Made by a program: the position numbers and the translations under genes
Virus record (IMG/VR): IMGVR_UViG_3300047586_000105
Location: 1-52,271 of that record
Strand: one strand, 5' to 3'
Source: a virus
Lineage: Duplodnaviria > Caudoviricetes
Length of the DNA: 52,271 nt
The notes under the pieces: generated by a model
Database searches by the model: none
What the model saw: only the letters and a program-made list of their open reading frames with translations
Told to the model about the DNA's origin: nothing
Part shown: piece after piece, positions 1-52,271 of the stretch
How positions within the stretch are numbered: position 1 is the first letter of the stretch
How the letters are laid out: each line of letters starts with the position of its first letter

Positions 1-462
1 GAGCACGCTGCCCTTCGTGAGGCCGGTCGCGCGTTCCGCCGCGCCCATCGCGGCACCAGCTCCGAGAGCGAGCGGCACGCCGATGCCGGGAATCGCCGCC
101 AGGGCCATCGGAGCGATCTTGGCGAGTGTCCCGCCGTTCCAGTCGGTGTGCGTCGCCGCCTTGTTCGCCTCGATGGAGTTGATGTTGTTCGTGTTCCCTG
201 AGAGCACCGCAGAGGCGAGCGCGCGATCCGCTGCTCGGCCGCCCGTGTTGCCGTGTCCGGTGTCGGCGGCTCCCCAGTTGATGTCCTCGTTCCAACCGGG
301 CACCGAGGAGCCGCGTGTGGTCCCTCCAGCCGCGATGGCCTGAAGGGTCGCCCGTGCTCCGGCGTCCCCTGCGTCGGCACGCGACTTGAGTGTCTGGAGC
401 GCAGGGAGGAGCCCCTGAGTGCCCCCTGGATTGGTGCTGTGACTTCCGAAAAGCCCGGCCAT
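1..462 (-). CDS. Putative internal virion/ejection protein, 3'-truncated by the window edge
   Basis: ATG at 462 after RBS GGGGAGG; open to base 1 (MAGLFGSHSTNPGG...IAPMALAAIPGIGVPLALGAGAAMG); Gly/Ala-rich with a hydrophobic stretch; follows the tail genes. Confidence 0.55.
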   Translation of the reverse strand, partial: MAGLFGSHSTNPGGTQGLLPALQTLKSRADAGDAGARATLQAIAAGGTTRGSSVPGWNEDINWGAADTGHGNTGGRAADRALASAVLSGNTNNINSIEANKAATHTDWNGGTLAKIAPMALAAIPGIGVPLALGAGAAMGAAERATGLTKGSVL

Positions 463-474
463 CGTGTCCTCCCC

Positions 475-2403
475 CTACTGTTGGTTTGCCGCGAGCCACT
501 TTCTGATGGCTTCGGGGTCGTTGGGGTCCGGCAGCGTTGTCGTCTCCAGCTGATTGTTGTTGGGGTTGTCGCCGCCCACGACACGGCCCTGCTGGTCCAA
601 CCCAGTGCCGACGTCCGGCGTCCCGCCCCCGGTCGCACCCGCTCCGGTCCCTGTGTCGGTGCCCGTCCCCGTCCCCGTGCCGGTCCCGGTGGTCGTCCCC
701 GTTCCCGTCGTCGTGGTATCGGTGATGCCGAGCGTCTGCTCGGCGTACCACTTCTGGAAGTCGAGTTGCGCCTGCTGGTTGTCCGTCTGTGCCTTCAGCG
801 CCTTGCTCTGGTAGTCGAGTTCAGCGTACTGGTAGGCCAGGTTCTTGTCCCCAGTGCCAGGCACTTTATTGCCATTCGCATCTGTGTAACCGTACTCGTA
901 ATTCGCGGCCATCTGCTTGAACGTCGCGTCCTGACTAAGGGCCGCGTACTTGTAGGACTCGTCCGCGGTCATCCCTTGCTTCTGGAGGTCGAGCGCCTGC
1001 TGCTGCATGTCCCCCTGTTGCTTGAGGGCGATGGTCTTGTACGATGTGTCGGCGTCCATCCCTTGCTTCTGGAGGTCGAGCGCCTGCTGCTGGAGTCCGG
1101 CGCTGATGGCATCCTTGGCCTGCTGGGACTGCAGCGTCGTCGCCCACTGGGCGTTCTGCTGGAGCCGTGCGTTCACCTGCTCGCTATACGTCTGGGCGAA
1201 CTGCGCCTGTTGGGCCACGAACTGCTGCTGGTTGAGACCCATCGTCTGGGCGAATTGACTCTGCTGCTGGGCCAGCTCGTTCCCCGCCAGAGTCGCGTTC
1301 AACTGCATCTGCTCCTGCTGCAGCGCGGTGCTCGCCTGGTCGCGGGCCGCTTGCAGGTCGAGGGTCCGGCCCGACGTCGCGGCGTCCTGTACCAACTGCT
1401 GGGCCCGTAGGTCCACGTCCTGCTGGCTGATGCCGAGTTGCTGGAGCTGGAGGGACTGTGTGGCCTCCTGCTGCGCCTGCTGGAGGTCCAATGTTCGGCC
1501 CTGCGTGGCCGCGTCCTGCTGCAACTGCTGCGCCTTGAGGTCGATGTCCTGCTGGCTGATGCCCTGCGTCCCGGCGAACTCCGTCTTGGTCTCCGCCAAC
1601 TTCTGCTGCTCCAGCGCCTGCGCCGCTGCGGCCTGCTGTGCCTCGGTGCCCGCCTTGACCGTTTCGAGGCCGAGGTTCCCGGCGTTCTGCTGCCCCAGCG
1701 CCTGCGCGGTCGCCATCTTCTCCATGAGCTGGGCCTCGAAGTCCTGCTTGGCCCGCTGCATCTCCCCGGAGAGCTGCACCCGCTGGTCGCCCTCGTAGGA
1801 ACTGCCGAGGAGGCCGCGCCCCTGCGCCCACTCGGCGATCTGCCGCTCGGAATCCGCCTGGGACTTGGCGAGGTCCGCGTTACTGGCCGTGCGCGCCGCC
1901 GTCATCGCGTCGGTCCCGTAGGCGCTCGGGTTGTTCATCCAGTCCGAGGCGAACTTGCTCACCTGGTCCGTCAGCCCCGAGAGGTCCGGAGCCGCAGGAG
2001 GCGGAGGCGGAGGCGGCTGCACGAACCCCGAGGGGATGGTCGTGCTCGTGGCCGCTTGGCCGCCGGTCTGCGGACTCGGTGTCTTTGTTCCGACGTCCGT
2101 TGGCGCGGCGGAGCCACCGGAGGTCTTCGACCCGCCCGCGGCGGAGTTCAGCGCCGCGAGGTTCTGCCCCACGTCCACCTGCGTACCGGGGCTGGCGTTG
2201 AGTGACGGAGCACTACCAACGCCCTGCGTGTTCGGCCCAAGCGCAGCAGGGCCACCGGGGGCGCCGCTACCTTGGTCGCCAGCCCCGTATAGGGTGCTAC
2301 CCATTCCCTCAGAACGGGAACCGGCCGCCGCAGCATCGAATGTCGCCGCCTGATTGAGGCGCCGCTGCCGCTCTTCTTCGGTTTCGCCTATTGGTGCCGT
2401 CAT
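475..2403 (-). CDS. Gln-rich coiled-coil protein, putative DNA ejection/pilot protein
   Basis: Start moved to ATG 2403 (RBS AAGGAG); long Q/A-rich helical region with repeats GISQQD(I/V)DL(K/R)AQQL and QQQALDLQKQGM; located after the tail genes of a podovirus. Confidence 0.55.
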   Translation of the reverse strand: MTAPIGETEEERQRRLNQAATFDAAAAGSRSEGMGSTLYGAGDQGSGAPGGPAALGPNTQGVGSAPSLNASPGTQVDVGQNLAALNSAAGGSKTSGGSAAPTDVGTKTPSPQTGGQAATSTTIPSGFVQPPPPPPPAAPDLSGLTDQVSKFASDWMNNPSAYGTDAMTAARTASNADLAKSQADSERQIAEWAQGRGLLGSSYEGDQRVQLSGEMQRAKQDFEAQLMEKMATAQALGQQNAGNLGLETVKAGTEAQQAAAAQALEQQKLAETKTEFAGTQGISQQDIDLKAQQLQQDAATQGRTLDLQQAQQEATQSLQLQQLGISQQDVDLRAQQLVQDAATSGRTLDLQAARDQASTALQQEQMQLNATLAGNELAQQQSQFAQTMGLNQQQFVAQQAQFAQTYSEQVNARLQQNAQWATTLQSQQAKDAISAGLQQQALDLQKQGMDADTSYKTIALKQQGDMQQQALDLQKQGMTADESYKYAALSQDATFKQMAANYEYGYTDANGNKVPGTGDKNLAYQYAELDYQSKALKAQTDNQQAQLDFQKWYAEQTLGITDTTTTGTGTTTGTGTGTGTGTDTGTGAGATGGGTPDVGTGLDQQGRVVGGDNPNNNQLETTTLPDPNDPEAIRKWLAANQQ

Positions 2404-2437
2404 CGCGATACTCCTTGCCTGCCAACTTTGAACCCAA

Positions 2438-3472
2438 TCACGCGAACTCGTCAACGCTAATTACGCCTGCCGCGCCATTGCCGCCAGCTCGCGCAGCCGA
2501 GGCCGCCGTCAGCCCCCCGCTCCCGCCACCGCCGTAGCCCACCGTGGCGTTCGTCCCGTTCCCTGCGGCGACCACACCGAGCGCGCCGTTGCCCAGCATC
2601 GAGGCGCCGCCCTCCCCAGACACGCCCACGGACCCGGTCACGATGAGAATGATGCCGGGGCCGCCCGCTACGCCACCGTCGTTGAGGTCCCCGTTCGTGG
2701 AGACGGCCGGTCCCGCTGCGCCGAGGAACGCCTTGAGAGCCGTCGTCGGGACGCACTGCGGGCCACCGAGGCCGCCCTTGGCCGTGACGGTCACGCCGCC
2801 GACCGCGAACGTCGTATCGCCGCCGGGGTTGCCCGCCGCCGCAGAGACCCCCGTTCCGCCGAGTCCTACGGCGCATACATAGGAGGTGTTCGGCGCAACC
2901 GCGAAGGTCTTCTCGGCGTAGCCGCCCCCGGACGCACCGCCTGCCGCTCCAGCCGCCGACGCGACGGACGTGCAGCCCCCACCCGCGCCTCCAGCAGCCT
3001 GAAGCCTGACGAAGATCGTGTTCGTCTCTGGACCCGTGACGAAGGCCGTGGTCGGATTCAAGACCAGCGTCGTCTTGAGATAGCGGCCCGATCGCCCCGC
3101 CACTTTCCGCCCACCGGCTGCATCCACGACGAAGAATCCCTCGACGTCCGTGTAGTACAGCGCCTCGCCGACCTGGAGCGTGGCCTTGAACAGCGTAGAG
3201 AGCGTCGAGTTGTCGAACAGCCGAATCGTCGGCGTGATGGCTCCCGTGTCCACATTGACCAGCGAGAGGCCGTTCACCTTCCGCTGCGTGGACCCTCCGG
3301 GGGCGGGCACGATGTCCACCGCCGTCACGCCGTTGGTCACCGTCGGCGTCGGACCCGGCGTCGTCGCGGAGGCGGTGATGTCCACCCAGTCCACGACCAC
3401 GGGGCAGTCCACGCTGGACTTCGCCGCTGCGAGGATCACCTGCAACTTGCGATTGGCGTTGTCGAGGAACAT
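2438..3472 (-). CDS. Glycine-rich tail-associated protein
   Basis: C-terminal Gly-rich domain (AAGGAGGG, GGGYAEK, YGGGGSGG, GGNGAAGVI) typical of phage tail appendages. Confidence 0.6.
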   Translation of the reverse strand: MFLDNANRKLQVILAAAKSSVDCPVVVDWVDITASATTPGPTPTVTNGVTAVDIVPAPGGSTQRKVNGLSLVNVDTGAITPTIRLFDNSTLSTLFKATLQVGEALYYTDVEGFFVVDAAGGRKVAGRSGRYLKTTLVLNPTTAFVTGPETNTIFVRLQAAGGAGGGCTSVASAAGAAGGASGGGYAEKTFAVAPNTSYVCAVGLGGTGVSAAAGNPGGDTTFAVGGVTVTAKGGLGGPQCVPTTALKAFLGAAGPAVSTNGDLNDGGVAGGPGIILIVTGSVGVSGEGGASMLGNGALGVVAAGNGTNATVGYGGGGSGGLTAASAARAGGNGAAGVISVDEFA

Positions 3473-3475
3473 GGG

Positions 3476-4165
3476 TCACATCCTCAAAGAAACCCGCGCA
3501 AGCACTTGCGGGTGCGTCAGTCCAGAACCGCCAGCGGGAACCGCCCACGTCGCGTCTTCCCGCAGGAACTTCGTTGTACCTGCCGCCGCACCGGGATCGG
3601 GGACCGTGCCCCGCGCGTGCCCTGTGCCCGATGGCGTGAAGTCCGATACGGCAATCGTGCGGTCAGCCGTCAGGTCGCCGCCCCCGGTGACTGGCGCGGT
3701 GGTGTCGATGTGCCGAGAGGTCGGGACCCCACCCAAGCCCGCCAGGGTAATCGCTGCGGCGGCACCCGCCGGGTCAGCGCCGACCTCTGAGTAGGTGTAG
3801 GACGGCTTGGTCCCGGCCTTCGCCCAGGTGGACACATCGCTGGCAGGTCGCGCGTTCGACAGTCGCGCATCGTCGCCCGCCGCCACCGTGCCCGCGATTG
3901 TCCCAACGTTCTTGGTGGCCGAATCCCCGGCCCCTAAGCCAGCGAGGGTCGGGGCGGCAGGTGTCCCGTGGTTGTGGTCGCCCCGCGAGTACTCGCTGGC
4001 CGCTCCTGCGGCGGGTGTGACTCCGAAGGACGTCGCGCTCGCCACGGTAGCGGAGGGTGTACCTCCGCCGCCGACAGGCGAACCACTTCCATCGACCAGC
4101 GTCTCCCCCGGCAGCATCTTCCGATGGCGGTGGTCCGCCTCGACGAGAACGGTGACGTCGGCCAT
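3476..4165 (-). CDS. Tail fibre-like protein
   Basis: ATG 4165 overlaps upstream TGA; fibre motifs SRGDHNH, GTVAAGDDARLSNAR, WAKAGTKPSYTYSEVGADPAG, KFLREDATW. Confidence 0.6.
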   Translation of the reverse strand: MADVTVLVEADHRHRKMLPGETLVDGSGSPVGGGGTPSATVASATSFGVTPAAGAASEYSRGDHNHGTPAAPTLAGLGAGDSATKNVGTIAGTVAAGDDARLSNARPASDVSTWAKAGTKPSYTYSEVGADPAGAAAAITLAGLGGVPTSRHIDTTAPVTGGGDLTADRTIAVSDFTPSGTGHARGTVPDPGAAAGTTKFLREDATWAVPAGGSGLTHPQVLARVSLRM

Positions 4166-7068
4166 CAGGTCTCCACTTCCAGACTGCACCGTATGTTCGC
4201 CGTGATCGGCAGCCAGCCCGCGTCCGTCGTCACCGCGAGGTAGAGTTCATCCCCGGCCGCGAAGACATCCGTGTCCTTCGCCTGCGTCGTCGCCTTGCGC
4301 GAGGGATTCGTTCCGTCGAGCACCGCGCTCAGGGTGCCGAGAACCGCCCCGACTGCATCGGCCAACCCCGTGTTCTTGTAGACGGTGATGGTGAGTGTGC
4401 CCGCCACGCGCGCCGCAGTAGAGGTCACGACGAGGGCGGTCACCGACCCGGCGCGCGGCGCCCGCCAGCGACCCGAGGATCGGGTGAGTTCGACGGCCGT
4501 CTGCCCGGCCACCACAAGTTCCTGCGTCCAGTCGTCGATGGTCTGGCGGAAGCCGCCGACAGCCACGATGTCGCCCGCGAACGTCGCCAGGAGGGAACCG
4601 AGCGTGAGTTGCAGGACAGTGTTCCGCTTGAAGAGGACATCGGTGTTCGTGGCCGAGTCGAAGATGTCGGCGTGCTCCGTCCCACCGACGTACGTTGACT
4701 TCGCCACCGCGAGGCCACCCGCCGTCGTGAGCGAGGCCGCTACGGCTGACGTGGCGTCGGTGACATCGGACACCGTGAACTGGGCATTGACGGTAAGCCG
4801 CTGGTTCGCTGCGGTGGCGTCGAAGATGCCGTAGAGCAGCGCCTTCGCCTTGTCGCCCGCCGTGTCGGTGCGATCCTGATTGTCTACATAGAAGGCATTG
4901 GACCCCGTCTCATAGCGACCCGCCGACTGGCCGAGACCCACGTTATAGGAACCGGAGACGTTGGCCCGGAGGGCGGAATAACCCACCGCAACATTGTAGT
5001 GCCCTGACTGGAGTGAGCCCCCGGCGTTCGAACCGGCGGCCGTGTTGTAGTGCCCCGACGTAATCGACTGGAAGGAGTAGGCCCCCGTGGCGGTATTGTT
5101 GTACCCCGTGATGATGTTGCGGAGCGCATAGAATCCGAGGGCGACATTGCTCTTGAGCGCCGTTGAACTGCCGCCGCCGATGAGGCCCGCCTGATAGCCG
5201 ACAAAGGTGTTTTCCTGGGCACCGACGATGATGTTGGACCCGGCTTGCTGGCCAAAGAACGTGTTGTAATCCGTCCCGTTGATGCCCATGAGGCCGTCGT
5301 CGGCCAGAAGCCGCCCCGCGATGGCCGCCGTGCCCGTGGTGAGGTTGGCGAGAAAGACGGCTGGCTGGTGGGCGGCCAGGAAGTAGAAGGGCACGACCGA
5401 TCCGTCGGGCGTGGTGAGCAGGCAGACGTTCCCGATGAGTCGCGCACCGTCTACGGCGCCGAACTTGACCATGCCGTCTACGACGGTGGTGACATCCTTC
5501 ACTTGGTTGAACGAGCAGGTGGTAGACGCCTGGCCCGAGTAGATGCCGTTGCCGACGGCCCCGTCGATGAGGTTATGTGCGATGCGGGCGTAGGAGTATC
5601 CGCCGACCGCATTGATCCCGATGCCGGTTACGCTACGGATGGTATTGTCGAGCACACTGACGCGGTTGGCCTCGGCGATGATGCCGGTCGCGCACGCCGA
5701 GATTGTGTTCCCCGAGACCTCGCTGTCGTCGCTCCACGTCGAGATGCCGGTGGTTGTGCAGGACCGCACCGTGTTGCCGCGCACGAGGCATCCCGCCGCC
5801 GCATCGCTCACGGAGATGCCCGCGCCACCCGAGGTCAGGACGGTGTTGCCCTCCACGCTGCACCCTGGCGTGAGGACGGGTGCCCATGAGCCGAACAGAA
5901 TGCCGGCCCCGGTGTTGTTGATGCAGATGTTCCCGAGGATGGCGATGTCGGAGACCTGGCTGACGGCGTTCGGCTCGACATCAATCCCGGCTTGGGGTGC
6001 CGTGCCATTCGTATTCTTGAACGTGTTCCCGATGATCTGGCCGCGCAGACACCCGACGACGCTGAGGCCCTGGCGTCGGTTGTTGTCCGAGGTGCAACTC
6101 GTGATGCGGATGTCCTGACACGGCACCGTCTCGCCCGCCGCAGAACCGATGTAGATACCGTCGCCCCAGCAGTCCTTGATGTAACAGTCGGTGATGGCCC
6201 CATTCAGGACGCCCTCGAAGTGAACGCCCATGCCCCACTCGCCACCGCCTCCGTGTGTGCCCCGGTCGCCCGTGATCTTGAGGTTGCGGACAGCGACGTT
6301 CGAGACACAGGTGGCGTAGACGATGGCGTAGTCCGTCAGCGAGTTGGAAATGGCCTTGAGTTCGGCCCCCGGCTCGCCCACGAGTTCGACGTTGGACCCG
6401 AGGACGATGGCGTAGTTCGAGGACACCATACAGGCGTGGCCCGTCGCCGGGACGAGCACGCGCCCGCCGCCCGCCGCAACGGCCGCTGCGATAGCCGCCT
6501 GCACCTTCGCGGTATCGTCCGTGGCGCCATCCACCGCAGCGCCGAACATCGTCCGGACGTTGTACTCGGGGAGTTTCTGCGCGACCCACGCCACGCCGGT
6601 CCACTGCAAGGCGTCGTTCACCGTGACGCCTAGCGGGAACCCCCAGGGCATTCCGCCGGGGCCACCCGTCGCCAACTTGGCCATCGCGTCCGGTCGCCCG
6701 CCCACGCCGTCGTACAGCACCTTCGTCCCCGCGCCGTCGTACTGCACCGGGGCCAGGAAGACCGCGTACCCGAGGCCGGGCGTGAGTGCAATCGTCCGGT
6801 CCTGAAGGCGGTCGGCGCGGCAGTCCACCAGCGTCGTCGAGACGTAGTTGGCTGGGTCGTAGGCCGCGACGCCGCCCTTGCCCGCCGCCGTGCTCTGGAC
6901 GTGCACCTGGACCCACGGGGCATCCAACGGCGAGCGGAATCGCACCCCGAGGTTCGACCCATCGTAGACCGTGCCCACGATGGTCGGCTCCTTGCGCGCG
7001 AGTTCCGCGTTGAGCGTCGCGACCAACTCCGTGAGGTAGGGATCGCCGTTCGGCGGGCGGCGCAGCAT
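4165..7068 (-). CDS. Tailspike with right-handed beta-helix (pectin-lyase-like, putative depolymerase), N(T/V)xxG repeats and a C-terminal beta-sandwich
   Basis: TGATG overlap at 7068; FGAAVDGATDDTAKVQAAI, DCWGDGIYIG, NNRRQGLSV, PQAGIDVEPN; repeats NTFFG/NTFVG/NVALG/NTATG/NVAVG. Confidence 0.8.
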   Translation of the reverse strand: MLRRPPNGDPYLTELVATLNAELARKEPTIVGTVYDGSNLGVRFRSPLDAPWVQVHVQSTAAGKGGVAAYDPANYVSTTLVDCRADRLQDRTIALTPGLGYAVFLAPVQYDGAGTKVLYDGVGGRPDAMAKLATGGPGGMPWGFPLGVTVNDALQWTGVAWVAQKLPEYNVRTMFGAAVDGATDDTAKVQAAIAAAVAAGGGRVLVPATGHACMVSSNYAIVLGSNVELVGEPGAELKAISNSLTDYAIVYATCVSNVAVRNLKITGDRGTHGGGGEWGMGVHFEGVLNGAITDCYIKDCWGDGIYIGSAAGETVPCQDIRITSCTSDNNRRQGLSVVGCLRGQIIGNTFKNTNGTAPQAGIDVEPNAVSQVSDIAILGNICINNTGAGILFGSWAPVLTPGCSVEGNTVLTSGGAGISVSDAAAGCLVRGNTVRSCTTTGISTWSDDSEVSGNTISACATGIIAEANRVSVLDNTIRSVTGIGINAVGGYSYARIAHNLIDGAVGNGIYSGQASTTCSFNQVKDVTTVVDGMVKFGAVDGARLIGNVCLLTTPDGSVVPFYFLAAHQPAVFLANLTTGTAAIAGRLLADDGLMGINGTDYNTFFGQQAGSNIIVGAQENTFVGYQAGLIGGGSSTALKSNVALGFYALRNIITGYNNTATGAYSFQSITSGHYNTAAGSNAGGSLQSGHYNVAVGYSALRANVSGSYNVGLGQSAGRYETGSNAFYVDNQDRTDTAGDKAKALLYGIFDATAANQRLTVNAQFTVSDVTDATSAVAASLTTAGGLAVAKSTYVGGTEHADIFDSATNTDVLFKRNTVLQLTLGSLLATFAGDIVAVGGFRQTIDDWTQELVVAGQTAVELTRSSGRWRAPRAGSVTALVVTSTAARVAGTLTITVYKNTGLADAVGAVLGTLSAVLDGTNPSRKATTQAKDTDVFAAGDELYLAVTTDAGWLPITANIRCSLEVET

Positions 7069-8747
7069 CAGGCCACCTGCTCCCGGAGGAGTTCCGCGCT
7101 GACGCCAAGGAGGGAAATCTTGGCGTCGTTGGTCACACAGCACTCAACTTGGGGTTCATCGGCGACGACGTTCACCATCGCCCGCCCGCGCCGACTCTGC
7201 GAGAGGCCGGTCGCCGCGTACGCGATGGTCTGGCGGGCACCTTGGACGCCTCCGCCACGTACAGCCACGACCAAGGACATCGCGTCGGGGATCTCGGCCG
7301 AGACATGCACCGCGCGCACCCGCTTGCGTTGCCGCGGTCGGCCCAGGAGGAAGGGCCGCGAGATGAGCGTCATCGTGACGTCGGTCCCGCCCGTCCCGCC
7401 AAAGAGTTCGTCGTCCTTCGTGGCGCCCGAGTGCCGCCGCACGAAGCCGTCGTAGCCCAAGGAGTAGATGGTCGTCATGCCGCTGCTGTCCGGACCAGAG
7501 AAGAGGGTCGCGGGGACGGTGTCGTCCGTCACCACCTCCAGATAGCCGTCGAGGTCGGCCGCCACGATGAACCCGTTGGCCGCCAACGTCAGATACCCGT
7601 TCGCGTCGCCGGTCACCCCGCTGCCTCCCGTTACCGCGTCGAGGTACATCCCGTCACTCGTCCCGAGGGATACATCACCACCGATGGGACTCTGGAGTTG
7701 GTCAATCGCACAGGCCCCGGTCGGCCCCGACCGTTGCCACTGCGCGTTCTCACGCAGGTTCAGCACGAGGACCCGGTTGTTCCGTGTCCCGTTGGTCGAG
7801 AGCGCCAAGTGGAAGTTCTGCTCGATGTCGTCGTAGGCGCCTGACATCCGCCCCGGATTGGCGTAGAGTTCCGACCAGTCGATACTGAGGAGGAACGACT
7901 GGACCGACCGACTCATCAGGGTGATGCCGCTGCTCGGTGAGTAGTATTCGACCCCGCGCCGACTCAGCCAGCAGACCGCGTTGTCCCCCACACCCACCAC
8001 CGTCCGGAACCCCATGCACCCGACCGACCGCGAGAACCCCGTCGCGCCAGCCGCCACGATGATTGTCTGCTCGCCGAATCCGTCGATGTAGGAGGTGGAC
8101 TGACTGTCCCAGACGAGCAGGTGCGGCCCGACCTGAAAGAGGCCCGTGGGCGTGTCGCGAACCTGCACGGTCAGCCCATCCGGAGAGGCCCACGTCTGCG
8201 GAGCCCCGATGGCCGATGCCTGCACGAGAACGCCGCTGTGGCCGGTGGCGTAGAGTCGCCCGTTGAAACAGGCGAGGAACTTCACCCCTGATGGCGCGTT
8301 GGGCAGTGTGTCCCACACGAGTCCGTTCCACCGCTGAACCGTGGTGGCACCGTTGGCGGCGAAGAGGTAGTTCGTCGTCCCGACCCGCATCGTCGCGAAG
8401 GAGTAGTAGTCCTGCCTGAGTGCGACGATCGCATCGCCGGACCCGTCGAGGCAGGGGACCCATGTCGCCCCGTAATCGACCGAGTAGAAGGCTTGCGCCC
8501 CGAAGATGGCGACGAACTGGTCCACCCCGGCCGCCGTCGTGAACCACGCCCCGCCGTAGCCGGTGGCTGCGTTCAGGGTCGCGGCGCTCAACCGAATCGT
8601 CCCCGGTCGGCGCTGGACCGTGCTGTCTGGCTGAATCCGACCGTTGAAGAGGGCGGCGACCGCCGTCTTCGGGAACGCCGTTGGCGCGGCACTGTCGAGA
8701 GCGCCGTAGCTGAAGTCCGTCGTTTCCTCGGACAGTAGTCGCGCCAC
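7068..8747 (-). CDS. Tail nozzle / packaged-DNA stabilization protein (P22 gp10-like)
   Basis: 559 aa; VQRRPG near the N-terminus, FNGRLY, SVGC..RTV, WLSRRGVEYY, beta-propeller-like pattern; located after the head genes. Confidence 0.7.
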   Translation of the reverse strand: MARLLSEETTDFSYGALDSAAPTAFPKTAVAALFNGRIQPDSTVQRRPGTIRLSAATLNAATGYGGAWFTTAAGVDQFVAIFGAQAFYSVDYGATWVPCLDGSGDAIVALRQDYYSFATMRVGTTNYLFAANGATTVQRWNGLVWDTLPNAPSGVKFLACFNGRLYATGHSGVLVQASAIGAPQTWASPDGLTVQVRDTPTGLFQVGPHLLVWDSQSTSYIDGFGEQTIIVAAGATGFSRSVGCMGFRTVVGVGDNAVCWLSRRGVEYYSPSSGITLMSRSVQSFLLSIDWSELYANPGRMSGAYDDIEQNFHLALSTNGTRNNRVLVLNLRENAQWQRSGPTGACAIDQLQSPIGGDVSLGTSDGMYLDAVTGGSGVTGDANGYLTLAANGFIVAADLDGYLEVVTDDTVPATLFSGPDSSGMTTIYSLGYDGFVRRHSGATKDDELFGGTGGTDVTMTLISRPFLLGRPRQRKRVRAVHVSAEIPDAMSLVVAVRGGGVQGARQTIAYAATGLSQSRRGRAMVNVVADEPQVECCVTNDAKISLLGVSAELLREQVA

Positions 8748-8758
8748 GCGCTACCTCC

Positions 8759-9232
8759 TCACCCATCCGTCTTCGGTGGAGCAGACTTCTCGGGGGTCAG
8801 GTCTTCGAGGAGTCCGCCGAGCGCGAATGTCTGCTCTGGCGTAGGTGCCTGTTCCTCGTGCAGCCAGTCGGAACCATCCGGGGTGAGTGGCCCAAAGTCC
8901 TTCACGGCCAACACCTCGGGGGGCGTCCACGTCACGAGAAGCAACTCCCCAACGTCATGTGCGAACGCCGCCTTGGCTGCGTCGTCCGCGAACACCACCT
9001 GCCCGTTCTCCTCCTTGCGCCTGCCGTTCTCGTCCTTGGCCCCGTGGAGGTCGAGCAATTCCTGCCTCTGCGTGTCGTAGTCGCCCAACTGCGCGTTCAC
9101 GGAACGCACCACCCGACGCATCTTCATGGTGGACATCATCGGCCGCTTGACGCGCATGAGTTGGGCGAGCACCTGGCTCGCAACGATGGTCTGGCTGATG
9201 GTCAGTGTGACGGTCTTCACGGGTTCACTCAC
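8759..9232 (-). CDS. Hypothetical protein, DUF1617-like possible tail chaperone
   Basis: Pattern YDTQRQELLDLHGAKDENG...FAHDVGELL seen in small proteins beside tail fibres. Confidence 0.45.
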   Translation of the reverse strand: MSEPVKTVTLTISQTIVASQVLAQLMRVKRPMMSTMKMRRVVRSVNAQLGDYDTQRQELLDLHGAKDENGRRKEENGQVVFADDAAKAAFAHDVGELLLVTWTPPEVLAVKDFGPLTPDGSDWLHEEQAPTPEQTFALGGLLEDLTPEKSAPPKTDG

Positions 9233-9284
9233 TGGTTCCTCCTCAGATGTCTGGCGACCGCCTGTGGGTCAGATAACCGACGGG

Positions 9285-10388
9285 TCAGGTCGCGATTGCG
9301 CCGTGCGCCCGCATACGCGCCAGAAGGTCGTTCAGCCGCGCCATCGTACTCGGGGCGTCGGTCGCGTTGGCCACGGGAGCCCCCTGCGCGCCGAGAACCT
9401 TGGTCCCAGTGACCCGGTAGCCGTTGGTGCTGGTGACGTCGATGTAGCCACTGGCGCCACCGACCGAGATGAATCCGTGCGCGCCCGTGAGATAGAAGGT
9501 GCCGTAGTCCTGGAAGATGGCGATGCCCTCCTCGACGGACAGACCCCGTGCTACCCCAAGACCACCGGCAACCTTGAGTGCTCCCGTTGTCGGAGAGGAC
9601 GACGCGGTCGCGTTCGTCAGCGTCACGACGCCTGATGCTCCGAGCGTCGTGATACCCGAGAGCGCCCCTTGGAACGCGAACGCGCCCGCCGGGAAGGTGC
9701 CCGCGCCGACGCTCGCCGCCGTGAGGTCTGTGACCGTGGCACCCGTCAGGGTGAGTGTCTGCCCCGCCGCCACGGTAAGGCCAAGGTTCGCCGAGAGAAG
9801 GCCGCTGAACGCCCCGGCTACGGCGGCGAGACCCGCCGCAAGTGTGAGGCCACCCGGCATGTTCCAGTTGCCGGACTGCGAGACGTAGGTACGCTTGTTC
9901 GACCCACCGTTCGTGCTGAGCAACTCCCAGTTGTCCGAATCGTCGGCACGGCCACCCATGTACCACATGTCGCTGCCCGCCGTGCTCCACGCGAGGCGAC
10001 CACCGAAGGTCCCGGCGGCGGAAGGAAGCGTCAGGCCGGTCGCTGCAGTGAGGGTGAGTGACGCCAGGGACGGGGTGGAGGTCCACTCCGGCGCGGTCGC
10101 CCCCGCGTTGACCTGGAGGACCTGATGGGCTGTGCCGATGGCGAGGGGGTCCAGTCGCTTGACGCCCGTGACGCCGCCCGCGACGGCGTAGGGAATCCCA
10201 CCGACCGCGAAGGCGGCGCTGTAGAACTTCCCGGTCAGGTCAACCGAAAAGACGCGCGCCGCAGACGTGGCACCATTCCACACGTCGGCGAGAAGGTCCG
10301 ACGCCGTGGTGCGCGGTGTACTGAATCCGAACTCGTGCGCCAAGGCATCGGCTGCGCCCGGCTGAATGAACTTCGCCCCGTAGAGCAC
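9285..10388 (-). CDS. Fibre protein
   Basis: LAIGTAHQVLQVNAGATAPEW, TGALKVAGGLGV and C-terminal LNDLLARMRAHGAIA typical of fibre ends. Confidence 0.6.
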   Translation of the reverse strand: MLYGAKFIQPGAADALAHEFGFSTPRTTASDLLADVWNGATSAARVFSVDLTGKFYSAAFAVGGIPYAVAGGVTGVKRLDPLAIGTAHQVLQVNAGATAPEWTSTPSLASLTLTAATGLTLPSAAGTFGGRLAWSTAGSDMWYMGGRADDSDNWELLSTNGGSNKRTYVSQSGNWNMPGGLTLAAGLAAVAGAFSGLLSANLGLTVAAGQTLTLTGATVTDLTAASVGAGTFPAGAFAFQGALSGITTLGASGVVTLTNATASSSPTTGALKVAGGLGVARGLSVEEGIAIFQDYGTFYLTGAHGFISVGGASGYIDVTSTNGYRVTGTKVLGAQGAPVANATDAPSTMARLNDLLARMRAHGAIAT

Positions 10389-10418
10389 GCTACACCTCGC
10401 CTTCCGTTCGCACCGGAC

Positions 10419-10754
10419 TTACTTCAGGACCACGAGGATCGTCCGGTCCGCGCCTTCCGCCGACCCGCAGACGATCTTCAGGTAGTCGAACGCGGCCAGC
10501 ACGTCTGCCTTGGCACCCGCGACCCCGATGGCCCGAGAGGCGGCGACAATCACATTCACCTGATTGCCGAGGTCGTCGTAGACCGGCACGAAGGTCCCCG
10601 TCCGGGTATCGCACCCCTTGAACGTGATAGAGGACGAGGTGAGCGCGACCGGCGTGACGATGCCGACGAGCGTGTAGACGCCCAACTCAAGGAGGTCGGA
10701 CTCCGTCAGTCCCGACAGGACCGTGACGGTGCGGATCAGCGGCTTTCTGTACAC
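10419..10754 (-). CDS. Hypothetical virion protein
   Basis: GTG after AGGAAGGAG; 111 aa beta-rich; in the structural module. Confidence 0.5.
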   Translation of the reverse strand: MYRKPLIRTVTVLSGLTESDLLELGVYTLVGIVTPVALTSSSITFKGCDTRTGTFVPVYDDLGNQVNVIVAASRAIGVAGAKADVLAAFDYLKIVCGSAEGADRTILVVLK

Positions 10755-10777
10755 TTTAGAACTCCTTCCTGGTGTGC

Positions 10778-11800
10778 CTAGCGGCGGCGCTCACGGCGCT
10801 CGCGCCGGAGATGGCTGTGCTCGTCCGGAGGCGGTAGGACGGTGCTCCCTTGGCCCATACTGCGTCGCGTCTCCGCTACCAATCCCCACGGGCCAGCCAT
10901 CGTACGAGGACTGTTGGTGTACCCGGGGCCGTTGACGGAAGCCGGGCCGATGGGATACCGGGGAAGCACGGTGCTGCCCAGGCCGCGCAACGTCTCGGCG
11001 ACCAGACTCCACGGACCCGCCATCTGCGTGCGGGCAGCGGGGCCGTGTGTGCCATACGCCGGAACCAACACTTGGAACGGGTCGGCCGCGAACTGCGTGA
11101 TCTGCGCCGGGGTCCATGCACTCTTCTGCGCGACGAGCATCAGCACGTTGCCAGAGTAATAGGCGGCGCTGTCTGCGCCTTCCCGGCCGACCGTAAGCGT
11201 CACACCGTTGTCCAGGTTCCGCGTCAGGTTGTCGGCCGCCGCGCCGTCTGGACTGCCATTCGTGTAGAGTTGCAAGAGGTGGTGTGATCCGTTGGAGGTA
11301 TCCCAGGTCAGGACGAGTACGGCCAGTGTGCCGCTCACCACCGGCACCGACCCCGTGACTTGTCCCGCCGTCCCGCCACCGGCACAAATGCGCGCCTGCC
11401 ACACATCTGCGGCCGTTTGGTACAGTCTCAAACTGTAGATGGTCCCCCCGGCGTTGTCGTCGCTCAGGATGTGGCGTACTGCTCCCACTGCATCGGGTCG
11501 CACGACCGCGCCGAGCGTGAACGCGCCGTTCCCCATCAATGCCCCGAAGCCGGTCGGCGTCACCATGTCCGCGCGTGCCGAGACCCCACCGAAGCCGACG
11601 CCCACGCCGAGCGCATCAGCCACCCACATCGGCGGAGCGGCGCCCGCGAAGGCAGCCGGAGCCGCGAGATCCCCCAGGTCGTGCAACGCTGTGCTCGTGT
11701 TCTCCCACATCGGCAGGAGCCACAGGCCCGAGGCGCCGTACTGTTTCCAGAAGGCGACCTTGGTCGCGTCGAACGCCCACGCGGTAGGCTTCAGTATCAT
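10778..11800 (-). CDS. LamG/concanavalin-A-like lectin domain protein
   Basis: LWLLPMWEN, FTLGAVVRP, LVLTWD, LQLYTNG, YYSGNV, AWTPAQI; RBS GGAGGAG. Confidence 0.7.
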   Translation of the reverse strand: MILKPTAWAFDATKVAFWKQYGASGLWLLPMWENTSTALHDLGDLAAPAAFAGAAPPMWVADALGVGVGFGGVSARADMVTPTGFGALMGNGAFTLGAVVRPDAVGAVRHILSDDNAGGTIYSLRLYQTAADVWQARICAGGGTAGQVTGSVPVVSGTLAVLVLTWDTSNGSHHLLQLYTNGSPDGAAADNLTRNLDNGVTLTVGREGADSAAYYSGNVLMLVAQKSAWTPAQITQFAADPFQVLVPAYGTHGPAARTQMAGPWSLVAETLRGLGSTVLPRYPIGPASVNGPGYTNSPRTMAGPWGLVAETRRSMGQGSTVLPPPDEHSHLRRERRERRR

Positions 11801-11866
11801 CGTCCCGCTCCTCCCAGCCGAGGCCGGCGATGGCAGTCACCACCGCCGGCACTACCTCGTCTGCGG

Positions 11867-12433
11867 CTAGTTGTCGCTGGAGACGATGTACTCGTGCACC
11901 GTGACGCCGTTGCCGGCGTCCGAGATCGAGAACCCGGCCCAGAGGTCGAACACGTTCGCGATCGTCGAGTCGAAGCCCGTACCCACCGCCGGAGCCGTTG
12001 CCGGCGCCATGATGAGGGTGTCGCTCTGCGCGTCGTCCGTCTGGCCCGCCGTCTTCGTGAACTGGACGCCGCAGACCCTCCCCATCCCCATGAACGTCGC
12101 CGACGTCCCCGACCCCACGGACCGTAGGGTCAGCACCGCGAGGAAGTGGAACGGCAGGAGCGTGTGCGCCGTGGCGTTGAGCTGGATCGCGCCGGTGGTG
12201 AACACCACGATCGATCCCATCATGCACTGGAGCGTGATGGTCCCGGGCGTGGTGACGATGTTGCTGAGGGCACCCCAGACATCCACGGTGATGACCTGGC
12301 CGACCTGGGAGAGGAACCCCGCCGGCACGGTCCAGAGGGCCTGCGGCTTGATGACCGTCTTCGCGGTCGTGTAGGTGTTGAATGCCGTTCCCGCAGCCTG
12401 CTGCGAGGCGACAAGTGCGCGGTAGCCGAGCAT
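11867..12433 (-). CDS. Hypothetical virion protein (beta-sandwich)
   Basis: 188 aa, RBS GGGAG, strong GC3 coding bias. Confidence 0.55.
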   Translation of the reverse strand: MLGYRALVASQQAAGTAFNTYTTAKTVIKPQALWTVPAGFLSQVGQVITVDVWGALSNIVTTPGTITLQCMMGSIVVFTTGAIQLNATAHTLLPFHFLAVLTLRSVGSGTSATFMGMGRVCGVQFTKTAGQTDDAQSDTLIMAPATAPAVGTGFDSTIANVFDLWAGFSISDAGNGVTVHEYIVSSDN

Positions 12434-12475
12434 GGTCGTGTTCTCCCGTCCTAGTGGATTGTGACCCCGATGAGC

Positions 12476-12694
12476 CTACCCATGTCGAGCCCCGGCCCCA
12501 TCAACCGGCAACGCCCCGGCGGGAGCAACGACGATGTGATTCACCTGCTTGGCCGCGTACTCGCGGATTCCGTCCTTGGCCATCTCCAGCATCAGGTAGC
12601 ACTGGGCCTTGTTCCCGATGGGACCGCGGAGGGTCACGGTCATGTCCGGGTTCAGGATGATGAGCAGTCGGTCCAGCCCGTCCGTCTCGTTCAT
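12476..12694 (-). CDS. Hypothetical protein (72 aa)
   Basis: ATG 12694 just after the upstream stop; MNETDGLDRLLIILNPDM... Confidence 0.55.
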   Translation of the reverse strand: MNETDGLDRLLIILNPDMTVTLRGPIGNKAQCYLMLEMAKDGIREYAAKQVNHIVVAPAGALPVDGAGARHG

Positions 12695-12695
12695 G

Positions 12696-13379
12696 TCACC
12701 ACCTGTTCCCGAGTCTGCGTGGCTTCCGGAGCGTCCGTGGCCCCTTGTTCGCCCGTGCGATGTCCCGCGCCCGCTCCCGCGCCCGTGCGAGATACCGCTC
12801 GATTTTCTGCTCGCCGTCAGGGCCAAGGGGTTCCCAGTTCTCCTCCTTGGCAACGTTCGCGGCCTCGGCCACGATGAGCGACCGCGCATCCACCGGGAAG
12901 TCGAGTGTGACGCCCGACGCCAGGAGCGGGTGCGTGTAGTGGTACTCCAGATACACCGGCGTCGGGGGCTGCGCGGTCCGGGCCAGCCAGAGCGTGTCGC
13001 CCCGGATGGAGTAGCCGTTCCCCTTGGCCAGTTCATCGTCCGGGAGGAGTTCCACGCCCCACGGGTCCCCGTTCGCCTCGCGGAGTGCGGAGACCCGCTG
13101 ATTCCCGTAGGCCCGGAGGAAGTCCGACGGCAGGGCGCAGTAGCGCCCCCCATCCGCCGCATCCGAGCCCAACCATGTGAGCGCCGAGGACCGCTTTCTC
13201 CACCCGGCGTATCCCATGTGCAGCATCCACCGCTGCGCTTCCCGACACCCGAGAGTCAAGTAGGTGTCGGCGACCTCGTTCAGGGCCTCGCCGTTCTCGA
13301 CGAGCGCCGAGTCGTTGGCCACCGTCCCCACCAGGCGCAGGAAGGCGTTCCGAAGTTGAACGACGGTACTGAGTTCCAC
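12696..13379 (-). CDS. Head-to-tail adaptor-like protein
   Basis: 227 aa; RYCALPSDFLR, YLEYHY; size and position of podoviral adaptors. Confidence 0.6.
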   Translation of the reverse strand: MELSTVVQLRNAFLRLVGTVANDSALVENGEALNEVADTYLTLGCREAQRWMLHMGYAGWRKRSSALTWLGSDAADGGRYCALPSDFLRAYGNQRVSALREANGDPWGVELLPDDELAKGNGYSIRGDTLWLARTAQPPTPVYLEYHYTHPLLASGVTLDFPVDARSLIVAEAANVAKEENWEPLGPDGEQKIERYLARARERARDIARANKGPRTLRKPRRLGNRW

Positions 13380-13382
13380 CGA

Positions 13383-14009
13383 CTACTCCTCCGGCACCTT
13401 CGCCGCTTCCTTCTTCGCCTCAGCGATAGCCGCCTCTGCTTCCTGCGCGGCCTCCTCGCTGCCCTGCATCTTCGTCCCGTTCGAGAGGAGGTACCATCCG
13501 CCGCCCTTGGCCATCGGGTACAGGCTCGGGACGGGTGGTTCCGTCATCGCGGCGGCTGGCACGATGGGGGTCGCCGCCGGGACCGCGAGCGCCTTGAGGT
13601 CGGCGAGCAGGTTGGCGGGGTCCACGCCCGCGTCCACGAGCGCCTCGGCGAGTTGGTCCTTCATCGCCACGACCTTCTTCACCCGCGTCTCGGCGGCCAG
13701 TTCCTCGGCGGTCGGGACATGGTAGGGCACCATCTCCACGTTCCCGTTCAACTGGTCGAGAAGCGTGAAGAGGTCGGTGGCCTCGTACACCTCGCCCTGA
13801 TTCACCGGCAACAGCGGTTCCCCGGTGAGCGGATGCTTGCGCCAGACGCGATTACCCTCCGCGTCCAGTTTGGGGACGGCCCGACCGCGCTGCATCGTCC
13901 GCTGGTAGATGATCCGTCCGTCCGGGGTGGTGCCGTACGTCGTCGAGCCGGCCGGTGGAATCAGGTCGGACTTGATGGGCTTCACGCGATCCAGTACGCT
14001 GCGTGCCAT
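13383..14009 (-). CDS. Hypothetical protein
   Basis: 208 aa, RBS GGGAG; C-terminal KGGGWYLLSNGTKMQG motif. Confidence 0.55.
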   Translation of the reverse strand: MARSVLDRVKPIKSDLIPPAGSTTYGTTPDGRIIYQRTMQRGRAVPKLDAEGNRVWRKHPLTGEPLLPVNQGEVYEATDLFTLLDQLNGNVEMVPYHVPTAEELAAETRVKKVVAMKDQLAEALVDAGVDPANLLADLKALAVPAATPIVPAAAMTEPPVPSLYPMAKGGGWYLLSNGTKMQGSEEAAQEAEAAIAEAKKEAAKVPEE

Positions 14010-14024
14010 GTCTGCGCTCCCGTG

Positions 14025-14555
14025 CTACGGTAGGAGGTCGGCCAGCACCCCTACCAGTGGAATCCCGAGCACCTGCCGGCGCTTGTCGCGGGCTTCGTCC
14101 CGGGCACCTTCGCGCGCATCCGTGCGGTTCTTCTCGCGGGCCTGCGCGTTGTCCTCGTTCACCTTCTTGAGTTGCTCCTCCAGTGACCGGAACTCGCCCC
14201 GGCCACTCCACGTGTCCCCCTTTTCGAGGAACGTCCGCACCCCCGACGCCCCGAGTTGCAGGATGTCGAAGGGGCGATAGCCCGTGTGATGCGAGGCGTC
14301 CGGCTCATGCAGCCAGACATCCTCGGTCGGGGGCTCGGCGACCTTCCCCTCCCGGTAGAGCAGGAGGCGTTTGTCGCCAGGCTTGAGGGTGAGGCGCACC
14401 ACCCACGTCCCACTGGCCACTCGGCCCCGCAGGAAGGCGGTCGGGATGAAGTGGAGGGTCGCGTGACGCCCGGACAGACGCGCCCACGCCTCCACTTCAT
14501 CCGCGATCTCGACCGGCGGGACCGGAAGACCGTTCCTACGCACCTGCAGCGTCAC
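14025..14555 (-). CDS. Hypothetical protein
   Basis: GTGA overlap with the upstream gene; 176 aa. Confidence 0.55.
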   Translation of the reverse strand: MTLQVRRNGLPVPPVEIADEVEAWARLSGRHATLHFIPTAFLRGRVASGTWVVRLTLKPGDKRLLLYREGKVAEPPTEDVWLHEPDASHHTGYRPFDILQLGASGVRTFLEKGDTWSGRGEFRSLEEQLKKVNEDNAQAREKNRTDAREGARDEARDKRRQVLGIPLVGVLADLLP

Positions 14556-15613
14556 GACGGCGTCCCCAACTGGCGCAGGACGATGTCGTCCGCCGCGAGG
14601 AAGGGCTGGTTCAACGCTGCGCGACCCACCTCGATCGCGTCGGCACCCGGACCGTTCTTGGTGAACGTCACCGACAGGCCACTCTTGTCCAGCAGGGTCG
14701 AAGCCGGGACGTAGGCGGCACCACTCTTGTTGTCGATGATGATGGTGCCGATCAGGGCCAGGAGCGGGTTCGGGCTGCTGTCGCGAATCGCGTCCTTTGC
14801 CGCCTGGACAGTCGCGTAGGCGTACCCGAGCTGGAGTGCGTACTCCACGTCATCGGCGAGGCCGTAGACCAGCCAGACACCCACGGCACCGTTGGCGACG
14901 CTGGTACCCGTGAGGGCGCACCCCGTCTTCCCCGAAGCCGCCACCCGTGTCCCCGAGCCGAGAACGAAGGTCGTGGCGCCGTAGACGTACGTGGCCGAGG
15001 CGGCGACGAGGGCGAAACTCGCTGCGGCAACCTCGACCGACGGTCGCCGGATGAGGTCGTAGAAGGTGCCGACCGTCGCGAGGGTCGTGGTCCCCATCGT
15101 GTGGTCTGCGGCCGTCGGGGCAACCGTCAGCGCCCCGATGCAGACCGCGTGCGCGCCCGCCGTCGGCGGCAGGGGATTCGTCGCCACGGCCCACTGGGAC
15201 AGGGCGATGACGGCGCTGGCGTGCGCCTGCGGCGTCCCGGCCGCGTCTTCGAGGTCGAGACCCCCGGCGGTGCTCATGAACGCCCAGAAGGCCCCGTAGT
15301 AGTGGTCCGTGATGACATCGGCCGCACACGTCGCTGCCGCCGAGATGTCGAGCGCGGCCACCGCGCTTGCCGAGTAGACCTGCCCCTGGTGCCGGAAGAC
15401 GATAGTGCTGTCCGTCTCCACGTCCTCGGGACTCCCGTCGATGGAGAACCCCGGCGTGGTGCTACTCGCCAAGAGGCCGTCCCCGGCCACTAGGGTCATC
15501 AGTCGGCTGGTGAGCGACGAGAGTTGGTTGATGACGCCGAGTGCCGCCCAGATGGCCGATTCCGGCCTCCGGACGATGCTGGACGACGCCGCTGTGACTG
15601 TTCTCCGTGCCAT
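14552..15613 (-). CDS. Putative head decoration/fibre protein, paralog of 15715-17154
   Basis: Shares N- and C-terminal motifs with the neighbouring gene; follows the capsid gene. Confidence 0.5.
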   Translation of the reverse strand: MARRTVTAASSSIVRRPESAIWAALGVINQLSSLTSRLMTLVAGDGLLASSTTPGFSIDGSPEDVETDSTIVFRHQGQVYSASAVAALDISAAATCAADVITDHYYGAFWAFMSTAGGLDLEDAAGTPQAHASAVIALSQWAVATNPLPPTAGAHAVCIGALTVAPTAADHTMGTTTLATVGTFYDLIRRPSVEVAAASFALVAASATYVYGATTFVLGSGTRVAASGKTGCALTGTSVANGAVGVWLVYGLADDVEYALQLGYAYATVQAAKDAIRDSSPNPLLALIGTIIIDNKSGAAYVPASTLLDKSGLSVTFTKNGPGADAIEVGRAALNQPFLAADDIVLRQLGTPS

Positions 15614-15714
15614 CTGCTCCCCCTTGTGGTCCGGGGAGTTACCCCCGGTGGTGAACCTGCTTGACGGTGTACGACGGGGGAGGCGCGGACCGCCTCAGAA
15701 CCCGTCTCACTGGC

Positions 15715-17154
15715 CTACGGTGCGCCCAACTCGTGCGTCGAGATGTCATCCACGGCCGCCGCACTGAGCGTGGCCGGTCCCGAGGTGATGGCGATGGACG
15801 CCGTGAGGGTCGCCGGACCCGCTGTCGGCTTCTGGGCCGTGAGCGTGGCCGGAGCCGCTGCCGGAGTCGTCGCGGCGACGAGGGCTGGAATCGCGACCCG
15901 ACTGATCTGATGCGAGTCGAACCCCGTCGGCTTCGTCCGATCCCACCCCGCCACGGTGGCGTCGGTGATGGTGGCCGTGACGAGGGCCGTGTTCCATGCC
16001 GTGGTCTTGAAGGTGAAATCGCCGACGGTGCCGTTGTAGACCCGGATGAGCGCGAAGGGGACGAACATCGACGGCAGGCGGTCGACCACGAGGTCGATAG
16101 CCGCCTTCGCGGTCGCCGCGTCGGCGTAGGCCATCGTCTGCACGGCCGGGAGACCGGCGGCGTTCAGCGAGACCGTGCTCGTGCCGGCGAGGTCGGTGCA
16201 GATGACCACCGCGCCGTACTTGGTGGTGGAGATGATGTCCGCGTCGGTCAGGGCCTGCGCCGCACCCGCACCAATCTGGGCCTTCTTGAGGCCGTTCATG
16301 TTCGCGTCGATGGTCCCGTGGCCGTAGGTGGTCGAGGCCGAAACCAGCGCCGAAGCGGCACCGAGCGCGGCGTTGAGTCCCGAGACCCGCTTCCGCGGCC
16401 CGCGTTCGTAGTAGATGGTGGCCGTCGCCGTAGCGACGGTGAGGTTGTCCGTGCCGATGTTGAAGGCGGACGCCGTCTTGACCACCGTGAGGTAACCGAG
16501 GGTGGCCGCGTTCGCGGTCGGTGCGAGAGCACTGAGCGACAGGAGGGCCTTCTGCTCGGTGCTGTAGCCGCCGACGAGGGCGCACAACTTCGCGGTGCAG
16601 GCCCCGAGGCGGTCGATCTCGATACGCCACGCACCGTAGTAGTTCTGGGCGATGTCCCCCAGGTCCTCTAGGGTGATGGTCGCGGGCAGGGAGGCGTGGT
16701 AGCGGATGCTGCCGATCTGATAGTCGACATACCCAGCCGCCGTCAACGTCACCGCCCCGCCAGCGGTGAAGTAGTAACTGCCTCCGTACACGCCGTTCGG
16801 CGTGAGCAGGAAGTCGAGGTGGTTGCTGAGGTTGTTGTCGTCGTCGGCGACCTCGGTCGCCCACGTATTCGTCTCGTCCACATCCGTCTTGAAGGTGGCG
16901 TGGTCGTCGATGAGTTCGTCGACGGCGGTCACGAGACCGTCCACCGTGACCTTGTAGGTCCCGTGGTCGGTGCCGAGTTCCTCGGCCAGCGTCTCCAGCT
17001 GGTCGACGGTGACCTTCGTGGCCGCGTGGTCCGTCCGCATCTCGTTGGCGAGCGCAACGAGGTCGTTGATGAGTTCCATCACGACCCACATCACCGACTT
17101 CGGGTTCTTGCTGATCGGCCGCGCTTCGCCGGTTCCTACGGTCCTGGTCGCCAT
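15715..17154 (-). CDS. Putative head decoration/fibre protein with 21-aa coiled-coil repeats
   Basis: DHAATKVTVD / DHGTYKVTVD / DHATFKTDVD repeats and PATLTA repeats; RBS AGGAG. Confidence 0.5.
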   Translation of the reverse strand: MATRTVGTGEARPISKNPKSVMWVVMELINDLVALANEMRTDHAATKVTVDQLETLAEELGTDHGTYKVTVDGLVTAVDELIDDHATFKTDVDETNTWATEVADDDNNLSNHLDFLLTPNGVYGGSYYFTAGGAVTLTAAGYVDYQIGSIRYHASLPATITLEDLGDIAQNYYGAWRIEIDRLGACTAKLCALVGGYSTEQKALLSLSALAPTANAATLGYLTVVKTASAFNIGTDNLTVATATATIYYERGPRKRVSGLNAALGAASALVSASTTYGHGTIDANMNGLKKAQIGAGAAQALTDADIISTTKYGAVVICTDLAGTSTVSLNAAGLPAVQTMAYADAATAKAAIDLVVDRLPSMFVPFALIRVYNGTVGDFTFKTTAWNTALVTATITDATVAGWDRTKPTGFDSHQISRVAIPALVAATTPAAAPATLTAQKPTAGPATLTASIAITSGPATLSAAAVDDISTHELGAP

Positions 17155-17361
17155 CGCACACCTATCTCCTGCGCCCGTGAGCGCCGTTCTTCGGTGGTCC
17201 TCCGAGTTGTGGGCACCTTCCCACGTCCCCGGTGCTGCCCGGTCCCGTCCCCGACCGTGTGTCGGGTGGGCGACCGTCCTGCTGCTGCGGCGGGTCGGGG
17301 CAGGGGTCCGAAGACCCCCGCCCCAACCGCATCCTTCACTTCACCTCACGAACTCCCGGGC

Positions 17362-18693
17362 TTAGTAGTCGGGGATGCCCGTGTAGTCGCCGCTCGTCAC
17401 GTCGACGGAGATGCCCGTGAGGGCACCGTTCGCGCCGCGGTTCGTGCAGAACGTCTGCATGTACTCCGCGACGAACGCTTCCTTGCCGTCGAAGTCACCG
17501 ATCCGCTGCCACTGGTTGCCGTCCTCGGTCCAGAAGTCTGCCGGACCCCCGAGGTCAACGCGCTGCAACCCTTCCTTCCACAGCGTCATCGCGATGTTGT
17601 GGTAGAAGAAGCCGTCCCCCACGAGCGGCATCCCGTTCACCGTGACGCCCGTGTACCCACCCTTCAGGTCCCCACCCGTGTACGCCTGCTGCTGATAGCC
17701 CATGAGACTCCGGGCGATCTGCGCGACGCAGGCAGGGAAGGTGAGGAGGACGTCCGTCGCCGGGGTCACGTCGAAGCCGCGCTTCTGGCCGAGCTGCAGC
17801 CAGTGCTCGGTGAGTTCGAGATGGTCGAAGGTGACCGACGCCTTGCGGTAGGGCTTGTGCCGCGGATAGGTCGCCTCGACGATGTTGAACACGGTCGAGA
17901 CCGCCGCCGCCGGGTCCACGATGACGCCGAGCCCGTTCGGCCCCGCGTTCCGCTCCAACTCGAAGTAGTCCGCGGTGATGTCCGTTGTGGTGGCGAAGTA
18001 CACGAGGTCGTCGGCAACCACTGCCGGCGTGCCCGACTCCGTCTCCCAGCTCGCGACCATCGTGATCTGACGGGTCGAGTAGACGATGGAGAGGACCTTC
18101 CCGGCCCCACCGACGACCGACGTGCTGACGTCGTACCAGCCTATGACCGACCCCTCGGAGATGTTCGAGAGGGGGTTCGTGCTCGTGTTCCCGTAGGCGT
18201 CCTTGATGGTGAAGACGGTGCTGGACGTGCGGGCGTCGACCTTCCCCAGGAGACAGGAAGACGACCCGATGGAATGGCGAATCTCCATCGACTTCCACGA
18301 GTCCCAGAGGATGTCGAACAGCCGCGTGCCGAAGTCCTGGAACGCGCCGGGGCCGCTGGCCTGCTTCTCGACCAGACTGTCGGCCGCGATGCGCCGATAG
18401 CGCCGGATGGGGGTGATGCGACCCTGGATGGGGTCGAGGCCCACATGGTCCGGCAGGCTCCCGAGGGTCGCCATGCCGCCCGTCGCGAACCGATAGTCGG
18501 CCGCGAAGACCATGTGCTGTCCTTCGAGCCGGTACTCGCCCGGCCCGTTGCCCTGCGCCGCCTGCTGGAACAGCGTGGCGGTGGGCGACTCCCGACGGAC
18601 GTTGGGCAGCACTCGTCCGACGAAGATGTCGTGCGTCAGCCCCGTGAGGGCGGTCATCGCCTCCACGGTGGCGTGCTGTGAACCGTATGCCAT
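17362..18693 (-). CDS. Major capsid protein
   Basis: 443 aa directly after scaffold and portal; RBS AGGAG; strong codon bias; DLKGGYTGV and C-terminal FCTNRGANGALTGI. Confidence 0.8.
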   Translation of the reverse strand: MAYGSQHATVEAMTALTGLTHDIFVGRVLPNVRRESPTATLFQQAAQGNGPGEYRLEGQHMVFAADYRFATGGMATLGSLPDHVGLDPIQGRITPIRRYRRIAADSLVEKQASGPGAFQDFGTRLFDILWDSWKSMEIRHSIGSSSCLLGKVDARTSSTVFTIKDAYGNTSTNPLSNISEGSVIGWYDVSTSVVGGAGKVLSIVYSTRQITMVASWETESGTPAVVADDLVYFATTTDITADYFELERNAGPNGLGVIVDPAAAVSTVFNIVEATYPRHKPYRKASVTFDHLELTEHWLQLGQKRGFDVTPATDVLLTFPACVAQIARSLMGYQQQAYTGGDLKGGYTGVTVNGMPLVGDGFFYHNIAMTLWKEGLQRVDLGGPADFWTEDGNQWQRIGDFDGKEAFVAEYMQTFCTNRGANGALTGISVDVTSGDYTGIPDY

Positions 18694-18731
18694 GACCTAC
18701 TCCTGCGCCCCGATGGGCGCTGGCTCCCTGT

Positions 18732-19991
18732 TCAGGTTCCGAGGTGGCGTGCGACGTCGTCTCGCACGGCCGCTCTCGCCGACTTGCGATTCAGTTGGGG
18801 GCTCTGCTCGGCGGCGGGTACAGCGGCGGCCTCGGAGCCTGCGGGTACACGGTCGCGGCTAGCGCCAGTGAGGTTCCCCAGCGGATGCGGGGGAATCGCC
18901 TCGCGCGTCGTGGCGACCTGCTTCTTGTACGCTTCGACTGCGTCCTGCTTGATCTGCTCGATGCGGCGCTGTTCCTCCGCGACCTTCGCGGCGGCGAGGG
19001 TGCGCGCCTCAACGTCCTTCTGACCCATCTTCCTGACGACATCGACGACTTCGGGTCGCGCGGTGAGCAGCGCGTTGAAGAAGTTCATGAACTTCTTGTG
19101 CATCTGGTCGGTGTCGCCGGGCTGGATTTCGGGGTAGTGCCCGAGCGCCAGTTCGGCGTCGAACGAGTGGACCGCGCTCTCGAACCACTTCGGGAAGTCG
19201 GGGAGCGTCCGGATGACCTCCGGCAGTGTGGTCACGTTCCCCCACGCCTCGTCCTTCCACCCGAGGGCCGCGCGCTCGATGGCCTGCGCGTTCACCGTGG
19301 CCATCCGCCTCTCGACCTCTTGGCTCGCGACCTGCTCCAGGTCGGCGTTGAAGCCCCGGAGGTACTGGTCCGCCACCTCGTCGCCGTACGCCTCGCGCAG
19401 CTCCTGCGCCTTCCCCATCACGGCGGCGTACTCGGGTCGCGACTGCCACGTCTGGTACGCGGCCTCCCGCGCCTCGCGCTCGACCTTCTCCCGCTTCAGT
19501 CCCTCGTTCTCGGCCTGCACGGTCGCGAGTTCCGCGCGCCGGACGTAACTGTTGAGGGCGGCCCGGATAGCCCGCTCCTCCTTGGGGTCCTGCGCCGTCA
19601 GCGTCTCGACCCCCATCTCCCGGAGCGGATGCCCCTGCGGGATGGGGACCTTGATGGCCTGCGGAGCCGCTGGCGTGGCCGGAGCCGCTGCCGGGGTCCC
19701 AGGGGTCACCGGAGTCGTGGGGGCCACGGGTTCGGCGGCTGGTGCCCCTGCCGCGGCTTCCGGCGACGGCGTGTCGGGAGTCAGACCGTCCGAGGCACTC
19801 GCGGGGGCCGTGACTTGGGCGGTGGCCTCACGAAGGCCCTGCCGAGCGCCCTTGCGTGAAAGGAACTCGGCCCGGCTCGGGGCCACGGGAGCCGCCGGAG
19901 CGACAGGTGCAGCGACCGCTGGCGCGACCGGAGTGACTGGCGGCGCGGCGGGGGTAACAGGGGCTACGGTTTCGGTGGCTACGTCAGTCAT
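18732..19991 (-). CDS. Capsid scaffolding protein
   Basis: Pro/Ala-rich N-terminus and charged coiled-coil body; between portal and capsid; RBS GAGG. Confidence 0.7.
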   Translation of the reverse strand: MTDVATETVAPVTPAAPPVTPVAPAVAAPVAPAAPVAPSRAEFLSRKGARQGLREATAQVTAPASASDGLTPDTPSPEAAAGAPAAEPVAPTTPVTPGTPAAAPATPAAPQAIKVPIPQGHPLREMGVETLTAQDPKEERAIRAALNSYVRRAELATVQAENEGLKREKVEREAREAAYQTWQSRPEYAAVMGKAQELREAYGDEVADQYLRGFNADLEQVASQEVERRMATVNAQAIERAALGWKDEAWGNVTTLPEVIRTLPDFPKWFESAVHSFDAELALGHYPEIQPGDTDQMHKKFMNFFNALLTARPEVVDVVRKMGQKDVEARTLAAAKVAEEQRRIEQIKQDAVEAYKKQVATTREAIPPHPLGNLTGASRDRVPAGSEAAAVPAAEQSPQLNRKSARAAVRDDVARHLGT

Positions 19992-20061
19992 GCCATCCTC
20001 ACTCGTTGCGACAGTACTGCGGGGCGCGGCGTTCGCGGCGCCCGGACGGACTGCCGGTGCA

Positions 20062-22257
20062 TCAACCCGTCATCACGGCACCCGGGCCACCGCCAGCGCC
20101 CTGCATCTGGGCGGCGACGGCGGCCGGGGCGATACTCGTCTGTTGGGGCGGACCCTGCGGACCGGCGGGAGCGCCCTGTTGGGGCATCGCCTGCGCGGCC
20201 TGCATCGCCTGCCACTGGTACATCAGGTCCTGTCGCTTCTGGGCGGCGAGTCGCGCGATCGCGTCCGCCGTCTCGTCCTGCGTCAACTCCGAGAGGGCGT
20301 CGAGGTGCGCCTTTAGGTCATCGTCCCGCAGGCGGGGGTACTGCGTCTCGACCTGCCCGAACACGAGGAGTGCGGCGCGCTGGACCCACGGATGCGCGAT
20401 GCTCGTCTCGTGGAAGTTGTTCTGCTCGCGGAACTGCGCCGTGAGGTGCAGGATGGCGTTCGTGATGGCCTTGGCCCGACGCTTCTGCACCGCCTTGGGA
20501 TAACTCTCGTCACCGAAGATCATCGGGTTCGGGTACGCCCGACGCGCTTCCTCGGTCGAGAGGAAGGGCTGCTTGTCGGCGCCCATCGTCTGGCAGAGTT
20601 CGAGGACTTCCTGCGCCCGCAGTTCGGGACTCGGCCCGAAGGCGTTCACGAGTTTGAACGAGGGCGGCTGGTCCGAGAGTTTCGTGTTGTCGATGTAGGG
20701 ATCCACGAGATGCCCGTACTCGTCCCCGACGATGCGGATGAGCCACGGCACGTTCCCGTAGGTCTTCATCTGCCGCCAGCACCCCACGGCGAAGTCGCAG
20801 GCCGAGCGCCGGAACCGCTGGTTCACCGGCCCGTGCACCGTGTTGTCCGCCTGCTGGAGGGCCACGATGGCGCGATAGGCCATCCGGGACCCGGGCGCTT
20901 CCCCACGCGAGGATGCCTGGTAGCCGCCGCCCGTGAAGATGGCCCTCCGCTTCTCGTCGGCTTCCCGCTCGAGGCCCTGGAGGATGTAGGCGGGCCACTC
21001 GATGGCGCGGGGTCGCCAGGAGGCGAGACTCGGCTCGATCTCCATGATGTTGTAGCCGCCGAGGTCGCCCATGTCCTCGTGAATCGCGCCGCCGGGGGCC
21101 ACGATGGGCGACTCCATCGCCCGATTCAGGAACTCCCACTTCTTGGAGAGTGCGATGTTGAGGTCCACCTGCTGCTGGTCGCAGTCCTCAACCCACGGCT
21201 TCCCGAGGATGTCGTCGGCGCGGTGATGCGAGTAGAACAGCGAGAAGGAGAAGTCCTTCGCTGGCAGGGCCTGGTCCGCGAGCGGGACGACGTGTCCAGA
21301 GCCCGTCTGGCCCCGCAGGAGGTCCACCGTGCCGGGCACCCCCACGATCTGGAGCCGCCCGTTCGGGTAGTCGGTCAGTACGCCGGGCAGCGTCTCGCGG
21401 CAGAGGAGGAGGAGGAGTTCCTCGGAGCCGTCCTGCCCTGCCCGCTGATTCAGGACCGGGGAGCCGTGGACGCCGAGGCCGTCCATCTTCCACTGGCGCG
21501 CGATGCGCTGGAACACGGAGGCCGATGGCATCCGGGTACTGCCCTCCAACCCCGCCGCCTCGGGGACGTTGGCGAAGTGCTTGCGGACCATTGCCGCCGG
21601 CAGTACCCGCCCGTAGGAGCAGGCATAGGCCGACCCCCGCTTGGCCCCGACATCGAACACGGTGTCGAAGGGGTTGCCGACCCAGCAGTCGATGGACCCC
21701 GGATGCGGCGTCGCCGTCCCGTCCGGCACGTCCTCGTAGTCCCCGGAGGCGTCGTCTCGCCAGTAGCGGTGCACCGGGCAGAAGCCCGCAGGCATCGCCA
21801 TGTAGAGGGCGTCGGCGAACACCCCGTTGAGGTCCTGGGCGTCCGCGAGGTAGTTCATCCACAGCATGTCCACCAGCGCCCGGTCCCGGGACTTCCGGTC
21901 TGGCGTCGAGTCGGCGAAGTAGCGCAGCGGCATCGTGGTGTGGTGCGCCACGGCATTGTCAACGATGAGGCGGAGGCAGTTCTCGGTCTTGCGGAAGTCG
22001 GAGATAAGACGCGGGATGGCAATGCGTTGGCCCTCAAAGATGGCCGCCCACTGGGCATCACCTGCGCCGTCAATGTGCAGGAGCAGCATCTCGGAGATGA
22101 GGTCGCGTTCCCGACGTGCCGTCAGGCCCGCCTTGTGGAGTGTGACCACCATCTGGGCGTCCGCCTGGGCCGTGCGCCGTCCCTGAGCGTCCACCTGGTT
22201 CTGCGCGGGCGCGGGAGCGATCGGAGGGGGCGGCGTGCCGACCTGGGGTGCGGTCAA
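20062..22257 (-). CDS. Portal protein
   Basis: ~730 aa (likely TTG start overlapping the upstream TGA); NPFDTVFD, GKPWVED, SRGEAPG..AYRAIVALQQAD; Q/P/G-rich tail; between terminase and scaffold. Confidence 0.8.
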   Translation of the reverse strand: MTAPQVGTPPPPIAPAPAQNQVDAQGRRTAQADAQMVVTLHKAGLTARRERDLISEMLLLHIDGAGDAQWAAIFEGQRIAIPRLISDFRKTENCLRLIVDNAVAHHTTMPLRYFADSTPDRKSRDRALVDMLWMNYLADAQDLNGVFADALYMAMPAGFCPVHRYWRDDASGDYEDVPDGTATPHPGSIDCWVGNPFDTVFDVGAKRGSAYACSYGRVLPAAMVRKHFANVPEAAGLEGSTRMPSASVFQRIARQWKMDGLGVHGSPVLNQRAGQDGSEELLLLLCRETLPGVLTDYPNGRLQIVGVPGTVDLLRGQTGSGHVVPLADQALPAKDFSFSLFYSHHRADDILGKPWVEDCDQQQVDLNIALSKKWEFLNRAMESPIVAPGGAIHEDMGDLGGYNIMEIEPSLASWRPRAIEWPAYILQGLEREADEKRRAIFTGGGYQASSRGEAPGSRMAYRAIVALQQADNTVHGPVNQRFRRSACDFAVGCWRQMKTYGNVPWLIRIVGDEYGHLVDPYIDNTKLSDQPPSFKLVNAFGPSPELRAQEVLELCQTMGADKQPFLSTEEARRAYPNPMIFGDESYPKAVQKRRAKAITNAILHLTAQFREQNNFHETSIAHPWVQRAALLVFGQVETQYPRLRDDDLKAHLDALSELTQDETADAIARLAAQKRQDLMYQWQAMQAAQAMPQQGAPAGPQGPPQQTSIAPAAVAAQMQGAGGGPGAVMTG

Positions 22258-22565
22258 CGCATCATTCCCTGCGCTGGGGGTCCGGGAGGCGTTACGGCGG
22301 CTCCACGCGCCATCTGGGTCGCGGGGTGGTTCTGCTCGAACCACGCCCGCACCGCGTTGGCGTCCTCGGCGGGACCCTCACCCTTCTCGGCCTGCACGGG
22401 GAACGTGGTGCCGCACTTGGGGCACGTCTGCGTGGCGAGCGCCCCGTTGACCGTCGGCTCCTGCGGACCCTCGGCCTCGGCGGTCGGGGGACCCTGTGGC
22501 CCTGCGGGAGCGGGTGGCCCCGCTCTGCCCGCCATCATCGCCAACCGACCCAGTGATTCGCCCAT
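22254..22565 (-). CDS. Small Pro-rich protein with a CPKCG knuckle
   Basis: 103 aa ORF coupled to the portal start. Confidence 0.5.
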   Translation of the reverse strand: MGESLGRLAMMAGRAGPPAPAGPQGPPTAEAEGPQEPTVNGALATQTCPKCGTTFPVQAEKGEGPAEDANAVRAWFEQNHPATQMARGAAVTPPGPPAQGMMR

Positions 22566-22585
22566 GTGACCCCCGGAGACGAGAA

Positions 22586-22626
22586 CAGCCCGACCCGCGC
22601 TGCGTCTGGCAGCACAGGCCGGGCTG
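22586..22626 (-). terminator. 18-bp hairpin, terminator/attenuator-like, upstream of the head operon
   Basis: Minus strand CAGCCCGGCCTGTGCTGC-CAGAC-GCAGCGCGGGTCGGGCTG (with G:U pairs) followed by TTCTCGT. Confidence 0.5.
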
Positions 22627-22696
22627 AGGGGGTTCAGGCTCCGGCGACCCCACCCTTGGTTCCGGGCGCGGTCGGTACTACGTCACGATACCGATT

Positions 22697-22903
22697 CTAC
22701 GACGCACCCTCCTCGCTGTCAAGGTGGCGTGACAGTGGCTCCTTCCCGAGTCGGCGTGTCTCGGTGCGCCGAACCCCCATCGGAATCCCGTCCTTGAAGT
22801 CCAAGGCGAGGTTTCCGGTGAAGCCCGTCTGTGCGGCTCGCAGGACCTCGTCCACCACCTCCCGAACCCGGGGGCTGGTCACGTAGGAGGGGGCGTGGCT
22901 CAT
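22697..22903 (-). CDS. Small DUF2292/YezD-like protein
   Basis: 68 aa; GFTGNLALDFKDGIPMGVRRTET pattern. Confidence 0.5.
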   Translation of the reverse strand: MSHAPSYVTSPRVREVVDEVLRAAQTGFTGNLALDFKDGIPMGVRRTETRRLGKEPLSRHLDSEEGAS

Positions 22904-23280
22904 GCGGCGGACACCGGGGACGGCTCGACCTCACCGGGGTTGGCAGCACCCGGTTGGCCCGCGCCTGGACTCGCGGGTTGCGGCTCTGCCGTTCTCCCCG
23001 GTGCCGTCGCAGCATCTTCCTTCGGCTTCGTGAACCACGCGGCGAGCGCGACGAGTGCGGCCCACGTCTTCTTGCCCCGACTCCGGAACGGGTGTTCCAG
23101 CGCCCAGATGCGCTCCCGGAGCGGCTTCACCTGCATCCCGTCGAACATCACGAGGGCCTCGGAGACCTTGCCGCAGATTTCCTGGTTGAACGCGGCCAAA
23201 GTGCGCTCAAGGCCGCCAATTCGCACCGGGGTCCGCGAGAGGTTCTGGCCACGCTGGGGGTGCTGACGCTTCGCGCTCAC
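22900..23280 (-). CDS. Hypothetical protein
   Basis: GTGA overlap at 23277-23280; MSAKRQHPQ... Confidence 0.5.
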   Translation of the reverse strand: MSAKRQHPQRGQNLSRTPVRIGGLERTLAAFNQEICGKVSEALVMFDGMQVKPLRERIWALEHPFRSRGKKTWAALVALAAWFTKPKEDAATAPGRTAEPQPASPGAGQPGAANPGEVEPSPVSAA

Positions 23281-23624
23281 TCTGTCTGCTCCTCGGCCAT
23301 CACCTCGGCCACGATAGTTGCCCACGGCGTGCCTCGAACGTGCCTTCGCCACGCCACTGCCGTCATTTCCCTTCGGACCGTCCGGTTGCCGAAGGCCGCG
23401 ATGTACTTCACGAGTTCGTCGGGCATCGGCTCCGGAGCGGGACGCGGCTGGCGTGGCTCCTCGGAGAGTCCCGCTTCGCTGCGCCCGATGCGCACGAGGG
23501 CGTCGGTCAGGCGGTCCACCTCGGCGCGGAGGTGCTCGACCTGACCCATCGCGTCACTGAGGCGAGCGCGGACTTGCTCCGCTGCGTCGTCGAAGCGAGC
23601 GCGACTGACCCACGGCCAGATCAT
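23277..23624 (-). CDS. Hypothetical coiled-coil protein
   Basis: ATGA overlap; MIWPWVSRARF... Confidence 0.55.
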   Translation of the reverse strand: MIWPWVSRARFDDAAEQVRARLSDAMGQVEHLRAEVDRLTDALVRIGRSEAGLSEEPRQPRPAPEPMPDELVKYIAAFGNRTVRREMTAVAWRRHVRGTPWATIVAEVMAEEQTE

Positions 23625-24028
23625 GGCGTTCTCGTCGATGGACGGGTCCACCATGAATGGAAGTTGCGGATAGCCACCGCGCGCCGCCGCCCTAGTCGTT
23701 GCTCCGGCGTGAATCGCGCACGAGATGGTCTGCCGACGTGCCTGTTGCGATATGGGTGCTGTGCGTTCCACAGGTCTTGCTGTCTCCGTGCGGACACCCT
23801 CGCACATGGGCCTGGGCACCTCTTCCGCGGAGCACCGCGGTATCCCGAAATAACGGGCTTACCGCACTCCAAACACATCTGAGCCGAGCCTACAGTCACC
23901 AACTGTCCAAGGTGTTTCCCGACACGGATGGTGATGACGCTGGGTTGGCCGTGCGCCAACAGTCGCTCGGTGTCCGCGCCATCGACACGTCGCTGCCATA
24001 TGTCGATTCGGACGCCCGCGCTCGTCAT
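23621..24028 (-). CDS. Hypothetical zinc-finger protein
   Basis: ATGA overlap; CLECG...CPGPC. Confidence 0.45.
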   Translation of the reverse strand: MTSAGVRIDIWQRRVDGADTERLLAHGQPSVITIRVGKHLGQLVTVGSAQMCLECGKPVISGYRGAPRKRCPGPCARVSARRQQDLWNAQHPYRNRHVGRPSRARFTPEQRLGRRRAVAIRNFHSWWTRPSTRTP

Positions 24029-24249
24029 TGCGACTCCCCTTCCGTGGCCTTCGCAATCTTCTCGCGGATGTCGGTGACGAACTGCCGGGTGCGCGACGCG
24101 GATGCCTTCTCTAGTCCACGCTCTAGCCCGAGTCGGTGTCCTCGCATGAACAGTTTCTCGGCGTCCCGCATCAACCGCACGGCCCCGTGCAAGCGACCGA
24201 CCCAGTAACAGACGAAGGCCGTGACGAGCACGGCGATGACGGTCCACAT
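24025..24249 (-). CDS. Small protein with N-terminal transmembrane helix
   Basis: MWTVIAVLVTAFVCYWVG. Confidence 0.55.
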   Translation of the reverse strand: MWTVIAVLVTAFVCYWVGRLHGAVRLMRDAEKLFMRGHRLGLERGLEKASASRTRQFVTDIREKIAKATEGESQ

Positions 24250-24251
24250 GG

Positions 24252-26015
24252 TCAGACTCTCCCTCGGTGGGCGAACTGGCGCCGGATGCGCCGCTCCTCG
24301 GCCTGTGCGTGCTTGGCGTGCGCGGCAAGGCGTTTTTCCAAACCCGTATCACGATTTCGGTCTACCTTCTGCGTCTTGGGCGCCAGATGGGCGCGGTCGG
24401 GCGAGCGGGGACGCACCCAGTTCCCGTAGGCCACGGCATCGGCCTTGTCGGGGGAACGTCCAACGCGGGAGCGGATGTGCTCCTTGAGCGCTAGCGTGAT
24501 CTTGCCGCCCGGCTCCTCGTACTCGATGGCCGTCAGTTCCTCGAAGAGTCGCTGGTCCTTCGGCAGGCCGATGCGGTTGAGGCGCAGGTCCTCGCGGAGC
24601 CGCCAGAAGACTTGGGAGCGGACATTCGCGTAGCGTTCGGCCTCGGGCACGACGGGGCCGGCAGGGCGGAGCGCGCCCTCTTCGTCCTTCCTCGTCTGGC
24701 TCCACTGGCCCTCGATGTCGATGGCGGGCACCGCGCGCTCGCCGCCTGAGATGCGGCGGACGCGCACCCCGAGCCGCACGAGTTCATTGACGGTGCTCGC
24801 TCCGACCCCTACCGAGTCGATGCCCACGTTCCGGGGACTGATGGGCGCGTCGGGGTTCGTCATCTCCCGGTGCACGATGCGCCCCACCTCGGAGGCGTCG
24901 GCGGCGACGAGGTACTCGACTTCCGTGCACACCGCGCCCTGCCAGCGCGAGACGGCGCTCTTGTCCCCCGTCGGGGAGTCGGCCACGTCCACGCCGAGCG
25001 AGAGGGGTCCGTCACGCAACTTCTCGTCGCCCCACCGACCCGCTGCCGATTCGCACCAGTCCCACCGGATGAGTGCCCTCTTCGACTGCGTGGGTGCGAT
25101 ACCCCGGACACGGGAGAGGTAGATGGGGTCGTCCTGGTTCCCCCCGGCGTCCGCGAGGCGGCGCGCGATGCTCTCCGGCGTGACGGCACCGGGAATGATG
25201 TCGCGCCCCGTCACGACGTTCGGGTGGTCGAGTGCGGAGATGCGGACCGCCTTGACCCACGGGCGCGCAGCGAAGAGGCCGAGCGTGTCGTAGCGGTGGT
25301 CCGGGTTGCCCATCCCGAGGATTGGGTTGAAGCGCCCCGTCGCCGTGTTGATGATGGTGTTCACGAGCGCCGTATCGACGCCCGGCATCTCCTCGACGAG
25401 CCACAGCATACTCGGATGGTGGAAACCCGCGAGGCGCTGGGCCACATCCTCCTGTGCTCCGACGCCAGCCGCGAACGCCGTGGCGGCCCACACCTCTTGG
25501 TCGCCCTGCCCGTCCATCATCCGCAACTTGCCGGTGAGGAGCGCCGCGTTCGGGAAGTGGCGCTTGAATCTTGGATACAGGCGGCCGATTTCTTTCCAGA
25601 GGTTGAGGAGGAGCTGCTCTTGCTTCGGCGCGATGCTGAGGACGATGGAGTTCGTGTGAGTAGCGAGGAACCACAGTGCCCCGCAGGCACCGAGTCCGTA
25701 CGTCTTCCCCGTGTTCGTCCCCGAACTGACGGCGACGCTCCGACCCTCGGCGAGTTCGTTCAGCACGAGCGGGATGGGGTCGATGTCACCATCCCATTCG
25801 TGTGTCGCGTAGCCTTCGTTCAGCGACCACCGGAGCGTGTTCTCCGGCACCCCGAGGTACTCGACGATCCATTCGAGCGGGCGTTTCTGGTATGCCGTGT
25901 GGGCCACCGCGCCCGACGTCCACAGTCCCGCCCGCTTGCGCCGCTCGACCTCGGCCTCGGCCTTGGCGCGGGCGAGTTCGAGTTCGGCGGGCGAGGCGGC
26001 GCCGGGGATGCTCAC
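24252..26015 (-). CDS. terL: Terminase large subunit
   Basis: GTGA overlap start; Walker A SSGTNTGKT, Walker B-like LWLVEE, GMGNP; RNase H-like nuclease LGVDVA...GIDSVGVG...GRSPDKADA. Confidence 0.9.
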   Translation of the reverse strand: MSIPGAASPAELELARAKAEAEVERRKRAGLWTSGAVAHTAYQKRPLEWIVEYLGVPENTLRWSLNEGYATHEWDGDIDPIPLVLNELAEGRSVAVSSGTNTGKTYGLGACGALWFLATHTNSIVLSIAPKQEQLLLNLWKEIGRLYPRFKRHFPNAALLTGKLRMMDGQGDQEVWAATAFAAGVGAQEDVAQRLAGFHHPSMLWLVEEMPGVDTALVNTIINTATGRFNPILGMGNPDHRYDTLGLFAARPWVKAVRISALDHPNVVTGRDIIPGAVTPESIARRLADAGGNQDDPIYLSRVRGIAPTQSKRALIRWDWCESAAGRWGDEKLRDGPLSLGVDVADSPTGDKSAVSRWQGAVCTEVEYLVAADASEVGRIVHREMTNPDAPISPRNVGIDSVGVGASTVNELVRLGVRVRRISGGERAVPAIDIEGQWSQTRKDEEGALRPAGPVVPEAERYANVRSQVFWRLREDLRLNRIGLPKDQRLFEELTAIEYEEPGGKITLALKEHIRSRVGRSPDKADAVAYGNWVRPRSPDRAHLAPKTQKVDRNRDTGLEKRLAAHAKHAQAEERRIRRQFAHRGRV

Positions 26016-26218
26016 CCGACGAGCGCGAGGTGGTGATGGCCTGCAGGTTGCGCCGCGAGAACGCGCTGCTGGCACGCCTCACAGGTGGTCGGTGCCCAAG
26101 TGCCGTCCCAGTCGTGTTGCACGATGGTCGTGGTGCACGGCGTGTTCGTCGCGGGGTCGAGGACCACCTCACAGGTGGCGAAGCGCCACGACGCCGGGAT
26201 GTCGCGGATAGCAGTCAC
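26012..26218 (-). CDS. Small Cys-containing hypothetical protein
   Basis: 68 aa coupled to genes on both sides; C...C...CEAC. Confidence 0.5.
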   Translation of the reverse strand: MTAIRDIPASWRFATCEVVLDPATNTPCTTTIVQHDWDGTWAPTTCEACQQRVLAAQPAGHHHLALVG

Positions 26219-26919
26219 TCTTCGGTGCTCGCGCGGCGTGCGATGCGGCCCACGGACCGGAGGTTCGCGACCGGCGTGGCGATCGCCGCTCGGAGCGCGG
26301 GCATCCGCTTCTCCAGCCAGCCGGGGTTCTGCGCCACGCCGCCCTCGGAGGCCGTATCGGGGATGCTGCGGTAGTACTCCTCACGCAACGCCAAGTACTT
26401 CTCGGGGTCGCCACCACTCGCCGCGAGCATCTGCTTCGCGATACCGGGGCCGTGCTGGACTGCGGCGTCCATATGCACGAGGCCGAGGTTCGGGGGCAAC
26501 GTGTTCGCGCCCGACCGCGTCCAGAGGTCGTGCCAGACCCGCATCCCATACTGCGCCGACTCGTGCGGGTCCGCCTGGTTGTATGTGTCGCCGGGGTGGG
26601 TCCGGTGGTACTCCTCCTCTTGGCCACCCGGCGCCAGTCCCTCTCCCGACGCCATGAAGTCCGCGAGGTGCCCACCGCGGACTTGTCCGGAGTACCCCGG
26701 CCGGGATTCCTGCTCGGCGATGAAGCGCATGGCGCGCATGAAGTTCGCATCGTTCTGCGGACTAGGGGCGGTTGCCGGACCGATGAGCGGTACGGGCCTC
26801 TGGCTCTCTACTGGGTCGGTCGTGAAGACCGCCGTGGCGTCGGGGGTTGCCACCGCAGACCCCAGAAGGCCCGCGACGGCGAGAGGCAGACTCCCTTTCG
26901 GGAAACGTGGTGCGGTCAT
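26215..26919 (-). CDS. GH108-like lysozyme / endolysin with a C-terminal peptidoglycan-binding helix
   Basis: RBS AGGAGG; LPPNLGLVHMDAAVQHGPGIAKQML, LALREEYYRSI, GWLEKRM. Confidence 0.65.
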   Translation of the reverse strand: MTAPRFPKGSLPLAVAGLLGSAVATPDATAVFTTDPVESQRPVPLIGPATAPSPQNDANFMRAMRFIAEQESRPGYSGQVRGGHLADFMASGEGLAPGGQEEEYHRTHPGDTYNQADPHESAQYGMRVWHDLWTRSGANTLPPNLGLVHMDAAVQHGPGIAKQMLAASGGDPEKYLALREEYYRSIPDTASEGGVAQNPGWLEKRMPALRAAIATPVANLRSVGRIARRASTEE

Positions 26920-26937
26920 CGTCCCTCCTGTCGTGGA

Positions 26938-27045
26938 GGCGGACCGGGGGAGTGCCTTGGCTGGGGGCGCGGACCTTGTGTAAGGGACTGGCACGGATGG
27001 CCAGCGCCGCGGTGATCCCAGGTGCCCTCTCCCCCGAGTACCGCC
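26938..27045. ncRNA. Candidate structured intergenic RNA (long stem closing a three-way junction)
   Basis: GGCGG/CCGCC, CGGGGGAG/CTCCCCCG, TGGG/CCCA and CGCGG/CCGCG enclose two hairpins CCTT-GTGT-AAGG and CTGGC-ACGGATG-GCCAG. Confidence 0.35.
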
Positions 27046-27048
27046 AGC

Positions 27049-27273
27049 TCAGTCGTTGCCCTTGTGCGCGCGGGCGATGGAGCCGATGGCGTTGAGCGCG
27101 AACTGGGCGCGCTTCTTCGTCCGCGTTGCCGCTCGGGAACCCGCCGCGAGAGACTTGTGGGCGAACTCTCGGACGGTCATGCCCGCCCGCTTCGCCTGTG
27201 CGGTGAAAGATCCGGTGGTGCCTTTCCGCTCCATCTCGTCCCGCGCCGTCTGCAACCAGTACTTGTCGGCCAT
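27049..27273 (-). CDS. Small basic phage protein
   Basis: RBS AGGAGG; KYWLQ...KGTTGSFTAQAKRAG...KKRAQFALN. Confidence 0.65.
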   Translation of the reverse strand: MADKYWLQTARDEMERKGTTGSFTAQAKRAGMTVREFAHKSLAAGSRAATRTKKRAQFALNAIGSIARAHKGND

Positions 27274-27301
27274 CGTGCCCTCCTGTGAGTCATCCTACGA
27301 A

Positions 27302-27668
27302 TGGAGCCGAGGGGAATCGAACCCCTGTGCAACGCGCAGTTCCGGCGTCGAGCTACGAGCGTTCCCGAGTTCAAGTCCCGGGCAGACTGGGAGCGACCGA
27401 CTTCATCACTCCTCCACCAGCGCGGTTTGTCGGGGCTGCGCGGCCCGTATAACCGCGGCGCTTGGGTTCTCACGGTGCGCCGCAACCGTGGCGTTCACGG
27501 CTGCCTAAGCAGCCATCGCGACCGGCCGCTCATACTGCGGAGCGACCCGACCTCGGAACGCGAGCACCTTGCCCGAAGGCTTGGCATTTGAAGCGTGGGC
27601 CGCATAGGCGCGTGCCCATCTCCGCTCGCCCTTCCCCTTCACTGCCGCTGTCGAAACCTGTCGGCCCC
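27302..27668 (-). ncRNA. ssrA: tmRNA (one-piece, 367 nt); tag reading frame 27585-27505 = AKPSGKVLAFRGRVAPQYERPVAMAA*
   Basis: 5' GGGGCCGA-CAGG-TTTCGAC; 3' T-arm AGGGG-TTCGATT-CCCCT then CGGCTCCA; acceptor stem with G3:U; helix 2 pairing CAGCG-GCAGT with ACTGC-G-CGTTG; tag ends in AA with TAG in the loop of hairpin GGCTGC-TTAG-GCAGCC; CCA not encoded. Confidence 0.93.
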
Positions 27669-27697
27669 GTACCTCCCGTCGCCCTAGCGACACCTTG

Positions 27698-27726
27698 ACA
27701 GTATGCCGACACCCTCGCGCCATCAA
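27698..27726 (-). promoter_or_regulatory. Sigma70-type promoter for the tmRNA
   Basis: TTGATG-17 nt-TACTGT about 30 nt upstream of the tmRNA 5' end. Confidence 0.55.
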
Positions 27727-28340
27727 GTACCCGTCACCTTGGCGCGACGTCCACGCTCCTCGGTGATGCGGTTGAGGCACTCGGCGTAACCCGCCATGTC
27801 GGTCCGATTGTCGCGCTTCGGCTGATAGGTCTCGCGGGACACCTTGAGGAGCACCATACAGAGTGCCACCTGTTCGGCGGTCACGGGTATCCCGAGGACG
27901 CCAGACCACATGACTCCCGTGCGACTGAAGTCATCGAGTGGGTGCCCGTAGGTTGCCCCGCGATCGCCGTAGACGAGTCGCCGGGCTTCCTCCAGTACCG
28001 TCTCGTGCTTCGGGATAATGAGGTCGAGTGTGTCGGCATCGAGGACCGGGATGCCACATTGCTCGGCGACATACACCTCCAGCCGCGCGCCCACGCTGTC
28101 CCGCCAGCCGGGAAGCACGGCCACGGCGTCCGACCGGCAGACCTCCGGTAGGTCGAGCGCCATGTAGTAGGCCGTCGGCTTCACGGCGTCCGTGGCAGGA
28201 TTGAAGCCCTCGGACTCGTCGCGTTCGGCGGGCGACCAGACGTCGTGCCCGAGGTCGCGGAGCCGCCGTGCAGCCGCGTGGAAGGCGGGGAACCCAAAGT
28301 CGGGCAATCCCCGCATCTTCCCCGATAGGTAGACGCGCAT
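27723..28340 (-). CDS. Fusion of a DUF4406 (nucleoside 2-deoxyribosyltransferase-like) domain and a DUF6378-like helical domain
   Basis: MRVYLSGKMRGLPDFGFPAF...SPAE...LPGWRDSVGARLE; then RLVYGDRGATYGHPLDDF...VALCMVLLKVSR...DNRTDMAGYA. Confidence 0.75.
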   Translation of the reverse strand: MRVYLSGKMRGLPDFGFPAFHAAARRLRDLGHDVWSPAERDESEGFNPATDAVKPTAYYMALDLPEVCRSDAVAVLPGWRDSVGARLEVYVAEQCGIPVLDADTLDLIIPKHETVLEEARRLVYGDRGATYGHPLDDFSRTGVMWSGVLGIPVTAEQVALCMVLLKVSRETYQPKRDNRTDMAGYAECLNRITEERGRRAKVTGT

Positions 28341-28495
28341 CAGGTCAGTCCTTCCAGTCCAGCGAGGCGCCGGAGTTCTGTGCGGGCGGCGACGAGTTCG
28401 GCGAAGACAATCGCTTTCTCGGTGCGACGCCACTCCTCTTCAGCCAACAGGAGAGTTACCACGGCGTGGAGCAACTCCCGGTCGGACTCACTCAT
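28340..28495 (-). CDS. Hypothetical protein (51 aa)
   Basis: MSESDRELL...; TGATG overlap with the next gene. Confidence 0.45.
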   Translation of the reverse strand: MSESDRELLHAVVTLLLAEEEWRRTEKAIVFAELVAARTELRRLAGLEGLT

Positions 28496-28705
28496 CCGGT
28501 TCTCCCTTCCCGCGCAGGGCCGCCACGACGGCGTCCTCGCAGTGGTCAACGAACGCCTGCTGTGACGCCTCGGCCCGATGCCCCGAGAGTGACCAGCCGC
28601 AGGAACACCCGACCGTCCGTGTGAGCGAATTGACGAGTATCAACTCGTGCGCTCGTGCGCTGCCTTGGCTGCTGCCCAGTCGAGGTGCGAGGGACGGGCG
28701 CTCAC
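28488..28705 (-). pseudogene. Small H-CxCGW-H protein frameshifted by an 8-bp tandem duplication
   Basis: CGCACGAG occurs twice in tandem at 28644-28659; removing one copy joins MSARPSHLDWAAAKAAHE to LILVNSLTRTVGCSCGW...FVDHC (69 aa). Confidence 0.5.
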
Positions 28706-29133
28706 ACCTTCGGCTTCCGGCGCACGGACCGCACTTGCCACCGCTCCTTGGTCGCGTGGAGGTACAGCGTGGGGTACTTGATGCCGGTATCGCGTGCCGC
28801 AGCGGCCAGCCCCAGTCGGGCAGCGACATACCGTGCCCGGTGGAGTTCGTCCCGCGTGCAGATGCGGTAGCGACACCCAGTACCCGACCGCGTGACGACC
28901 GAAGCCGAAGGCGTGCGAGCGAGTGGTTGCACGACCTTCGTGAACGTGTGCCGGCGCTCGAACCGCTGCAGCCGCTCGATCTCCCGGCGACAGGGCTTGC
29001 AACCCCACAACACCTTCCCGTTGCCGTCGGTGTAGGGCGTGAGCGGCTTCAAGCAAATCCAGCAGTCGCCGCCCTTGTTCGCCGCTGTGTCGAGCAACCG
29101 GGCGAGTGTCATCCCTTTCCGGGTGTGGGTCAC
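28702..29133 (-). CDS. Zinc-finger plus HTH-like protein
   Basis: CWIC...CKPC; AAARDTGIKYPTLY. Confidence 0.5.
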   Translation of the reverse strand: MTHTRKGMTLARLLDTAANKGGDCWICLKPLTPYTDGNGKVLWGCKPCRREIERLQRFERRHTFTKVVQPLARTPSASVVTRSGTGCRYRICTRDELHRARYVAARLGLAAAARDTGIKYPTLYLHATKERWQVRSVRRKPKV

Positions 29134-29221
29134 GAGAGGCCGCCTGTTTCACGTGCAACAGTCGGAAGTCCGACCGTCGCGGTCGTGATGAGCGGGGTCC
29201 GCGTCAGCCAGCCGCCGCGCT

Positions 29222-30310
29222 TCACGCCGTGTCCTCGGTGAACGTCTGGCCGCGTGGAGTCAGGAACGCTCCCGGGCGCGCGTGCTCCCAGAGCCCTGGT
29301 CGGTAGTCCTTGCCGTCGCGGCGCGCGAAGAGTGCCCACTTGAACGGCGACGCCACCGCCCGCAGGGCGAAGTCCTTCCGCGTGTGGCCGGTTGGCAGGT
29401 CGGCTACGGTCGCAGCGTAGGTGCGCTCAATCTCCGCAGCGCCATCCTCCACGGTTGCCAAGAGTCGCGCCGCAACAGCACGCGTCCACTCGTGAAACTC
29501 GTCGGGGAGTGGGGCGATCAACTCGGCGATGGGCTTCCCGTTCTTCAGATGCTCCCAGACGGTGCGCTCGTTGAGGCCAGTCACGAGGCGATGCAGCGCG
29601 ACGTAGTCCTCCTGCTTGAGTTTCACACGCTCGTCCGTCGAGAGAACATGTACGACCAGCCCCTCCGCATTACGACGAACCGGAGCGGTAAGCGCGGCGG
29701 TGAGCGTCGGATAGTCGAAGCGCGCCGCGCGGGGTCCGGGCCAGTTTGCCACGTCCTCACCTGGGATGCTCCGCCCTGTGGCGATACTCACGCCCGCAAG
29801 CAAGAACAGGTCGTCGGTCGCCCCGTAGTCCACGACGATGCGATTGCTCGGGTAGACGATCTCGAAAAGGAGCGTGAGGCCAGCCGGAGGCGCGTAGTCG
29901 GAGTACCGCTCCGCCCAAAGCGCGGTGGCGTGTAGGGCCTGTTCCCCCGCAAAGGAGCCGCGCGTGGCGATGGCGTGCCCGTCCGGTATCGGGTAGAGAA
30001 TCCCCAGGCTGCCGTCGAGCTTGTCGGTGACGGACGCGGGGGAGTCGAGGTCGAGTTGCGCCCCGCCGGACTGGCCGTAGTTGAAGAACTTGCGGAAGGG
30101 TCGCGCCACAACCTCGCGCGTGTCCGTCCGGTAGATGAGGCCACGGCACTGGCGCGTCACGGCGTTCCAGGCGCCGTTCTCGTACTGGCACCGCTCGGTG
30201 TAGTTGAGGATCGCCAACGGCAGAGTCGGGTGCTCGCGCCGCACCACGAACCGCTCCTCAAGCATCCGCTCCAAAAGGACCGCGTCGAGCACATCGTCGA
30301 GGGTGCTCAC
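29222..30310 (-). CDS. RNA ligase, T4 Rnl1-like
   Basis: QCRGLI, ARPFRKFFNY, nucleotidyltransferase motif I TDKLDGSLG, ATRGSF, LLFEIVYPSNRIVVDY, EGLVV, RVKLK..DYVALHR. Confidence 0.9.
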   Translation of the reverse strand: MSTLDDVLDAVLLERMLEERFVVRREHPTLPLAILNYTERCQYENGAWNAVTRQCRGLIYRTDTREVVARPFRKFFNYGQSGGAQLDLDSPASVTDKLDGSLGILYPIPDGHAIATRGSFAGEQALHATALWAERYSDYAPPAGLTLLFEIVYPSNRIVVDYGATDDLFLLAGVSIATGRSIPGEDVANWPGPRAARFDYPTLTAALTAPVRRNAEGLVVHVLSTDERVKLKQEDYVALHRLVTGLNERTVWEHLKNGKPIAELIAPLPDEFHEWTRAVAARLLATVEDGAAEIERTYAATVADLPTGHTRKDFALRAVASPFKWALFARRDGKDYRPGLWEHARPGAFLTPRGQTFTEDTA

Positions 30311-30341
30311 GTCGGCTCCCCTGGGGCCACGCGGGAACCGC

Positions 30342-30539
30342 TCACCGGACGCGGATGGCGTGTTCGATGCGTTCGAGGCAGCGGGCTATCTGCTCCAGCA
30401 GGACGACCACCCTGTCGCGTTCGGCCAAGGGGGTCAGAACACGGTCGAGCGCGGGACAGTGCCCGCTCCCGCCCCAGGTGTGGACGCCGAAGATGGTCGA
30501 GCCGCAGTCGGGGCAGAACACGTTGGCGGGCGCGGTCAC
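30342..30539 (-). CDS. Small zinc-binding hypothetical protein
   Basis: GTGA overlap; FCPDCG...H...HC. Confidence 0.5.
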   Translation of the reverse strand: MTAPANVFCPDCGSTIFGVHTWGGSGHCPALDRVLTPLAERDRVVVLLEQIARCLERIEHAIRVR

Positions 30540-30676
30540 GGGATGAGCCGCCAGCCCCAGGTGAACACCACGACCACCGCGTGGCACACGAACCCCAGCG
30601 CCAGTAGGGCGACGAAGACCGCCGCGCCCTGGGCGCAGTCGATCGCGAACACGCGAACCCCAGACTTCACCTTCAT
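30536..30676 (-). CDS. Small membrane protein (46 aa)
   Basis: MKVKSGVRVFAIDCAQGAAVFVALLALGFVCHAVVVVFTWGWRLIP; overlapping stops/starts at both ends. Confidence 0.5.
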   Translation of the reverse strand: MKVKSGVRVFAIDCAQGAAVFVALLALGFVCHAVVVVFTWGWRLIP

Positions 30677-30879
30677 CGTGCCCCCTTCCCATCCGTGTCG
30701 AGTTCCAAGAACAGGTCGGCCAGCGGCGATCGCTCCTCAAGGTTCCGACGGGCCATCTCCCGAGCCGCCGGAAGTCCCTCCAAGAGGGCGGCGTCCACCT
30801 CCGCCAACGTGGGCACCTCGCGCCGCACCGTCAGCGGGTGCCCGTCCAGCGCGCAGAGGAGCCAGCGGAGAAGACTCAC
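30673..30879 (-). CDS. Hypothetical protein (68 aa)
   Basis: GTGA overlap; MSLLRWLLCALDGH... Confidence 0.45.
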   Translation of the reverse strand: MSLLRWLLCALDGHPLTVRREVPTLAEVDAALLEGLPAAREMARRNLEERSPLADLFLELDTDGKGAR

Positions 30880-31037
30880 CGGGGCTTCCGTGTGGCGAGC
30901 CGAGCGACCCCGCCCGTGATGACGTACTGCCTGCCGCAGGACGGACAGGTGAACGTGGCGTCCGCCGCCAGCCAACTCGCCTTGTAGCGCTGGTGCCGAC
31001 CGCAGCGGCACTTGAACCCGCGCCGTGAACCGCTCAC
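30876..31037 (-). CDS. Small zinc-ribbon protein (53 aa)
   Basis: RBS GGAGG; KCRCG...FTCPSCGRQY. Confidence 0.55.
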   Translation of the reverse strand: MSGSRRGFKCRCGRHQRYKASWLAADATFTCPSCGRQYVITGGVARLATRKPR

Positions 31038-31191
31038 CGTGCCTCCATGTCTAGTGTCACGACACCATCATCACACCCTATGCAGGAATGACGATTATAC
31101 ATGACCATTCTCAACTGGACCCGTTGGAACCCGTCTTTGGCGACACTTCCATGCACTTTTCAATACCGCCGTTGAGAACCACCGCGCCAAA

Positions 31192-31217
31192 CTAGTCGCT
31201 GTCACGACACTGCGCCG
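31192..31217 (+). repeat. Left copy of a 26-bp imperfect inverted repeat (partner 36297-36322)
   Basis: CTAGTCGCTGTCACGACACTGCGCCG; its reverse complement matches 36297-36322 at 23 of 26 positions. Confidence 0.7.
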
Positions 31218-31234
31218 CTATTCCGACACCACCA

Positions 31235-31508
31235 CCCGACCCTTAACCCCCACCCCCCTGGGGTGATGCCCTTTGGGCGAAACAGCAGGCCGAGGACGCG
31301 CACATAGCCACGTGAGCCGCCATCCGTGGTTCCGTGCCGGTGGGGGGCTAGGTGGCCTCGTGGGCCGGGCGCTGGCTAGGCCGTCCTCTTCCTTGTCTCC
31401 GCTGCCCCCTGCCTGCCCTCCTGCCTTCCGATCGCTGCGCCGCTGCCCTGCCGTGCTGCCTGCCTGGTAGCGCCGCCCTGCCTGCCATCCCTAGCCGCCT
31501 GCCCTGCC
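31235..31508 (-). repeat. Low-complexity non-coding region after terS: G-run cluster and ~12 GGCAG repeats; candidate packaging region
   Basis: Minus strand GGGGGGTGGGGGTTAAGGGTCGGG at 31235-31258; about 12 CTGCC copies on the + strand at 31402-31508. Confidence 0.55.
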
Positions 31509-31645
31509 TCGCGTCCTGGTGCCGCCTACCCTGCACCGCCACCACACAGGCCACCACATTGCGAGAGTCACACCCTCCCCGAGTCGTCGCAACCCGCTGC
31601 CGCTGTGTGGGTTACACCATCACCGACCAACGGATAGCGGAACCG

Positions 31646-32386
31646 TTACGGCTTCTCCCCTTCCTTACTAGAGGGCGTTCCGGGATCTGCTGGGCCTGCC
31701 GGCAGCGCCCGTACCTTCTCCGACGCCAGGACGGCTAGCGGATGCTCGCCGGCCGCAATCCGTGCGAGCTGGTCATCCCGGAGCCGGGAGTAGTCAATCA
31801 TCGCCAAGCCGCCGCGGACGTTTAGCGTCTGCTGGTCGCTCCACCCCATGTTCTTTAGGGCGAAGATCGAGCCGGTTGGCCGGTCCCGGTCTAGTCGGCG
31901 CTCGTAGTCGGCTTCAACGGCCAGCCTCGCGCGTTTTACGGCGTCACTAAACTCGGGGCGCTCGCCATACCGTTCAAAGCTCTCTCGACTGCTGAGTCCG
32001 AGGGTCAGGATAAGGCCGGTGAGGGTAACGGGTTCCTTGTCTCGTGAGCGCTGTTCGAGGTAGGCGGCTACCCTGATGTCCAGTTCCTCGGGTGTTTCGA
32101 TGATGCGGGGCCGTCCTCCGGCGTGCTTGGGCTTGGTATCGGTGCCCGGTCCCGGCTCCGCCGGCACCCCGGCCCCCGGCCCGGCCCCGGTGCCCGGTGC
32201 CGTCTCTACCGCTCTCCCTGCTGTTATCCCGTTACCGTGAGGCGTGGTGTTCGTGGGATCGGTTGCGGTTGGCGGCGGGGGCGCGCTGGGGTTCGCTGGC
32301 TTGCGGGGCTTCCGGGTGCGGCGCTTCGGCTGCGGCGCGTGCGATGCGCTGGCGTCGAGGGTCGGAGGCGTGGTGTCGTCGTTCAT
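31646..32386 (-). CDS. terS: Terminase small subunit (P22 gp3-like DNA packaging protein)
   Basis: GGRPRIIETPEEL...Y, PVTLTGL, FSDAVKRARLAVE, GSIFALKNMGWSD; Pro-rich N-terminus; RBS GGGAG. Confidence 0.85.
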   Translation of the reverse strand: MNDDTTPPTLDASASHAPQPKRRTRKPRKPANPSAPPPPTATDPTNTTPHGNGITAGRAVETAPGTGAGPGAGVPAEPGPGTDTKPKHAGGRPRIIETPEELDIRVAAYLEQRSRDKEPVTLTGLILTLGLSSRESFERYGERPEFSDAVKRARLAVEADYERRLDRDRPTGSIFALKNMGWSDQQTLNVRGGLAMIDYSRLRDDQLARIAAGEHPLAVLASEKVRALPAGPADPGTPSSKEGEKP

Positions 32387-32441
32387 CACTCCCGAATCTA
32401 GCCGAGGTCGGAATCCCGGCAAGGTGGCGTCATACCGTCCG

Positions 32442-32518
32442 CTGTTACATTCCTGTTACATAGAATGGTCACGGCGTCACAATGTGCCCTTGTTGTGCTC
32501 TGGCCCGCTCCCTACGTT
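32442..32518 (+). promoter_or_regulatory. Divergent control region: CTGTTACAT direct repeat with 11-bp period and a sigma70-like promoter for the + cluster
   Basis: CTGTTACAT at 32442-32450 and 32453-32461; TTGTTG-17-TACGTT at 32490-32518. Confidence 0.5.
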
Positions 32519-32574
32519 GTCGCTTGTCTGACACGGTGCCGGAAGACCGGCACCACACCCCAACCGGAGTCCAT

Positions 32575-32967
32575 ATGGCGCACATCATTCGGGAGCGCGA
32601 GCGGCGCGAGGGCCTCAACCGCGCCTTGTCTTTCCACTGGCGCAACGATACCGGCGCCGGATTTTCCTTCCCGTGCGATGCCAGCGGGAACACGGGCGAC
32701 CTCAACCCGGACGCGGCCCGCAACCTCGCGGCGTGCCTGTCGGGGGCGTTTGATGTGGTGGCCGATGGCGTCGTAGCGTGGCCCTGGGCGTACACGGAAC
32801 CTGCCGCCTTGCGGTGCGACTGTGGGCGGGAAGTGACCCTCGACGGGTTCACTTGCTCTTGCGACTGCGGGCGTGACTACAACAGCGCGGGCCAGCGGCT
32901 CGCGCCGCGCAGCCAGTGGGGCGAGGAAACGGGCGAGTCGTTGGGCGACATTCTGGCGATTCGGTAG
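32575..32967 (+). CDS. Hypothetical zinc-binding protein
   Basis: ATG after GGAG; GFSFPCD, RCDCG...TCSCDCGRDYNSAGQRLAPRSQWGEET. Confidence 0.7.
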   Translation: MAHIIRERERREGLNRALSFHWRNDTGAGFSFPCDASGNTGDLNPDAARNLAACLSGAFDVVADGVVAWPWAYTEPAALRCDCGREVTLDGFTCSCDCGRDYNSAGQRLAPRSQWGEETGESLGDILAIR

Positions 32968-32973
32968 TAGGTC

Positions 32974-33012
32974 GCCCCGCTGCGGGAGGCCCGTTCGACT
33001 CGGGCGCGGGGC
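32974..33012 (+). ncRNA. tRNA-like minihelix (acceptor-like stem plus canonical T-arm)
   Basis: GCCCCGC/GCGGGGC 7-bp stem, 8-nt linker, GCCCG-TTCGACT-CGGGC. Confidence 0.55.
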
Positions 33013-33077
33013 TTGGGTAGGTTCGTAGCGGCGCCGGGCCGCACCCGGCAGGCAGTCCCCGAGCAGGGAGAGACGCC

Positions 33078-33482
33078 ATGCGGTACACGAAAGAGGAAGT
33101 CGCGGAGGCCCGGACGCGGTTGCTCGACTGGCTCCAGCCGGGCGATACGGTGTACACCGTCCTTCGACACGTCAGCCGGAGCGGGATGCAGCGGGAGATT
33201 GGGCTAGTCGTCTTCCGCGACGGCCAGCCGCTCCACCCGAACTATGCAGCGGCTACCGTGGTCGGGATGTCGGTCAACAAGCAGGGCGACGGAATCATTG
33301 TGGGCGGCTGCGGAATGGACATGGGTTTCCACCTCGTGTATGAGTTGAGCGCCGCCCTGTTCAATGGCTACTGCAACGGCGCGGCGACCCGCAAGCGGCC
33401 CGCCCACGTCCCGCACAGCAACAACGGCCCCGCCTGCGAGTACCAGTCCGGCGGGTATGCGCTCCGGCATGAGTGGCTGTAA
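33078..33482 (+). CDS. Hypothetical phage protein
   Basis: RBS GGGAG; GDTVYTVLRHVSRSGMQREI, GGCGMDMGFHLVYELS. Confidence 0.75.
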   Translation: MRYTKEEVAEARTRLLDWLQPGDTVYTVLRHVSRSGMQREIGLVVFRDGQPLHPNYAAATVVGMSVNKQGDGIIVGGCGMDMGFHLVYELSAALFNGYCNGAATRKRPAHVPHSNNGPACEYQSGGYALRHEWL

Positions 33483-33489
33483 GGCAGTC

Positions 33490-33537
33490 GCGCCCCGCGC
33501 GGACGGCGCGGACCTGGCTTCGAGGCCAGCGGGGCGC
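33490..33537 (+). ncRNA. Second tRNA-like structure with a TTCGA-loop arm
   Basis: GCGCCCCG/CGGGGCGC stem enclosing a small hairpin and CTGGC-TTCGAG-GCCAG. Confidence 0.45.
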
Positions 33538-33554
33538 ATCACTAGGGGGGATCA

Positions 33555-33896
33555 ATGCCAGGGTTCAAGGTCGGGAATGGGTACGCGGACCTCGTGCGGG
33601 ACATCACGCCGGGACCGTGGGAATCTGACAGAAGCGGCGACCTACGGGGCGACCTGTACGTCCGGCGAGTGGGTGCGGTAGTAGGTGAGCCAGCTATCTG
33701 CAAGATGATGCGGTCTGCTGACCGGGCCGAGAATCAGCGCCTCGTCGCGGCCGCGCCGGACCTCCTGGCCGCATGCGAAGCGGCGCTCGTCAACTTCGAC
33801 GAGACGGTGGACAGCCGCCGCAAGTGGACGGCGCGTGACCAGCGGACCTACGACGCTCTCCTCGCCGCCCTCGCCAAGGCGCGGGGCACCCCATGA
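33555..33896 (+). CDS. Hypothetical phage protein of the TPGPW / AAAPDLL type
   Basis: ITPGPW...ENQRLVAAAPDLLAACEAAL...AALAKARG. Confidence 0.75.
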   Translation: MPGFKVGNGYADLVRDITPGPWESDRSGDLRGDLYVRRVGAVVGEPAICKMMRSADRAENQRLVAAAPDLLAACEAALVNFDETVDSRRKWTARDQRTYDALLAALAKARGTP

Positions 33897-34078
33897 CCGA
33901 CACCCAGCACGAGGCGCTGAACGCCACATGCCGTGAGGTCAACGCCCTGGCCGATCACGAAGCGCGCACCGGCCGGCACCTCAGCGGCGGCACGGTCCCC
34001 GACCGCTGGATAGCCGAACACCCCAAGGTCTACGCCCAGCTCGTCGCGCTCGCACGGGAGGGCTTGAATCATGCCTAG
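33893..34078 (+). CDS. Hypothetical protein (61 aa)
   Basis: ATGA overlap. Confidence 0.55.
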   Translation: MTDTQHEALNATCREVNALADHEARTGRHLSGGTVPDRWIAEHPKVYAQLVALAREGLNHA

Positions 34079-34301
34079 GATGGTCGCCTTTCCGACCGCG
34101 CTTCTCCTGACCGTCCTGCTCGGCTGTGGGGCGTTCACCACGGCACCCAAGCCGCCGCAGAGGGTCCAGGGGCCGGGCTGCACTATCACCACGCGCAAAG
34201 GCTTCGTGGTGCTGGCGCAGCACTTCGCGGTGTGCCCGACCGGAGGGTACGACACAACGGCCACCGTTACCGTCGTTCCGGACAGCACCGAGGTTCCGTG
34301 A
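34071..34301 (+). CDS. Small putative lipoprotein
   Basis: Hydrophobic leader ending LLGC; RBS GGAGG. Confidence 0.5.
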   Translation: MPRMVAFPTALLLTVLLGCGAFTTAPKPPQRVQGPGCTITTRKGFVVLAQHFAVCPTGGYDTTATVTVVPDSTEVP

Positions 34302-34516
34302 CCAAGGACGAGTTCCGGGCCATCCTGCTCGACTTGGGGTTGACCCAAGCCGCGCTCGCCAAGGATGTGGGGGTGACCCGGCGCGCGGTGGTGTATTGGG
34401 CGGCCGGCAAGCGGGCCGTTCCGGCACGGGTCGTGACCCTTCTTCGGCAAGCGATGCTGCGCGGGTGGTGGGAGTCGCCTACGGGTAGCGCGGGCCACGG
34501 TGGGAAGGCATCTTAG
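34298..34516 (+). CDS. XRE-type HTH protein
   Basis: GTGA overlap; MTKDEFRAILLDLGLTQAALAKDVGVTRRAVVYWAAGKRAVP. Confidence 0.75.
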   Translation: MTKDEFRAILLDLGLTQAALAKDVGVTRRAVVYWAAGKRAVPARVVTLLRQAMLRGWWESPTGSAGHGGKAS

Positions 34517-34524
34517 GGGCGACG

Positions 34525-34737
34525 ATGACCAACGACGAAGCACTCGCGCTGCTACGGGCAGACATCCAGGCGTCCGGCCTGTCTGCCCGCAAGTACGCCG
34601 CCGAGGTATTGGGGCGCGACGAGCGCCACGTGCGTAGGTGGTTGGCGGAGGAATGGCCGATTCCGGAGGTCGTGTTCCCGCTCCTACTTGCCCGTGAGAG
34701 CAGGAAGCACCTTGACACCGGGGGGCCGATTCCGTAA
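34525..34737 (+). CDS. Small HTH protein
   Basis: SGLSARKYAAEVLGRDERHVRRWLAEEWPIP. Confidence 0.7.
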   Translation: MTNDEALALLRADIQASGLSARKYAAEVLGRDERHVRRWLAEEWPIPEVVFPLLLARESRKHLDTGGPIP

Positions 34738-34740
34738 CGT
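34712..34740 (+). promoter_or_regulatory. Sigma70 promoter
   Basis: TTGACA-17 nt-TAACGT. Confidence 0.6.
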
Positions 34741-34784
34741 AGCGATGCGCTAGGGTAATTCAGCCCTGCGAGCAAAGGCACCGT

Positions 34785-34961
34785 ATGGCACCGAAGTTCC
34801 GCGTACCCACCTACCATCCACTCATCCGCACCGTCCAGCAACTCCGAACCAGCCAGCGCCGCAGTGCCCGCACCCTTCTCCAGGAGTGGGGCTACACCGA
34901 GCAGGAGGCCCGCGCCATCGTGCGCGAACTGATCCCGGCCCGGCCGTCACGCCGCTCCTGA
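34785..34961 (+). CDS. Hypothetical protein (58 aa)
   Basis: MAPKFRVPTYHPL...LLQEWGYTEQEARAIVRELIP; directly downstream of the promoter. Confidence 0.45.
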   Translation: MAPKFRVPTYHPLIRTVQQLRTSQRRSARTLLQEWGYTEQEARAIVRELIPARPSRRS

Positions 34962-34969
34962 GGCGTCTC

Positions 34970-35395
34970 GTGGCATCCGGGTACGTGAAGGTCCCGAACG
35001 ACCTTCTCGGTGACGTGGAACTGCCCGACCGAGCGTTCCGGCTCTGGGTCCTCGTTCGGGCGCGGAACGGCGAGGGCGCGTTTCGGGGATGCTTCCAAGG
35101 CGCTGCGGGGCTCGACGGCCAGATGAAACGCCCTCGCCGGCGTTCACACGCGGCGACCGACGCCGCCCGCATTCCTTGGGCGTTCAAGCAGGCGCAGCGG
35201 GCGCTCGTCCAGCGCGGGTTGATGGTGGTCAGGCGTCAGGGGCCTGGTCGCCCCTGTCTGCGCTGGGCGCTGGCGCCGGGGATGGTCGGCGCACTTGAAC
35301 TCGGCCGTCTTCTCGAACGCCAAGACATCAGTGGTCGGACCTTCCACGAAGTATCGGCTAGACTGGCGGTGTACCGACCATCAGATGGGCGGTAG
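34970..35395 (+). CDS. Winged-helix replication-initiator-like protein, apparently truncated at a repeat
   Basis: GYVKVPNDLLGDVELPDRAFRLWVLV...GCF; the stop falls inside a 23-bp tandem repeat followed by a purine-rich tract. Confidence 0.45.
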   Translation: MASGYVKVPNDLLGDVELPDRAFRLWVLVRARNGEGAFRGCFQGAAGLDGQMKRPRRRSHAATDAARIPWAFKQAQRALVQRGLMVVRRQGPGRPCLRWALAPGMVGALELGRLLERQDISGRTFHEVSARLAVYRPSDGR

Positions 35396-35524
35396 AGCGA
35401 CCATCTTGTGGGCGGTGTACCGCCCACAATACAGAACCAGAGGATACAGAACCAGAGACACAAGAAGAGAGAGATACAAGAGAGAAGAGTCGGGCTGTCG
35501 GGTCACGACGGGCTCCCTGTGCCC

Positions 35525-36142
35525 TCAGGGCACCTGCGTGACCCCCAGCACGACGACCCCCGACCCCGCAGTGTAGGTGGAGAGTTGCTCGTACGTCCAG
35601 TAGCCCCAATTGCCGACGCAGGAGGCACCCGCGTACACCCGGAACGTCGTCCCAGCGTCCAAGCGGTAGTACCCCCAGGAGGCAGCGGCCACGTGGCTCT
35701 GCCAGCCGACGCAACGCCGCCCTGTTGGCTGCACCACCTCGTAGGAGAGGGTGTCTCCGCTCTGCCACAAGTTGAATGAGAGGGACGTGCGTGGCGTGAA
35801 GTACGGGACGCCGGCCACGATGTTGGTGATGTCAAGCGTGCCGAGGTTCTGCGGAATGGACAGCGACGCCCCGTTCAGGTCATCCGGAACCAGCGAGCCG
35901 TCAGCGTAGCGCCTCTTGGCCGACGCCCAAGTCACAGTCGTCGTGCGCGGCGGGAGGGTCAGAACCGTGCTCTGGCCGCTGGATACGCTCCCGTAGTTCG
36001 TACCGCCAGCCGACACGCTGACGGCTAGGTCAAGGCGGTTGAAGATGGTCACGGTGACAACGGTATCGGGGGCCGTGGTGCCACGGCAGGCAAGGAGCGC
36101 CGTGAGCAGGAGCACCGGGAAGCGGACTCGCATGGTCGCCAT
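35525..36142 (-). CDS. Lipoprotein (moron-like)
   Basis: RBS GGAGGGG; MATMRVRFPVLLLTALLA-C lipobox, then RGTTAPD; isolated by intergenic DNA upstream. Confidence 0.7.
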   Translation of the reverse strand: MATMRVRFPVLLLTALLACRGTTAPDTVVTVTIFNRLDLAVSVSAGGTNYGSVSSGQSTVLTLPPRTTTVTWASAKRRYADGSLVPDDLNGASLSIPQNLGTLDITNIVAGVPYFTPRTSLSFNLWQSGDTLSYEVVQPTGRRCVGWQSHVAAASWGYYRLDAGTTFRVYAGASCVGNWGYWTYEQLSTYTAGSGVVVLGVTQVP

Positions 36143-36229
36143 CCCCTCCAGAAGGGCAGTCGAACCTAGCACACGGCGCGCCCTGCGTCCATCGCCATCC
36201 TAGCCCCTAGGTGCCTCGCAGCGACACGC

Positions 36230-36266
36230 AGGCCCCGGAAGCCCCCTACCCCTGTCTCCGGGGCCT
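36230..36266. terminator. Hairpin at the end of the early operon
   Basis: AGGCCCCGGA...TCCGGGGCCT 10-bp stem; no clear U-tract. Confidence 0.35.
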
Positions 36267-36296
36267 CGTTCGCTCACTGGCGGCCTGTCTGAGCTC

Positions 36297-36322
36297 CGGC
36301 GCTGGGTCGTGACAGCGATTAG
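36297..36322 (-). repeat. Right copy of the 26-bp imperfect inverted repeat
   Basis: CGGCGCTGGGTCGTGACAGCGATTAG. Confidence 0.7.
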
Positions 36323-36337
36323 CCGCGCTACTTCGGC

Positions 36338-36754
36338 TTACAGGGCTTCTTGGGCTTCATCTTGGACACCCCCTTTCAGTTGCCGCTGATCCCATGCTTC
36401 TCCAAACCCGGCTGCAGCGAGGGCAAGGTCAATGCCGTGCCGTCGCTCGAACGTCAGCAGGCCGACCCGGTGCTGTTCGTCATGGCATCGCCGATCCATT
36501 GGCACGGTGTTGCCGATATCATCACCGCCAGCGCCGCGGGTCTTGACATGGCAACACTCCGACTCCCCATCCCGCCCGCACACGACGCACGGGAACTGTC
36601 GTATCCACTTCCGGTGCGCCGGGTCGCGCCGCTTGCGGAACCACCCCTTCCCCTTGGCGCGGATTCGGGACTTCCGTTTGGGGGAATCCCCGCTAGGGTT
36701 TAGGGTGGACTTGGCCCGGAACCAGCGCCGGCGGCGCAACGGCGTTCGCTTCAG
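36338..36754 (-). CDS. HNH-type nuclease (DUF968-like)
   Basis: HRKWIRQFPCVVCG...HVKTRGAGGDD..NTVPM...CHDEQH; probable CTG start giving the common KRTPLRR N-terminus (alternative TTG at 36739). Confidence 0.7.
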   Translation of the reverse strand: MKRTPLRRRRWFRAKSTLNPSGDSPKRKSRIRAKGKGWFRKRRDPAHRKWIRQFPCVVCGRDGESECCHVKTRGAGGDDIGNTVPMDRRCHDEQHRVGLLTFERRHGIDLALAAAGFGEAWDQRQLKGGVQDEAQEAL

Positions 36755-36930
36755 CGGGGCGTCTCCCGGGCAGCCCCCGACTCGTCGTAAGTGTAGTCGT
36801 CTTCGGCGGTTGAGTCAGCCTGGCAACAGGAGCGGCACCGTCCGCATCCGCAGGGGCACGGAGGGTTGTAGCCGCCGCAGTCGTCGAGGTGGAACTCGTC
36901 TCCGCACTCGTAGCAGTAGCCGTCAGCCAC
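36751..36930 (-). CDS. Cys-rich small protein (59 aa, 9 Cys)
   Basis: RBS AGGAGG, GTG start; MADGYCYECGDEFHLDDCGGYNPPCPCGCGRCRSCCQADSTAEDDYTYDESGAARETPR. Confidence 0.6.
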   Translation of the reverse strand: MADGYCYECGDEFHLDDCGGYNPPCPCGCGRCRSCCQADSTAEDDYTYDESGAARETPR

Positions 36931-37252
36931 GGGTTTCCTCCTTCTTGGGGGCGGACGCCGCCCGGAACGCCGCTAGTTTCGCGGGCCACGTCATCGGGTC
37001 CGTCGTGCCGAGTTCCGCGTCTTGAAGTTCTCGGCGGGTGACGCCCCAATTCGCCGCCGCTTCGGTGCAGGAGAGGTCGAGGGACCGCCGTGCATCCGCG
37101 ATCACCCTCCCTCGCGCCATCGCGTCGGCTTGCCACGCGGGCGCGACACCCGACCCCGCGCATCGCGGGCAGGGCACTTCGATGCGCCGGAACCCCGGAC
37201 AGGCGAAGCCGATGAGCTTCCCGGCTCCCCCGCATCCCGCGCAGTCACTCAT
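36923..37252 (-). CDS. CxxCxGxG zinc-finger plus HTH protein
   Basis: CAGCGGAG...CPRCAGSG; RRSLDLSCTEAAANWGVTRRELQDAELG. Confidence 0.65.
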   Translation of the reverse strand: MSDCAGCGGAGKLIGFACPGFRRIEVPCPRCAGSGVAPAWQADAMARGRVIADARRSLDLSCTEAAANWGVTRRELQDAELGTTDPMTWPAKLAAFRAASAPKKEETRG

Positions 37253-37517
37253 GGTCCTTCTCCTCCCGGGCAGCCCCACGAGCCAGACGGCGCAGCCACG
37301 TCCGCAATTCCCAACGTAGTTGTGGCTTCATCAGTCGCACGAAGCCGTCGGAACTGTCCGGCACCGTCTTGGCGCTCACCGCCAGCACGCCGCGACGGGC
37401 GAGGAAGGAGGCCATCTCCTCGTAAACGCCCGCCATCCCCATCGGCAGCACGCCCGCGTCCTCTTCGGCGGCAAGCAGCAGTCTTGTCAGAGCGCGCACA
37501 TTGGCGCTGGGCTTCAT
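37245..37517 (-). CDS. Hypothetical protein
   Basis: 90 aa in the coupled gene chain. Confidence 0.5.
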   Translation of the reverse strand: MKPSANVRALTRLLLAAEEDAGVLPMGMAGVYEEMASFLARRGVLAVSAKTVPDSSDGFVRLMKPQLRWELRTWLRRLARGAAREEKDHE

Positions 37518-37545
37518 GGGGGCGTCGCCCGCTGCCGGGGCCGCG

Positions 37546-37740
37546 TCACCGGGACACTACCGGAAGTTCCGTCAACCATCGCGTGACGCAGAGACCTGAG
37601 CAGAGTTCTCCGACGCGGTCATTGGCACACAAGACGCGCTGAACGACATGGAACCAGCCAATCGGGATGCCTGAAAGCGTGGAGCGCTCTTCATGTCCGC
37701 AATGCTCACACTTCCATTGCGTGTAAGTCGTCTTGCTCAT
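37546..37740 (-). CDS. Small zinc-binding protein
   Basis: WKCEHCG...ELCSGLC; RBS GGAGG. Confidence 0.55.
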   Translation of the reverse strand: MSKTTYTQWKCEHCGHEERSTLSGIPIGWFHVVQRVLCANDRVGELCSGLCVTRWLTELPVVSR

Positions 37741-37825
37741 TCGTCCCTCCCGCCTGCAATGAGATGCGGACGCGGTCGCGGCTCGATGCGCCGCAGAATC
37801 AGTCCCGCCCGGTAGAGGTAGCCCA

Positions 37826-38092
37826 TCACCGATTTCCCTTCCTGCGCTGCCCTCGCCGGCCGAGGTTGCGCGCCCGGCTGGCCGTCTCCATCGCCCACTT
37901 CCGGCGCTTCGCCCTTGCGCTCTTGGTCCGCTTCCGGTTGTTGCCGATGTGGCGTGTCGGCTTGGGCAGGAGGTCCGACTTCCCCTGTGAGGGCGACGGA
38001 GGCACCGGGAGCGCATGACCGGAACCGTGGCCGTGGACCAAGCCGATGAGGGCACCGAGGGCACCCCAGATCAACGCGCGGGGACGACTCAT
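37826..38092 (-). CDS. Small protein with hydrophobic N-terminus and very basic C-terminus
   Basis: LIWGALGALIGLV; K/R-rich tail. Confidence 0.5.
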   Translation of the reverse strand: MSRPRALIWGALGALIGLVHGHGSGHALPVPPSPSQGKSDLLPKPTRHIGNNRKRTKSARAKRRKWAMETASRARNLGRRGQRRKGNR

Positions 38093-38101
38093 CTCTTCAC
38101 C

Positions 38102-38506
38102 TCACCGTAGGATGATGAACCCAAGGCGTGCGAGCATCGCCTTCGCCTCGGGCACGCCGCCGCAGCCGCTCGGGATGCCGCACGCCTCGTTGCGTCGCTG
38201 GAAGGCGACCTGTTCGGGCGTCTGGCCGTCGCGGTTGCTCGGCTTCTTAACCTCAAACCACAGGGCCTCTCCGCGCTTCTCGAACTGCACATAGAGGTCT
38301 GCCAGCCCCTTCGTCTGTCGCGTCGTCCCGTGTCCCCTGCCGCCGGGTCGGTAGCCCTGCGCCAGATTGCTCACGAAGCCACCCACGCGCTCGAACAGGT
38401 CGCGTACCGCCTGCTGCGTCTGCGCCTCGGTGATGGCGCGACAGGTGGCGCACAGGTCCACGCGCACCTTCGGGCCGCACACGCAGCCGCAGTTGCGACA
38501 CCTCAC
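38102..38506 (-). CDS. VRR-NUC-like PD-(D/E)xK nuclease
   Basis: KGLADLYV...LWFEVKKP...QTPEQVAF. Confidence 0.75.
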   Translation of the reverse strand: MRCRNCGCVCGPKVRVDLCATCRAITEAQTQQAVRDLFERVGGFVSNLAQGYRPGGRGHGTTRQTKGLADLYVQFEKRGEALWFEVKKPSNRDGQTPEQVAFQRRNEACGIPSGCGGVPEAKAMLARLGFIILR

Positions 38507-38739
38507 GCGAACGTCTCGTCGCCCGGGTAGTCGTCCGGCTCCTCGGCGCTCTCCTCGGCGTGTCGCTCCTCGTCCTCGCCCCGCGCCGACATCTCGGCGT
38601 CCTGTTGCATCTCGTAGGCGTAGTCATCGGCGAGTTCCCACAGGAACTTCCTGCGCTCTGCCGTGTCGGGCGTGCCCTCGCGTTGGTCGCGTTCGAGCCA
38701 GTCCTGATACTTCATCTCGGCGATACTTCGGTGGCTCAT
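38503..38739 (-). CDS. Acidic hypothetical protein
   Basis: ATGA overlap; MSHRSIAEMKYQDW... Confidence 0.55.
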   Translation of the reverse strand: MSHRSIAEMKYQDWLERDQREGTPDTAERRKFLWELADDYAYEMQQDAEMSARGEDEERHAEESAEEPDDYPGDETFA

Positions 38740-39089
38740 TCGCCCTCCGAGGTGCGCCGGGGCCGCCGCAGGTCGCTGTGGTCCTGGGGTCGCGCCGGCT
38801 GGTGGAACTTCAGGAGGAAGCGGTCGAGGCACGGGTCACAGGGCGCGTTCCGCGGCTCCTCGTCGTCGTACTGCGGCGTCAGGGAGAAGCCGACGTAGGA
38901 CCGCCCGCAGCCGTGGAACCGCCGCCCCAGCCAGTCCTCGAAGTCGTCGCAGACCTTCCGGATGCGATACAGGGGGAAGTCGCTCTCATCGTGCTTGAGG
39001 GGCGTCGCCCCCGAGTGCTCGTTGGGCCGCGTGGGGTCCACGGGCGTGGGCTGGCCGAGAACGCGGCTGATGTGCACGAGTTCACCCAT
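38736..39089 (-). CDS. Hypothetical protein downstream of the initiator
   Basis: MGELVHISRVLG; GCG...PCDPC. Confidence 0.55.
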   Translation of the reverse strand: MGELVHISRVLGQPTPVDPTRPNEHSGATPLKHDESDFPLYRIRKVCDDFEDWLGRRFHGCGRSYVGFSLTPQYDDEEPRNAPCDPCLDRFLLKFHQPARPQDHSDLRRPRRTSEGE

Positions 39090-40008
39090 CGCCACCCTCC
39101 GAGGTAGTGGTGGGCGAGAGGTAGCGGATGGCGGTCGGATGGGGCTTCCCGGCACGGAAGCCGGGGCAGAACCCCGCCAGTTTCTCGATCTGCTCCTGGT
39201 CGCGGAGGATGATCGCGAACGCGGACTGTTTGCGGCGGTCCACCCACGGGTCGAGCAGGACCCCGTCCACGACGTAGAGTAGGAGGCTGACGTCGTCGTC
39301 GTTCTCGCGGAGCGCCTTCACGATGAGGCGTTCGACCTTGTCGTTGTACCGGGGCTCGGGCTTGATGCCGAGGCGCTTCACCCGGTAGGCGAACACGAGT
39401 TCGGCACAGACCCGCCTCATCGCCTCCTTGTCCTGCCGGAGCGCGGTGCGGGCCTCCACCGTGGCGAGCGCATCCCGAGCGTGCTGCCGGACCTCGGTGA
39501 CCGATCGACCCTTGCGACGGACGAGGGCGGTACCGGGGACAGGAGTAGTTGCCTCTGCTTCTGTGTGACTACTAGCATCTTTACTACTACTACTAGATAC
39601 AGAGTCACTGCTTGGGGTTTGCTGCACCGTTGCTTCGTTCTTGCTTGAAGCGACCCTTCGCCTCCTAAGTCCTGATATGATACCACCCTTGCGGCCACTC
39701 ACCGCCTTTGCTTCATGCTTTGCTTCCTGTTCGGCCCGGATTTCTTCGAGCCGAACGTTGAAGCGAACCGAAGCATCGCTTCGATCCACAGGGAAGCATG
39801 GCTTCACCTGGTCGAGTGCCTCTTGGGAGCACGGCTTCACGATGCACCCGCGTAGCCCCTCGTCGGACGCCGGGACGTTCCTGTTGACCCACTGGCTCCG
39901 GAGGAGGGTGTTGTATGCCCCCTCCGCCTCCAAGGTCATTGCCCGCACCTTCTGGCTCGACTCGTAGTGGTGGACATACAGTGGGAACCAAGGCATCCGG
40001 TCACCCAT
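39082..40008 (-). CDS. Replication initiator-like protein (DUF1376/YdaU-like N-terminus)
   Basis: MPWFPLY...MTLEAEGAYNTLLRSQW, SGRKGG, Ser-rich linker encoded by AAGCA repeats and an AT-rich tract. Confidence 0.7.
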   Translation of the reverse strand: MGDRMPWFPLYVHHYESSQKVRAMTLEAEGAYNTLLRSQWVNRNVPASDEGLRGCIVKPCSQEALDQVKPCFPVDRSDASVRFNVRLEEIRAEQEAKHEAKAVSGRKGGIISGLRRRRVASSKNEATVQQTPSSDSVSSSSSKDASSHTEAEATTPVPGTALVRRKGRSVTEVRQHARDALATVEARTALRQDKEAMRRVCAELVFAYRVKRLGIKPEPRYNDKVERLIVKALRENDDDVSLLLYVVDGVLLDPWVDRRKQSAFAIILRDQEQIEKLAGFCPGFRAGKPHPTAIRYLSPTTTSEGGDG

Positions 40009-40639
40009 CGGCCCGCCCGTCGTTCAGGTGGCCGTGCTGACCACGAGGCGCCAGCGGTACCCCGATGGCGGCGAAGGCGGCGCGGATCTCGGCACCCATA
40101 CCGCGAACCTTCCGGTGGGCTCCAACCCAGATGTTCTCCATGCAGCCGCCAGCCTGCTCTGCCGGCACCACCCTACCCGAGGCCCGGGACGCGATTTCTC
40201 TCCACAACGGAGCCCGCCCTAGTTCCGCGTACAGCGTCTTGCCAGCGTCCAGTACGGCAACCCTGCGGGCTGCGGCATCCTCCCTCCGTTGGACCAATCG
40301 GTCGGCGATGCGCGCGGCGACGTGGGGTTGCTTCTCTCGTCTCTCGCCCCGACGCCCGATAGGGCGGAACCGCTGGTCGGCCTCGACCCAGACGCGCGTC
40401 CACGGGCCGCGTTCGGGTGCGATGCCGAGGGCCCTTCTCCACTGCCGCACCCGCTCCCGACTCACGCCGAACATCATCCCGACCTCGGAACAGGTGTATC
40501 GCTCCTCCACGAGGAGGATGCGCAGACTTTCGGCGAAGCCAGGGATGTCCACCACGCGGCCCGCGGGTCCCTTGGGGAGAGGACCCTTGATGCGCTCCCA
40601 TGCCTTCCGGTGCAGCGCGGCGACCGTGCTATCCCTCAT
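40001..40639 (-). CDS. Sigma70 region-4-like HTH protein
   Basis: YTCSEVGMMFGVSRERVRQW. Confidence 0.65.
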   Translation of the reverse strand: MRDSTVAALHRKAWERIKGPLPKGPAGRVVDIPGFAESLRILLVEERYTCSEVGMMFGVSRERVRQWRRALGIAPERGPWTRVWVEADQRFRPIGRRGERREKQPHVAARIADRLVQRREDAAARRVAVLDAGKTLYAELGRAPLWREIASRASGRVVPAEQAGGCMENIWVGAHRKVRGMGAEIRAAFAAIGVPLAPRGQHGHLNDGRADG

Positions 40640-41015
40640 CGGACGCCCTCTCGGCCCGAACGACGGGTGGTGGCCCGCCGTCCTGGGTGACCACGATGGC
40701 GGCCCGCGCGATGACGTCGAGAGCTGTGCCGATGCGTTCGAGCGCAAGTCGCGTCCGCTCTGGCGTCAGCCCCAGAGTGTTCGGCTGCCCGCAGGCGACC
40801 CAGAACAGTCCTTCGGCTACGGGGACGACCAAGGGAGCGGCGAGGCGCGTACAGGCCAGGCAGGGCGTCCGCGTGCCCATCGTGAGGCGATGCGCAGGAC
40901 CCCGCCGGCGGCAGATGAGCGTGGCGATCGCCCGGACCGTCTGCTTCCAGACGTGCTTCGGCTCGGCGTAGGGGTGGTCGAGCGCCGGGACGTCGGGCAC
41001 GGGGAGTGCCGTCAC
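40629..41015 (-). CDS. Hypothetical protein
   Basis: GTGA overlap; PCLAC. Confidence 0.45.
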   Translation of the reverse strand: MTALPVPDVPALDHPYAEPKHVWKQTVRAIATLICRRRGPAHRLTMGTRTPCLACTRLAAPLVVPVAEGLFWVACGQPNTLGLTPERTRLALERIGTALDVIARAAIVVTQDGGPPPVVRAERASDEG

Positions 41016-41275
41016 CCGGCAGCCTTCACGCCGTGCGCCTCTTGCCAGTGCTGACGGCACATCTTCTCGCCGGGGATGGCCAGATGGGTACACGCCGCCG
41101 TGCTCTGGCCTTCCCGGTTCCCGATGCGGTAGGCGCAGATGCGCGGCTGCCACTTCGGGAGGTACGGTGCGTTCGGGTTCCACTGGCAGGCGCGGCACGA
41201 GTAGTGGCGTACCACGCCCTCGACGAACATCCCGAACAGGAAGGCTCCCGCGATGGGGACGATGGCGGGGATCAC
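41012..41275 (-). CDS. Hypothetical protein with TM segment and Cys/His motifs
   Basis: GTGA overlap; CRAC...C...C...MCRQH. Confidence 0.5.
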   Translation of the reverse strand: MIPAIVPIAGAFLFGMFVEGVVRHYSCRACQWNPNAPYLPKWQPRICAYRIGNREGQSTAACTHLAIPGEKMCRQHWQEAHGVKAAG

Positions 41276-41574
41276 AGGTCGCCCGCGTCGCACATGGCGG
41301 CGAGCAGGCCCGCCGCGATGACCCGGCAGTCGTCGCCCTTGCGGTCGCGCGTCCAGTAGAAGACGAGGCCGTTGACCTGGTCAAACAGTTCGATGGGTTC
41401 CGCAAACGCCAGCCACACCCTGACCGGTTCGCGGGTTGTCGCCAGATCGGCGGCGTGGCACAACCCGGCCGATGAGATGCCGACCGAGGGACGCTCGCCG
41501 TGTCCATTCCGCTCGAACGCCCGCGCGATGCGCCGCCACTTCGCCGCCGCGCGCTCCCGCTCACGCTTCGTCAT
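41272..41574 (-). CDS. Hypothetical protein
   Basis: ATGA overlap; GLCHA...RVIAAGLLAAMCDAGD. Confidence 0.55.
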   Translation of the reverse strand: MTKRERERAAAKWRRIARAFERNGHGERPSVGISSAGLCHAADLATTREPVRVWLAFAEPIELFDQVNGLVFYWTRDRKGDDCRVIAAGLLAAMCDAGDL

Positions 41575-41768
41575 GGACGCTCCTGCTGCGGGCACAGCGG
41601 CTCGCTCGCCCGCTGGTCGGCATCTTGGGCGGCCTTGTACGAACTCCACGCGGCCGTCAGGGTTTCGAGGGTGACAGGCACCCCGTCGTAGTCGCGGCGG
41701 GACTCCACGAGCATCCCGGCGACCTCGACCACCCGTTGCTGGCGGAACAGGACGTCGGCGCTTCTCAC
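41571..41768 (-). CDS. Hypothetical protein
   Basis: GTGA overlap. Confidence 0.45.
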   Translation of the reverse strand: MRSADVLFRQQRVVEVAGMLVESRRDYDGVPVTLETLTAAWSSYKAAQDADQRASEPLCPQQERP

Positions 41769-42025
41769 GCCTCTGACCCGCGAATCAGCGCCTCCAGCGA
41801 CCACAGGAGTTCGCGCTGACTGGCGACGAGGCACTTCAGCGCCGCCCGGTCGTAGGACCCCCGTGAGGCCAGCCGCAGCATCGCCCGCTGGCTGTTCTCG
41901 TCGAGCGTCTTGAGCAGGGCGTCCCGCTGGCCCGTCACGACTTCCAACTGCTTGCTGAGGGTCGTCAACCGGGCGAGCCGCTTCTCGGACTTGAGCGGCT
42001 TCCCGGCCTTAGTCGGTCGGTTCAT
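41765..42025 (-). CDS. Hypothetical coiled-coil protein, first gene after att
   Basis: MNRPTKAGK..., RBS AGGGG. Confidence 0.55.
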   Translation of the reverse strand: MNRPTKAGKPLKSEKRLARLTTLSKQLEVVTGQRDALLKTLDENSQRAMLRLASRGSYDRAALKCLVASQRELLWSLEALIRGSEA

Positions 42026-42163
42026 CGGCACCCCTTCGGTAGACGAGTTGCGGTGGCTAGCGCGGGGACTTGCTGGCGGCCCTGGGCATCGTATTGGCGG
42101 CGTCCTGTCGGAATACCGACAGTCGGCACTATGAAAAAGTGGCCGTTGCCCCGCGACAGCGAA

Positions 42164-42208
42164 GGACTCATAATCCGTTGGTCGGAGGTTCGAGCCCTCC
42201 AGGGCCCA
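42164..42208 (+). mobile_element. Attachment-site core: 3' half of a tRNA with CAT anticodon (Ile2/Met type)
   Basis: GGA-CTCATAA-TCC-GTTGGTC-GGAGG-TTCGAGC-CCTCC-AGGGCCCA with no matching 5' acceptor strand or D-arm; IHF-like AACGACTTA adjacent; tyrosine integrase 2.4 kb away. Confidence 0.8.
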
Positions 42209-42272
42209 TAACGACTTACACGATTCACGAAGCGTGAAACGAGCGGGGGTGTGGTGGGCCCTGTGGTGGCGA

Positions 42273-42539
42273 TCATCCGGCAAGCCTCAAAGGATTCAGA
42301 CACCGCGTACGGGTCGCGCGGTCATCCTCCACTGGGAACCTTACTGGCGGCAACGTGCCAGCCTGCTCGGTCGCCTCGTAGCCGTACTCGGCCTTCCCGT
42401 GCTCCCGCTCCCAGACACCCACGGCATCGTCGCTCGTCGCCGCGTCCAATTCCGACAGGAATCCCCGGAGAAGGAGGAAGGACGCCCCGTTGCGGTCGCT
42501 CCGCTTCTCGGAGATGCGCCAGACGGTCACTGTACGCAC
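42273..42539 (-). CDS. Hypothetical protein
   Basis: 88 aa; last gene before att. Confidence 0.4.
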   Translation of the reverse strand: MRTVTVWRISEKRSDRNGASFLLLRGFLSELDAATSDDAVGVWEREHGKAEYGYEATEQAGTLPPVRFPVEDDRATRTRCLNPLRLAG

Positions 42540-42724
42540 CGGAGAATCCCGATGGAGATGACGGCAACGATGACGCCTATCACGAGATAGCCGAACATCT
42601 TGAGCGCCCCCTCGACCAGTCGGTCCGTGACGGTTTCCGCCGACCCGCGCGTGGCGAGCATGATGAGGAACAGGGAGATGGCCCCCGCGAACACGATGAC
42701 CTCGTCGCAGCGGAAGGGGGTCAC
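42527..42724 (-). CDS. Two-TM small membrane protein
   Basis: VIVFAGAISLFLIML; FGYLVIGVIVAVISIGIL. Confidence 0.55.
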   Translation of the reverse strand: MTPFRCDEVIVFAGAISLFLIMLATRGSAETVTDRLVEGALKMFGYLVIGVIVAVISIGILRCVQ

Positions 42725-42951
42725 CGGGGGGCCTCCGGGTGTTCGTTCTCCCGCCTGTCCATGAACTCAGCCACGTCGCGGAGACAGTCCGCTGACCATT
42801 CGGTCGGGTAGCCTGGCCACAGCACGAGACGGCGCCAGCCCGGGGACCACATGATGTTGCCTAGGGAGGTTCCGTCGCGCTTGGCACACACGCCCCAAGT
42901 CGTCACCCTGCCGTGCTGCGGCTGCGCGACGAAGGCGATGTACTTAGCCAC
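42721..42951 (-). CDS. Hypothetical phage protein
   Basis: LGNIMWSPGWRR...WSADCLRDVAEF. Confidence 0.6.
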   Translation of the reverse strand: MAKYIAFVAQPQHGRVTTWGVCAKRDGTSLGNIMWSPGWRRLVLWPGYPTEWSADCLRDVAEFMDRRENEHPEAPR

Positions 42952-43192
42952 CGTCAGCCCCCGCTCTCTCCCGGCGCTCACGGAGAATCTGGTCTACCCG
43001 CTGCGCGTCCAGCCGTTCGTACCGCTCGACCTGAGAGAACAGGTGCGTCAGTTCGGCCGCGAGTTCATCCCCGGCCAAGGTGACTATCACTAGGGCCGTT
43101 CCCATACGCCCTTCCTCGACGTGCTGCGCTGCCTTGGCGATGGCCTCCGTCCAGCGTTGCACCGGCCCCGCAGTCGTCACGGGGTCAGCCAC
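42944..43192 (-). CDS. Hypothetical protein
   Basis: GTG 43192 overlapping the upstream stop. Confidence 0.45.
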   Translation of the reverse strand: MADPVTTAGPVQRWTEAIAKAAQHVEEGRMGTALVIVTLAGDELAAELTHLFSQVERYERLDAQRVDQILRERRERAGADGG

Positions 43193-43370
43193 CGCGCACC
43201 ACGATCCCGTGCACGCGGCTGACCGGGTGGGCGCAGGACGGATGGAAGGCATGGGGGCCGCGCCAGATGACCCGTCCGCCCTCGATCCGCTGGCCACAGG
43301 CGTAGCAGAGGGGCCGGACGGACGTGGTCCGCCTAGGGGCCGCAGGAGGGGCTGACGTGGAGGTGGTCAC
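43185..43370 (-). CDS. Small zinc-binding protein
   Basis: CYACGQRI...FHPSC. Confidence 0.5.
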   Translation of the reverse strand: MTTSTSAPPAAPRRTTSVRPLCYACGQRIEGGRVIWRGPHAFHPSCAHPVSRVHGIVVRGG

Positions 43371-43618
43371 GGGACGGCCCTCCAGTCACCTAGCCGAATC
43401 GCCTCTTCGGACGCTAGGGCAGCGCGTAGCGTCGACCCCGCAACCCTCATCGGCCCTGCCGTCATGACTACCCCGTGTGCCGTGGACCTGATCTCGTAGC
43501 CCACCGCAAGTAGGCGTGCGGCCCGGTCGAGGAGTTGCGTGTCTATGGGGGGAACGCGCGCGACCCCATGCCCCAGCGCCTTCTTCGACAGGGGGCCGAA
43601 TCCGAGGGGGGCGCTCAC
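43367..43618 (-). CDS. Hypothetical protein
   Basis: GTGA overlaps at both ends. Confidence 0.45.
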   Translation of the reverse strand: MSAPLGFGPLSKKALGHGVARVPPIDTQLLDRAARLLAVGYEIRSTAHGVVMTAGPMRVAGSTLRAALASEEAIRLGDWRAVP

Positions 43619-43941
43619 GGGGTCCCCCGGAAGGCGCGCAGGGCTGCGGAGGGAAAGGTAGACACGGCGCCGATAGCAACGGCATGGGCCGCCGCGTCCA
43701 GTGCCGCCTCGATCTTCCGGGCGATGACTGCTGCGGTCTCGTCCACCTTCGCGTTGTGGGCGTCCAAGCCGCAGTCGCAGGGTCCGCCAATCGTAGACTC
43801 TTTGCAGGTGTTCCCCCCGTCGTGCTCCTCCGTGGCCGCCGGGCAGGTGTACCAGCAGTCCTCGTCGCAGACGTAGTGCTTCGTGCGCCGCAGGGGTTCG
43901 AGCGCCTCGCGCACGGTGCCGAGCCAGGGGGAGTCGGTCAT
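43615..43941 (-). CDS. Cys/His-rich hypothetical protein
   Basis: HYVCDEDCWYTCP...CDCGLDAHNAKV. Confidence 0.6.
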   Translation of the reverse strand: MTDSPWLGTVREALEPLRRTKHYVCDEDCWYTCPAATEEHDGGNTCKESTIGGPCDCGLDAHNAKVDETAAVIARKIEAALDAAAHAVAIGAVSTFPSAALRAFRGTP

Positions 43942-44144
43942 GAGACGAGGCCCCACCACGCGGCACCGAACATGGCTACCCCAAGTAACATGAGCAGGGC
44001 GTAGAAGGCGGCTGAAATCCGGTCCCTGCGTGAGACGATGACCGCATCCTCAGTGGCCATCGCGCCCAAGAGCACGGCGCACGCCGCGCAGGCAAGGGCG
44101 AGAAGCGGTAGCACGAAGGCAGCGAAGTGTCGGAGGACGGTCAC
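43938..44144 (-). CDS. Two-TM small membrane protein
   Basis: Two hydrophobic helices. Confidence 0.55.
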   Translation of the reverse strand: MTVLRHFAAFVLPLLALACAACAVLLGAMATEDAVIVSRRDRISAAFYALLMLLGVAMFGAAWWGLVS

Positions 44145-44563
44145 GCGCTCCTCGTTTCCACGGCCTTGAGTGCGGCACGGCAGATGGCGAGTGGGGCCGT
44201 GTCAACGTCGTCACTCATCACGAATACGCCACCGCCGAGTTGCTCCGAGACCAGGGCGCTATACTTGCCATTGAGGCGCTTCGTGACGCCGCCCATCAGT
44301 CGCCCGGATGACGTGATCTTCTCGACCACCTCCCACGCGGCGGCGATGTCCGTGGAGTAGGGCCGGAGAACGGTGTTCTTTGCTACGCCGTCTAAGTGTC
44401 CGGTTATGCCGCCGTCCGAGCGCCGCCAACCAGCTAGGAACCCGTCCGGCGATTCGAGATACTCTCCGGGTTCGCCCATCCACTTGGTCAACCACCGATA
44501 ACCCATCACCTTCTCGGCGATGAGGGCGTCCAGCTCCCGGCCAGCGGGGAGATCGTCGCTCAT
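44141..44563 (-). CDS. Phage ABA sandwich domain protein
   Basis: GRELDALIAEKVMG...YSTDIAAAWEVVEK...APLAICRAALKA. Confidence 0.75.
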   Translation of the reverse strand: MSDDLPAGRELDALIAEKVMGYRWLTKWMGEPGEYLESPDGFLAGWRRSDGGITGHLDGVAKNTVLRPYSTDIAAAWEVVEKITSSGRLMGGVTKRLNGKYSALVSEQLGGGVFVMSDDVDTAPLAICRAALKAVETRSA

Positions 44564-45651
44564 GCTGTCCTCGTTTCCACGGCCAAGTCCACCAGCCCGA
44601 GCGGACGACCGATGTAGGCGACCAGTTTCTTGCGGTCCTCAGCGATGACCGACAGCGGCAGCGCGTTCGTCCCCAACTCCCGCGTCGTGGTGCGTTCGTT
44701 GAGGTAGAGGTCGTGCACCTCGGTCGGCACGGCGTGGCCGCAGTACATCTTGACCCGGAACCTCGGGATGCCGGCGTCCTCGGCCCACTGGATGTAGGTG
44801 CGCCGGAAGGTGTGGGGCGTCACGGCGAGGTCGGGGAAGGCCCGAGCGAGCGCCGCCCGGAAACTCTTGGCCGCGTGCTCCGGCTTCGTCAGGGCGCAGA
44901 GGTAGGGCAGCACGCGATCACTGGCGCTCCGCTTCACGCCGAAGACCCGGGTGATGCCGACCTCCGCGTCCTGTCGCCAGCCATCCTCGGTGAACTCCTT
45001 CCACCGCATCCCCGAGGTCACGAGCGACCACGCCGTCCGGGCGTAGCGCGTGGGCAGCAGGATCACGCCGTCCCGGAACTCCTTCACCGTGAGGCCCGGC
45101 TTGTCGGGTCGCGTGTAGGGCATCGCCGGCACCTTGCGGAGCGCGTTCCACAGCGGGGACTCCACCTCGCCCAAAGCCCAGGTGGCGAAGGACATCAGCA
45201 CCCGCTTGTGTCGGTTGAACGTCACCGCAGCCCCCCGGCGCTCGTAGCGCGACTTGAGCGAACGGAGGAGGTCCGGCAGGTCGGAGAGCCGGGCACCCTG
45301 CCGAGCGACCGCCTCGACCTGCGTGATGGCGAGTTGGATGTCCTTCCGGTACGCCTCGGACTTGGGGTAGACCGTCGCGAAGTCCCGCAGTTTCGGCAGG
45401 AGTGGAGCGGAGGTCCGGGTGTCCCGCGCCACGAGGTCATTCAGTGTCCCGGTGGAGACGGCGTTGTAGACCTGGAGCGGGCTCACCTGTCGGTCGTAGA
45501 GTCGCTGCAGGACATCAATGCGCCCCCGCTGGACACACATCCGGACGGCGGCCCGGACATCCTGCACGAGTTTGGGGTCACTCGTGCCGACGTGCCGATG
45601 GATGCGGCCCACGCCGGGGATGACGATGTCGAGCGAGGGAGTGCCGGTCAC
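44560..45651 (-). CDS. int: Tyrosine recombinase / integrase
   Basis: Catalytic motifs SGMRWKE, VK, HTFRRT, CGH, LY. Confidence 0.8.
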   Translation of the reverse strand: MTGTPSLDIVIPGVGRIHRHVGTSDPKLVQDVRAAVRMCVQRGRIDVLQRLYDRQVSPLQVYNAVSTGTLNDLVARDTRTSAPLLPKLRDFATVYPKSEAYRKDIQLAITQVEAVARQGARLSDLPDLLRSLKSRYERRGAAVTFNRHKRVLMSFATWALGEVESPLWNALRKVPAMPYTRPDKPGLTVKEFRDGVILLPTRYARTAWSLVTSGMRWKEFTEDGWRQDAEVGITRVFGVKRSASDRVLPYLCALTKPEHAAKSFRAALARAFPDLAVTPHTFRRTYIQWAEDAGIPRFRVKMYCGHAVPTEVHDLYLNERTTTRELGTNALPLSVIAEDRKKLVAYIGRPLGLVDLAVETRTA

Positions 45652-45875
45652 TTAGACTGTGCCTCCAAGAAGGCGATGACGGCCCGCCAGAGGTAACGCC
45701 GCGTCCTTTTCCCGACGTGCAGCACGGGAAACCGAATCCGCTCCGCGCTGCGCACGCTAATCTGCAACCCGACGGCGACCTGTGCAAGCGTCAATATGGC
45801 ATTGTCCGGGTAGCAGACCGGCAACCCGAGTATCTCGGCCACCTCGTCCGACTCGTCGTCCCCTTGGTCGGCCAC
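45648..45875 (-). CDS. Excisionase-like HTH protein
   Basis: ILTLAQVAVGLQISVRS...VGKRTRRYLWRAVIAFLE; coupled to int. Confidence 0.6.
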   Translation of the reverse strand: MADQGDDESDEVAEILGLPVCYPDNAILTLAQVAVGLQISVRSAERIRFPVLHVGKRTRRYLWRAVIAFLEAQSK

Positions 45876-46190
45876 CTAGTCCTCGACCGTGGCCGGGGTC
45901 AGCGTCAGGGAGACTTCGCCCGACCGATGGCGCGTCACTTCGCCGACGAGCGCGCACCCAGGGCCGAGTTCCGGCCAGAGGTTGCACACCACCTCGGAGG
46001 GCAGGGTGAGCACCCCGTCCACCTCGACCTCGACCTCGCAGGTCGTGAGGGGCTTCACGCCCTCGTCGTAGGACTTCATCGCCTCAGCGACGGCCTCGGC
46101 GTTCATCCCGCCCCGCTTCAGGGCCATCTCGAACCGATTGCGCTCCGGACGCCGGACCCGCTTTTTCTCTGTCACCGTGGACCCCCTCAC
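45876..46190 (-). CDS. Hypothetical protein
   Basis: 104 aa ORF; start uncertain. Confidence 0.45.
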   Translation of the reverse strand: MRGSTVTEKKRVRRPERNRFEMALKRGGMNAEAVAEAMKSYDEGVKPLTTCEVEVEVDGVLTLPSEVVCNLWPELGPGCALVGEVTRHRSGEVSLTLTPATVED

Positions 46191-46206
46191 TTCGTGGTGG
46201 GGCTAC

Positions 46207-46389
46207 TTAGTTGTCGGTCGTCACCTTCTGGCAACGGCACCCGGCCCATATGCACCGCTCGACCCCGCCCCAGTGACAGTCCAGCGGATGACCGCAGTTC
46301 CTACAGGTGGGCGGCGACGCCACCTTCCGCGGCACCCGAGCCGACTTGACCGGATTGGGCCGCGCCACCGCATCCTTCGGGCCACTCAC
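46207..46389 (-). CDS. Small zinc-binding protein
   Basis: CRNCGH..DCH...C...CRC. Confidence 0.5.
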   Translation of the reverse strand: MSGPKDAVARPNPVKSARVPRKVASPPTCRNCGHPLDCHWGGVERCIWAGCRCQKVTTDN

Positions 46390-47309
46390 CCGTGGGCGTC
46401 CTCGCCCGCGAGTTCGAGGTCCAGCGCGAGGTTCTTCTTGCGGAGCGTCTCCTCGTCCTCGGGTTCCGCCTGCGGGGCCTCGGCGGTCTTCGCCTCCTTG
46501 CCGGCGGTGAGTTGCTTCTTGATGGCTTCGGCTTTCTCGGAGGTCTTCTCGCGGACGTGCTCCTCGACCTCTTTGGCCGAGTCGATGAGGTCGCTCACCA
46601 CACTGATGTCGCCCGACTCGGCCCGGTTGTCGAGTTCGATGGCGGCGGTGAGTTCCGGCGTCTGCGGGAGCATCTTGCAGTCCCGCTTGACGACGGTCTT
46701 CTTCCCCATCTGGACGTAGTCGGTGACCCACGGCCCGTCGTTGGCGGCCTTGCTCCGCTTCCGGATGGCGTCCACCTCATCCTTCGTCATGGGCTCGCCG
46801 ATGATGACCGTGCCGTCCGTCAGCCAGGTGATCGTGTAGAAGCACAGGAGGTCGTCCTGGTGCCGCGACCCGCCGAGCTTGGGCTTGTGAAGGATGAACG
46901 GCTGGCTCCCGAGGGCGTAGTCGAAGACATCGTCCTTGTAGGCGGCCCGGACGTCGATGTGCTTCACCTTCCCCGAGTTCACGGCGAGGTGCACGAGGCC
47001 GCGGTAGTCGGGGATGAGGGCGCACTCGGTGTCGCCTCGCTTGTTCTTGAAGGGCACGAGGTGCGCGTGCTGGCCGATCTCCAGGCCGAGGCGGCTGGCG
47101 TTCATGACCGCCGTGAACAGACTGATGGGCGTGCACTCCTTCAGCCGCGGCGTCTTGGCGGCGGCGAGGAAGATGAGCGTCATCATCCGCTCGGGCGTGA
47201 GGTGCTTGGGCAGCAGTTCCGCCATCCGCGGCTTCATCTGCTCGACGAGGCCCGTGAAGGTCAGGGCCTTCCCCGGCTCCTTGGCGCCGCCCTGCGCGGG
47301 TCCCGTCAC
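46386..47309 (-). CDS. recT: RecT-family single-strand annealing protein
   Basis: LPKHLTPERM, LKECTPISL, HAHLVPF, IPDYRGL, GPWVTDYVQMGKKTVVKR. Confidence 0.9.
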   Translation of the reverse strand: MTGPAQGGAKEPGKALTFTGLVEQMKPRMAELLPKHLTPERMMTLIFLAAAKTPRLKECTPISLFTAVMNASRLGLEIGQHAHLVPFKNKRGDTECALIPDYRGLVHLAVNSGKVKHIDVRAAYKDDVFDYALGSQPFILHKPKLGGSRHQDDLLCFYTITWLTDGTVIIGEPMTKDEVDAIRKRSKAANDGPWVTDYVQMGKKTVVKRDCKMLPQTPELTAAIELDNRAESGDISVVSDLIDSAKEVEEHVREKTSEKAEAIKKQLTAGKEAKTAEAPQAEPEDEETLRKKNLALDLELAGEDAHG

Positions 47310-47452
47310 TCCGCCACCTCCTCGACTACGCCGCCCTGCTTCTCGAAGTCCGCAGGCCCCAGCGCGAACACCATGATGTCCGCTGCCTGGTCTACGGCGT
47401 CGTCCACGCTCTCGGCCTCGACCGTGATGGCCACCTTGTACCGCTTGCTCAC
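47306..47452 (-). CDS. Hypothetical protein (48 aa)
   Basis: MSKRYKVAITVEAESVDDAVDQA...; overlaps at both ends. Confidence 0.55.
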   Translation of the reverse strand: MSKRYKVAITVEAESVDDAVDQAADIMVFALGPADFEKQGGVVEEVAE

Positions 47453-48381
47453 TTGGCCCCCTTGCGTAGGAAGACGGCGAACTTCTCGTAGGGTTCGCCC
47501 TGCCGCTCATACTGCGTTGGATCGATGCCGTGGGCGATGAGCGCCGCCTTGTCGATGCTGCGCCGCCCCGGCTCCGTGACGTACTGGATCGTGGCCGTGG
47601 GCAGTCGGAAGGACCCCTTCGCGGGCAGGGAGTCCTTGAGGGCGTCCTTGGCCATCGTGAACGCGGAGTTGGCTTCGTCCACGACCTTCTTGGCCTCGGC
47701 GTAGATAGCGAGTGCCGCCACGATGACCGCGTCGTCGATGACCTTGGTCTCGCCGACCGGGGTGACGTTCACCTGCGGGGCGTCCACGAGTGGCGGGGGC
47801 ACGCGCGGCAGGATGTGGTTCTGGTAGAACTTGACCGCGAGGTCGAGCAGCGCGGCGTAGAGGGCGGGGTCGAACGCGACGTCAAACGTCATCAAATCCC
47901 ATCCCTCACGGGAGAAGACGGCGTACGATCCCCACGTGAACCCGCCGAGGCCGAGGTACCATTGGAGTTGGGCGATGTGGCCGGGGAACAGGCCCTCGTT
48001 CCGCACCATGTCGAAGGCGTGGGCGCCGTGGGTCTTGATCTCCAGCAGCCCCGTCTCCGGGTGATCCTCGGCGTCCACCTTCCGGTCCGGGGTGCCCATG
48101 AGGAACGGGTAGTCGGGATGGAGGAGCACCTTGGTCTTGTACACCGTGCGCCCCGTCCGCTTGGCGTACATCCGAGCCACGATGGGTTCGAGGGTGCGAC
48201 CCGCCACCATCACGGGCGTCTCCTCCACCGCCGGCGCGAGGCCCGCCTTCTCGTTGTAAACCGAGAGGTTCGAGCGGTAGCGGTCGAGTCCCGCGATGGC
48301 GGCGACATCGGTGCCGCCGAGTTTCGTCTGGCGCATCGCCAGCCAGTCCCGACGGCGCATCGGCTTCACGGCGGCGGTCAC
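47449..48381 (-). CDS. YqaJ-like viral recombinase exonuclease
   Basis: WLAMRQTKLGGTDVAAI, GRTLEP, GTPD, LLEIKT, QLQWY. Confidence 0.9.
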   Translation of the reverse strand: MTAAVKPMRRRDWLAMRQTKLGGTDVAAIAGLDRYRSNLSVYNEKAGLAPAVEETPVMVAGRTLEPIVARMYAKRTGRTVYKTKVLLHPDYPFLMGTPDRKVDAEDHPETGLLEIKTHGAHAFDMVRNEGLFPGHIAQLQWYLGLGGFTWGSYAVFSREGWDLMTFDVAFDPALYAALLDLAVKFYQNHILPRVPPPLVDAPQVNVTPVGETKVIDDAVIVAALAIYAEAKKVVDEANSAFTMAKDALKDSLPAKGSFRLPTATIQYVTEPGRRSIDKAALIAHGIDPTQYERQGEPYEKFAVFLRKGAK

Positions 48382-48956
48382 TTGGGCGTCTCCTTGCCAT
48401 CGGCGAGGCGCGCGAGGCCCTTCTCTCGCCAGATGCGTTCGATTTCCTCGGCGGATGCTCGCTTGAAGTCAATGCCGCAAGCCGCGCATTGCATCTCGCC
48501 GTCGTCGCCGTAGAGCGTGGCGATGACGCAGCCATGCCGCAGCCAGAGCAACTTGCGAAGCGTGGCTGTCTCCCGGTCGAGCGGGGCACCAGCGGAGGCC
48601 GCGTCGCGGAGTCTCCAAATGATGCGGCGCAGTTCGTAGTAGCCCGTTTCGGCCGCATCCTGCCCACGCTCTCGGGCTGTCCTCGCGTCCGTGGCCTCAC
48701 AGATGGCGACTGCCTCGGTTATGGCCGCCGTGCTTGGCGTCGGGGGCGGCGAGGGAACGCGCAAAGCGGCGTTCCATGCCTCGGCTGCCGACTCGGCGTC
48801 ATACCACGTCGAGTGGACGTTGCCGATGCATCCCTCTGTGTCGCATCCGATGCTAACGGCCTTCCCGTTACCACCGAATAGGGTCGCCTCCTGTCCGCAG
48901 AACGGACACGGCGCCAACTGCTCCCGCGCGGTCGGGTCAGGCGCGAGGCTGCTCAC
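48378..48956 (-). CDS. Lar-like restriction alleviation domain fused to a second zinc-binding domain
   Basis: LAPCPFCG...C...C...AAEAWN; WLRHGC..LYGDDGEMQCAACGIDFKR. Confidence 0.65.
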   Translation of the reverse strand: MSSLAPDPTAREQLAPCPFCGQEATLFGGNGKAVSIGCDTEGCIGNVHSTWYDAESAAEAWNAALRVPSPPPTPSTAAITEAVAICEATDARTARERGQDAAETGYYELRRIIWRLRDAASAGAPLDRETATLRKLLWLRHGCVIATLYGDDGEMQCAACGIDFKRASAEEIERIWREKGLARLADGKETPK

Positions 48957-49204
48957 GGCATCACCTCGCGGATACGGGTGCAGTAAAGCCAGTAGGAGCA
49001 ACCCGTGTCGTCGTTCCGCACCTTCACGCGGTCGGAACTCTGCTCCTCGACGATGACGTGACGGAGGTGCTGAGCGTGTTCGTACGTCACCGCCCGATCC
49101 GGCTGGAGCGCGGCCCGCAGCGCCCTCTCAAACCGTACTACCGCAGCGCACTTGGCGAGGTAGGCGGCGATTGCTTCTCGGTCTCGAGGTTCGGTGTTAG
49201 TCAT
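48953..49204 (-). CDS. Hypothetical protein
   Basis: MTNTEPRDRE...; 83 aa. Confidence 0.5.
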   Translation of the reverse strand: MTNTEPRDREAIAAYLAKCAAVVRFERALRAALQPDRAVTYEHAQHLRHVIVEEQSSDRVKVRNDDTGCSYWLYCTRIREVMP

Positions 49205-49892
49205 TGACTGCCTTCTCCTCCTGCCGCGCCGGGGCGGCCTGCGCGGCCAGTGCAGCACGCAACGTCGGACCACGCGACACCTCGTGCCACTCACGGTCGT
49301 TCACATTGCCGGTGCGCTCGTAGAGCACGACTTCGCCGCTCTCGTAGTCGGTGTCGTGCTCAAAGTTCAGATGCTTCTCCCACCAGTCGAGCAGGGCGGT
49401 ATCGTTCGGCGTGGCGCGCACCGGGAGACGGGATAGCACGGCGTCGGCCTTGTCGAGTAAGAACTTCTGCGCCTGCTCCGGCAACTTCTCGAATGGGTCG
49501 GGGTCGTTGGGCCACTCCACCGTCTTGAGCGCCCGCGCCATCGCCTCTTGGCTGACCGTGGGGGCCGCCCGCAGCAGCCGGGCGGAGCGTTCAATGGCGA
49601 CCTGTGCGTTCGTTGCCCGTACCGATGCGGGCGCATACTGCTCAATGAGCGCCGTCGCGTCGTAGAGCAACCCCGCCAGCGCCTCGGCATCCGGCGCGGC
49701 TCGTTGCGCCGCCAAACCGAGACGAATCGTCTCCTCGGTAGCGGCGTTGAGTTGCTGCGGTGTCATCTCCGGCGCGGACGACAGCGCGTCGAGCGCTGAT
49801 GCCATCGCGTCTCCGGCGAACTGGTACTCACGATAGTCCTTGGCGTTGCGCCATTGCTCCGCGAGCCGGGCGGCGTCCGCCAGCGCGCTCAC
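49197..49892 (-). CDS. Hypothetical protein
   Basis: GTGA overlap; DTALLDW, GPTLRAAL. Confidence 0.55.
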   Translation of the reverse strand: MSALADAARLAEQWRNAKDYREYQFAGDAMASALDALSSAPEMTPQQLNAATEETIRLGLAAQRAAPDAEALAGLLYDATALIEQYAPASVRATNAQVAIERSARLLRAAPTVSQEAMARALKTVEWPNDPDPFEKLPEQAQKFLLDKADAVLSRLPVRATPNDTALLDWWEKHLNFEHDTDYESGEVVLYERTGNVNDREWHEVSRGPTLRAALAAQAAPARQEEKAVND

Positions 49893-50011
49893 CGGGACAC
49901 CCACGTCTTCACCTGACCACAGCGTGAGCAGAACACGGTGCAGGCGGCGCTGGAACCGAGTTCCCCGAGTTCCCACCGATGGCCAATAAGCCAGCAAAGC
50001 AGTCCCTTCAT
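49889..50011 (-). CDS. DUF1660-like small protein (40 aa)
   Basis: MKGLLCWLIGHRW...CSRCG. Confidence 0.6.
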   Translation of the reverse strand: MKGLLCWLIGHRWELGELGSSAACTVFCSRCGQVKTWVSR

Positions 50012-50379
50012 TTCCCCTCCTGGTGGTCGGCCCGGACGGCGTCCCGGTCAAAGGCGACGGCGCCGAAAAGTTCGTCCTCGCGGTCGCAGGCGCGGTCACG
50101 GGCGGCCCTGTAATCGGGACCGGCGCGGTTCGGCACATAGAGCGCATCCCGCTCGCGGCACGCAAAGACGTAGAAGCGCGCCACGCTCACGATGACTTCG
50201 GCGCGTTCGGCGCGGGCCTCCGCCGCCTGCACCCGCTGCGCCAGTTTCTCGACCGTCTGGCGTAGGTATTCAAGCGCGGTCATAGACGCCCTGTCGGTTC
50301 TCGCGGAGGCGAAGTCGGATGAGGACCTCATCGCGCGCTCCACGTCGGCCCGGAGGTCCGCCCGCAGCGTGTCAGCCAT
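50008..50379 (-). CDS. Hypothetical coiled-coil protein
   Basis: 123 aa; RBS GGAGG. Confidence 0.55.
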   Translation of the reverse strand: MADTLRADLRADVERAMRSSSDFASARTDRASMTALEYLRQTVEKLAQRVQAAEARAERAEVIVSVARFYVFACRERDALYVPNRAGPDYRAARDRACDREDELFGAVAFDRDAVRADHQEGK

Positions 50380-50635
50380 CGCGCGCCTCCACCACCTGAA
50401 CCGGCGGCTTCCAGGGTAGTAGATCCTCGGCGGTGAACTGCGGCACGCCGGCCAGTATCCTCCGGCGGCGCTCTTCCAGCCATCCGATCACGCGCTCGGC
50501 GTTGCGGTCCAGACACTCCCCGCAGAGCGGCGGCTTCGGCCTCCACTCCCCATCCAGCCCCAGGTGCTGCGTCGCCAGGCCGTCGGTACACGTCGCGCAC
50601 TCGACGAAGCGGGTCGGGAGGGGAGGCGTGCTCAC
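50372..50635 (-). CDS. Small zinc-finger protein
   Basis: CATC...CGEC. Confidence 0.55.
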   Translation of the reverse strand: MSTPPLPTRFVECATCTDGLATQHLGLDGEWRPKPPLCGECLDRNAERVIGWLEERRRRILAGVPQFTAEDLLPWKPPVQVVEARDG

Positions 50636-51285
50636 GCGGTCTTCTTCTTCCGGTCGAGGTACGCCTGCGCGGCGGGGTCGGAGTCGGCCAGCGCCTCAGC
50701 GATCTGCTGGAAGCCCAGCTGCTCGTCAGCGGCGCGTGTTTCTGGCGTCCTCTCATCGTCGCGTGTAGCGACTGTTCCCGTACTCCTTTTCGTACTCTCG
50801 TACTCATTCCTTATGGGCGGGCCCTCCAGGAGGGCGGGTCGAGGGCGGGTAGCGCCGTCCTCGAGGGCGGGTGTGTCGGTTTGACCCGCCCGCGTAGAGG
50901 GCTCCCCCTGGGCCCGCGTGGAGGGCGGGTTGTCGGCCTCCGTACCCGCCTTCCTAGCGGGCGGGTCACCGGCTGTCGCTTCGGCCACGATCTCGGCTAC
51001 GACGGCCTCGGGAAACGCCGCGAGGTACATCGTCGGCTGACCGACGCGCTCGGCTCGAACGATCCATCCGAGCCGCATCAGGTCGAGGAGGTGTTCCTGC
51101 ACGGCGCTGCGCGCGAGTCCCGTCTCCTGCCGAAGCAGGGCGAGCCCGGGGAAGCAGGAGTCGCCGGCGCGGCTCATGTGCATGGAGAGCACGAACGCGA
51201 CGAGCTTCGTCGTGGGCTGCAGTTCGGCCTCGAGGATAGCGCGCCGCCAATCGAACCGCCGGGTCTTCGGCTCGGCTCGGAGCAT
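50632..51285 (-). CDS. Winged-helix replication-initiator-like protein with internal iteron-like repeats
   Basis: TGATG overlap; TKLVAFVL...CFPGLALLRQETGLARSAVQEHL..L.RLGWI; four GAGGGCGGGT copies. Confidence 0.65.
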   Translation of the reverse strand: MLRAEPKTRRFDWRRAILEAELQPTTKLVAFVLSMHMSRAGDSCFPGLALLRQETGLARSAVQEHLLDLMRLGWIVRAERVGQPTMYLAAFPEAVVAEIVAEATAGDPPARKAGTEADNPPSTRAQGEPSTRAGQTDTPALEDGATRPRPALLEGPPIRNEYESTKRSTGTVATRDDERTPETRAADEQLGFQQIAEALADSDPAAQAYLDRKKKTA

Positions 51286-51776
51286 CAGGCCACCCGCTCC
51301 AGCGCCGGGTAGAACCGCCCGCCGTAGGCCGCCGAGACGTGCACCGCCATTGGCCGGTGGCCGGGGTGCTGGCGGAGGCACTCGAGACGCCCGGCCTCGC
51401 GGTCCCCGTCGAAACTGTAGACGTAGTTGAGGCGCAAGCCGCTGATCCGCCGGGACACGATCACCGACGTCCAGGGCCCATCCGGGTCGCCCTCGTTGAG
51501 CGCCAGGGCAATCTCGAACGCCGTGCCCCCGCCGGTCCCGTCCTCGCGGAGCGGCCCCAGGCCCTTCAAGCAGCTCGTGATGTGCTTCCCCTGTTCCCGG
51601 GCCGATGGTAGGGCCGCGATGGCCGCTGTGTGGCTCGTGGGCGGGTCCCCGGCCCGTGCCAGGGGTGCCGTCACGAAGGGCTCCTGAAACCGCTCCGAGG
51701 CCCACGGCGGAGGCCCTCGCGGGGCGCGCCGTGGCTCCTCGAAGAGCGGGAGGCGCTCGGCGGCAACCGGGTTCAT
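51285..51776 (-). CDS. Winged-helix phage protein (ARxxDPxTSHxAA type)
   Basis: ARAGDPPTSHTAA, GTAFEIA, VSRRISGL. Confidence 0.6.
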   Translation of the reverse strand: MNPVAAERLPLFEEPRRAPRGPPPWASERFQEPFVTAPLARAGDPPTSHTAAIAALPSAREQGKHITSCLKGLGPLREDGTGGGTAFEIALALNEGDPDGPWTSVIVSRRISGLRLNYVYSFDGDREAGRLECLRQHPGHRPMAVHVSAAYGGRFYPALERVA

Positions 51777-51895
51777 GGCAGCACCGACACCAGAAAGCCC
51801 AGGGCGGCCACCAGCACGGCCCCCAGGACCGTGATCACCACGATCGCGACGAGGCACCAGGCGGAGGGGTCGCGGAAGCGGACCGCTTGCCTCAC
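51773..51895 (-). CDS. Small membrane protein (40 aa)
   Basis: AWCLVAIVVITVLGAVLVAALGFLVSVLP; overlaps at both ends. Confidence 0.5.
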   Translation of the reverse strand: MRQAVRFRDPSAWCLVAIVVITVLGAVLVAALGFLVSVLP

Positions 51896-52271
51896 TTCTT
51901 CTTCTCCCCCTGGCCGCCGCGCACGACGCCCATGCCCCGGCGGATCCGCTCCCCGTCGCCCTGGTGCAGCGTGGCGCTCTGCCCGCCAGAGCTGATGGTC
52001 ACGCTGTCTATGCCGCTCCCCGGTTCGGGCGCCAGGGCGGCGACCGCCTCAACGACCTTCTCGGTGGCGGAGGGCTTCGCCTGCTCATCCGGCTTGCGCA
52101 TCGGCATGATCACGCCGCGCACGCCGACGAGGCCCTGGCCCGCAAAGCCGATGTGCTTGTCGGTGCCGTGGAACGTCAGATCGAGCGCCGTCACCGCCTT
52201 CAGCCTGCCGAGCATTCCGAAGAGCCGTGGCGCCACGCGCAACTCGTGGACCCGCTCCGCGGGCGAGATCC
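51892..52271 (-). CDS. 5'-truncated protein with a beta-clamp-like C-terminal motif
   Basis: Frame open to the window edge; GVIMPMR motif. Confidence 0.4.
   Translation of the reverse strand, partial: ISPAERVHELRVAPRLFGMLGRLKAVTALDLTFHGTDKHIGFAGQGLVGVRGVIMPMRKPDEQAKPSATEKVVEAVAALAPEPGSGIDSVTISSGGQSATLHQGDGERIRRGMGVVRGGQGEKKK

Follow-up and report, generated by a model that had tools for sequence, protein, structure and literature searches.

In an uncultured phage, the gap between the terminase genes terS and terL appears to be a patchwork made up of known accessory genes rather than a new defence-breaking system, and we consider it probable that the gap is a mosaic patch that does not form one system. 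The window analysed is the complete virus record IMGVR_UViG_3300047586_000105 (52,271 bp), which comes from a small, high-GC and very divergent phage. A search for relatives of this phage found no related phage, and its terL is 25-28% identical to terminases of isolated phages (tblastn). The original prediction had described the gap as an RNA-repair and translation-rescue island; what it reported seeing there was partly confirmed.

Layout of the terS-terL gap

Matches to PF16677 (GP3_package, E 3.9e-14) and phrog_606 (E 2.8e-16) identify terS, which is separated from terL, on the same strand, by 5,570 nt, in agreement with the ~5.6 kb predicted. The genes in the gap all run in one direction, also as predicted, and are tightly packed, with stop/start overlaps between neighbours (Table 1). 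There are ~12 accessory genes, comprising the Rnl1 ligase, the tmRNA and ~10 small unrelated genes. The gap sits inside a leftward operon of packaging and structural genes. Judging from position only, the gap genes may be expressed late.

Table 1. Features of the terS-terL gap and its borders, in the order of the leftward operon
Feature	Position	Strand	Description
terS	31646-32422	minus	small terminase, 258 aa; first gene of leftward operon
Non-coding spacer	31038-31645	minus	608 nt; between terS and g53
g53	30876-31037	minus	53 aa; basic; 4 Cys (CxC...CxxC); GTG start
68-aa ORF	30673-30879	minus	acidic; no family
g46	30536-30676	minus	46 aa; hydrophobic (membrane-like); GC3 0.91
65-aa ORF	30342-30539	minus	4 Cys (CPDC...HC); no family
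Rnl1	29222-30310	minus	Rnl1-family ATP-dependent RNA ligase, 362 aa; catalytic motifs intact
Spacer	29134-29221	minus	88 nt; between Rnl1 and g143; 11-bp GC-rich hairpin, no U tract
g143	28702-29133	minus	basic, pI 10.8; CWIC...CKPC, then HTH-like C-terminal half
g69	28340-28549	minus	69 aa; stop overlaps ATG of fusion gene
DUF4406-DUF6378 fusion	27723-28340	minus	205 aa; DUF4406 (NDT/DNPH1/MilB-like fold) and DUF6378 (helical)
tmRNA	27299-27668	minus	one-piece; ARAGORN, Rfam RF00023
g74	27049-27273	minus	74 aa; basic, pI 11.0; phrog_20603 E 1.8e-7
g259	26215-26994	minus	hydrophobic N-terminal segment and GH108-like (lysozyme-like) domain
g68	26012-26218	minus	68 aa; 4 Cys; overlaps annotated terL start by 64 nt
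terL	24252-26075	minus	large terminase, 607 aa; phrog_2 E 1.9e-17

The Rnl1 ligase appears intact

The predicted Rnl1 RNA ligase was recognised by PF09511 (E 9.8e-10, 39.1 bits compared to a cut-off of 28.3), by phrog_562 (E 3.3e-64) and by a Foldseek search with its AF2 model (pLDDT 90.1), in which the T4 Rnl1 fold was matched over its full length (2c5u, E 8.6e-18 across 367 columns). In the alignment to T4 Rnl1 2c5u (E 4.8e-11), the KxDGS, FE, EG and KxK motifs all match, and residues K97, D99, G100, E150, E216, G217, K230 and K232 are invariant among 24 sequences. Like T4 Rnl1, which is its best structural match, the window ligase has the motif I lysine, EG, KxK and a C-terminal helical domain. 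It is 51.6% identical to the homologue in Arthrobacter phage Seahorse and 44-57% identical to those of the IMG/VR loci with Rnl1-Pnkp cassettes. It differs from the T4 pathway in its NCBIfam equivalog score, which at 57.6 bits is far under the cut-off of 242.25. The window's Rnl1 is real and looks intact.

A morphogenetic role for the ligase, such as T4 gp63 has in tail-fibre attachment, would explain the position of its gene between terS and terL in a packaging and structural operon, and 'tail fiber protein attachment catalyst' is part of the name that PHROG gives to the family. However, this name derives from T4 gp63 alone, and all catalytic residues of the ligase are invariant across the 24 relatives. 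In addition, the neighbours of Rnl1 relatives include the RNA-repair genes Pnkp, RlaP and phosphoesterase, and in Seahorse, the closest isolate, the RNA ligase (gp81) adjoins a polynucleotide kinase (gp82) in the replication region. We therefore regard a morphogenetic role as highly improbable.

The window genome has no recognisable Pnkp partner

T4 tRNA repair uses Rnl1 (gp63) together with Pnkp (PseT) to reverse PrrC cleavage of tRNA-Lys. In contrast, neither Pnkp nor any other recognisable end-healing domain was found in the whole window genome, in which the HAD_PNKP, AAA_33, Metallophos and 2H families gave no match at E<=1. The absence of Pnk noted in the original prediction thus holds for the entire genome. 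Pnkp homologues are present in 30 of the 45 loci of Rnl1 relatives, including the three closest, usually 0-3 kb from the ligase (alignments of at least ~300 aa in 24 loci, partial in 6). In a quick ML tree, the window ligase groups with L002, L003 and L004, all of which are Pnkp-linked, in a four-row clade (SH-aLRT 96) nested in a 22-row clade with Pnkp in 20 rows.

The IMG/VR loci L002 and L007 carry an Rnl1-Pnkp-RlaP cassette, joined in L002 by a phosphoesterase. As with the window ligase, a co-oriented terL follows downstream, in these two loci at a distance of 6-8 kb. Unlike such actinophage Rnl1-Pnkp cassettes, the window keeps the ligase alone. The four IMG/VR phages available as whole records (L002, L003, L005 and L007) are otherwise unrelated to the window: none has a homologue of its 760-aa ORF at 20062-22344 (presumed portal), and its terL is ~24% identical to those of L002 and L007.

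In this lineage Pnkp normally follows the ligase. Because it stands alone, the window ligase would seal only breaks that already have 3'-OH/5'-phosphate ends or that are healed by host enzymes. VapC products are treated as 5'-OH in PMC6459853. If host RNases leave 5'-OH ends, the ligase would be an orphan with no obvious substrate, which counts against the explanation that we favour.

A one-piece tmRNA is encoded near the ligase

The predicted tmRNA was found by both ARAGORN and Rfam, where its RF00023 score of 47.2 bits is barely above the gathering score of 47 (E 1.2e-15, model positions 1-374). A G3:U70 acceptor pair and a GGGGUUCGAUUCCCC T-arm were read from the sequence, and the CCA end is not encoded by the gene. 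The tag, AKPSGKVLAFRGRVAPQYERPVAMAA, has 26 residues with AMAA at the end. The tmRNA is real and full-length and looks intact. It is the sole tRNA-like gene in the genome, which has no tRNA, and no SmpB is encoded by the phage.

A second structured RNA had also been predicted, but at most one hairpin was detected, in the 88-nt spacer between Rnl1 and g143 (MFE -44.7 kcal/mol, z -3.50; one of 200 shuffles folds as well), and no further Rfam family matched in 25900-32600 at E<=1. Compared with shuffled sequences, the 608-nt spacer that follows terS shows no extra folding stability (z +1.12), and no ORF in it passed the GC3 filter. Nine GGCAGG copies fall inside 31408-31508 of this spacer, a TATAAT hexamer occurs near 31095-31100, and a consensus scan called no promoter in it.

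The Rnl1 and tmRNA genes are 1,554 nt apart. The ligase could be dedicated to phage tmRNA or tRNA-like RNAs and reseal tmRNA cut by the host, with the remaining genes as bystanders, and the tmRNA is the only such target that the genome encodes. The chance of two given genes lying this close in 52 kb is ~0.06, and adjacency alone is weak evidence of linkage. Among the 45 loci of Rnl1 relatives, tRNA genes surround the ligase in 24 and a tmRNA lies within 4-6 kb in 4, so the ligase and tRNA-like genes may be functionally linked, which counts against the explanation that we favour. However, these four tmRNA-linked loci all belong to one ~130-kb phage lineage and keep a Pnkp-like gene, whereas the window has no healing enzyme. 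Moreover, unlike the window, none of the four whole records has a tmRNA above the cut-off, and the two Rnl1 relatives closest to the window are among these records. T4 Rnl1 is known for repair of anticodon loops, and tmRNA has no anticodon loop. A ligase dedicated to the tmRNA is therefore unlikely.

Cluster BE Streptomyces phages are described in PMC5764925 as having ~130 kb, 43-48 tRNAs and one tmRNA. Like the window, the BE-like loci L013, L014, L015 and L017 have a one-piece tmRNA with an Rnl1 homologue within a few kb. In contrast, cluster BE genomes are 2.5 times larger, and the BE-like tmRNA belongs to an array of tRNA genes, its tags are short and canonical (ANSKNAFALAA and similar) rather than long and AMAA-ending, and a Pnkp-like gene is nearby.

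The other gap genes do not co-occur with Rnl1

The predicted NDT-like/DUF6378-like fusion was supported by matches to PF14359 (E 3.2e-20) and PF19905 (E 6.5e-25). It has 202 homologues at E<=1e-5, and both domains are present in 119 of the 120 listed. Residues 1-114 of its AF2 model (pLDDT 95.2) match 1t1j (Z 12.3), 6evs (Z 9.7) and MilB (Z 9.5), and S82, G84 and E88 are invariant. The N-domain has a nucleotide N-glycosidase-like fold, which differs from the folds of kinases and phosphoesterases. As an architecture, the fusion is widespread and stands alone; in isolates, the genes next to its homologues carry the annotation DNA polymerase processivity factor or deoxycytidylate deaminase.

The predicted small basic protein corresponds to g74. 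Consistent with the predicted zinc microproteins, Cys-pair ORFs are present (g53, the 65-aa ORF, g68 and the N-terminus of g143). GGAGG precedes the g53 start, and its zinc-finger family hints are weak (E ~0.02). The start of the 68-aa acidic ORF was chosen as a GTG that overlaps the g53 stop, and g69 matched no family above cut-off. Neither g143 nor g259 has a Pfam, PHROG or NCBIfam match. In Atlas, g143 leads to HTH families only (score 0.89), a lead towards a zinc-ribbon/HTH-like protein. The top Atlas matches of g259 are PF05838 clusters (score 0.88), and its match to PDB 2ikb/2is5 has an E of 0.065, a lead towards a GH108-like protein.

The whole gap could be one co-adapted late counter-defence module against host RNase toxins, in which an unrecognised gap protein, such as the fusion or g143, would heal the ends. 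In favour of this, the genes share one orientation and lie so close that stops and starts overlap, g143 occupies the slot of Pnkp in relatives, and other phages also have Rnl1 in a neighbourhood of tRNA or tmRNA genes. However, co-occurrence, which the original prediction had put forward as its own refutation test, was not seen. Of 80 loci with the fusion, none has Rnl1, Pnkp or tmRNA; of 45 Rnl1 loci, none has the fusion, g143, g259 or g74; and no tmRNA or tRNA lay within 5 kb of g74 homologues in 19 IMG/VR loci. The folds also point elsewhere: the fusion N-domain resembles NDT/MilB/DNPH1, the g143 leads are of HTH type only and g259 is lysozyme-like in appearance. A single module is thus improbable. 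Collectively, the interpretation originally proposed is partly supported: Rnl1 and tmRNA are real and of translation-maintenance kinds, but their combination with the other genes into one undescribed module is unsupported because the parts do not co-occur.

Possible roles in translation maintenance

In the mosaic patch that we favour, the ligase and the tmRNA would be two RNA-acting members, probably independent of each other, and the fusion, the GH108-like protein and the zinc, HTH and membrane microproteins would be unrelated cargo. For subcluster K1 mycobacteriophages, RtcB and a tRNA have been proposed to act against tRNA-cleaving defence (PMC3203893). The idea that a phage RNA ligase and a phage tRNA-like gene guard translation is shared, but the K1 ligase family differs, with RtcB joining 3'-P to 5'-OH and needing no Pnkp, and K1 phages are linked to tmRNA through integration at the host's gene rather than through a phage-borne tmRNA.

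The literature ties Rnl1 and tmRNA gene kinds to phage translation maintenance under RNase attack; T4 Rnl1 and PrrC are mentioned in PMC10264068. It is plausible that Rnl1 and tmRNA are each a translation-maintenance gene in this phage; any counter-defence role of theirs is inferred. The substrates of the ligase would most likely be tRNA-like RNAs. The tmRNA would be charged by the host alanyl-tRNA synthetase and delivered by host SmpB, and may add ribosome-rescue capacity in infection, tagging stalled products with its long AMAA-ending peptide.

Gene content and co-occurrence in the terS-terL gap

The terminase genes terS and terL, both on the minus strand, lie 5,570 nt apart, confirming the separation first noted between them. 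The leftward operon starts with terS, and genes from 32482 onward run in the opposite direction. Reading each ORF and its family showed that the original prediction had listed the genes of the gap correctly. Four tightly packed microproteins follow the first spacer, ahead of the RNA ligase Rnl1. Three of the other ORFs yielded limited information: g259 gave GH108 lysozyme-like leads only (Atlas score 0.88; PDB 2ikb, E 0.065), g143 gave leads to HTH families only, and g74 belongs to phrog_20603, whose function is unassigned in PHROG.

Features of the terS-terL region, in leftward order from terS
Feature	Position	Strand	Remarks
terS	31646-32422	minus	PF16677, E 3.9e-14; phrog_606
608-nt spacer			Non-coding; directly after terS, leftward
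g53			Microprotein, 4 Cys, pI 11.2
68-aa ORF			Acidic microprotein
g46			Hydrophobic microprotein
65-aa ORF			Microprotein, 4 Cys
Rnl1	29222-30310		
88-nt spacer			Between Rnl1 and g143; strong hairpin
g143			CWIC...CKPC, pI 10.8
g69			Stop overlapped by the fusion ATG
DUF4406-DUF6378 fusion	27723-28340		True start is the ATG at 28340, overlapping the g69 stop
tmRNA	27299-27668		
g74			pI 11.0
g259			Between g74 and g68
g68			4 Cys
terL	24252-26075	minus	phrog_2, E 1.9e-17

The gap had been proposed to form a combined RNA-repair and translation-rescue island. We fetched 45 IMG/VR loci with relatives of the ligase (27-57% identity), and tblastn at E<=1e-3 detected no counterpart of the fusion, g143, g259, g74, g69, g68, g53 or terS in any of them. 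A distant terL lies 6-8 kb downstream in two of these loci, L002 and L007. Rnl1, Pnkp and tmRNA were absent from all 80 loci carrying the fusion or DUF6378, 15 of which held some tRNA, and 19 loci with g74 contained no tRNA, tmRNA or other gap gene. A tmRNA was located 4-6 kb from Rnl1 in four of the 45 ligase loci (L013, L014, L015 and L017), all from a single ~130-kb lineage with large tRNA arrays. In the whole records of L002, L003, L005 and L007, two of which carry the closest Rnl1 relatives, no tmRNA scored above the cut-off (0/4), and a homologue of the 760-aa ORF at 20062-22344, the presumed portal, was likewise found in none of the four. Co-occurrence beyond one lineage was thus not seen in any of these sets, and the view of the island as a co-evolving unit is not supported by the comparison. 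The association of Rnl1 with tRNA genes is real: they were found near the ligase in 24 of the 45 loci, several of which are near-duplicates of each other.

We lean towards reading the gap as a patchwork hotspot that collects independent accessory genes. Between terL and the presumed portal there is a further stretch of ~1.9 kb (22345-24251) that holds small ORFs without family matches, and accessory insertions are therefore not limited to the terS-terL gap.

An Rnl1-family ligase without its end-healing partner

The ligase (362 aa) matched Pfam RNA_lig_T4_1 (PF09511) at 39.1 bits, against a gathering cut-off of 28.3, and phrog_562 at E 3.3e-64. Its KxDGS, FE, EG and KxK blocks are in register with T4 Rnl1 (2c5u) in the alignment, and R56, K74, F75, K97, D99, G100, E150, E216, G217, K230 and K232 are invariant in the ligase and 23 relatives (24 sequences). 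In T4 Rnl1 the motif I (KxDG) lysine and residues of motif IV (EG) and motif V (KxK) are essential. The AF2 model (pLDDT 90.1) has helices from 234 to 343, and its best Foldseek match was 2c5u (E 8.6e-18, 367 columns, TM 0.54), with fungal Trl1 ligase domains as the next-best structural matches. The 2c5u match takes in the C-terminal helical domain, and the modelled protein has the two-domain fold. The score against the NCBIfam T4 RnlA equivalog model (TIGR02308) was 57.6 bits, below the cut-off of 242.25. By its sequence, the ligase is a member of the T4 Rnl1 family and not an RnlA equivalog.

Pnkp, the 5'-kinase/3'-phosphatase partner that heals ends for Rnl1-type ligases, had a homologue within the retrieved flanking sequence at 30 of the 45 ligase loci (24 aligned over ~300 residues or more, 6 partial), usually 0-3 kb from the ligase. 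In the window, tblastn with two Pnkp queries detected none, and a six-frame search of the whole window at E<=1 found no HAD_PNKP (PF25109), AAA_33 (PF13671), Metallophos (PF00149) or 2H-phosphoesterase (PF13563) domain. The same family searches did match control genomes. The missing Pnk of the original prediction is therefore an absence that extends genome-wide, and a heal-and-seal pair, in which an end-healing enzyme is encoded with the ligase, is not present in the window.

Among the fetched ligase loci, Pfam identified a kinase (AAA_33) and a HAD_PNKP phosphatase in L002 and L007, and a HAD_SAK_2 protein in L005. In L002 (10001-20002) and L007 (9518-19026), which are phages of 88-94 kb, a fuller RNA-repair cassette (Rnl1, Pnkp and RlaP) sits directly upstream of a co-oriented terL; the L002 cassette additionally has a phosphoesterase, and in L007 an SsgA-like (Streptomyces sporulation) gene stands immediately ahead of the ligase. 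In the closest isolate, Arthrobacter phage Seahorse, the RNA ligase gp81 is followed by the polynucleotide kinase gp82, both within the replication region.

In a quick maximum-likelihood tree, the window ligase fell in a four-row clade (SH-aLRT 96) with the ligases of L002, L003 and L004, all Pnkp-linked. This clade is nested in a larger one of 22 rows, 20 of them with Pnkp. Since the window ligase lies inside a Pnkp-linked clade, its orphan state is derived: either the partner was lost or the ligase was transferred on its own. A separate clade of 13 Rnl1 rows (L024, L025, L028-L035 and L041-L043) lacks Pnkp across the flanks that were retrieved, and orphan Rnl1 therefore recurs among phages. 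Two members of that clade, L041 and L042, adjoin an array of up to 18 tRNAs.

A tmRNA with a long tag

ARAGORN and Rfam agreed on the ends and the resume codon of the tmRNA. The RF00023 score of 47.2 bits is barely above the gathering cut-off of 47 (E 1.2e-15, model positions 1-374); posterior values in the Rfam alignment were high for the 5' and 3' tRNA-like parts, helix 2 and pseudoknot 1, and low in the middle. In the acceptor stem of the tRNA-Ala-like domain, the 5' GGGGCCG pairs with CGGCUCC-A and includes the G3:U70 pair; the T-arm is canonical (GGGGUUCGAUUCCCC) and CCA is not encoded. The resume codon is GCC (Ala), placed identically in the Rfam alignment, and ARAGORN reads the tag as AKPSGKVLAFRGRVAPQYERPVAMAA, with a stop codon inside a hairpin. 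This tag is 26 residues long and ends in AMAA. In contrast, the BE-like phage tmRNAs in the fetched loci have tags of 11-13 residues that end in ALAA.

SmpB was not found in the phage genome, so the tmRNA must use host SmpB. ARAGORN detected no tRNA genes in the window. We also considered whether the tmRNA could be an attP relic, but this is improbable: the tmRNA is a full-length gene, the sole recombinase-like signal is sub-threshold and 17 kb off, and a resolvase was not found.

The DUF4406-DUF6378 fusion

The protein described as an NDT-like/DUF6378-like fusion is just that, as judged by its Pfam domains and an NDT-type fold. Both domains (DUF4406 and DUF6378) are on one chain of ~200 aa. 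There were 202 homologues at E<=1e-5, with both domains in 119 of the 120 listed, and relatives occur in at least 569 IMG/VR stretches. The fusion is a common stand-alone architecture. Its AF2 model has a pLDDT of 95.2, and the N-terminal domain has the fold of the nucleoside deoxyribosyltransferase/MilB/DNPH1 group (1t1j, Z 12.3; 6evs, Z 9.7; 4ohr, Z 9.5), with 6evs also retrieved by Foldseek at E 2.6e-3. Residues S82, G84 and E88 do not vary across 32 sequences and may correspond to the DNPH1-type S-x-G-x3-E catalytic-glutamate motif; the invariant motifs are S-x-G-x3-E and YGHP / RDN-x-D-x-GY. No covering structural match stood out for the helical DUF6378 domain in the structure searches.

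In isolates, homologues of the fusion have neighbours annotated as a DNA polymerase processivity factor or a deoxycytidylate deaminase. We read the fusion as a probable nucleotide-metabolism enzyme rather than an RNA end-healing enzyme. Six papers mention DUF4406 or DUF6378, none of them in the title or abstract. The fusion belongs to a phage family of its own that is very common, has yet to be characterised and merits separate study.

Spacers and candidate signals

The original prediction included a second structured RNA, for which we found little: no further Rfam family was detected at E<=1 in 25900-32600, and the spacer folds were mostly unremarkable. The 608-nt spacer folds no better than its shuffles (z +1.12), and the spacers at 28552-28701, 26995-27048 and 27669-27722 likewise fold like shuffles. 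A significant hairpin (z -3.5) occurs in the Rnl1-g143 spacer alone; it is a plain stem-loop lacking a U tract, and no convincing terminator was found in the gap.

A consensus promoter scan of 23000-33000 returned no sites. By eye, a TATAAT near 31095 can be read as a promoter element, and, at 27669-27722, CTTGAT and CATACT hexamers ~16 nt apart lie immediately 5' of the tmRNA and overlap the fusion stop. This pair, which is not among the calls of the consensus scan, may be a dedicated tmRNA promoter. We infer late expression of the gap genes only from their position. On the minus strand at 31408-31508, 140-240 nt downstream of terS, nine copies of GGCAGG occur on a single strand within 101 nt; genome-wide, the motif occurs 70 times, counting both strands. 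The array could be a protein-binding array, perhaps a pac or terS recognition site.

A complete and divergent phage genome

CheckV estimates the 52,271-bp window, an entire IMG/VR virus record, to be 100% complete, and its GC content is 67.5%. Judged from sequence comparison, the phage is very divergent. The gap had zero megablast matches among 50,697 phage records, terL is at best ~25-28% identical to the terminases of isolated phages and a scan found no terL relatives in IMG/VR, and the structural proteins mostly lack a PHROG family. The window also contains a RecT/YqaJ-exonuclease recombination pair and, after it, a Lar restriction-alleviation domain protein (46386-49001, minus), as well as a 363-aa ORF (44560-45651, minus) whose match to tyrosine recombinases is sub-threshold (PF00589, 14.1 bits, E 8.7e-4). 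This ORF, for which hmmscan at E<=0.01 gave no match, may be a divergent integrase.

Searches bearing on the host gave few leads. The tmRNA had no blastn match in phage records; its 24-nt 3' end recurs in 117 tRNA-Ala genes and 43 tmRNAs from many phyla, with no sequence sharing more than 32 nt. Patterns from the tmRNA 5' end matched two viral contigs with unrelated tags and five bacterial MAGs, four of them Bacteroidota, and a RecT scan of genomes gave one distant match, in an Armatimonadota MAG. The best Rnl1 matches were in Arthrobacter and Streptomyces phages; together with the high GC, they tentatively suggest an actinobacterial host. One DNA sequencing run, possibly that of the source sample, is listed with the stretch, and none is recorded as RNA.

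Possible roles of the ligase and the tmRNA

In the proposed mechanism, Rnl1 would seal 3'-OH/5'-phosphate breaks in tRNA-like RNA. Because the healing enzyme is missing, the ligase would rely on healing by the host or on nucleases whose products can be ligated as they are. Cuts by PIN/VapC nucleases were dropped as a directly ligatable substrate, since VapC products are treated as 5'-OH in an excerpt of PMC6459853. The tmRNA would add trans-translation capacity during infection. Excerpts of two papers present phage translation-related RNAs and ligases as a counter to tRNA-targeting defences (PMC10264068, PMC3203893), and the suggested roles of Rnl1 and the tmRNA both fit that idea.

A more integrated reading is that the Pnkp-less Rnl1 and the long-tagged tmRNA make up a minimal two-gene kit serving a small phage, which we consider improbable. 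Here, Rnl1 would reseal tRNA-like RNAs that host nucleases have cut to ligatable or host-healed ends, possibly including the phage's own tmRNA. The divergent tmRNA would free ribosomes that stall on cleaved mRNAs, and it may evade a host nuclease by which the tmRNA of the host is disabled. If true, the pair would stand in for the large sets of tRNAs, Pnkp and ligases of big phages.

Each kind of part is already known: Rnl1 with or without Pnkp, DUF4406 and DUF6378 proteins, and phage tmRNAs, which an excerpt of PMC5764925 describes in cluster BE1 phages. What is new is the setting, namely a small tRNA-free genome, a Pnkp-less ligase of a Pnkp-linked lineage, a long-tagged tmRNA and the position between terS and terL. 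Phage RNA ligases, tRNAs and tmRNAs are increasingly seen as counter-measures against RNA-cutting host immunity, and this genome shows that a 52-kb phage without tRNA genes can hold a tmRNA together with a ligase that lacks its end-healing partner. Gene neighbours in a terS-terL gap need not make up a system. The window offers a compact test case for the repair range of an orphan Rnl1 and for the benefit that a phage draws from its own tmRNA.

Follow-up and report, generated by a model that had tools for sequence, protein, structure and literature searches.

A divergent and probably functional tmRNA gene between the terminase genes of a 52-kb peat phage

The tmRNA gene and its surroundings

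The window, i.e., the whole stretch of 52,271 nucleotides analysed here, is a complete phage genome of 52 kb that originates from a peat metagenome. It contains a one-piece tmRNA (ssrA) gene between the genes of the small and the large terminase, on the same strand as the phage genes at either side. The features of the locus are the following:

24252-26075, minus strand: large terminase (phrog_2, 1.9e-17; 600 homologs at E <= 1e-20)
27049-27273, minus strand: 74-aa gene (phrog_20603; homologs in L221 and L165)
27302-27668, minus strand: one-piece tmRNA gene, 367 nt (ARAGORN and Rfam RF00023)
27302-27326, minus strand: T-arm AGGGG-UUCGAUU-CCCCU with the acceptor 3' strand and the discriminator A (Rfam alignment)
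27499-27514, minus strand: helix 5 hairpin GGCUGC-UUAG-GCAGCC, whose loop holds the stop codon (sequence reading)
27505-27585, minus strand: tag reading frame of 26 residues, AKPSGKVLAFRGRVAPQYERPVAMAA, with the UAG stop at 27505-27507 (ARAGORN)
27586-27626, minus strand: pseudoknot-1 region, RNA positions 43-83 (stem 2 and a degenerate stem 1)
27662-27668, minus strand: 5' strand of the acceptor stem, GGGGCCG, pairing with 27303-27309 (7 bp, G3:U present)
27698-27726, minus strand: motif TTGATG-17-TACTGT, read earlier as a promoter (sequence reading)
27723-28433, minus strand: upstream gene for a DUF4406 and DUF6378 protein, nucleoside 2-deoxyribosyltransferase-like (Pfam 3.2e-20 and 6.5e-25; phrog_355, 1.7e-27)
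29222-30310, minus strand: T4 Rnl1-type RNA ligase (phrog_562, 3.3e-64; PF09511, 9.8e-10)
31646-32422, minus strand: small terminase, gp3-like (PF16677, 3.9e-14; phrog_606, 2.8e-16)

An earlier note on this DNA had read the locus as a complete one-piece ssrA and had proposed ARAGORN or RF00023 as the check. Both searches were positive, and both call a full-length gene. ARAGORN finds a single tmRNA in the window, at 27302-27668 on the minus strand, whose coding part is RNA 84-164. The RF00023 match (27299-27668, minus strand) covers the full model, positions 1-374, with an E value of 1.2e-15, and its 47.2 bits surpass the gathering score of 47 by a marginal 0.2 bits. The cellular tmRNAs of five candidate host-lineage genomes (G001-G005) reach 144.8-181.2 bits on this model, and the phage RNA aligns to it with low confidence in the middle of the molecule. 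A score only just above the cut-off counts against a functional tmRNA. The fold of the RNA has a z-score of -2.44. The gene lacks CCA, and TTC stands directly after it. A second, independent assembler produced one contig that is identical over 25500-29500, from the same, probably the source, sequencing run. The window has no tRNA gene by ARAGORN and no riboswitch match at the Rfam gathering thresholds, and a search of it for SmpB (PF01668) is empty at E <= 1, in agreement with the earlier remark that no smpB was visible.

The description of the gene as lying deep inside phage late genes was imprecise, since it is found between the terminases, by an RNA ligase gene about 1.6 kb upstream and a nucleotide-metabolism-like gene. 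The AGGAGG ribosome-binding site and the ATG of the 74-aa gene follow 28 nt past the tmRNA 3' end, and we have not found any terminator-like site between these two genes. The tmRNA had also been credited with a promoter of its own. The motif is indeed present (27726-27698, minus strand), but its status as a promoter did not hold: it agrees with the consensus at 7/12 positions, a chance-level match (the window contains 88 sites that fit no worse, 1.68 per kb), and the scanner called no promoter-like site in 26900-28100. Its first hexamer shares bases with the stop codon (TGA) of the gene before it. The tmRNA is probably excised from a polycistronic transcript, which is likelier than transcription from its own promoter.

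A phage-borne lineage with long tags

The tmRNA of the window forms a lineage with those of L328, L330 and L171 (L171/L289), all of them phage-borne and recognisable by the signature blocks CUGGUGGAGGA, GUCG-UCCC, CACGCUCGUA and GGUUUCGAC. A lineage model of 124 positions in the 3' part of the tmRNA (R1) gives these members 101-129 bits (120.4 for the window), whereas all the other tmRNAs tested score at most 57 and the cellular ones 40.6-47.3. In the viral contigs, patterns made from the signature blocks matched the L171 contig as the sole hit. On RF00023, the L328 and L330 tmRNAs score 43.1 and 30.4 bits, respectively, both under the cut-off, and ARAGORN does not call that of L330.

The genomic contexts of these genes differ. 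The L328 tmRNA is embedded in the head genes of a phage without any protein match to the window at E <= 1e-6, and the L171 tmRNA lies on the strand opposite to the terminase and adjoins a tRNA-Pro. The closest relatives of the window by terminase, L221 (68% identity) and L142 (60%), were found with an alignment query (a single-sequence terminase query found none in the viral contigs); both are devoid of the tmRNA, and thus, the gene is dispensable. The tmRNA is an accessory gene in a variable slot between the terminase genes, and its divergent lineage appears to move between phages. The RNA ligase has no match in L328, L289 or L330; the adjacency of ligase and tmRNA is limited to the window phage, which would count against a functional tmRNA. 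By DNA similarity, neither the tmRNA region, nor the 15 kb around it, nor the L328 and L330 tmRNAs matched any GenBank phage.

The alanine identity pair G3:U, the T-arm, helix 2 and the stop codon in a hairpin loop, all named in the earlier note, were found. The G3:U pair is present in the three aligned members of the lineage (window, L328 and L171), with compensatory changes at acceptor pairs 4 and 5; the T-loop is conserved in the same three, and L328 has an equivalent of the stop-codon hairpin. RNAalifold predicts 91 pairs for this alignment, 31 of them with compensatory changes, covering the acceptor stem, several pairs of helix 2a, pseudoknot-1 stem 2 and the T-arm. Helix 2 reads GCGAGC/GCUCGU in the phage tmRNA vs. 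GCGUGC/GCACGU in the cellular ones, and a helix CUGG...CCAG between the tag and helix 2 is kept across the lineage. Stem 2 of pseudoknot 1 (UGGGC, 27614-27618, with GCCCA, 27596-27600) covaries with L328 and L171. Stem 1 is degenerate in the window, and the minimum-energy fold of the region is a nested hairpin (-16.9 kcal/mol), as the earlier note had suspected; L328 and L171 have classical H-type pseudoknots at this place. A stem 1 of at most 3 bp counts against a functional tmRNA. The region of pseudoknots 2-4 admits many alternative GC-rich pairings, and its best H-type candidate was equalled or beaten by 38/200 shuffles. The pseudoknots of the Escherichia coli tmRNA are described as replaceable by unrelated structures (PMC2481249).

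The resume codon GCC (27583-27585) stands in the context CAAAU|GCC, exactly as had been read before. The A at 27589, four bases before this codon, is kept in the window, L328 and L171; its E. coli equivalent, A86, fixes the reading frame four bases further on (PMC2481249). ARAGORN returned the same basic 26-aa tag with terminal AA that the earlier note had proposed. The tag ends in AMAA, its L328 counterpart ends in ALAA, and the frame is conserved between the two. The window and L328 tags are identical at 17/23 aligned residues (74%), six of these through different synonymous codons, with six replacements and indels that stay in frame (two codons and one codon), and none of 5000 shuffles reached their alignment score, whereas the whole tmRNAs share only 57% identity. 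Since the peptide is that much better conserved than the RNA, through synonymous codons and in-frame indels, purifying selection acts on it in two phages that are unrelated to each other. This strong similarity is confined to the window/L328 pair, the tags of L330 and L171 being 33% identical to the window tag. An exact 17-mer of the tag core was also present at 11 other loci, all of which lack a tmRNA. The core may resemble tags of the cyanobacterial type, a resemblance for which we found no support in the literature and from which we draw no conclusion.

The tag had been called unusually long. This is true against the tags of the five candidate host-lineage genomes, all of 9 aa, but not among phage tmRNAs, where long tags are common (e.g., 25 aa in phage Bxz1): ARAGORN gives at least 20 aa for 13 of the 45 distinct tags in the fetched viral contigs, and at least 26 aa for four of them. 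In the four lineage members, the tags have 21-26 aa and three are basic.

Over its last 26 nt, the tmRNA has the same sequence (100% identity) as tRNA-Ala genes from the Gemmatimonadota genomes in the sample (L333 (G102), L334, L336 and L338; the identity holds without G102). With blastn, this tRNA-Ala-like 3' end was the only similarity to 301 Gemmatimonadota genomes among the matches listed, and 301 Acidobacteriota genomes gave no match at E <= 1e-7. The back-translated tag core with an A-A-stop pattern matched 4/301 Gemmatimonadota genomes, none of the four with an in-frame A-A-stop. These searches sampled two phyla only.

Several properties are common to this tmRNA and to bacterial ssrA (e.g., Vicinamibacterales and Gemmatimonadota, G001-G005), i.e., the G3:U tRNA-like domain, helix 2, a GCN resume codon with A at -4, the stop in a hairpin loop and a C-terminal A-x-A-A; it differs from them in the 26-aa tag vs. 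9 aa, the degenerate stem 1 of pseudoknot 1 and the lack of smpB in the same genome. Bxz1, listed with cluster C mycobacteriophages among 'phages with ssrA' in PMC4131195, also has a one-piece tmRNA with a long tag (by ARAGORN), and its Rfam score of 73.9 bits is likewise reduced compared with cellular tmRNAs. However, Bxz1 is a 156-kb phage with its tmRNA within a large tRNA cluster, unlike the terminase slot of this 52-kb genome without tRNA genes; it has an acidic tag with the C-terminus ALV, and blastn finds no similarity between the two tmRNAs. According to PMC9004378, tmRNAs occur in 402/18,146 phage genomes (2.3%). The same study describes the marine phage Melnitz, which resembles ours in having a complete tmRNA that is sporadic among related phages and no recognised integrase; its proposed role is to maintain the hijacked translation machinery or to tag host proteins. 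The Melnitz tmRNA is a permuted two-piece molecule with a glutamine riboswitch, downstream of an early promoter (PMC9004378), whereas that of the window is one-piece, with no riboswitch match and no convincing promoter.

Possible readings and proposed mechanism

We consider it likely that the locus encodes a functional phage tmRNA. That it would be a false positive, a tRNA-like element that lacks the body of a tmRNA, might be argued from the marginal Rfam score and the low alignment confidence mid-molecule, but it is extremely improbable given the E value over the whole model, the independent ARAGORN call, the conserved tag frame, the stop-codon hairpin and the covarying helix 2 and pseudoknot-1 stem 2. 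The ssrA gene is a frequent integration site of phages, which speaks for passenger DNA, i.e., an ssrA taken up from a host not long ago, or what is left of an integration site, without phage function; the gene is also absent from the closest phage relatives, and 44560-45651 has a weak match to the integrase family (phrog_1, E 3.9e-8). This integrase-like gene is, however, 17 kb off and without Pfam support, and the 3' 24-mer of the tmRNA occurs once in the window, even with up to 3 mismatches allowed. Since there is no convincing integrase nearby and the 3' end is not repeated, the full-length gene, with same-strand phage genes on either side, is not an att remnant, as the earlier note had already argued. 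Furthermore, the RNA differs greatly from cellular tmRNAs and is common to other phages with covariation, which points to a long residence in phages. Thus, a passenger origin seems very improbable.

Another reading keeps the RNA active as a decoy that titrates SmpB (or else AlaRS or EF-Tu) of the host and inhibits host trans-translation instead of rescuing ribosomes. It would agree with the absence of a phage SmpB and with the degenerate pseudoknot 1, and it has a precedent in mycobacteriophage DS6A, whose near-minimal tmRNA has little beyond the tRNA-like domain; an inhibitory effect on tmRNA has been reported for molecules of this kind, perhaps via SmpB titration (both in PMC4131195). Nevertheless, the window RNA retains the full mRNA-like domain, and its frame-setting A and its frame, conserved through synonymous changes and in-frame indels, would be needless for a mere decoy, which makes this reading quite improbable. 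The tmRNA could also reprogram trans-translation, its long, basic and conserved tag carrying a signal of its own (for an adaptor or a protease tether, or a mark separating phage-tagged from host-tagged chains) that gives rescued chains another fate. The earlier note had likewise suggested that tagged proteins are rerouted to a different adaptor or protease, and the selection that conserves the tag in an unrelated phage lends this idea some indirect support; its alternative suggestion of a nuclease-resistant RNA finds no support in the data. Consistent with reprogramming are the purifying selection on the tag in two phages without relationship, the long tags of all four lineage members, basic in three, the ordinary 9-aa tags of the five candidate host-lineage genomes, and the failure to find a similar tag or tmRNA in the 301 Gemmatimonadota and 301 Acidobacteriota genomes sampled. 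On the other hand, the AMAA and ALAA C-termini are of the ordinary kind, strong tag similarity is seen in one pair only, and a cellular lineage outside the sample might have the same tag, of which that of the phage would then be a simple copy; we regard reprogramming as rather unlikely.

As a functional tmRNA in ribosome rescue, the RNA would be co-transcribed with the flanking minus-strand genes and then excised by host tRNA-processing enzymes. CCA would be added to its 3' end, since the gene itself lacks these letters, and host AlaRS would charge it with alanine via the G3:U pair. The phage tmRNA would rely on host SmpB, which together with EF-Tu would bring it to ribosomes that have stalled because their mRNA is broken or has no stop codon. 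Translation would resume at GCC, four bases past the conserved A, and append the 26-residue basic tag; the ribosome would be freed, and the nascent chain probably marked for proteolysis. A likely benefit would be to keep ribosomes available while phage or host nucleases cleave mRNAs in infection, and the adjacent Rnl1-type RNA ligase would fit this RNA-damage theme.

Meaning for phage tmRNAs

Phage tmRNAs were already known, and nothing known is overturned by that of the window; what is new is a very divergent phage-borne lineage, with a long tag that is conserved in an unrelated phage. These RNAs have been catalogued but their function has hardly been studied, and in the literature searched we found neither an experimental test of a phage tmRNA nor an analysis of tag conservation. 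Some members fall below the Rfam or ARAGORN thresholds, and thus, surveys undercount phage tmRNAs. An unlikely reading is that this lineage, so divergent that the standard detectors score it at or below their thresholds, evolved a long basic tag of its own, whose core K-V-L-A-F-R-x-R-V is retained by selection in unrelated phages, as a phage-designed signal and not as a copy of the host tag. If this were true, infecting phages would alter the fate of rescued nascent chains, which might, e.g., reach a protease faster or without an adaptor, or reach another protease, and the lineage would spread this ability between phages as an accessory gene. Selection on the tag in two unrelated phages speaks for translation of phage tmRNAs and for the importance of the tag sequence, and a small, complete 52-kb genome with a tmRNA beside an RNA-repair ligase offers a convenient model for a phage ribosome-rescue RNA.

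The tmRNA gene and its genomic context

The virus record of 52,271 bases was rated complete, and its GC content is even along the window (0.65-0.71; 67% overall), most of the genes being carried by the minus strand. ARAGORN found a single RNA gene in these 52,271 bases, a tmRNA placed as follows:

46-48 kb, minus strand: RecE-like and RecT-like genes, the first listed in transcription order
31646-32422, minus strand: gp3-like small terminase gene, upstream of the RNA ligase gene
29222-30310, minus strand: T4 Rnl1-type RNA ligase gene, between the small terminase gene and the DUF4406+DUF6378 gene
27723-28433, minus strand: gene of a DUF4406+DUF6378 protein, directly upstream of the tmRNA
27302-27668, minus strand: one-piece tmRNA (ARAGORN), tag AKPSGKVLAFRGRVAPQYERPVAMAA followed by a stop
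Downstream of the tmRNA and before the large terminase gene, minus strand: a 74-aa gene, then a 259-aa gene
24252-26075, minus strand: large terminase gene, followed by head genes and then tail genes

The Rfam tmRNA model RF00023 matched 27299-27668 over its full length (E 1.2e-15) with 47.2 bits, barely exceeding the gathering score (47). Both searches call a tmRNA with a 26-aa tag, in agreement with the earlier note, and the features which that note had listed were all found: a 7-bp acceptor stem with a G3:U pair, the T-arm, a long helix 2, the resume context CAAAU-GCC, and the UAG stop of the tag in the loop of a hairpin (GGCUGC-UUAG-GCAGCC). CCA is missing from the gene, whose fold is better than that of 100 out of 100 shuffles (z = -2.44) and whose GC content (0.67) is that of the window. 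As had been noticed, no SmpB is encoded in the window (E ≤ 1).

By gene order, the tmRNA belongs to the packaging region, flanked on both sides by phage genes and lying between those of the small and the large terminase; the earlier location deep inside phage late genes is imprecise in this respect. The claim that the gene is not an attachment-site remnant also stands, because a single integrase-like gene was matched, weakly (phrog_1, E 3.9e-8) and without Pfam support, at a distance of 17 kb, and the 3' 24-mer of the tmRNA has no second copy in the window even with 3 mismatches allowed. An assembler artefact at the tmRNA region was ruled out by a second assembler, which gave one 47.5-kb contig identical to the window over 25500-29500, although this contig comes from the same peat-metagenome run, probably the source of the record, and is not independent data. 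A DUF6378-containing homolog (40% identity over 80 aa) is also encoded at L330:3222-3461 (minus strand), about 1.5 kb downstream of the tmRNA of this viral locus; the proximity, seen in these two cases only, may be due to chance.

The tmRNA had been credited with its own promoter, TTGATG-17-TACTGT (27726-27698, minus strand), and this is not borne out: the site matches only 7 of 12 consensus positions, the scanner called neither promoter-like nor terminator-like sites between 26900 and 28100, and 88 sites in the window are equal or better. The TTGATG hexamer shares bases with the stop codon that ends the upstream gene, and the AGGAGG and ATG of the next gene lie 28 nt past the tmRNA 3' end. 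tRNAs are cut from polycistronic transcripts, and the simplest reading is that the tmRNA would be cut from one as well.

A phage-borne tmRNA lineage and a variable slot

The window tmRNA and that of L171, a related phage locus, have in common blocks that are absent from cellular tmRNAs, namely GGUUUCGAC, a GCGAGC/GCUCGU pairing, CUGGUGGAGGA and GGUCGCUCCCAG. A pattern of the 3' part matched 45 viral loci, including L328, whose tmRNA has a GC content of 0.70 and the tag AKAQAKVLAFRPRVQYRPLALAA, and L330, whose tmRNA was missed by ARAGORN and has a tag that, read in frame, comprises 26 residues starting with AKP and ending with AA. We have built a covariance model of 124 positions of this 3' part (R1), which its four training sequences match by construction (L328, 129.3 bits; window, 120.4; L171, 120.2; L330, 101.4); its informative part is the gap between these four members and all others, since every other tmRNA tested scored at most 57.0 bits, and five cellular tmRNAs 40.6-47.3. 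L328 lies next to genes of a prohead protease, an HK97-type capsid and a head-tail adaptor, and no protein common to L328 and the window was found at E ≤ 1e-6, indicating that the same tmRNA type is carried by unrelated phages. The RF00023 scores of L328 (43.1 bits) and L330 (a weak 30.4 bits) are under the Rfam cut-off, so standard surveys would miss both.

The window has no DNA match to cultured phages, and its terminase shares at best 28% identity with that of any of them; metagenomes contain 600 terminase relatives (E ≤ 1e-20) up to 71% identical. An alignment of 30 of these relatives was used to fetch loci spanning at most 7 kb on each side of the terminase: 80 viral, 32 metagenomic and 28 from reference genomes, the last including a Vicinamibacterales contig and prophage-like copies that lie in megabase contigs of Longimicrobiales and Gemmatimonadetes. 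Of the 112 loci of viral or metagenomic origin, ARAGORN called a tmRNA only in L171 (terminase 41% identical), which was also the single R1 match in L141-L240; R1 matched none of L241-L280. The tmRNA is absent from the closest relatives with enough upstream DNA, L221 (68%) and L142 (60%), the order in L221 being 74-aa gene, 259-aa gene, RNA ligase and terminase. In L165 (terminase 43% identical), a tRNA-Thr (4385-4458, plus strand) occupies the same slot, directly upstream of the 74-aa gene homolog. Thus, the tmRNA is an accessory gene, and the slot it occupies is variable and seems to take up tRNA or tRNA-like genes too.

Two further observations concern these relatives. Several large terminase homologs (P0002, P0024, P0038, P0076, P0081, P0083, P0093, P0101 and P0106) have 750-1016 aa with LAGLIDADG or Hom_end domains (PF14528, PF05204, PF14890), which suggests that these terminases contain inteins; such insertions would also fit the split tblastn matches seen in L141, L153, L165 and L225. 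L290, which shares its contig with L149 (52% terminase identity with the window), contains at 541-642 (minus strand) only the 3' part of a tmRNA, i.e., the helix 2 3' strand, T-arm and acceptor 3' strand (RF00023, 26.7 bits; R1, 41.4 bits); a 5' half was not found within the 550 bases read, nor did ARAGORN call it. Such a 3' part could be a tmRNA fragment, belong to a two-piece form, or mark an attachment site.

The tag peptide and the RNA structure

The whole RNAs of the window and L328 are 57% identical. Their tags agree in 17 of 23 aligned residues (6 replacements), with synonymous codon differences at 6 of those 17 and two indels, of 2 and 1 codons, that keep the frame; the alignment score was reached by 0 of 5000 shuffles. 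This is the pattern left by selection on a translated peptide, and the synonymous changes and in-frame indels fix the tag frame, as proposed, from GCC. Four bases before the resume codon, the window, L328 and L171 have an A, matching the E. coli A86 rule (PMC2481249); in L330 this position was read as G. Both tags have 5 basic residues, against 1 or 0 acidic ones, and end in AMAA (window) and ALAA (L328), consistent with the basic tag with terminal AA first described. The tags of L330 and L171 are also long, each only 33% identical to that of the window.

The tag had been called unusually long. This is true beside the 9-aa tags of five genomes from lineages with related prophages (ADTQYALAA, ANNDLALAA twice, ANNNFALAA and ANSNLALAA; RF00023 scores of 144.8-181.2 bits), but not among phage tmRNAs: of 45 distinct tags predicted by ARAGORN in fetched viral contigs, a sample picked by sequence patterns, 13 have at least 20 aa and 4 at least 26 aa. 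The tmRNA of Bxz1, one of eight mycobacteriophages listed with ssrA in PMC4131195, likewise has a long tag of 25 aa.

In four high-GC viral contigs (L339, L343, L347 and L349; e.g., L343:2127-2504, plus strand), a 125-aa protein ends in NKVLAFRQKAQAG, whose six-residue core is that of the window tag, as are 17 bases of the gene; this could be a coincidence or a shared peptide motif. This protein presumably resembles an actinophage small terminase.

RNAalifold predicted 91 pairs from a three-way alignment (window, L328 and L171), 31 of them with compensatory changes, located in the acceptor stem (pairs 4 and 5), helix 2a, stem 2 of pseudoknot 1 (pk1) and the T-arm; some long-range pairs are probably spurious. 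Tag codons 3-5 (RNA 86-99; window 27583-27570 region) fold into a small hairpin capped by a stable tetraloop, immediately behind the resume codon: GCC-UUCG-GGC in the window and GGC-GCAA-GCC in L328, with one compensatory pair change, which may explain the differing residues 3-5. Tag frames are not usually known to open with a structured element. The pk1 is classical in L328 (H-type, GAGC/GCUC with CCCGC/GCGGG) and L171 (CAGC/GCUG with UGGUCC/GGGCCA). In the window, only stem 2 is retained, stem 1 being reduced to 3 bp or less, and the favoured fold is a nested hairpin (-16.9 kcal/mol vs. -10.7 and -10.2 in the relatives), as the earlier note had perceived; the degenerate pk1 is a derived state of this member and not of the lineage. 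It need not abolish function, because E. coli pseudoknots can be replaced by unrelated structures, according to PMC2481249. For pseudoknots 2-4, numerous GC-rich pairings compete, and 38 of 200 shuffles scored at least as high as the best H-type candidate.

Origin, role and significance

No cellular source of the tmRNA was found in samples of two phyla. Among the blastn matches listed for 301 sampled Gemmatimonadota genomes, only the last 26 nt were covered, by tRNA-Ala genes, and searching the 301 genomes with the back-translated tag revealed no tag in frame; blastn against 301 Acidobacteriota genomes gave nothing at E ≤ 1e-7. The peat origin, the 67% GC, a Shine-Dalgarno site and the prophage relatives make Gemmatimonadota and Vicinamibacterales host candidates, and no more than candidates. 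The Gemmatimonadota genome loci L333, L336 and L338, the first of them from an unpublished genome, each contain an array of 17 tRNA genes that spans about 2 kb and has a conserved order.

The evidence best supports reading the tmRNA as an ordinary trans-translation RNA dependent on host factors. The SmpB, AlaRS, EF-Tu, processing enzymes and CCA-adding enzyme of the host would serve it, and the phage would keep the gene since ribosomes would be held free during infection. With the nearby Rnl1-type RNA ligase, a proximity seen in the window only, it may form a module coping with RNA cleavage. That the phage alters the fate of tagged chains through the long tag would agree with the conservation of this tag, but we consider it improbable. 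Selection on the reading frame makes a decoy role unlikely. The host-dependent rescue role resembles those proposed for published phage tmRNAs, i.e., upkeep of hijacked machinery or host-protein tagging for recycling (PMC9004378), and ribosome rescue or host-state sensing (PMC7162821); among the papers covered by our literature search, no experimental study of phage tmRNA function was found.

Phage-encoded tmRNAs were already known, occurring in 2.3% of phage genomes according to PMC9004378, and the window tmRNA is one more. What is new is a divergent tmRNA lineage common to unrelated phages, with members at or under detector thresholds, and direct evidence of selection on the tag peptide.
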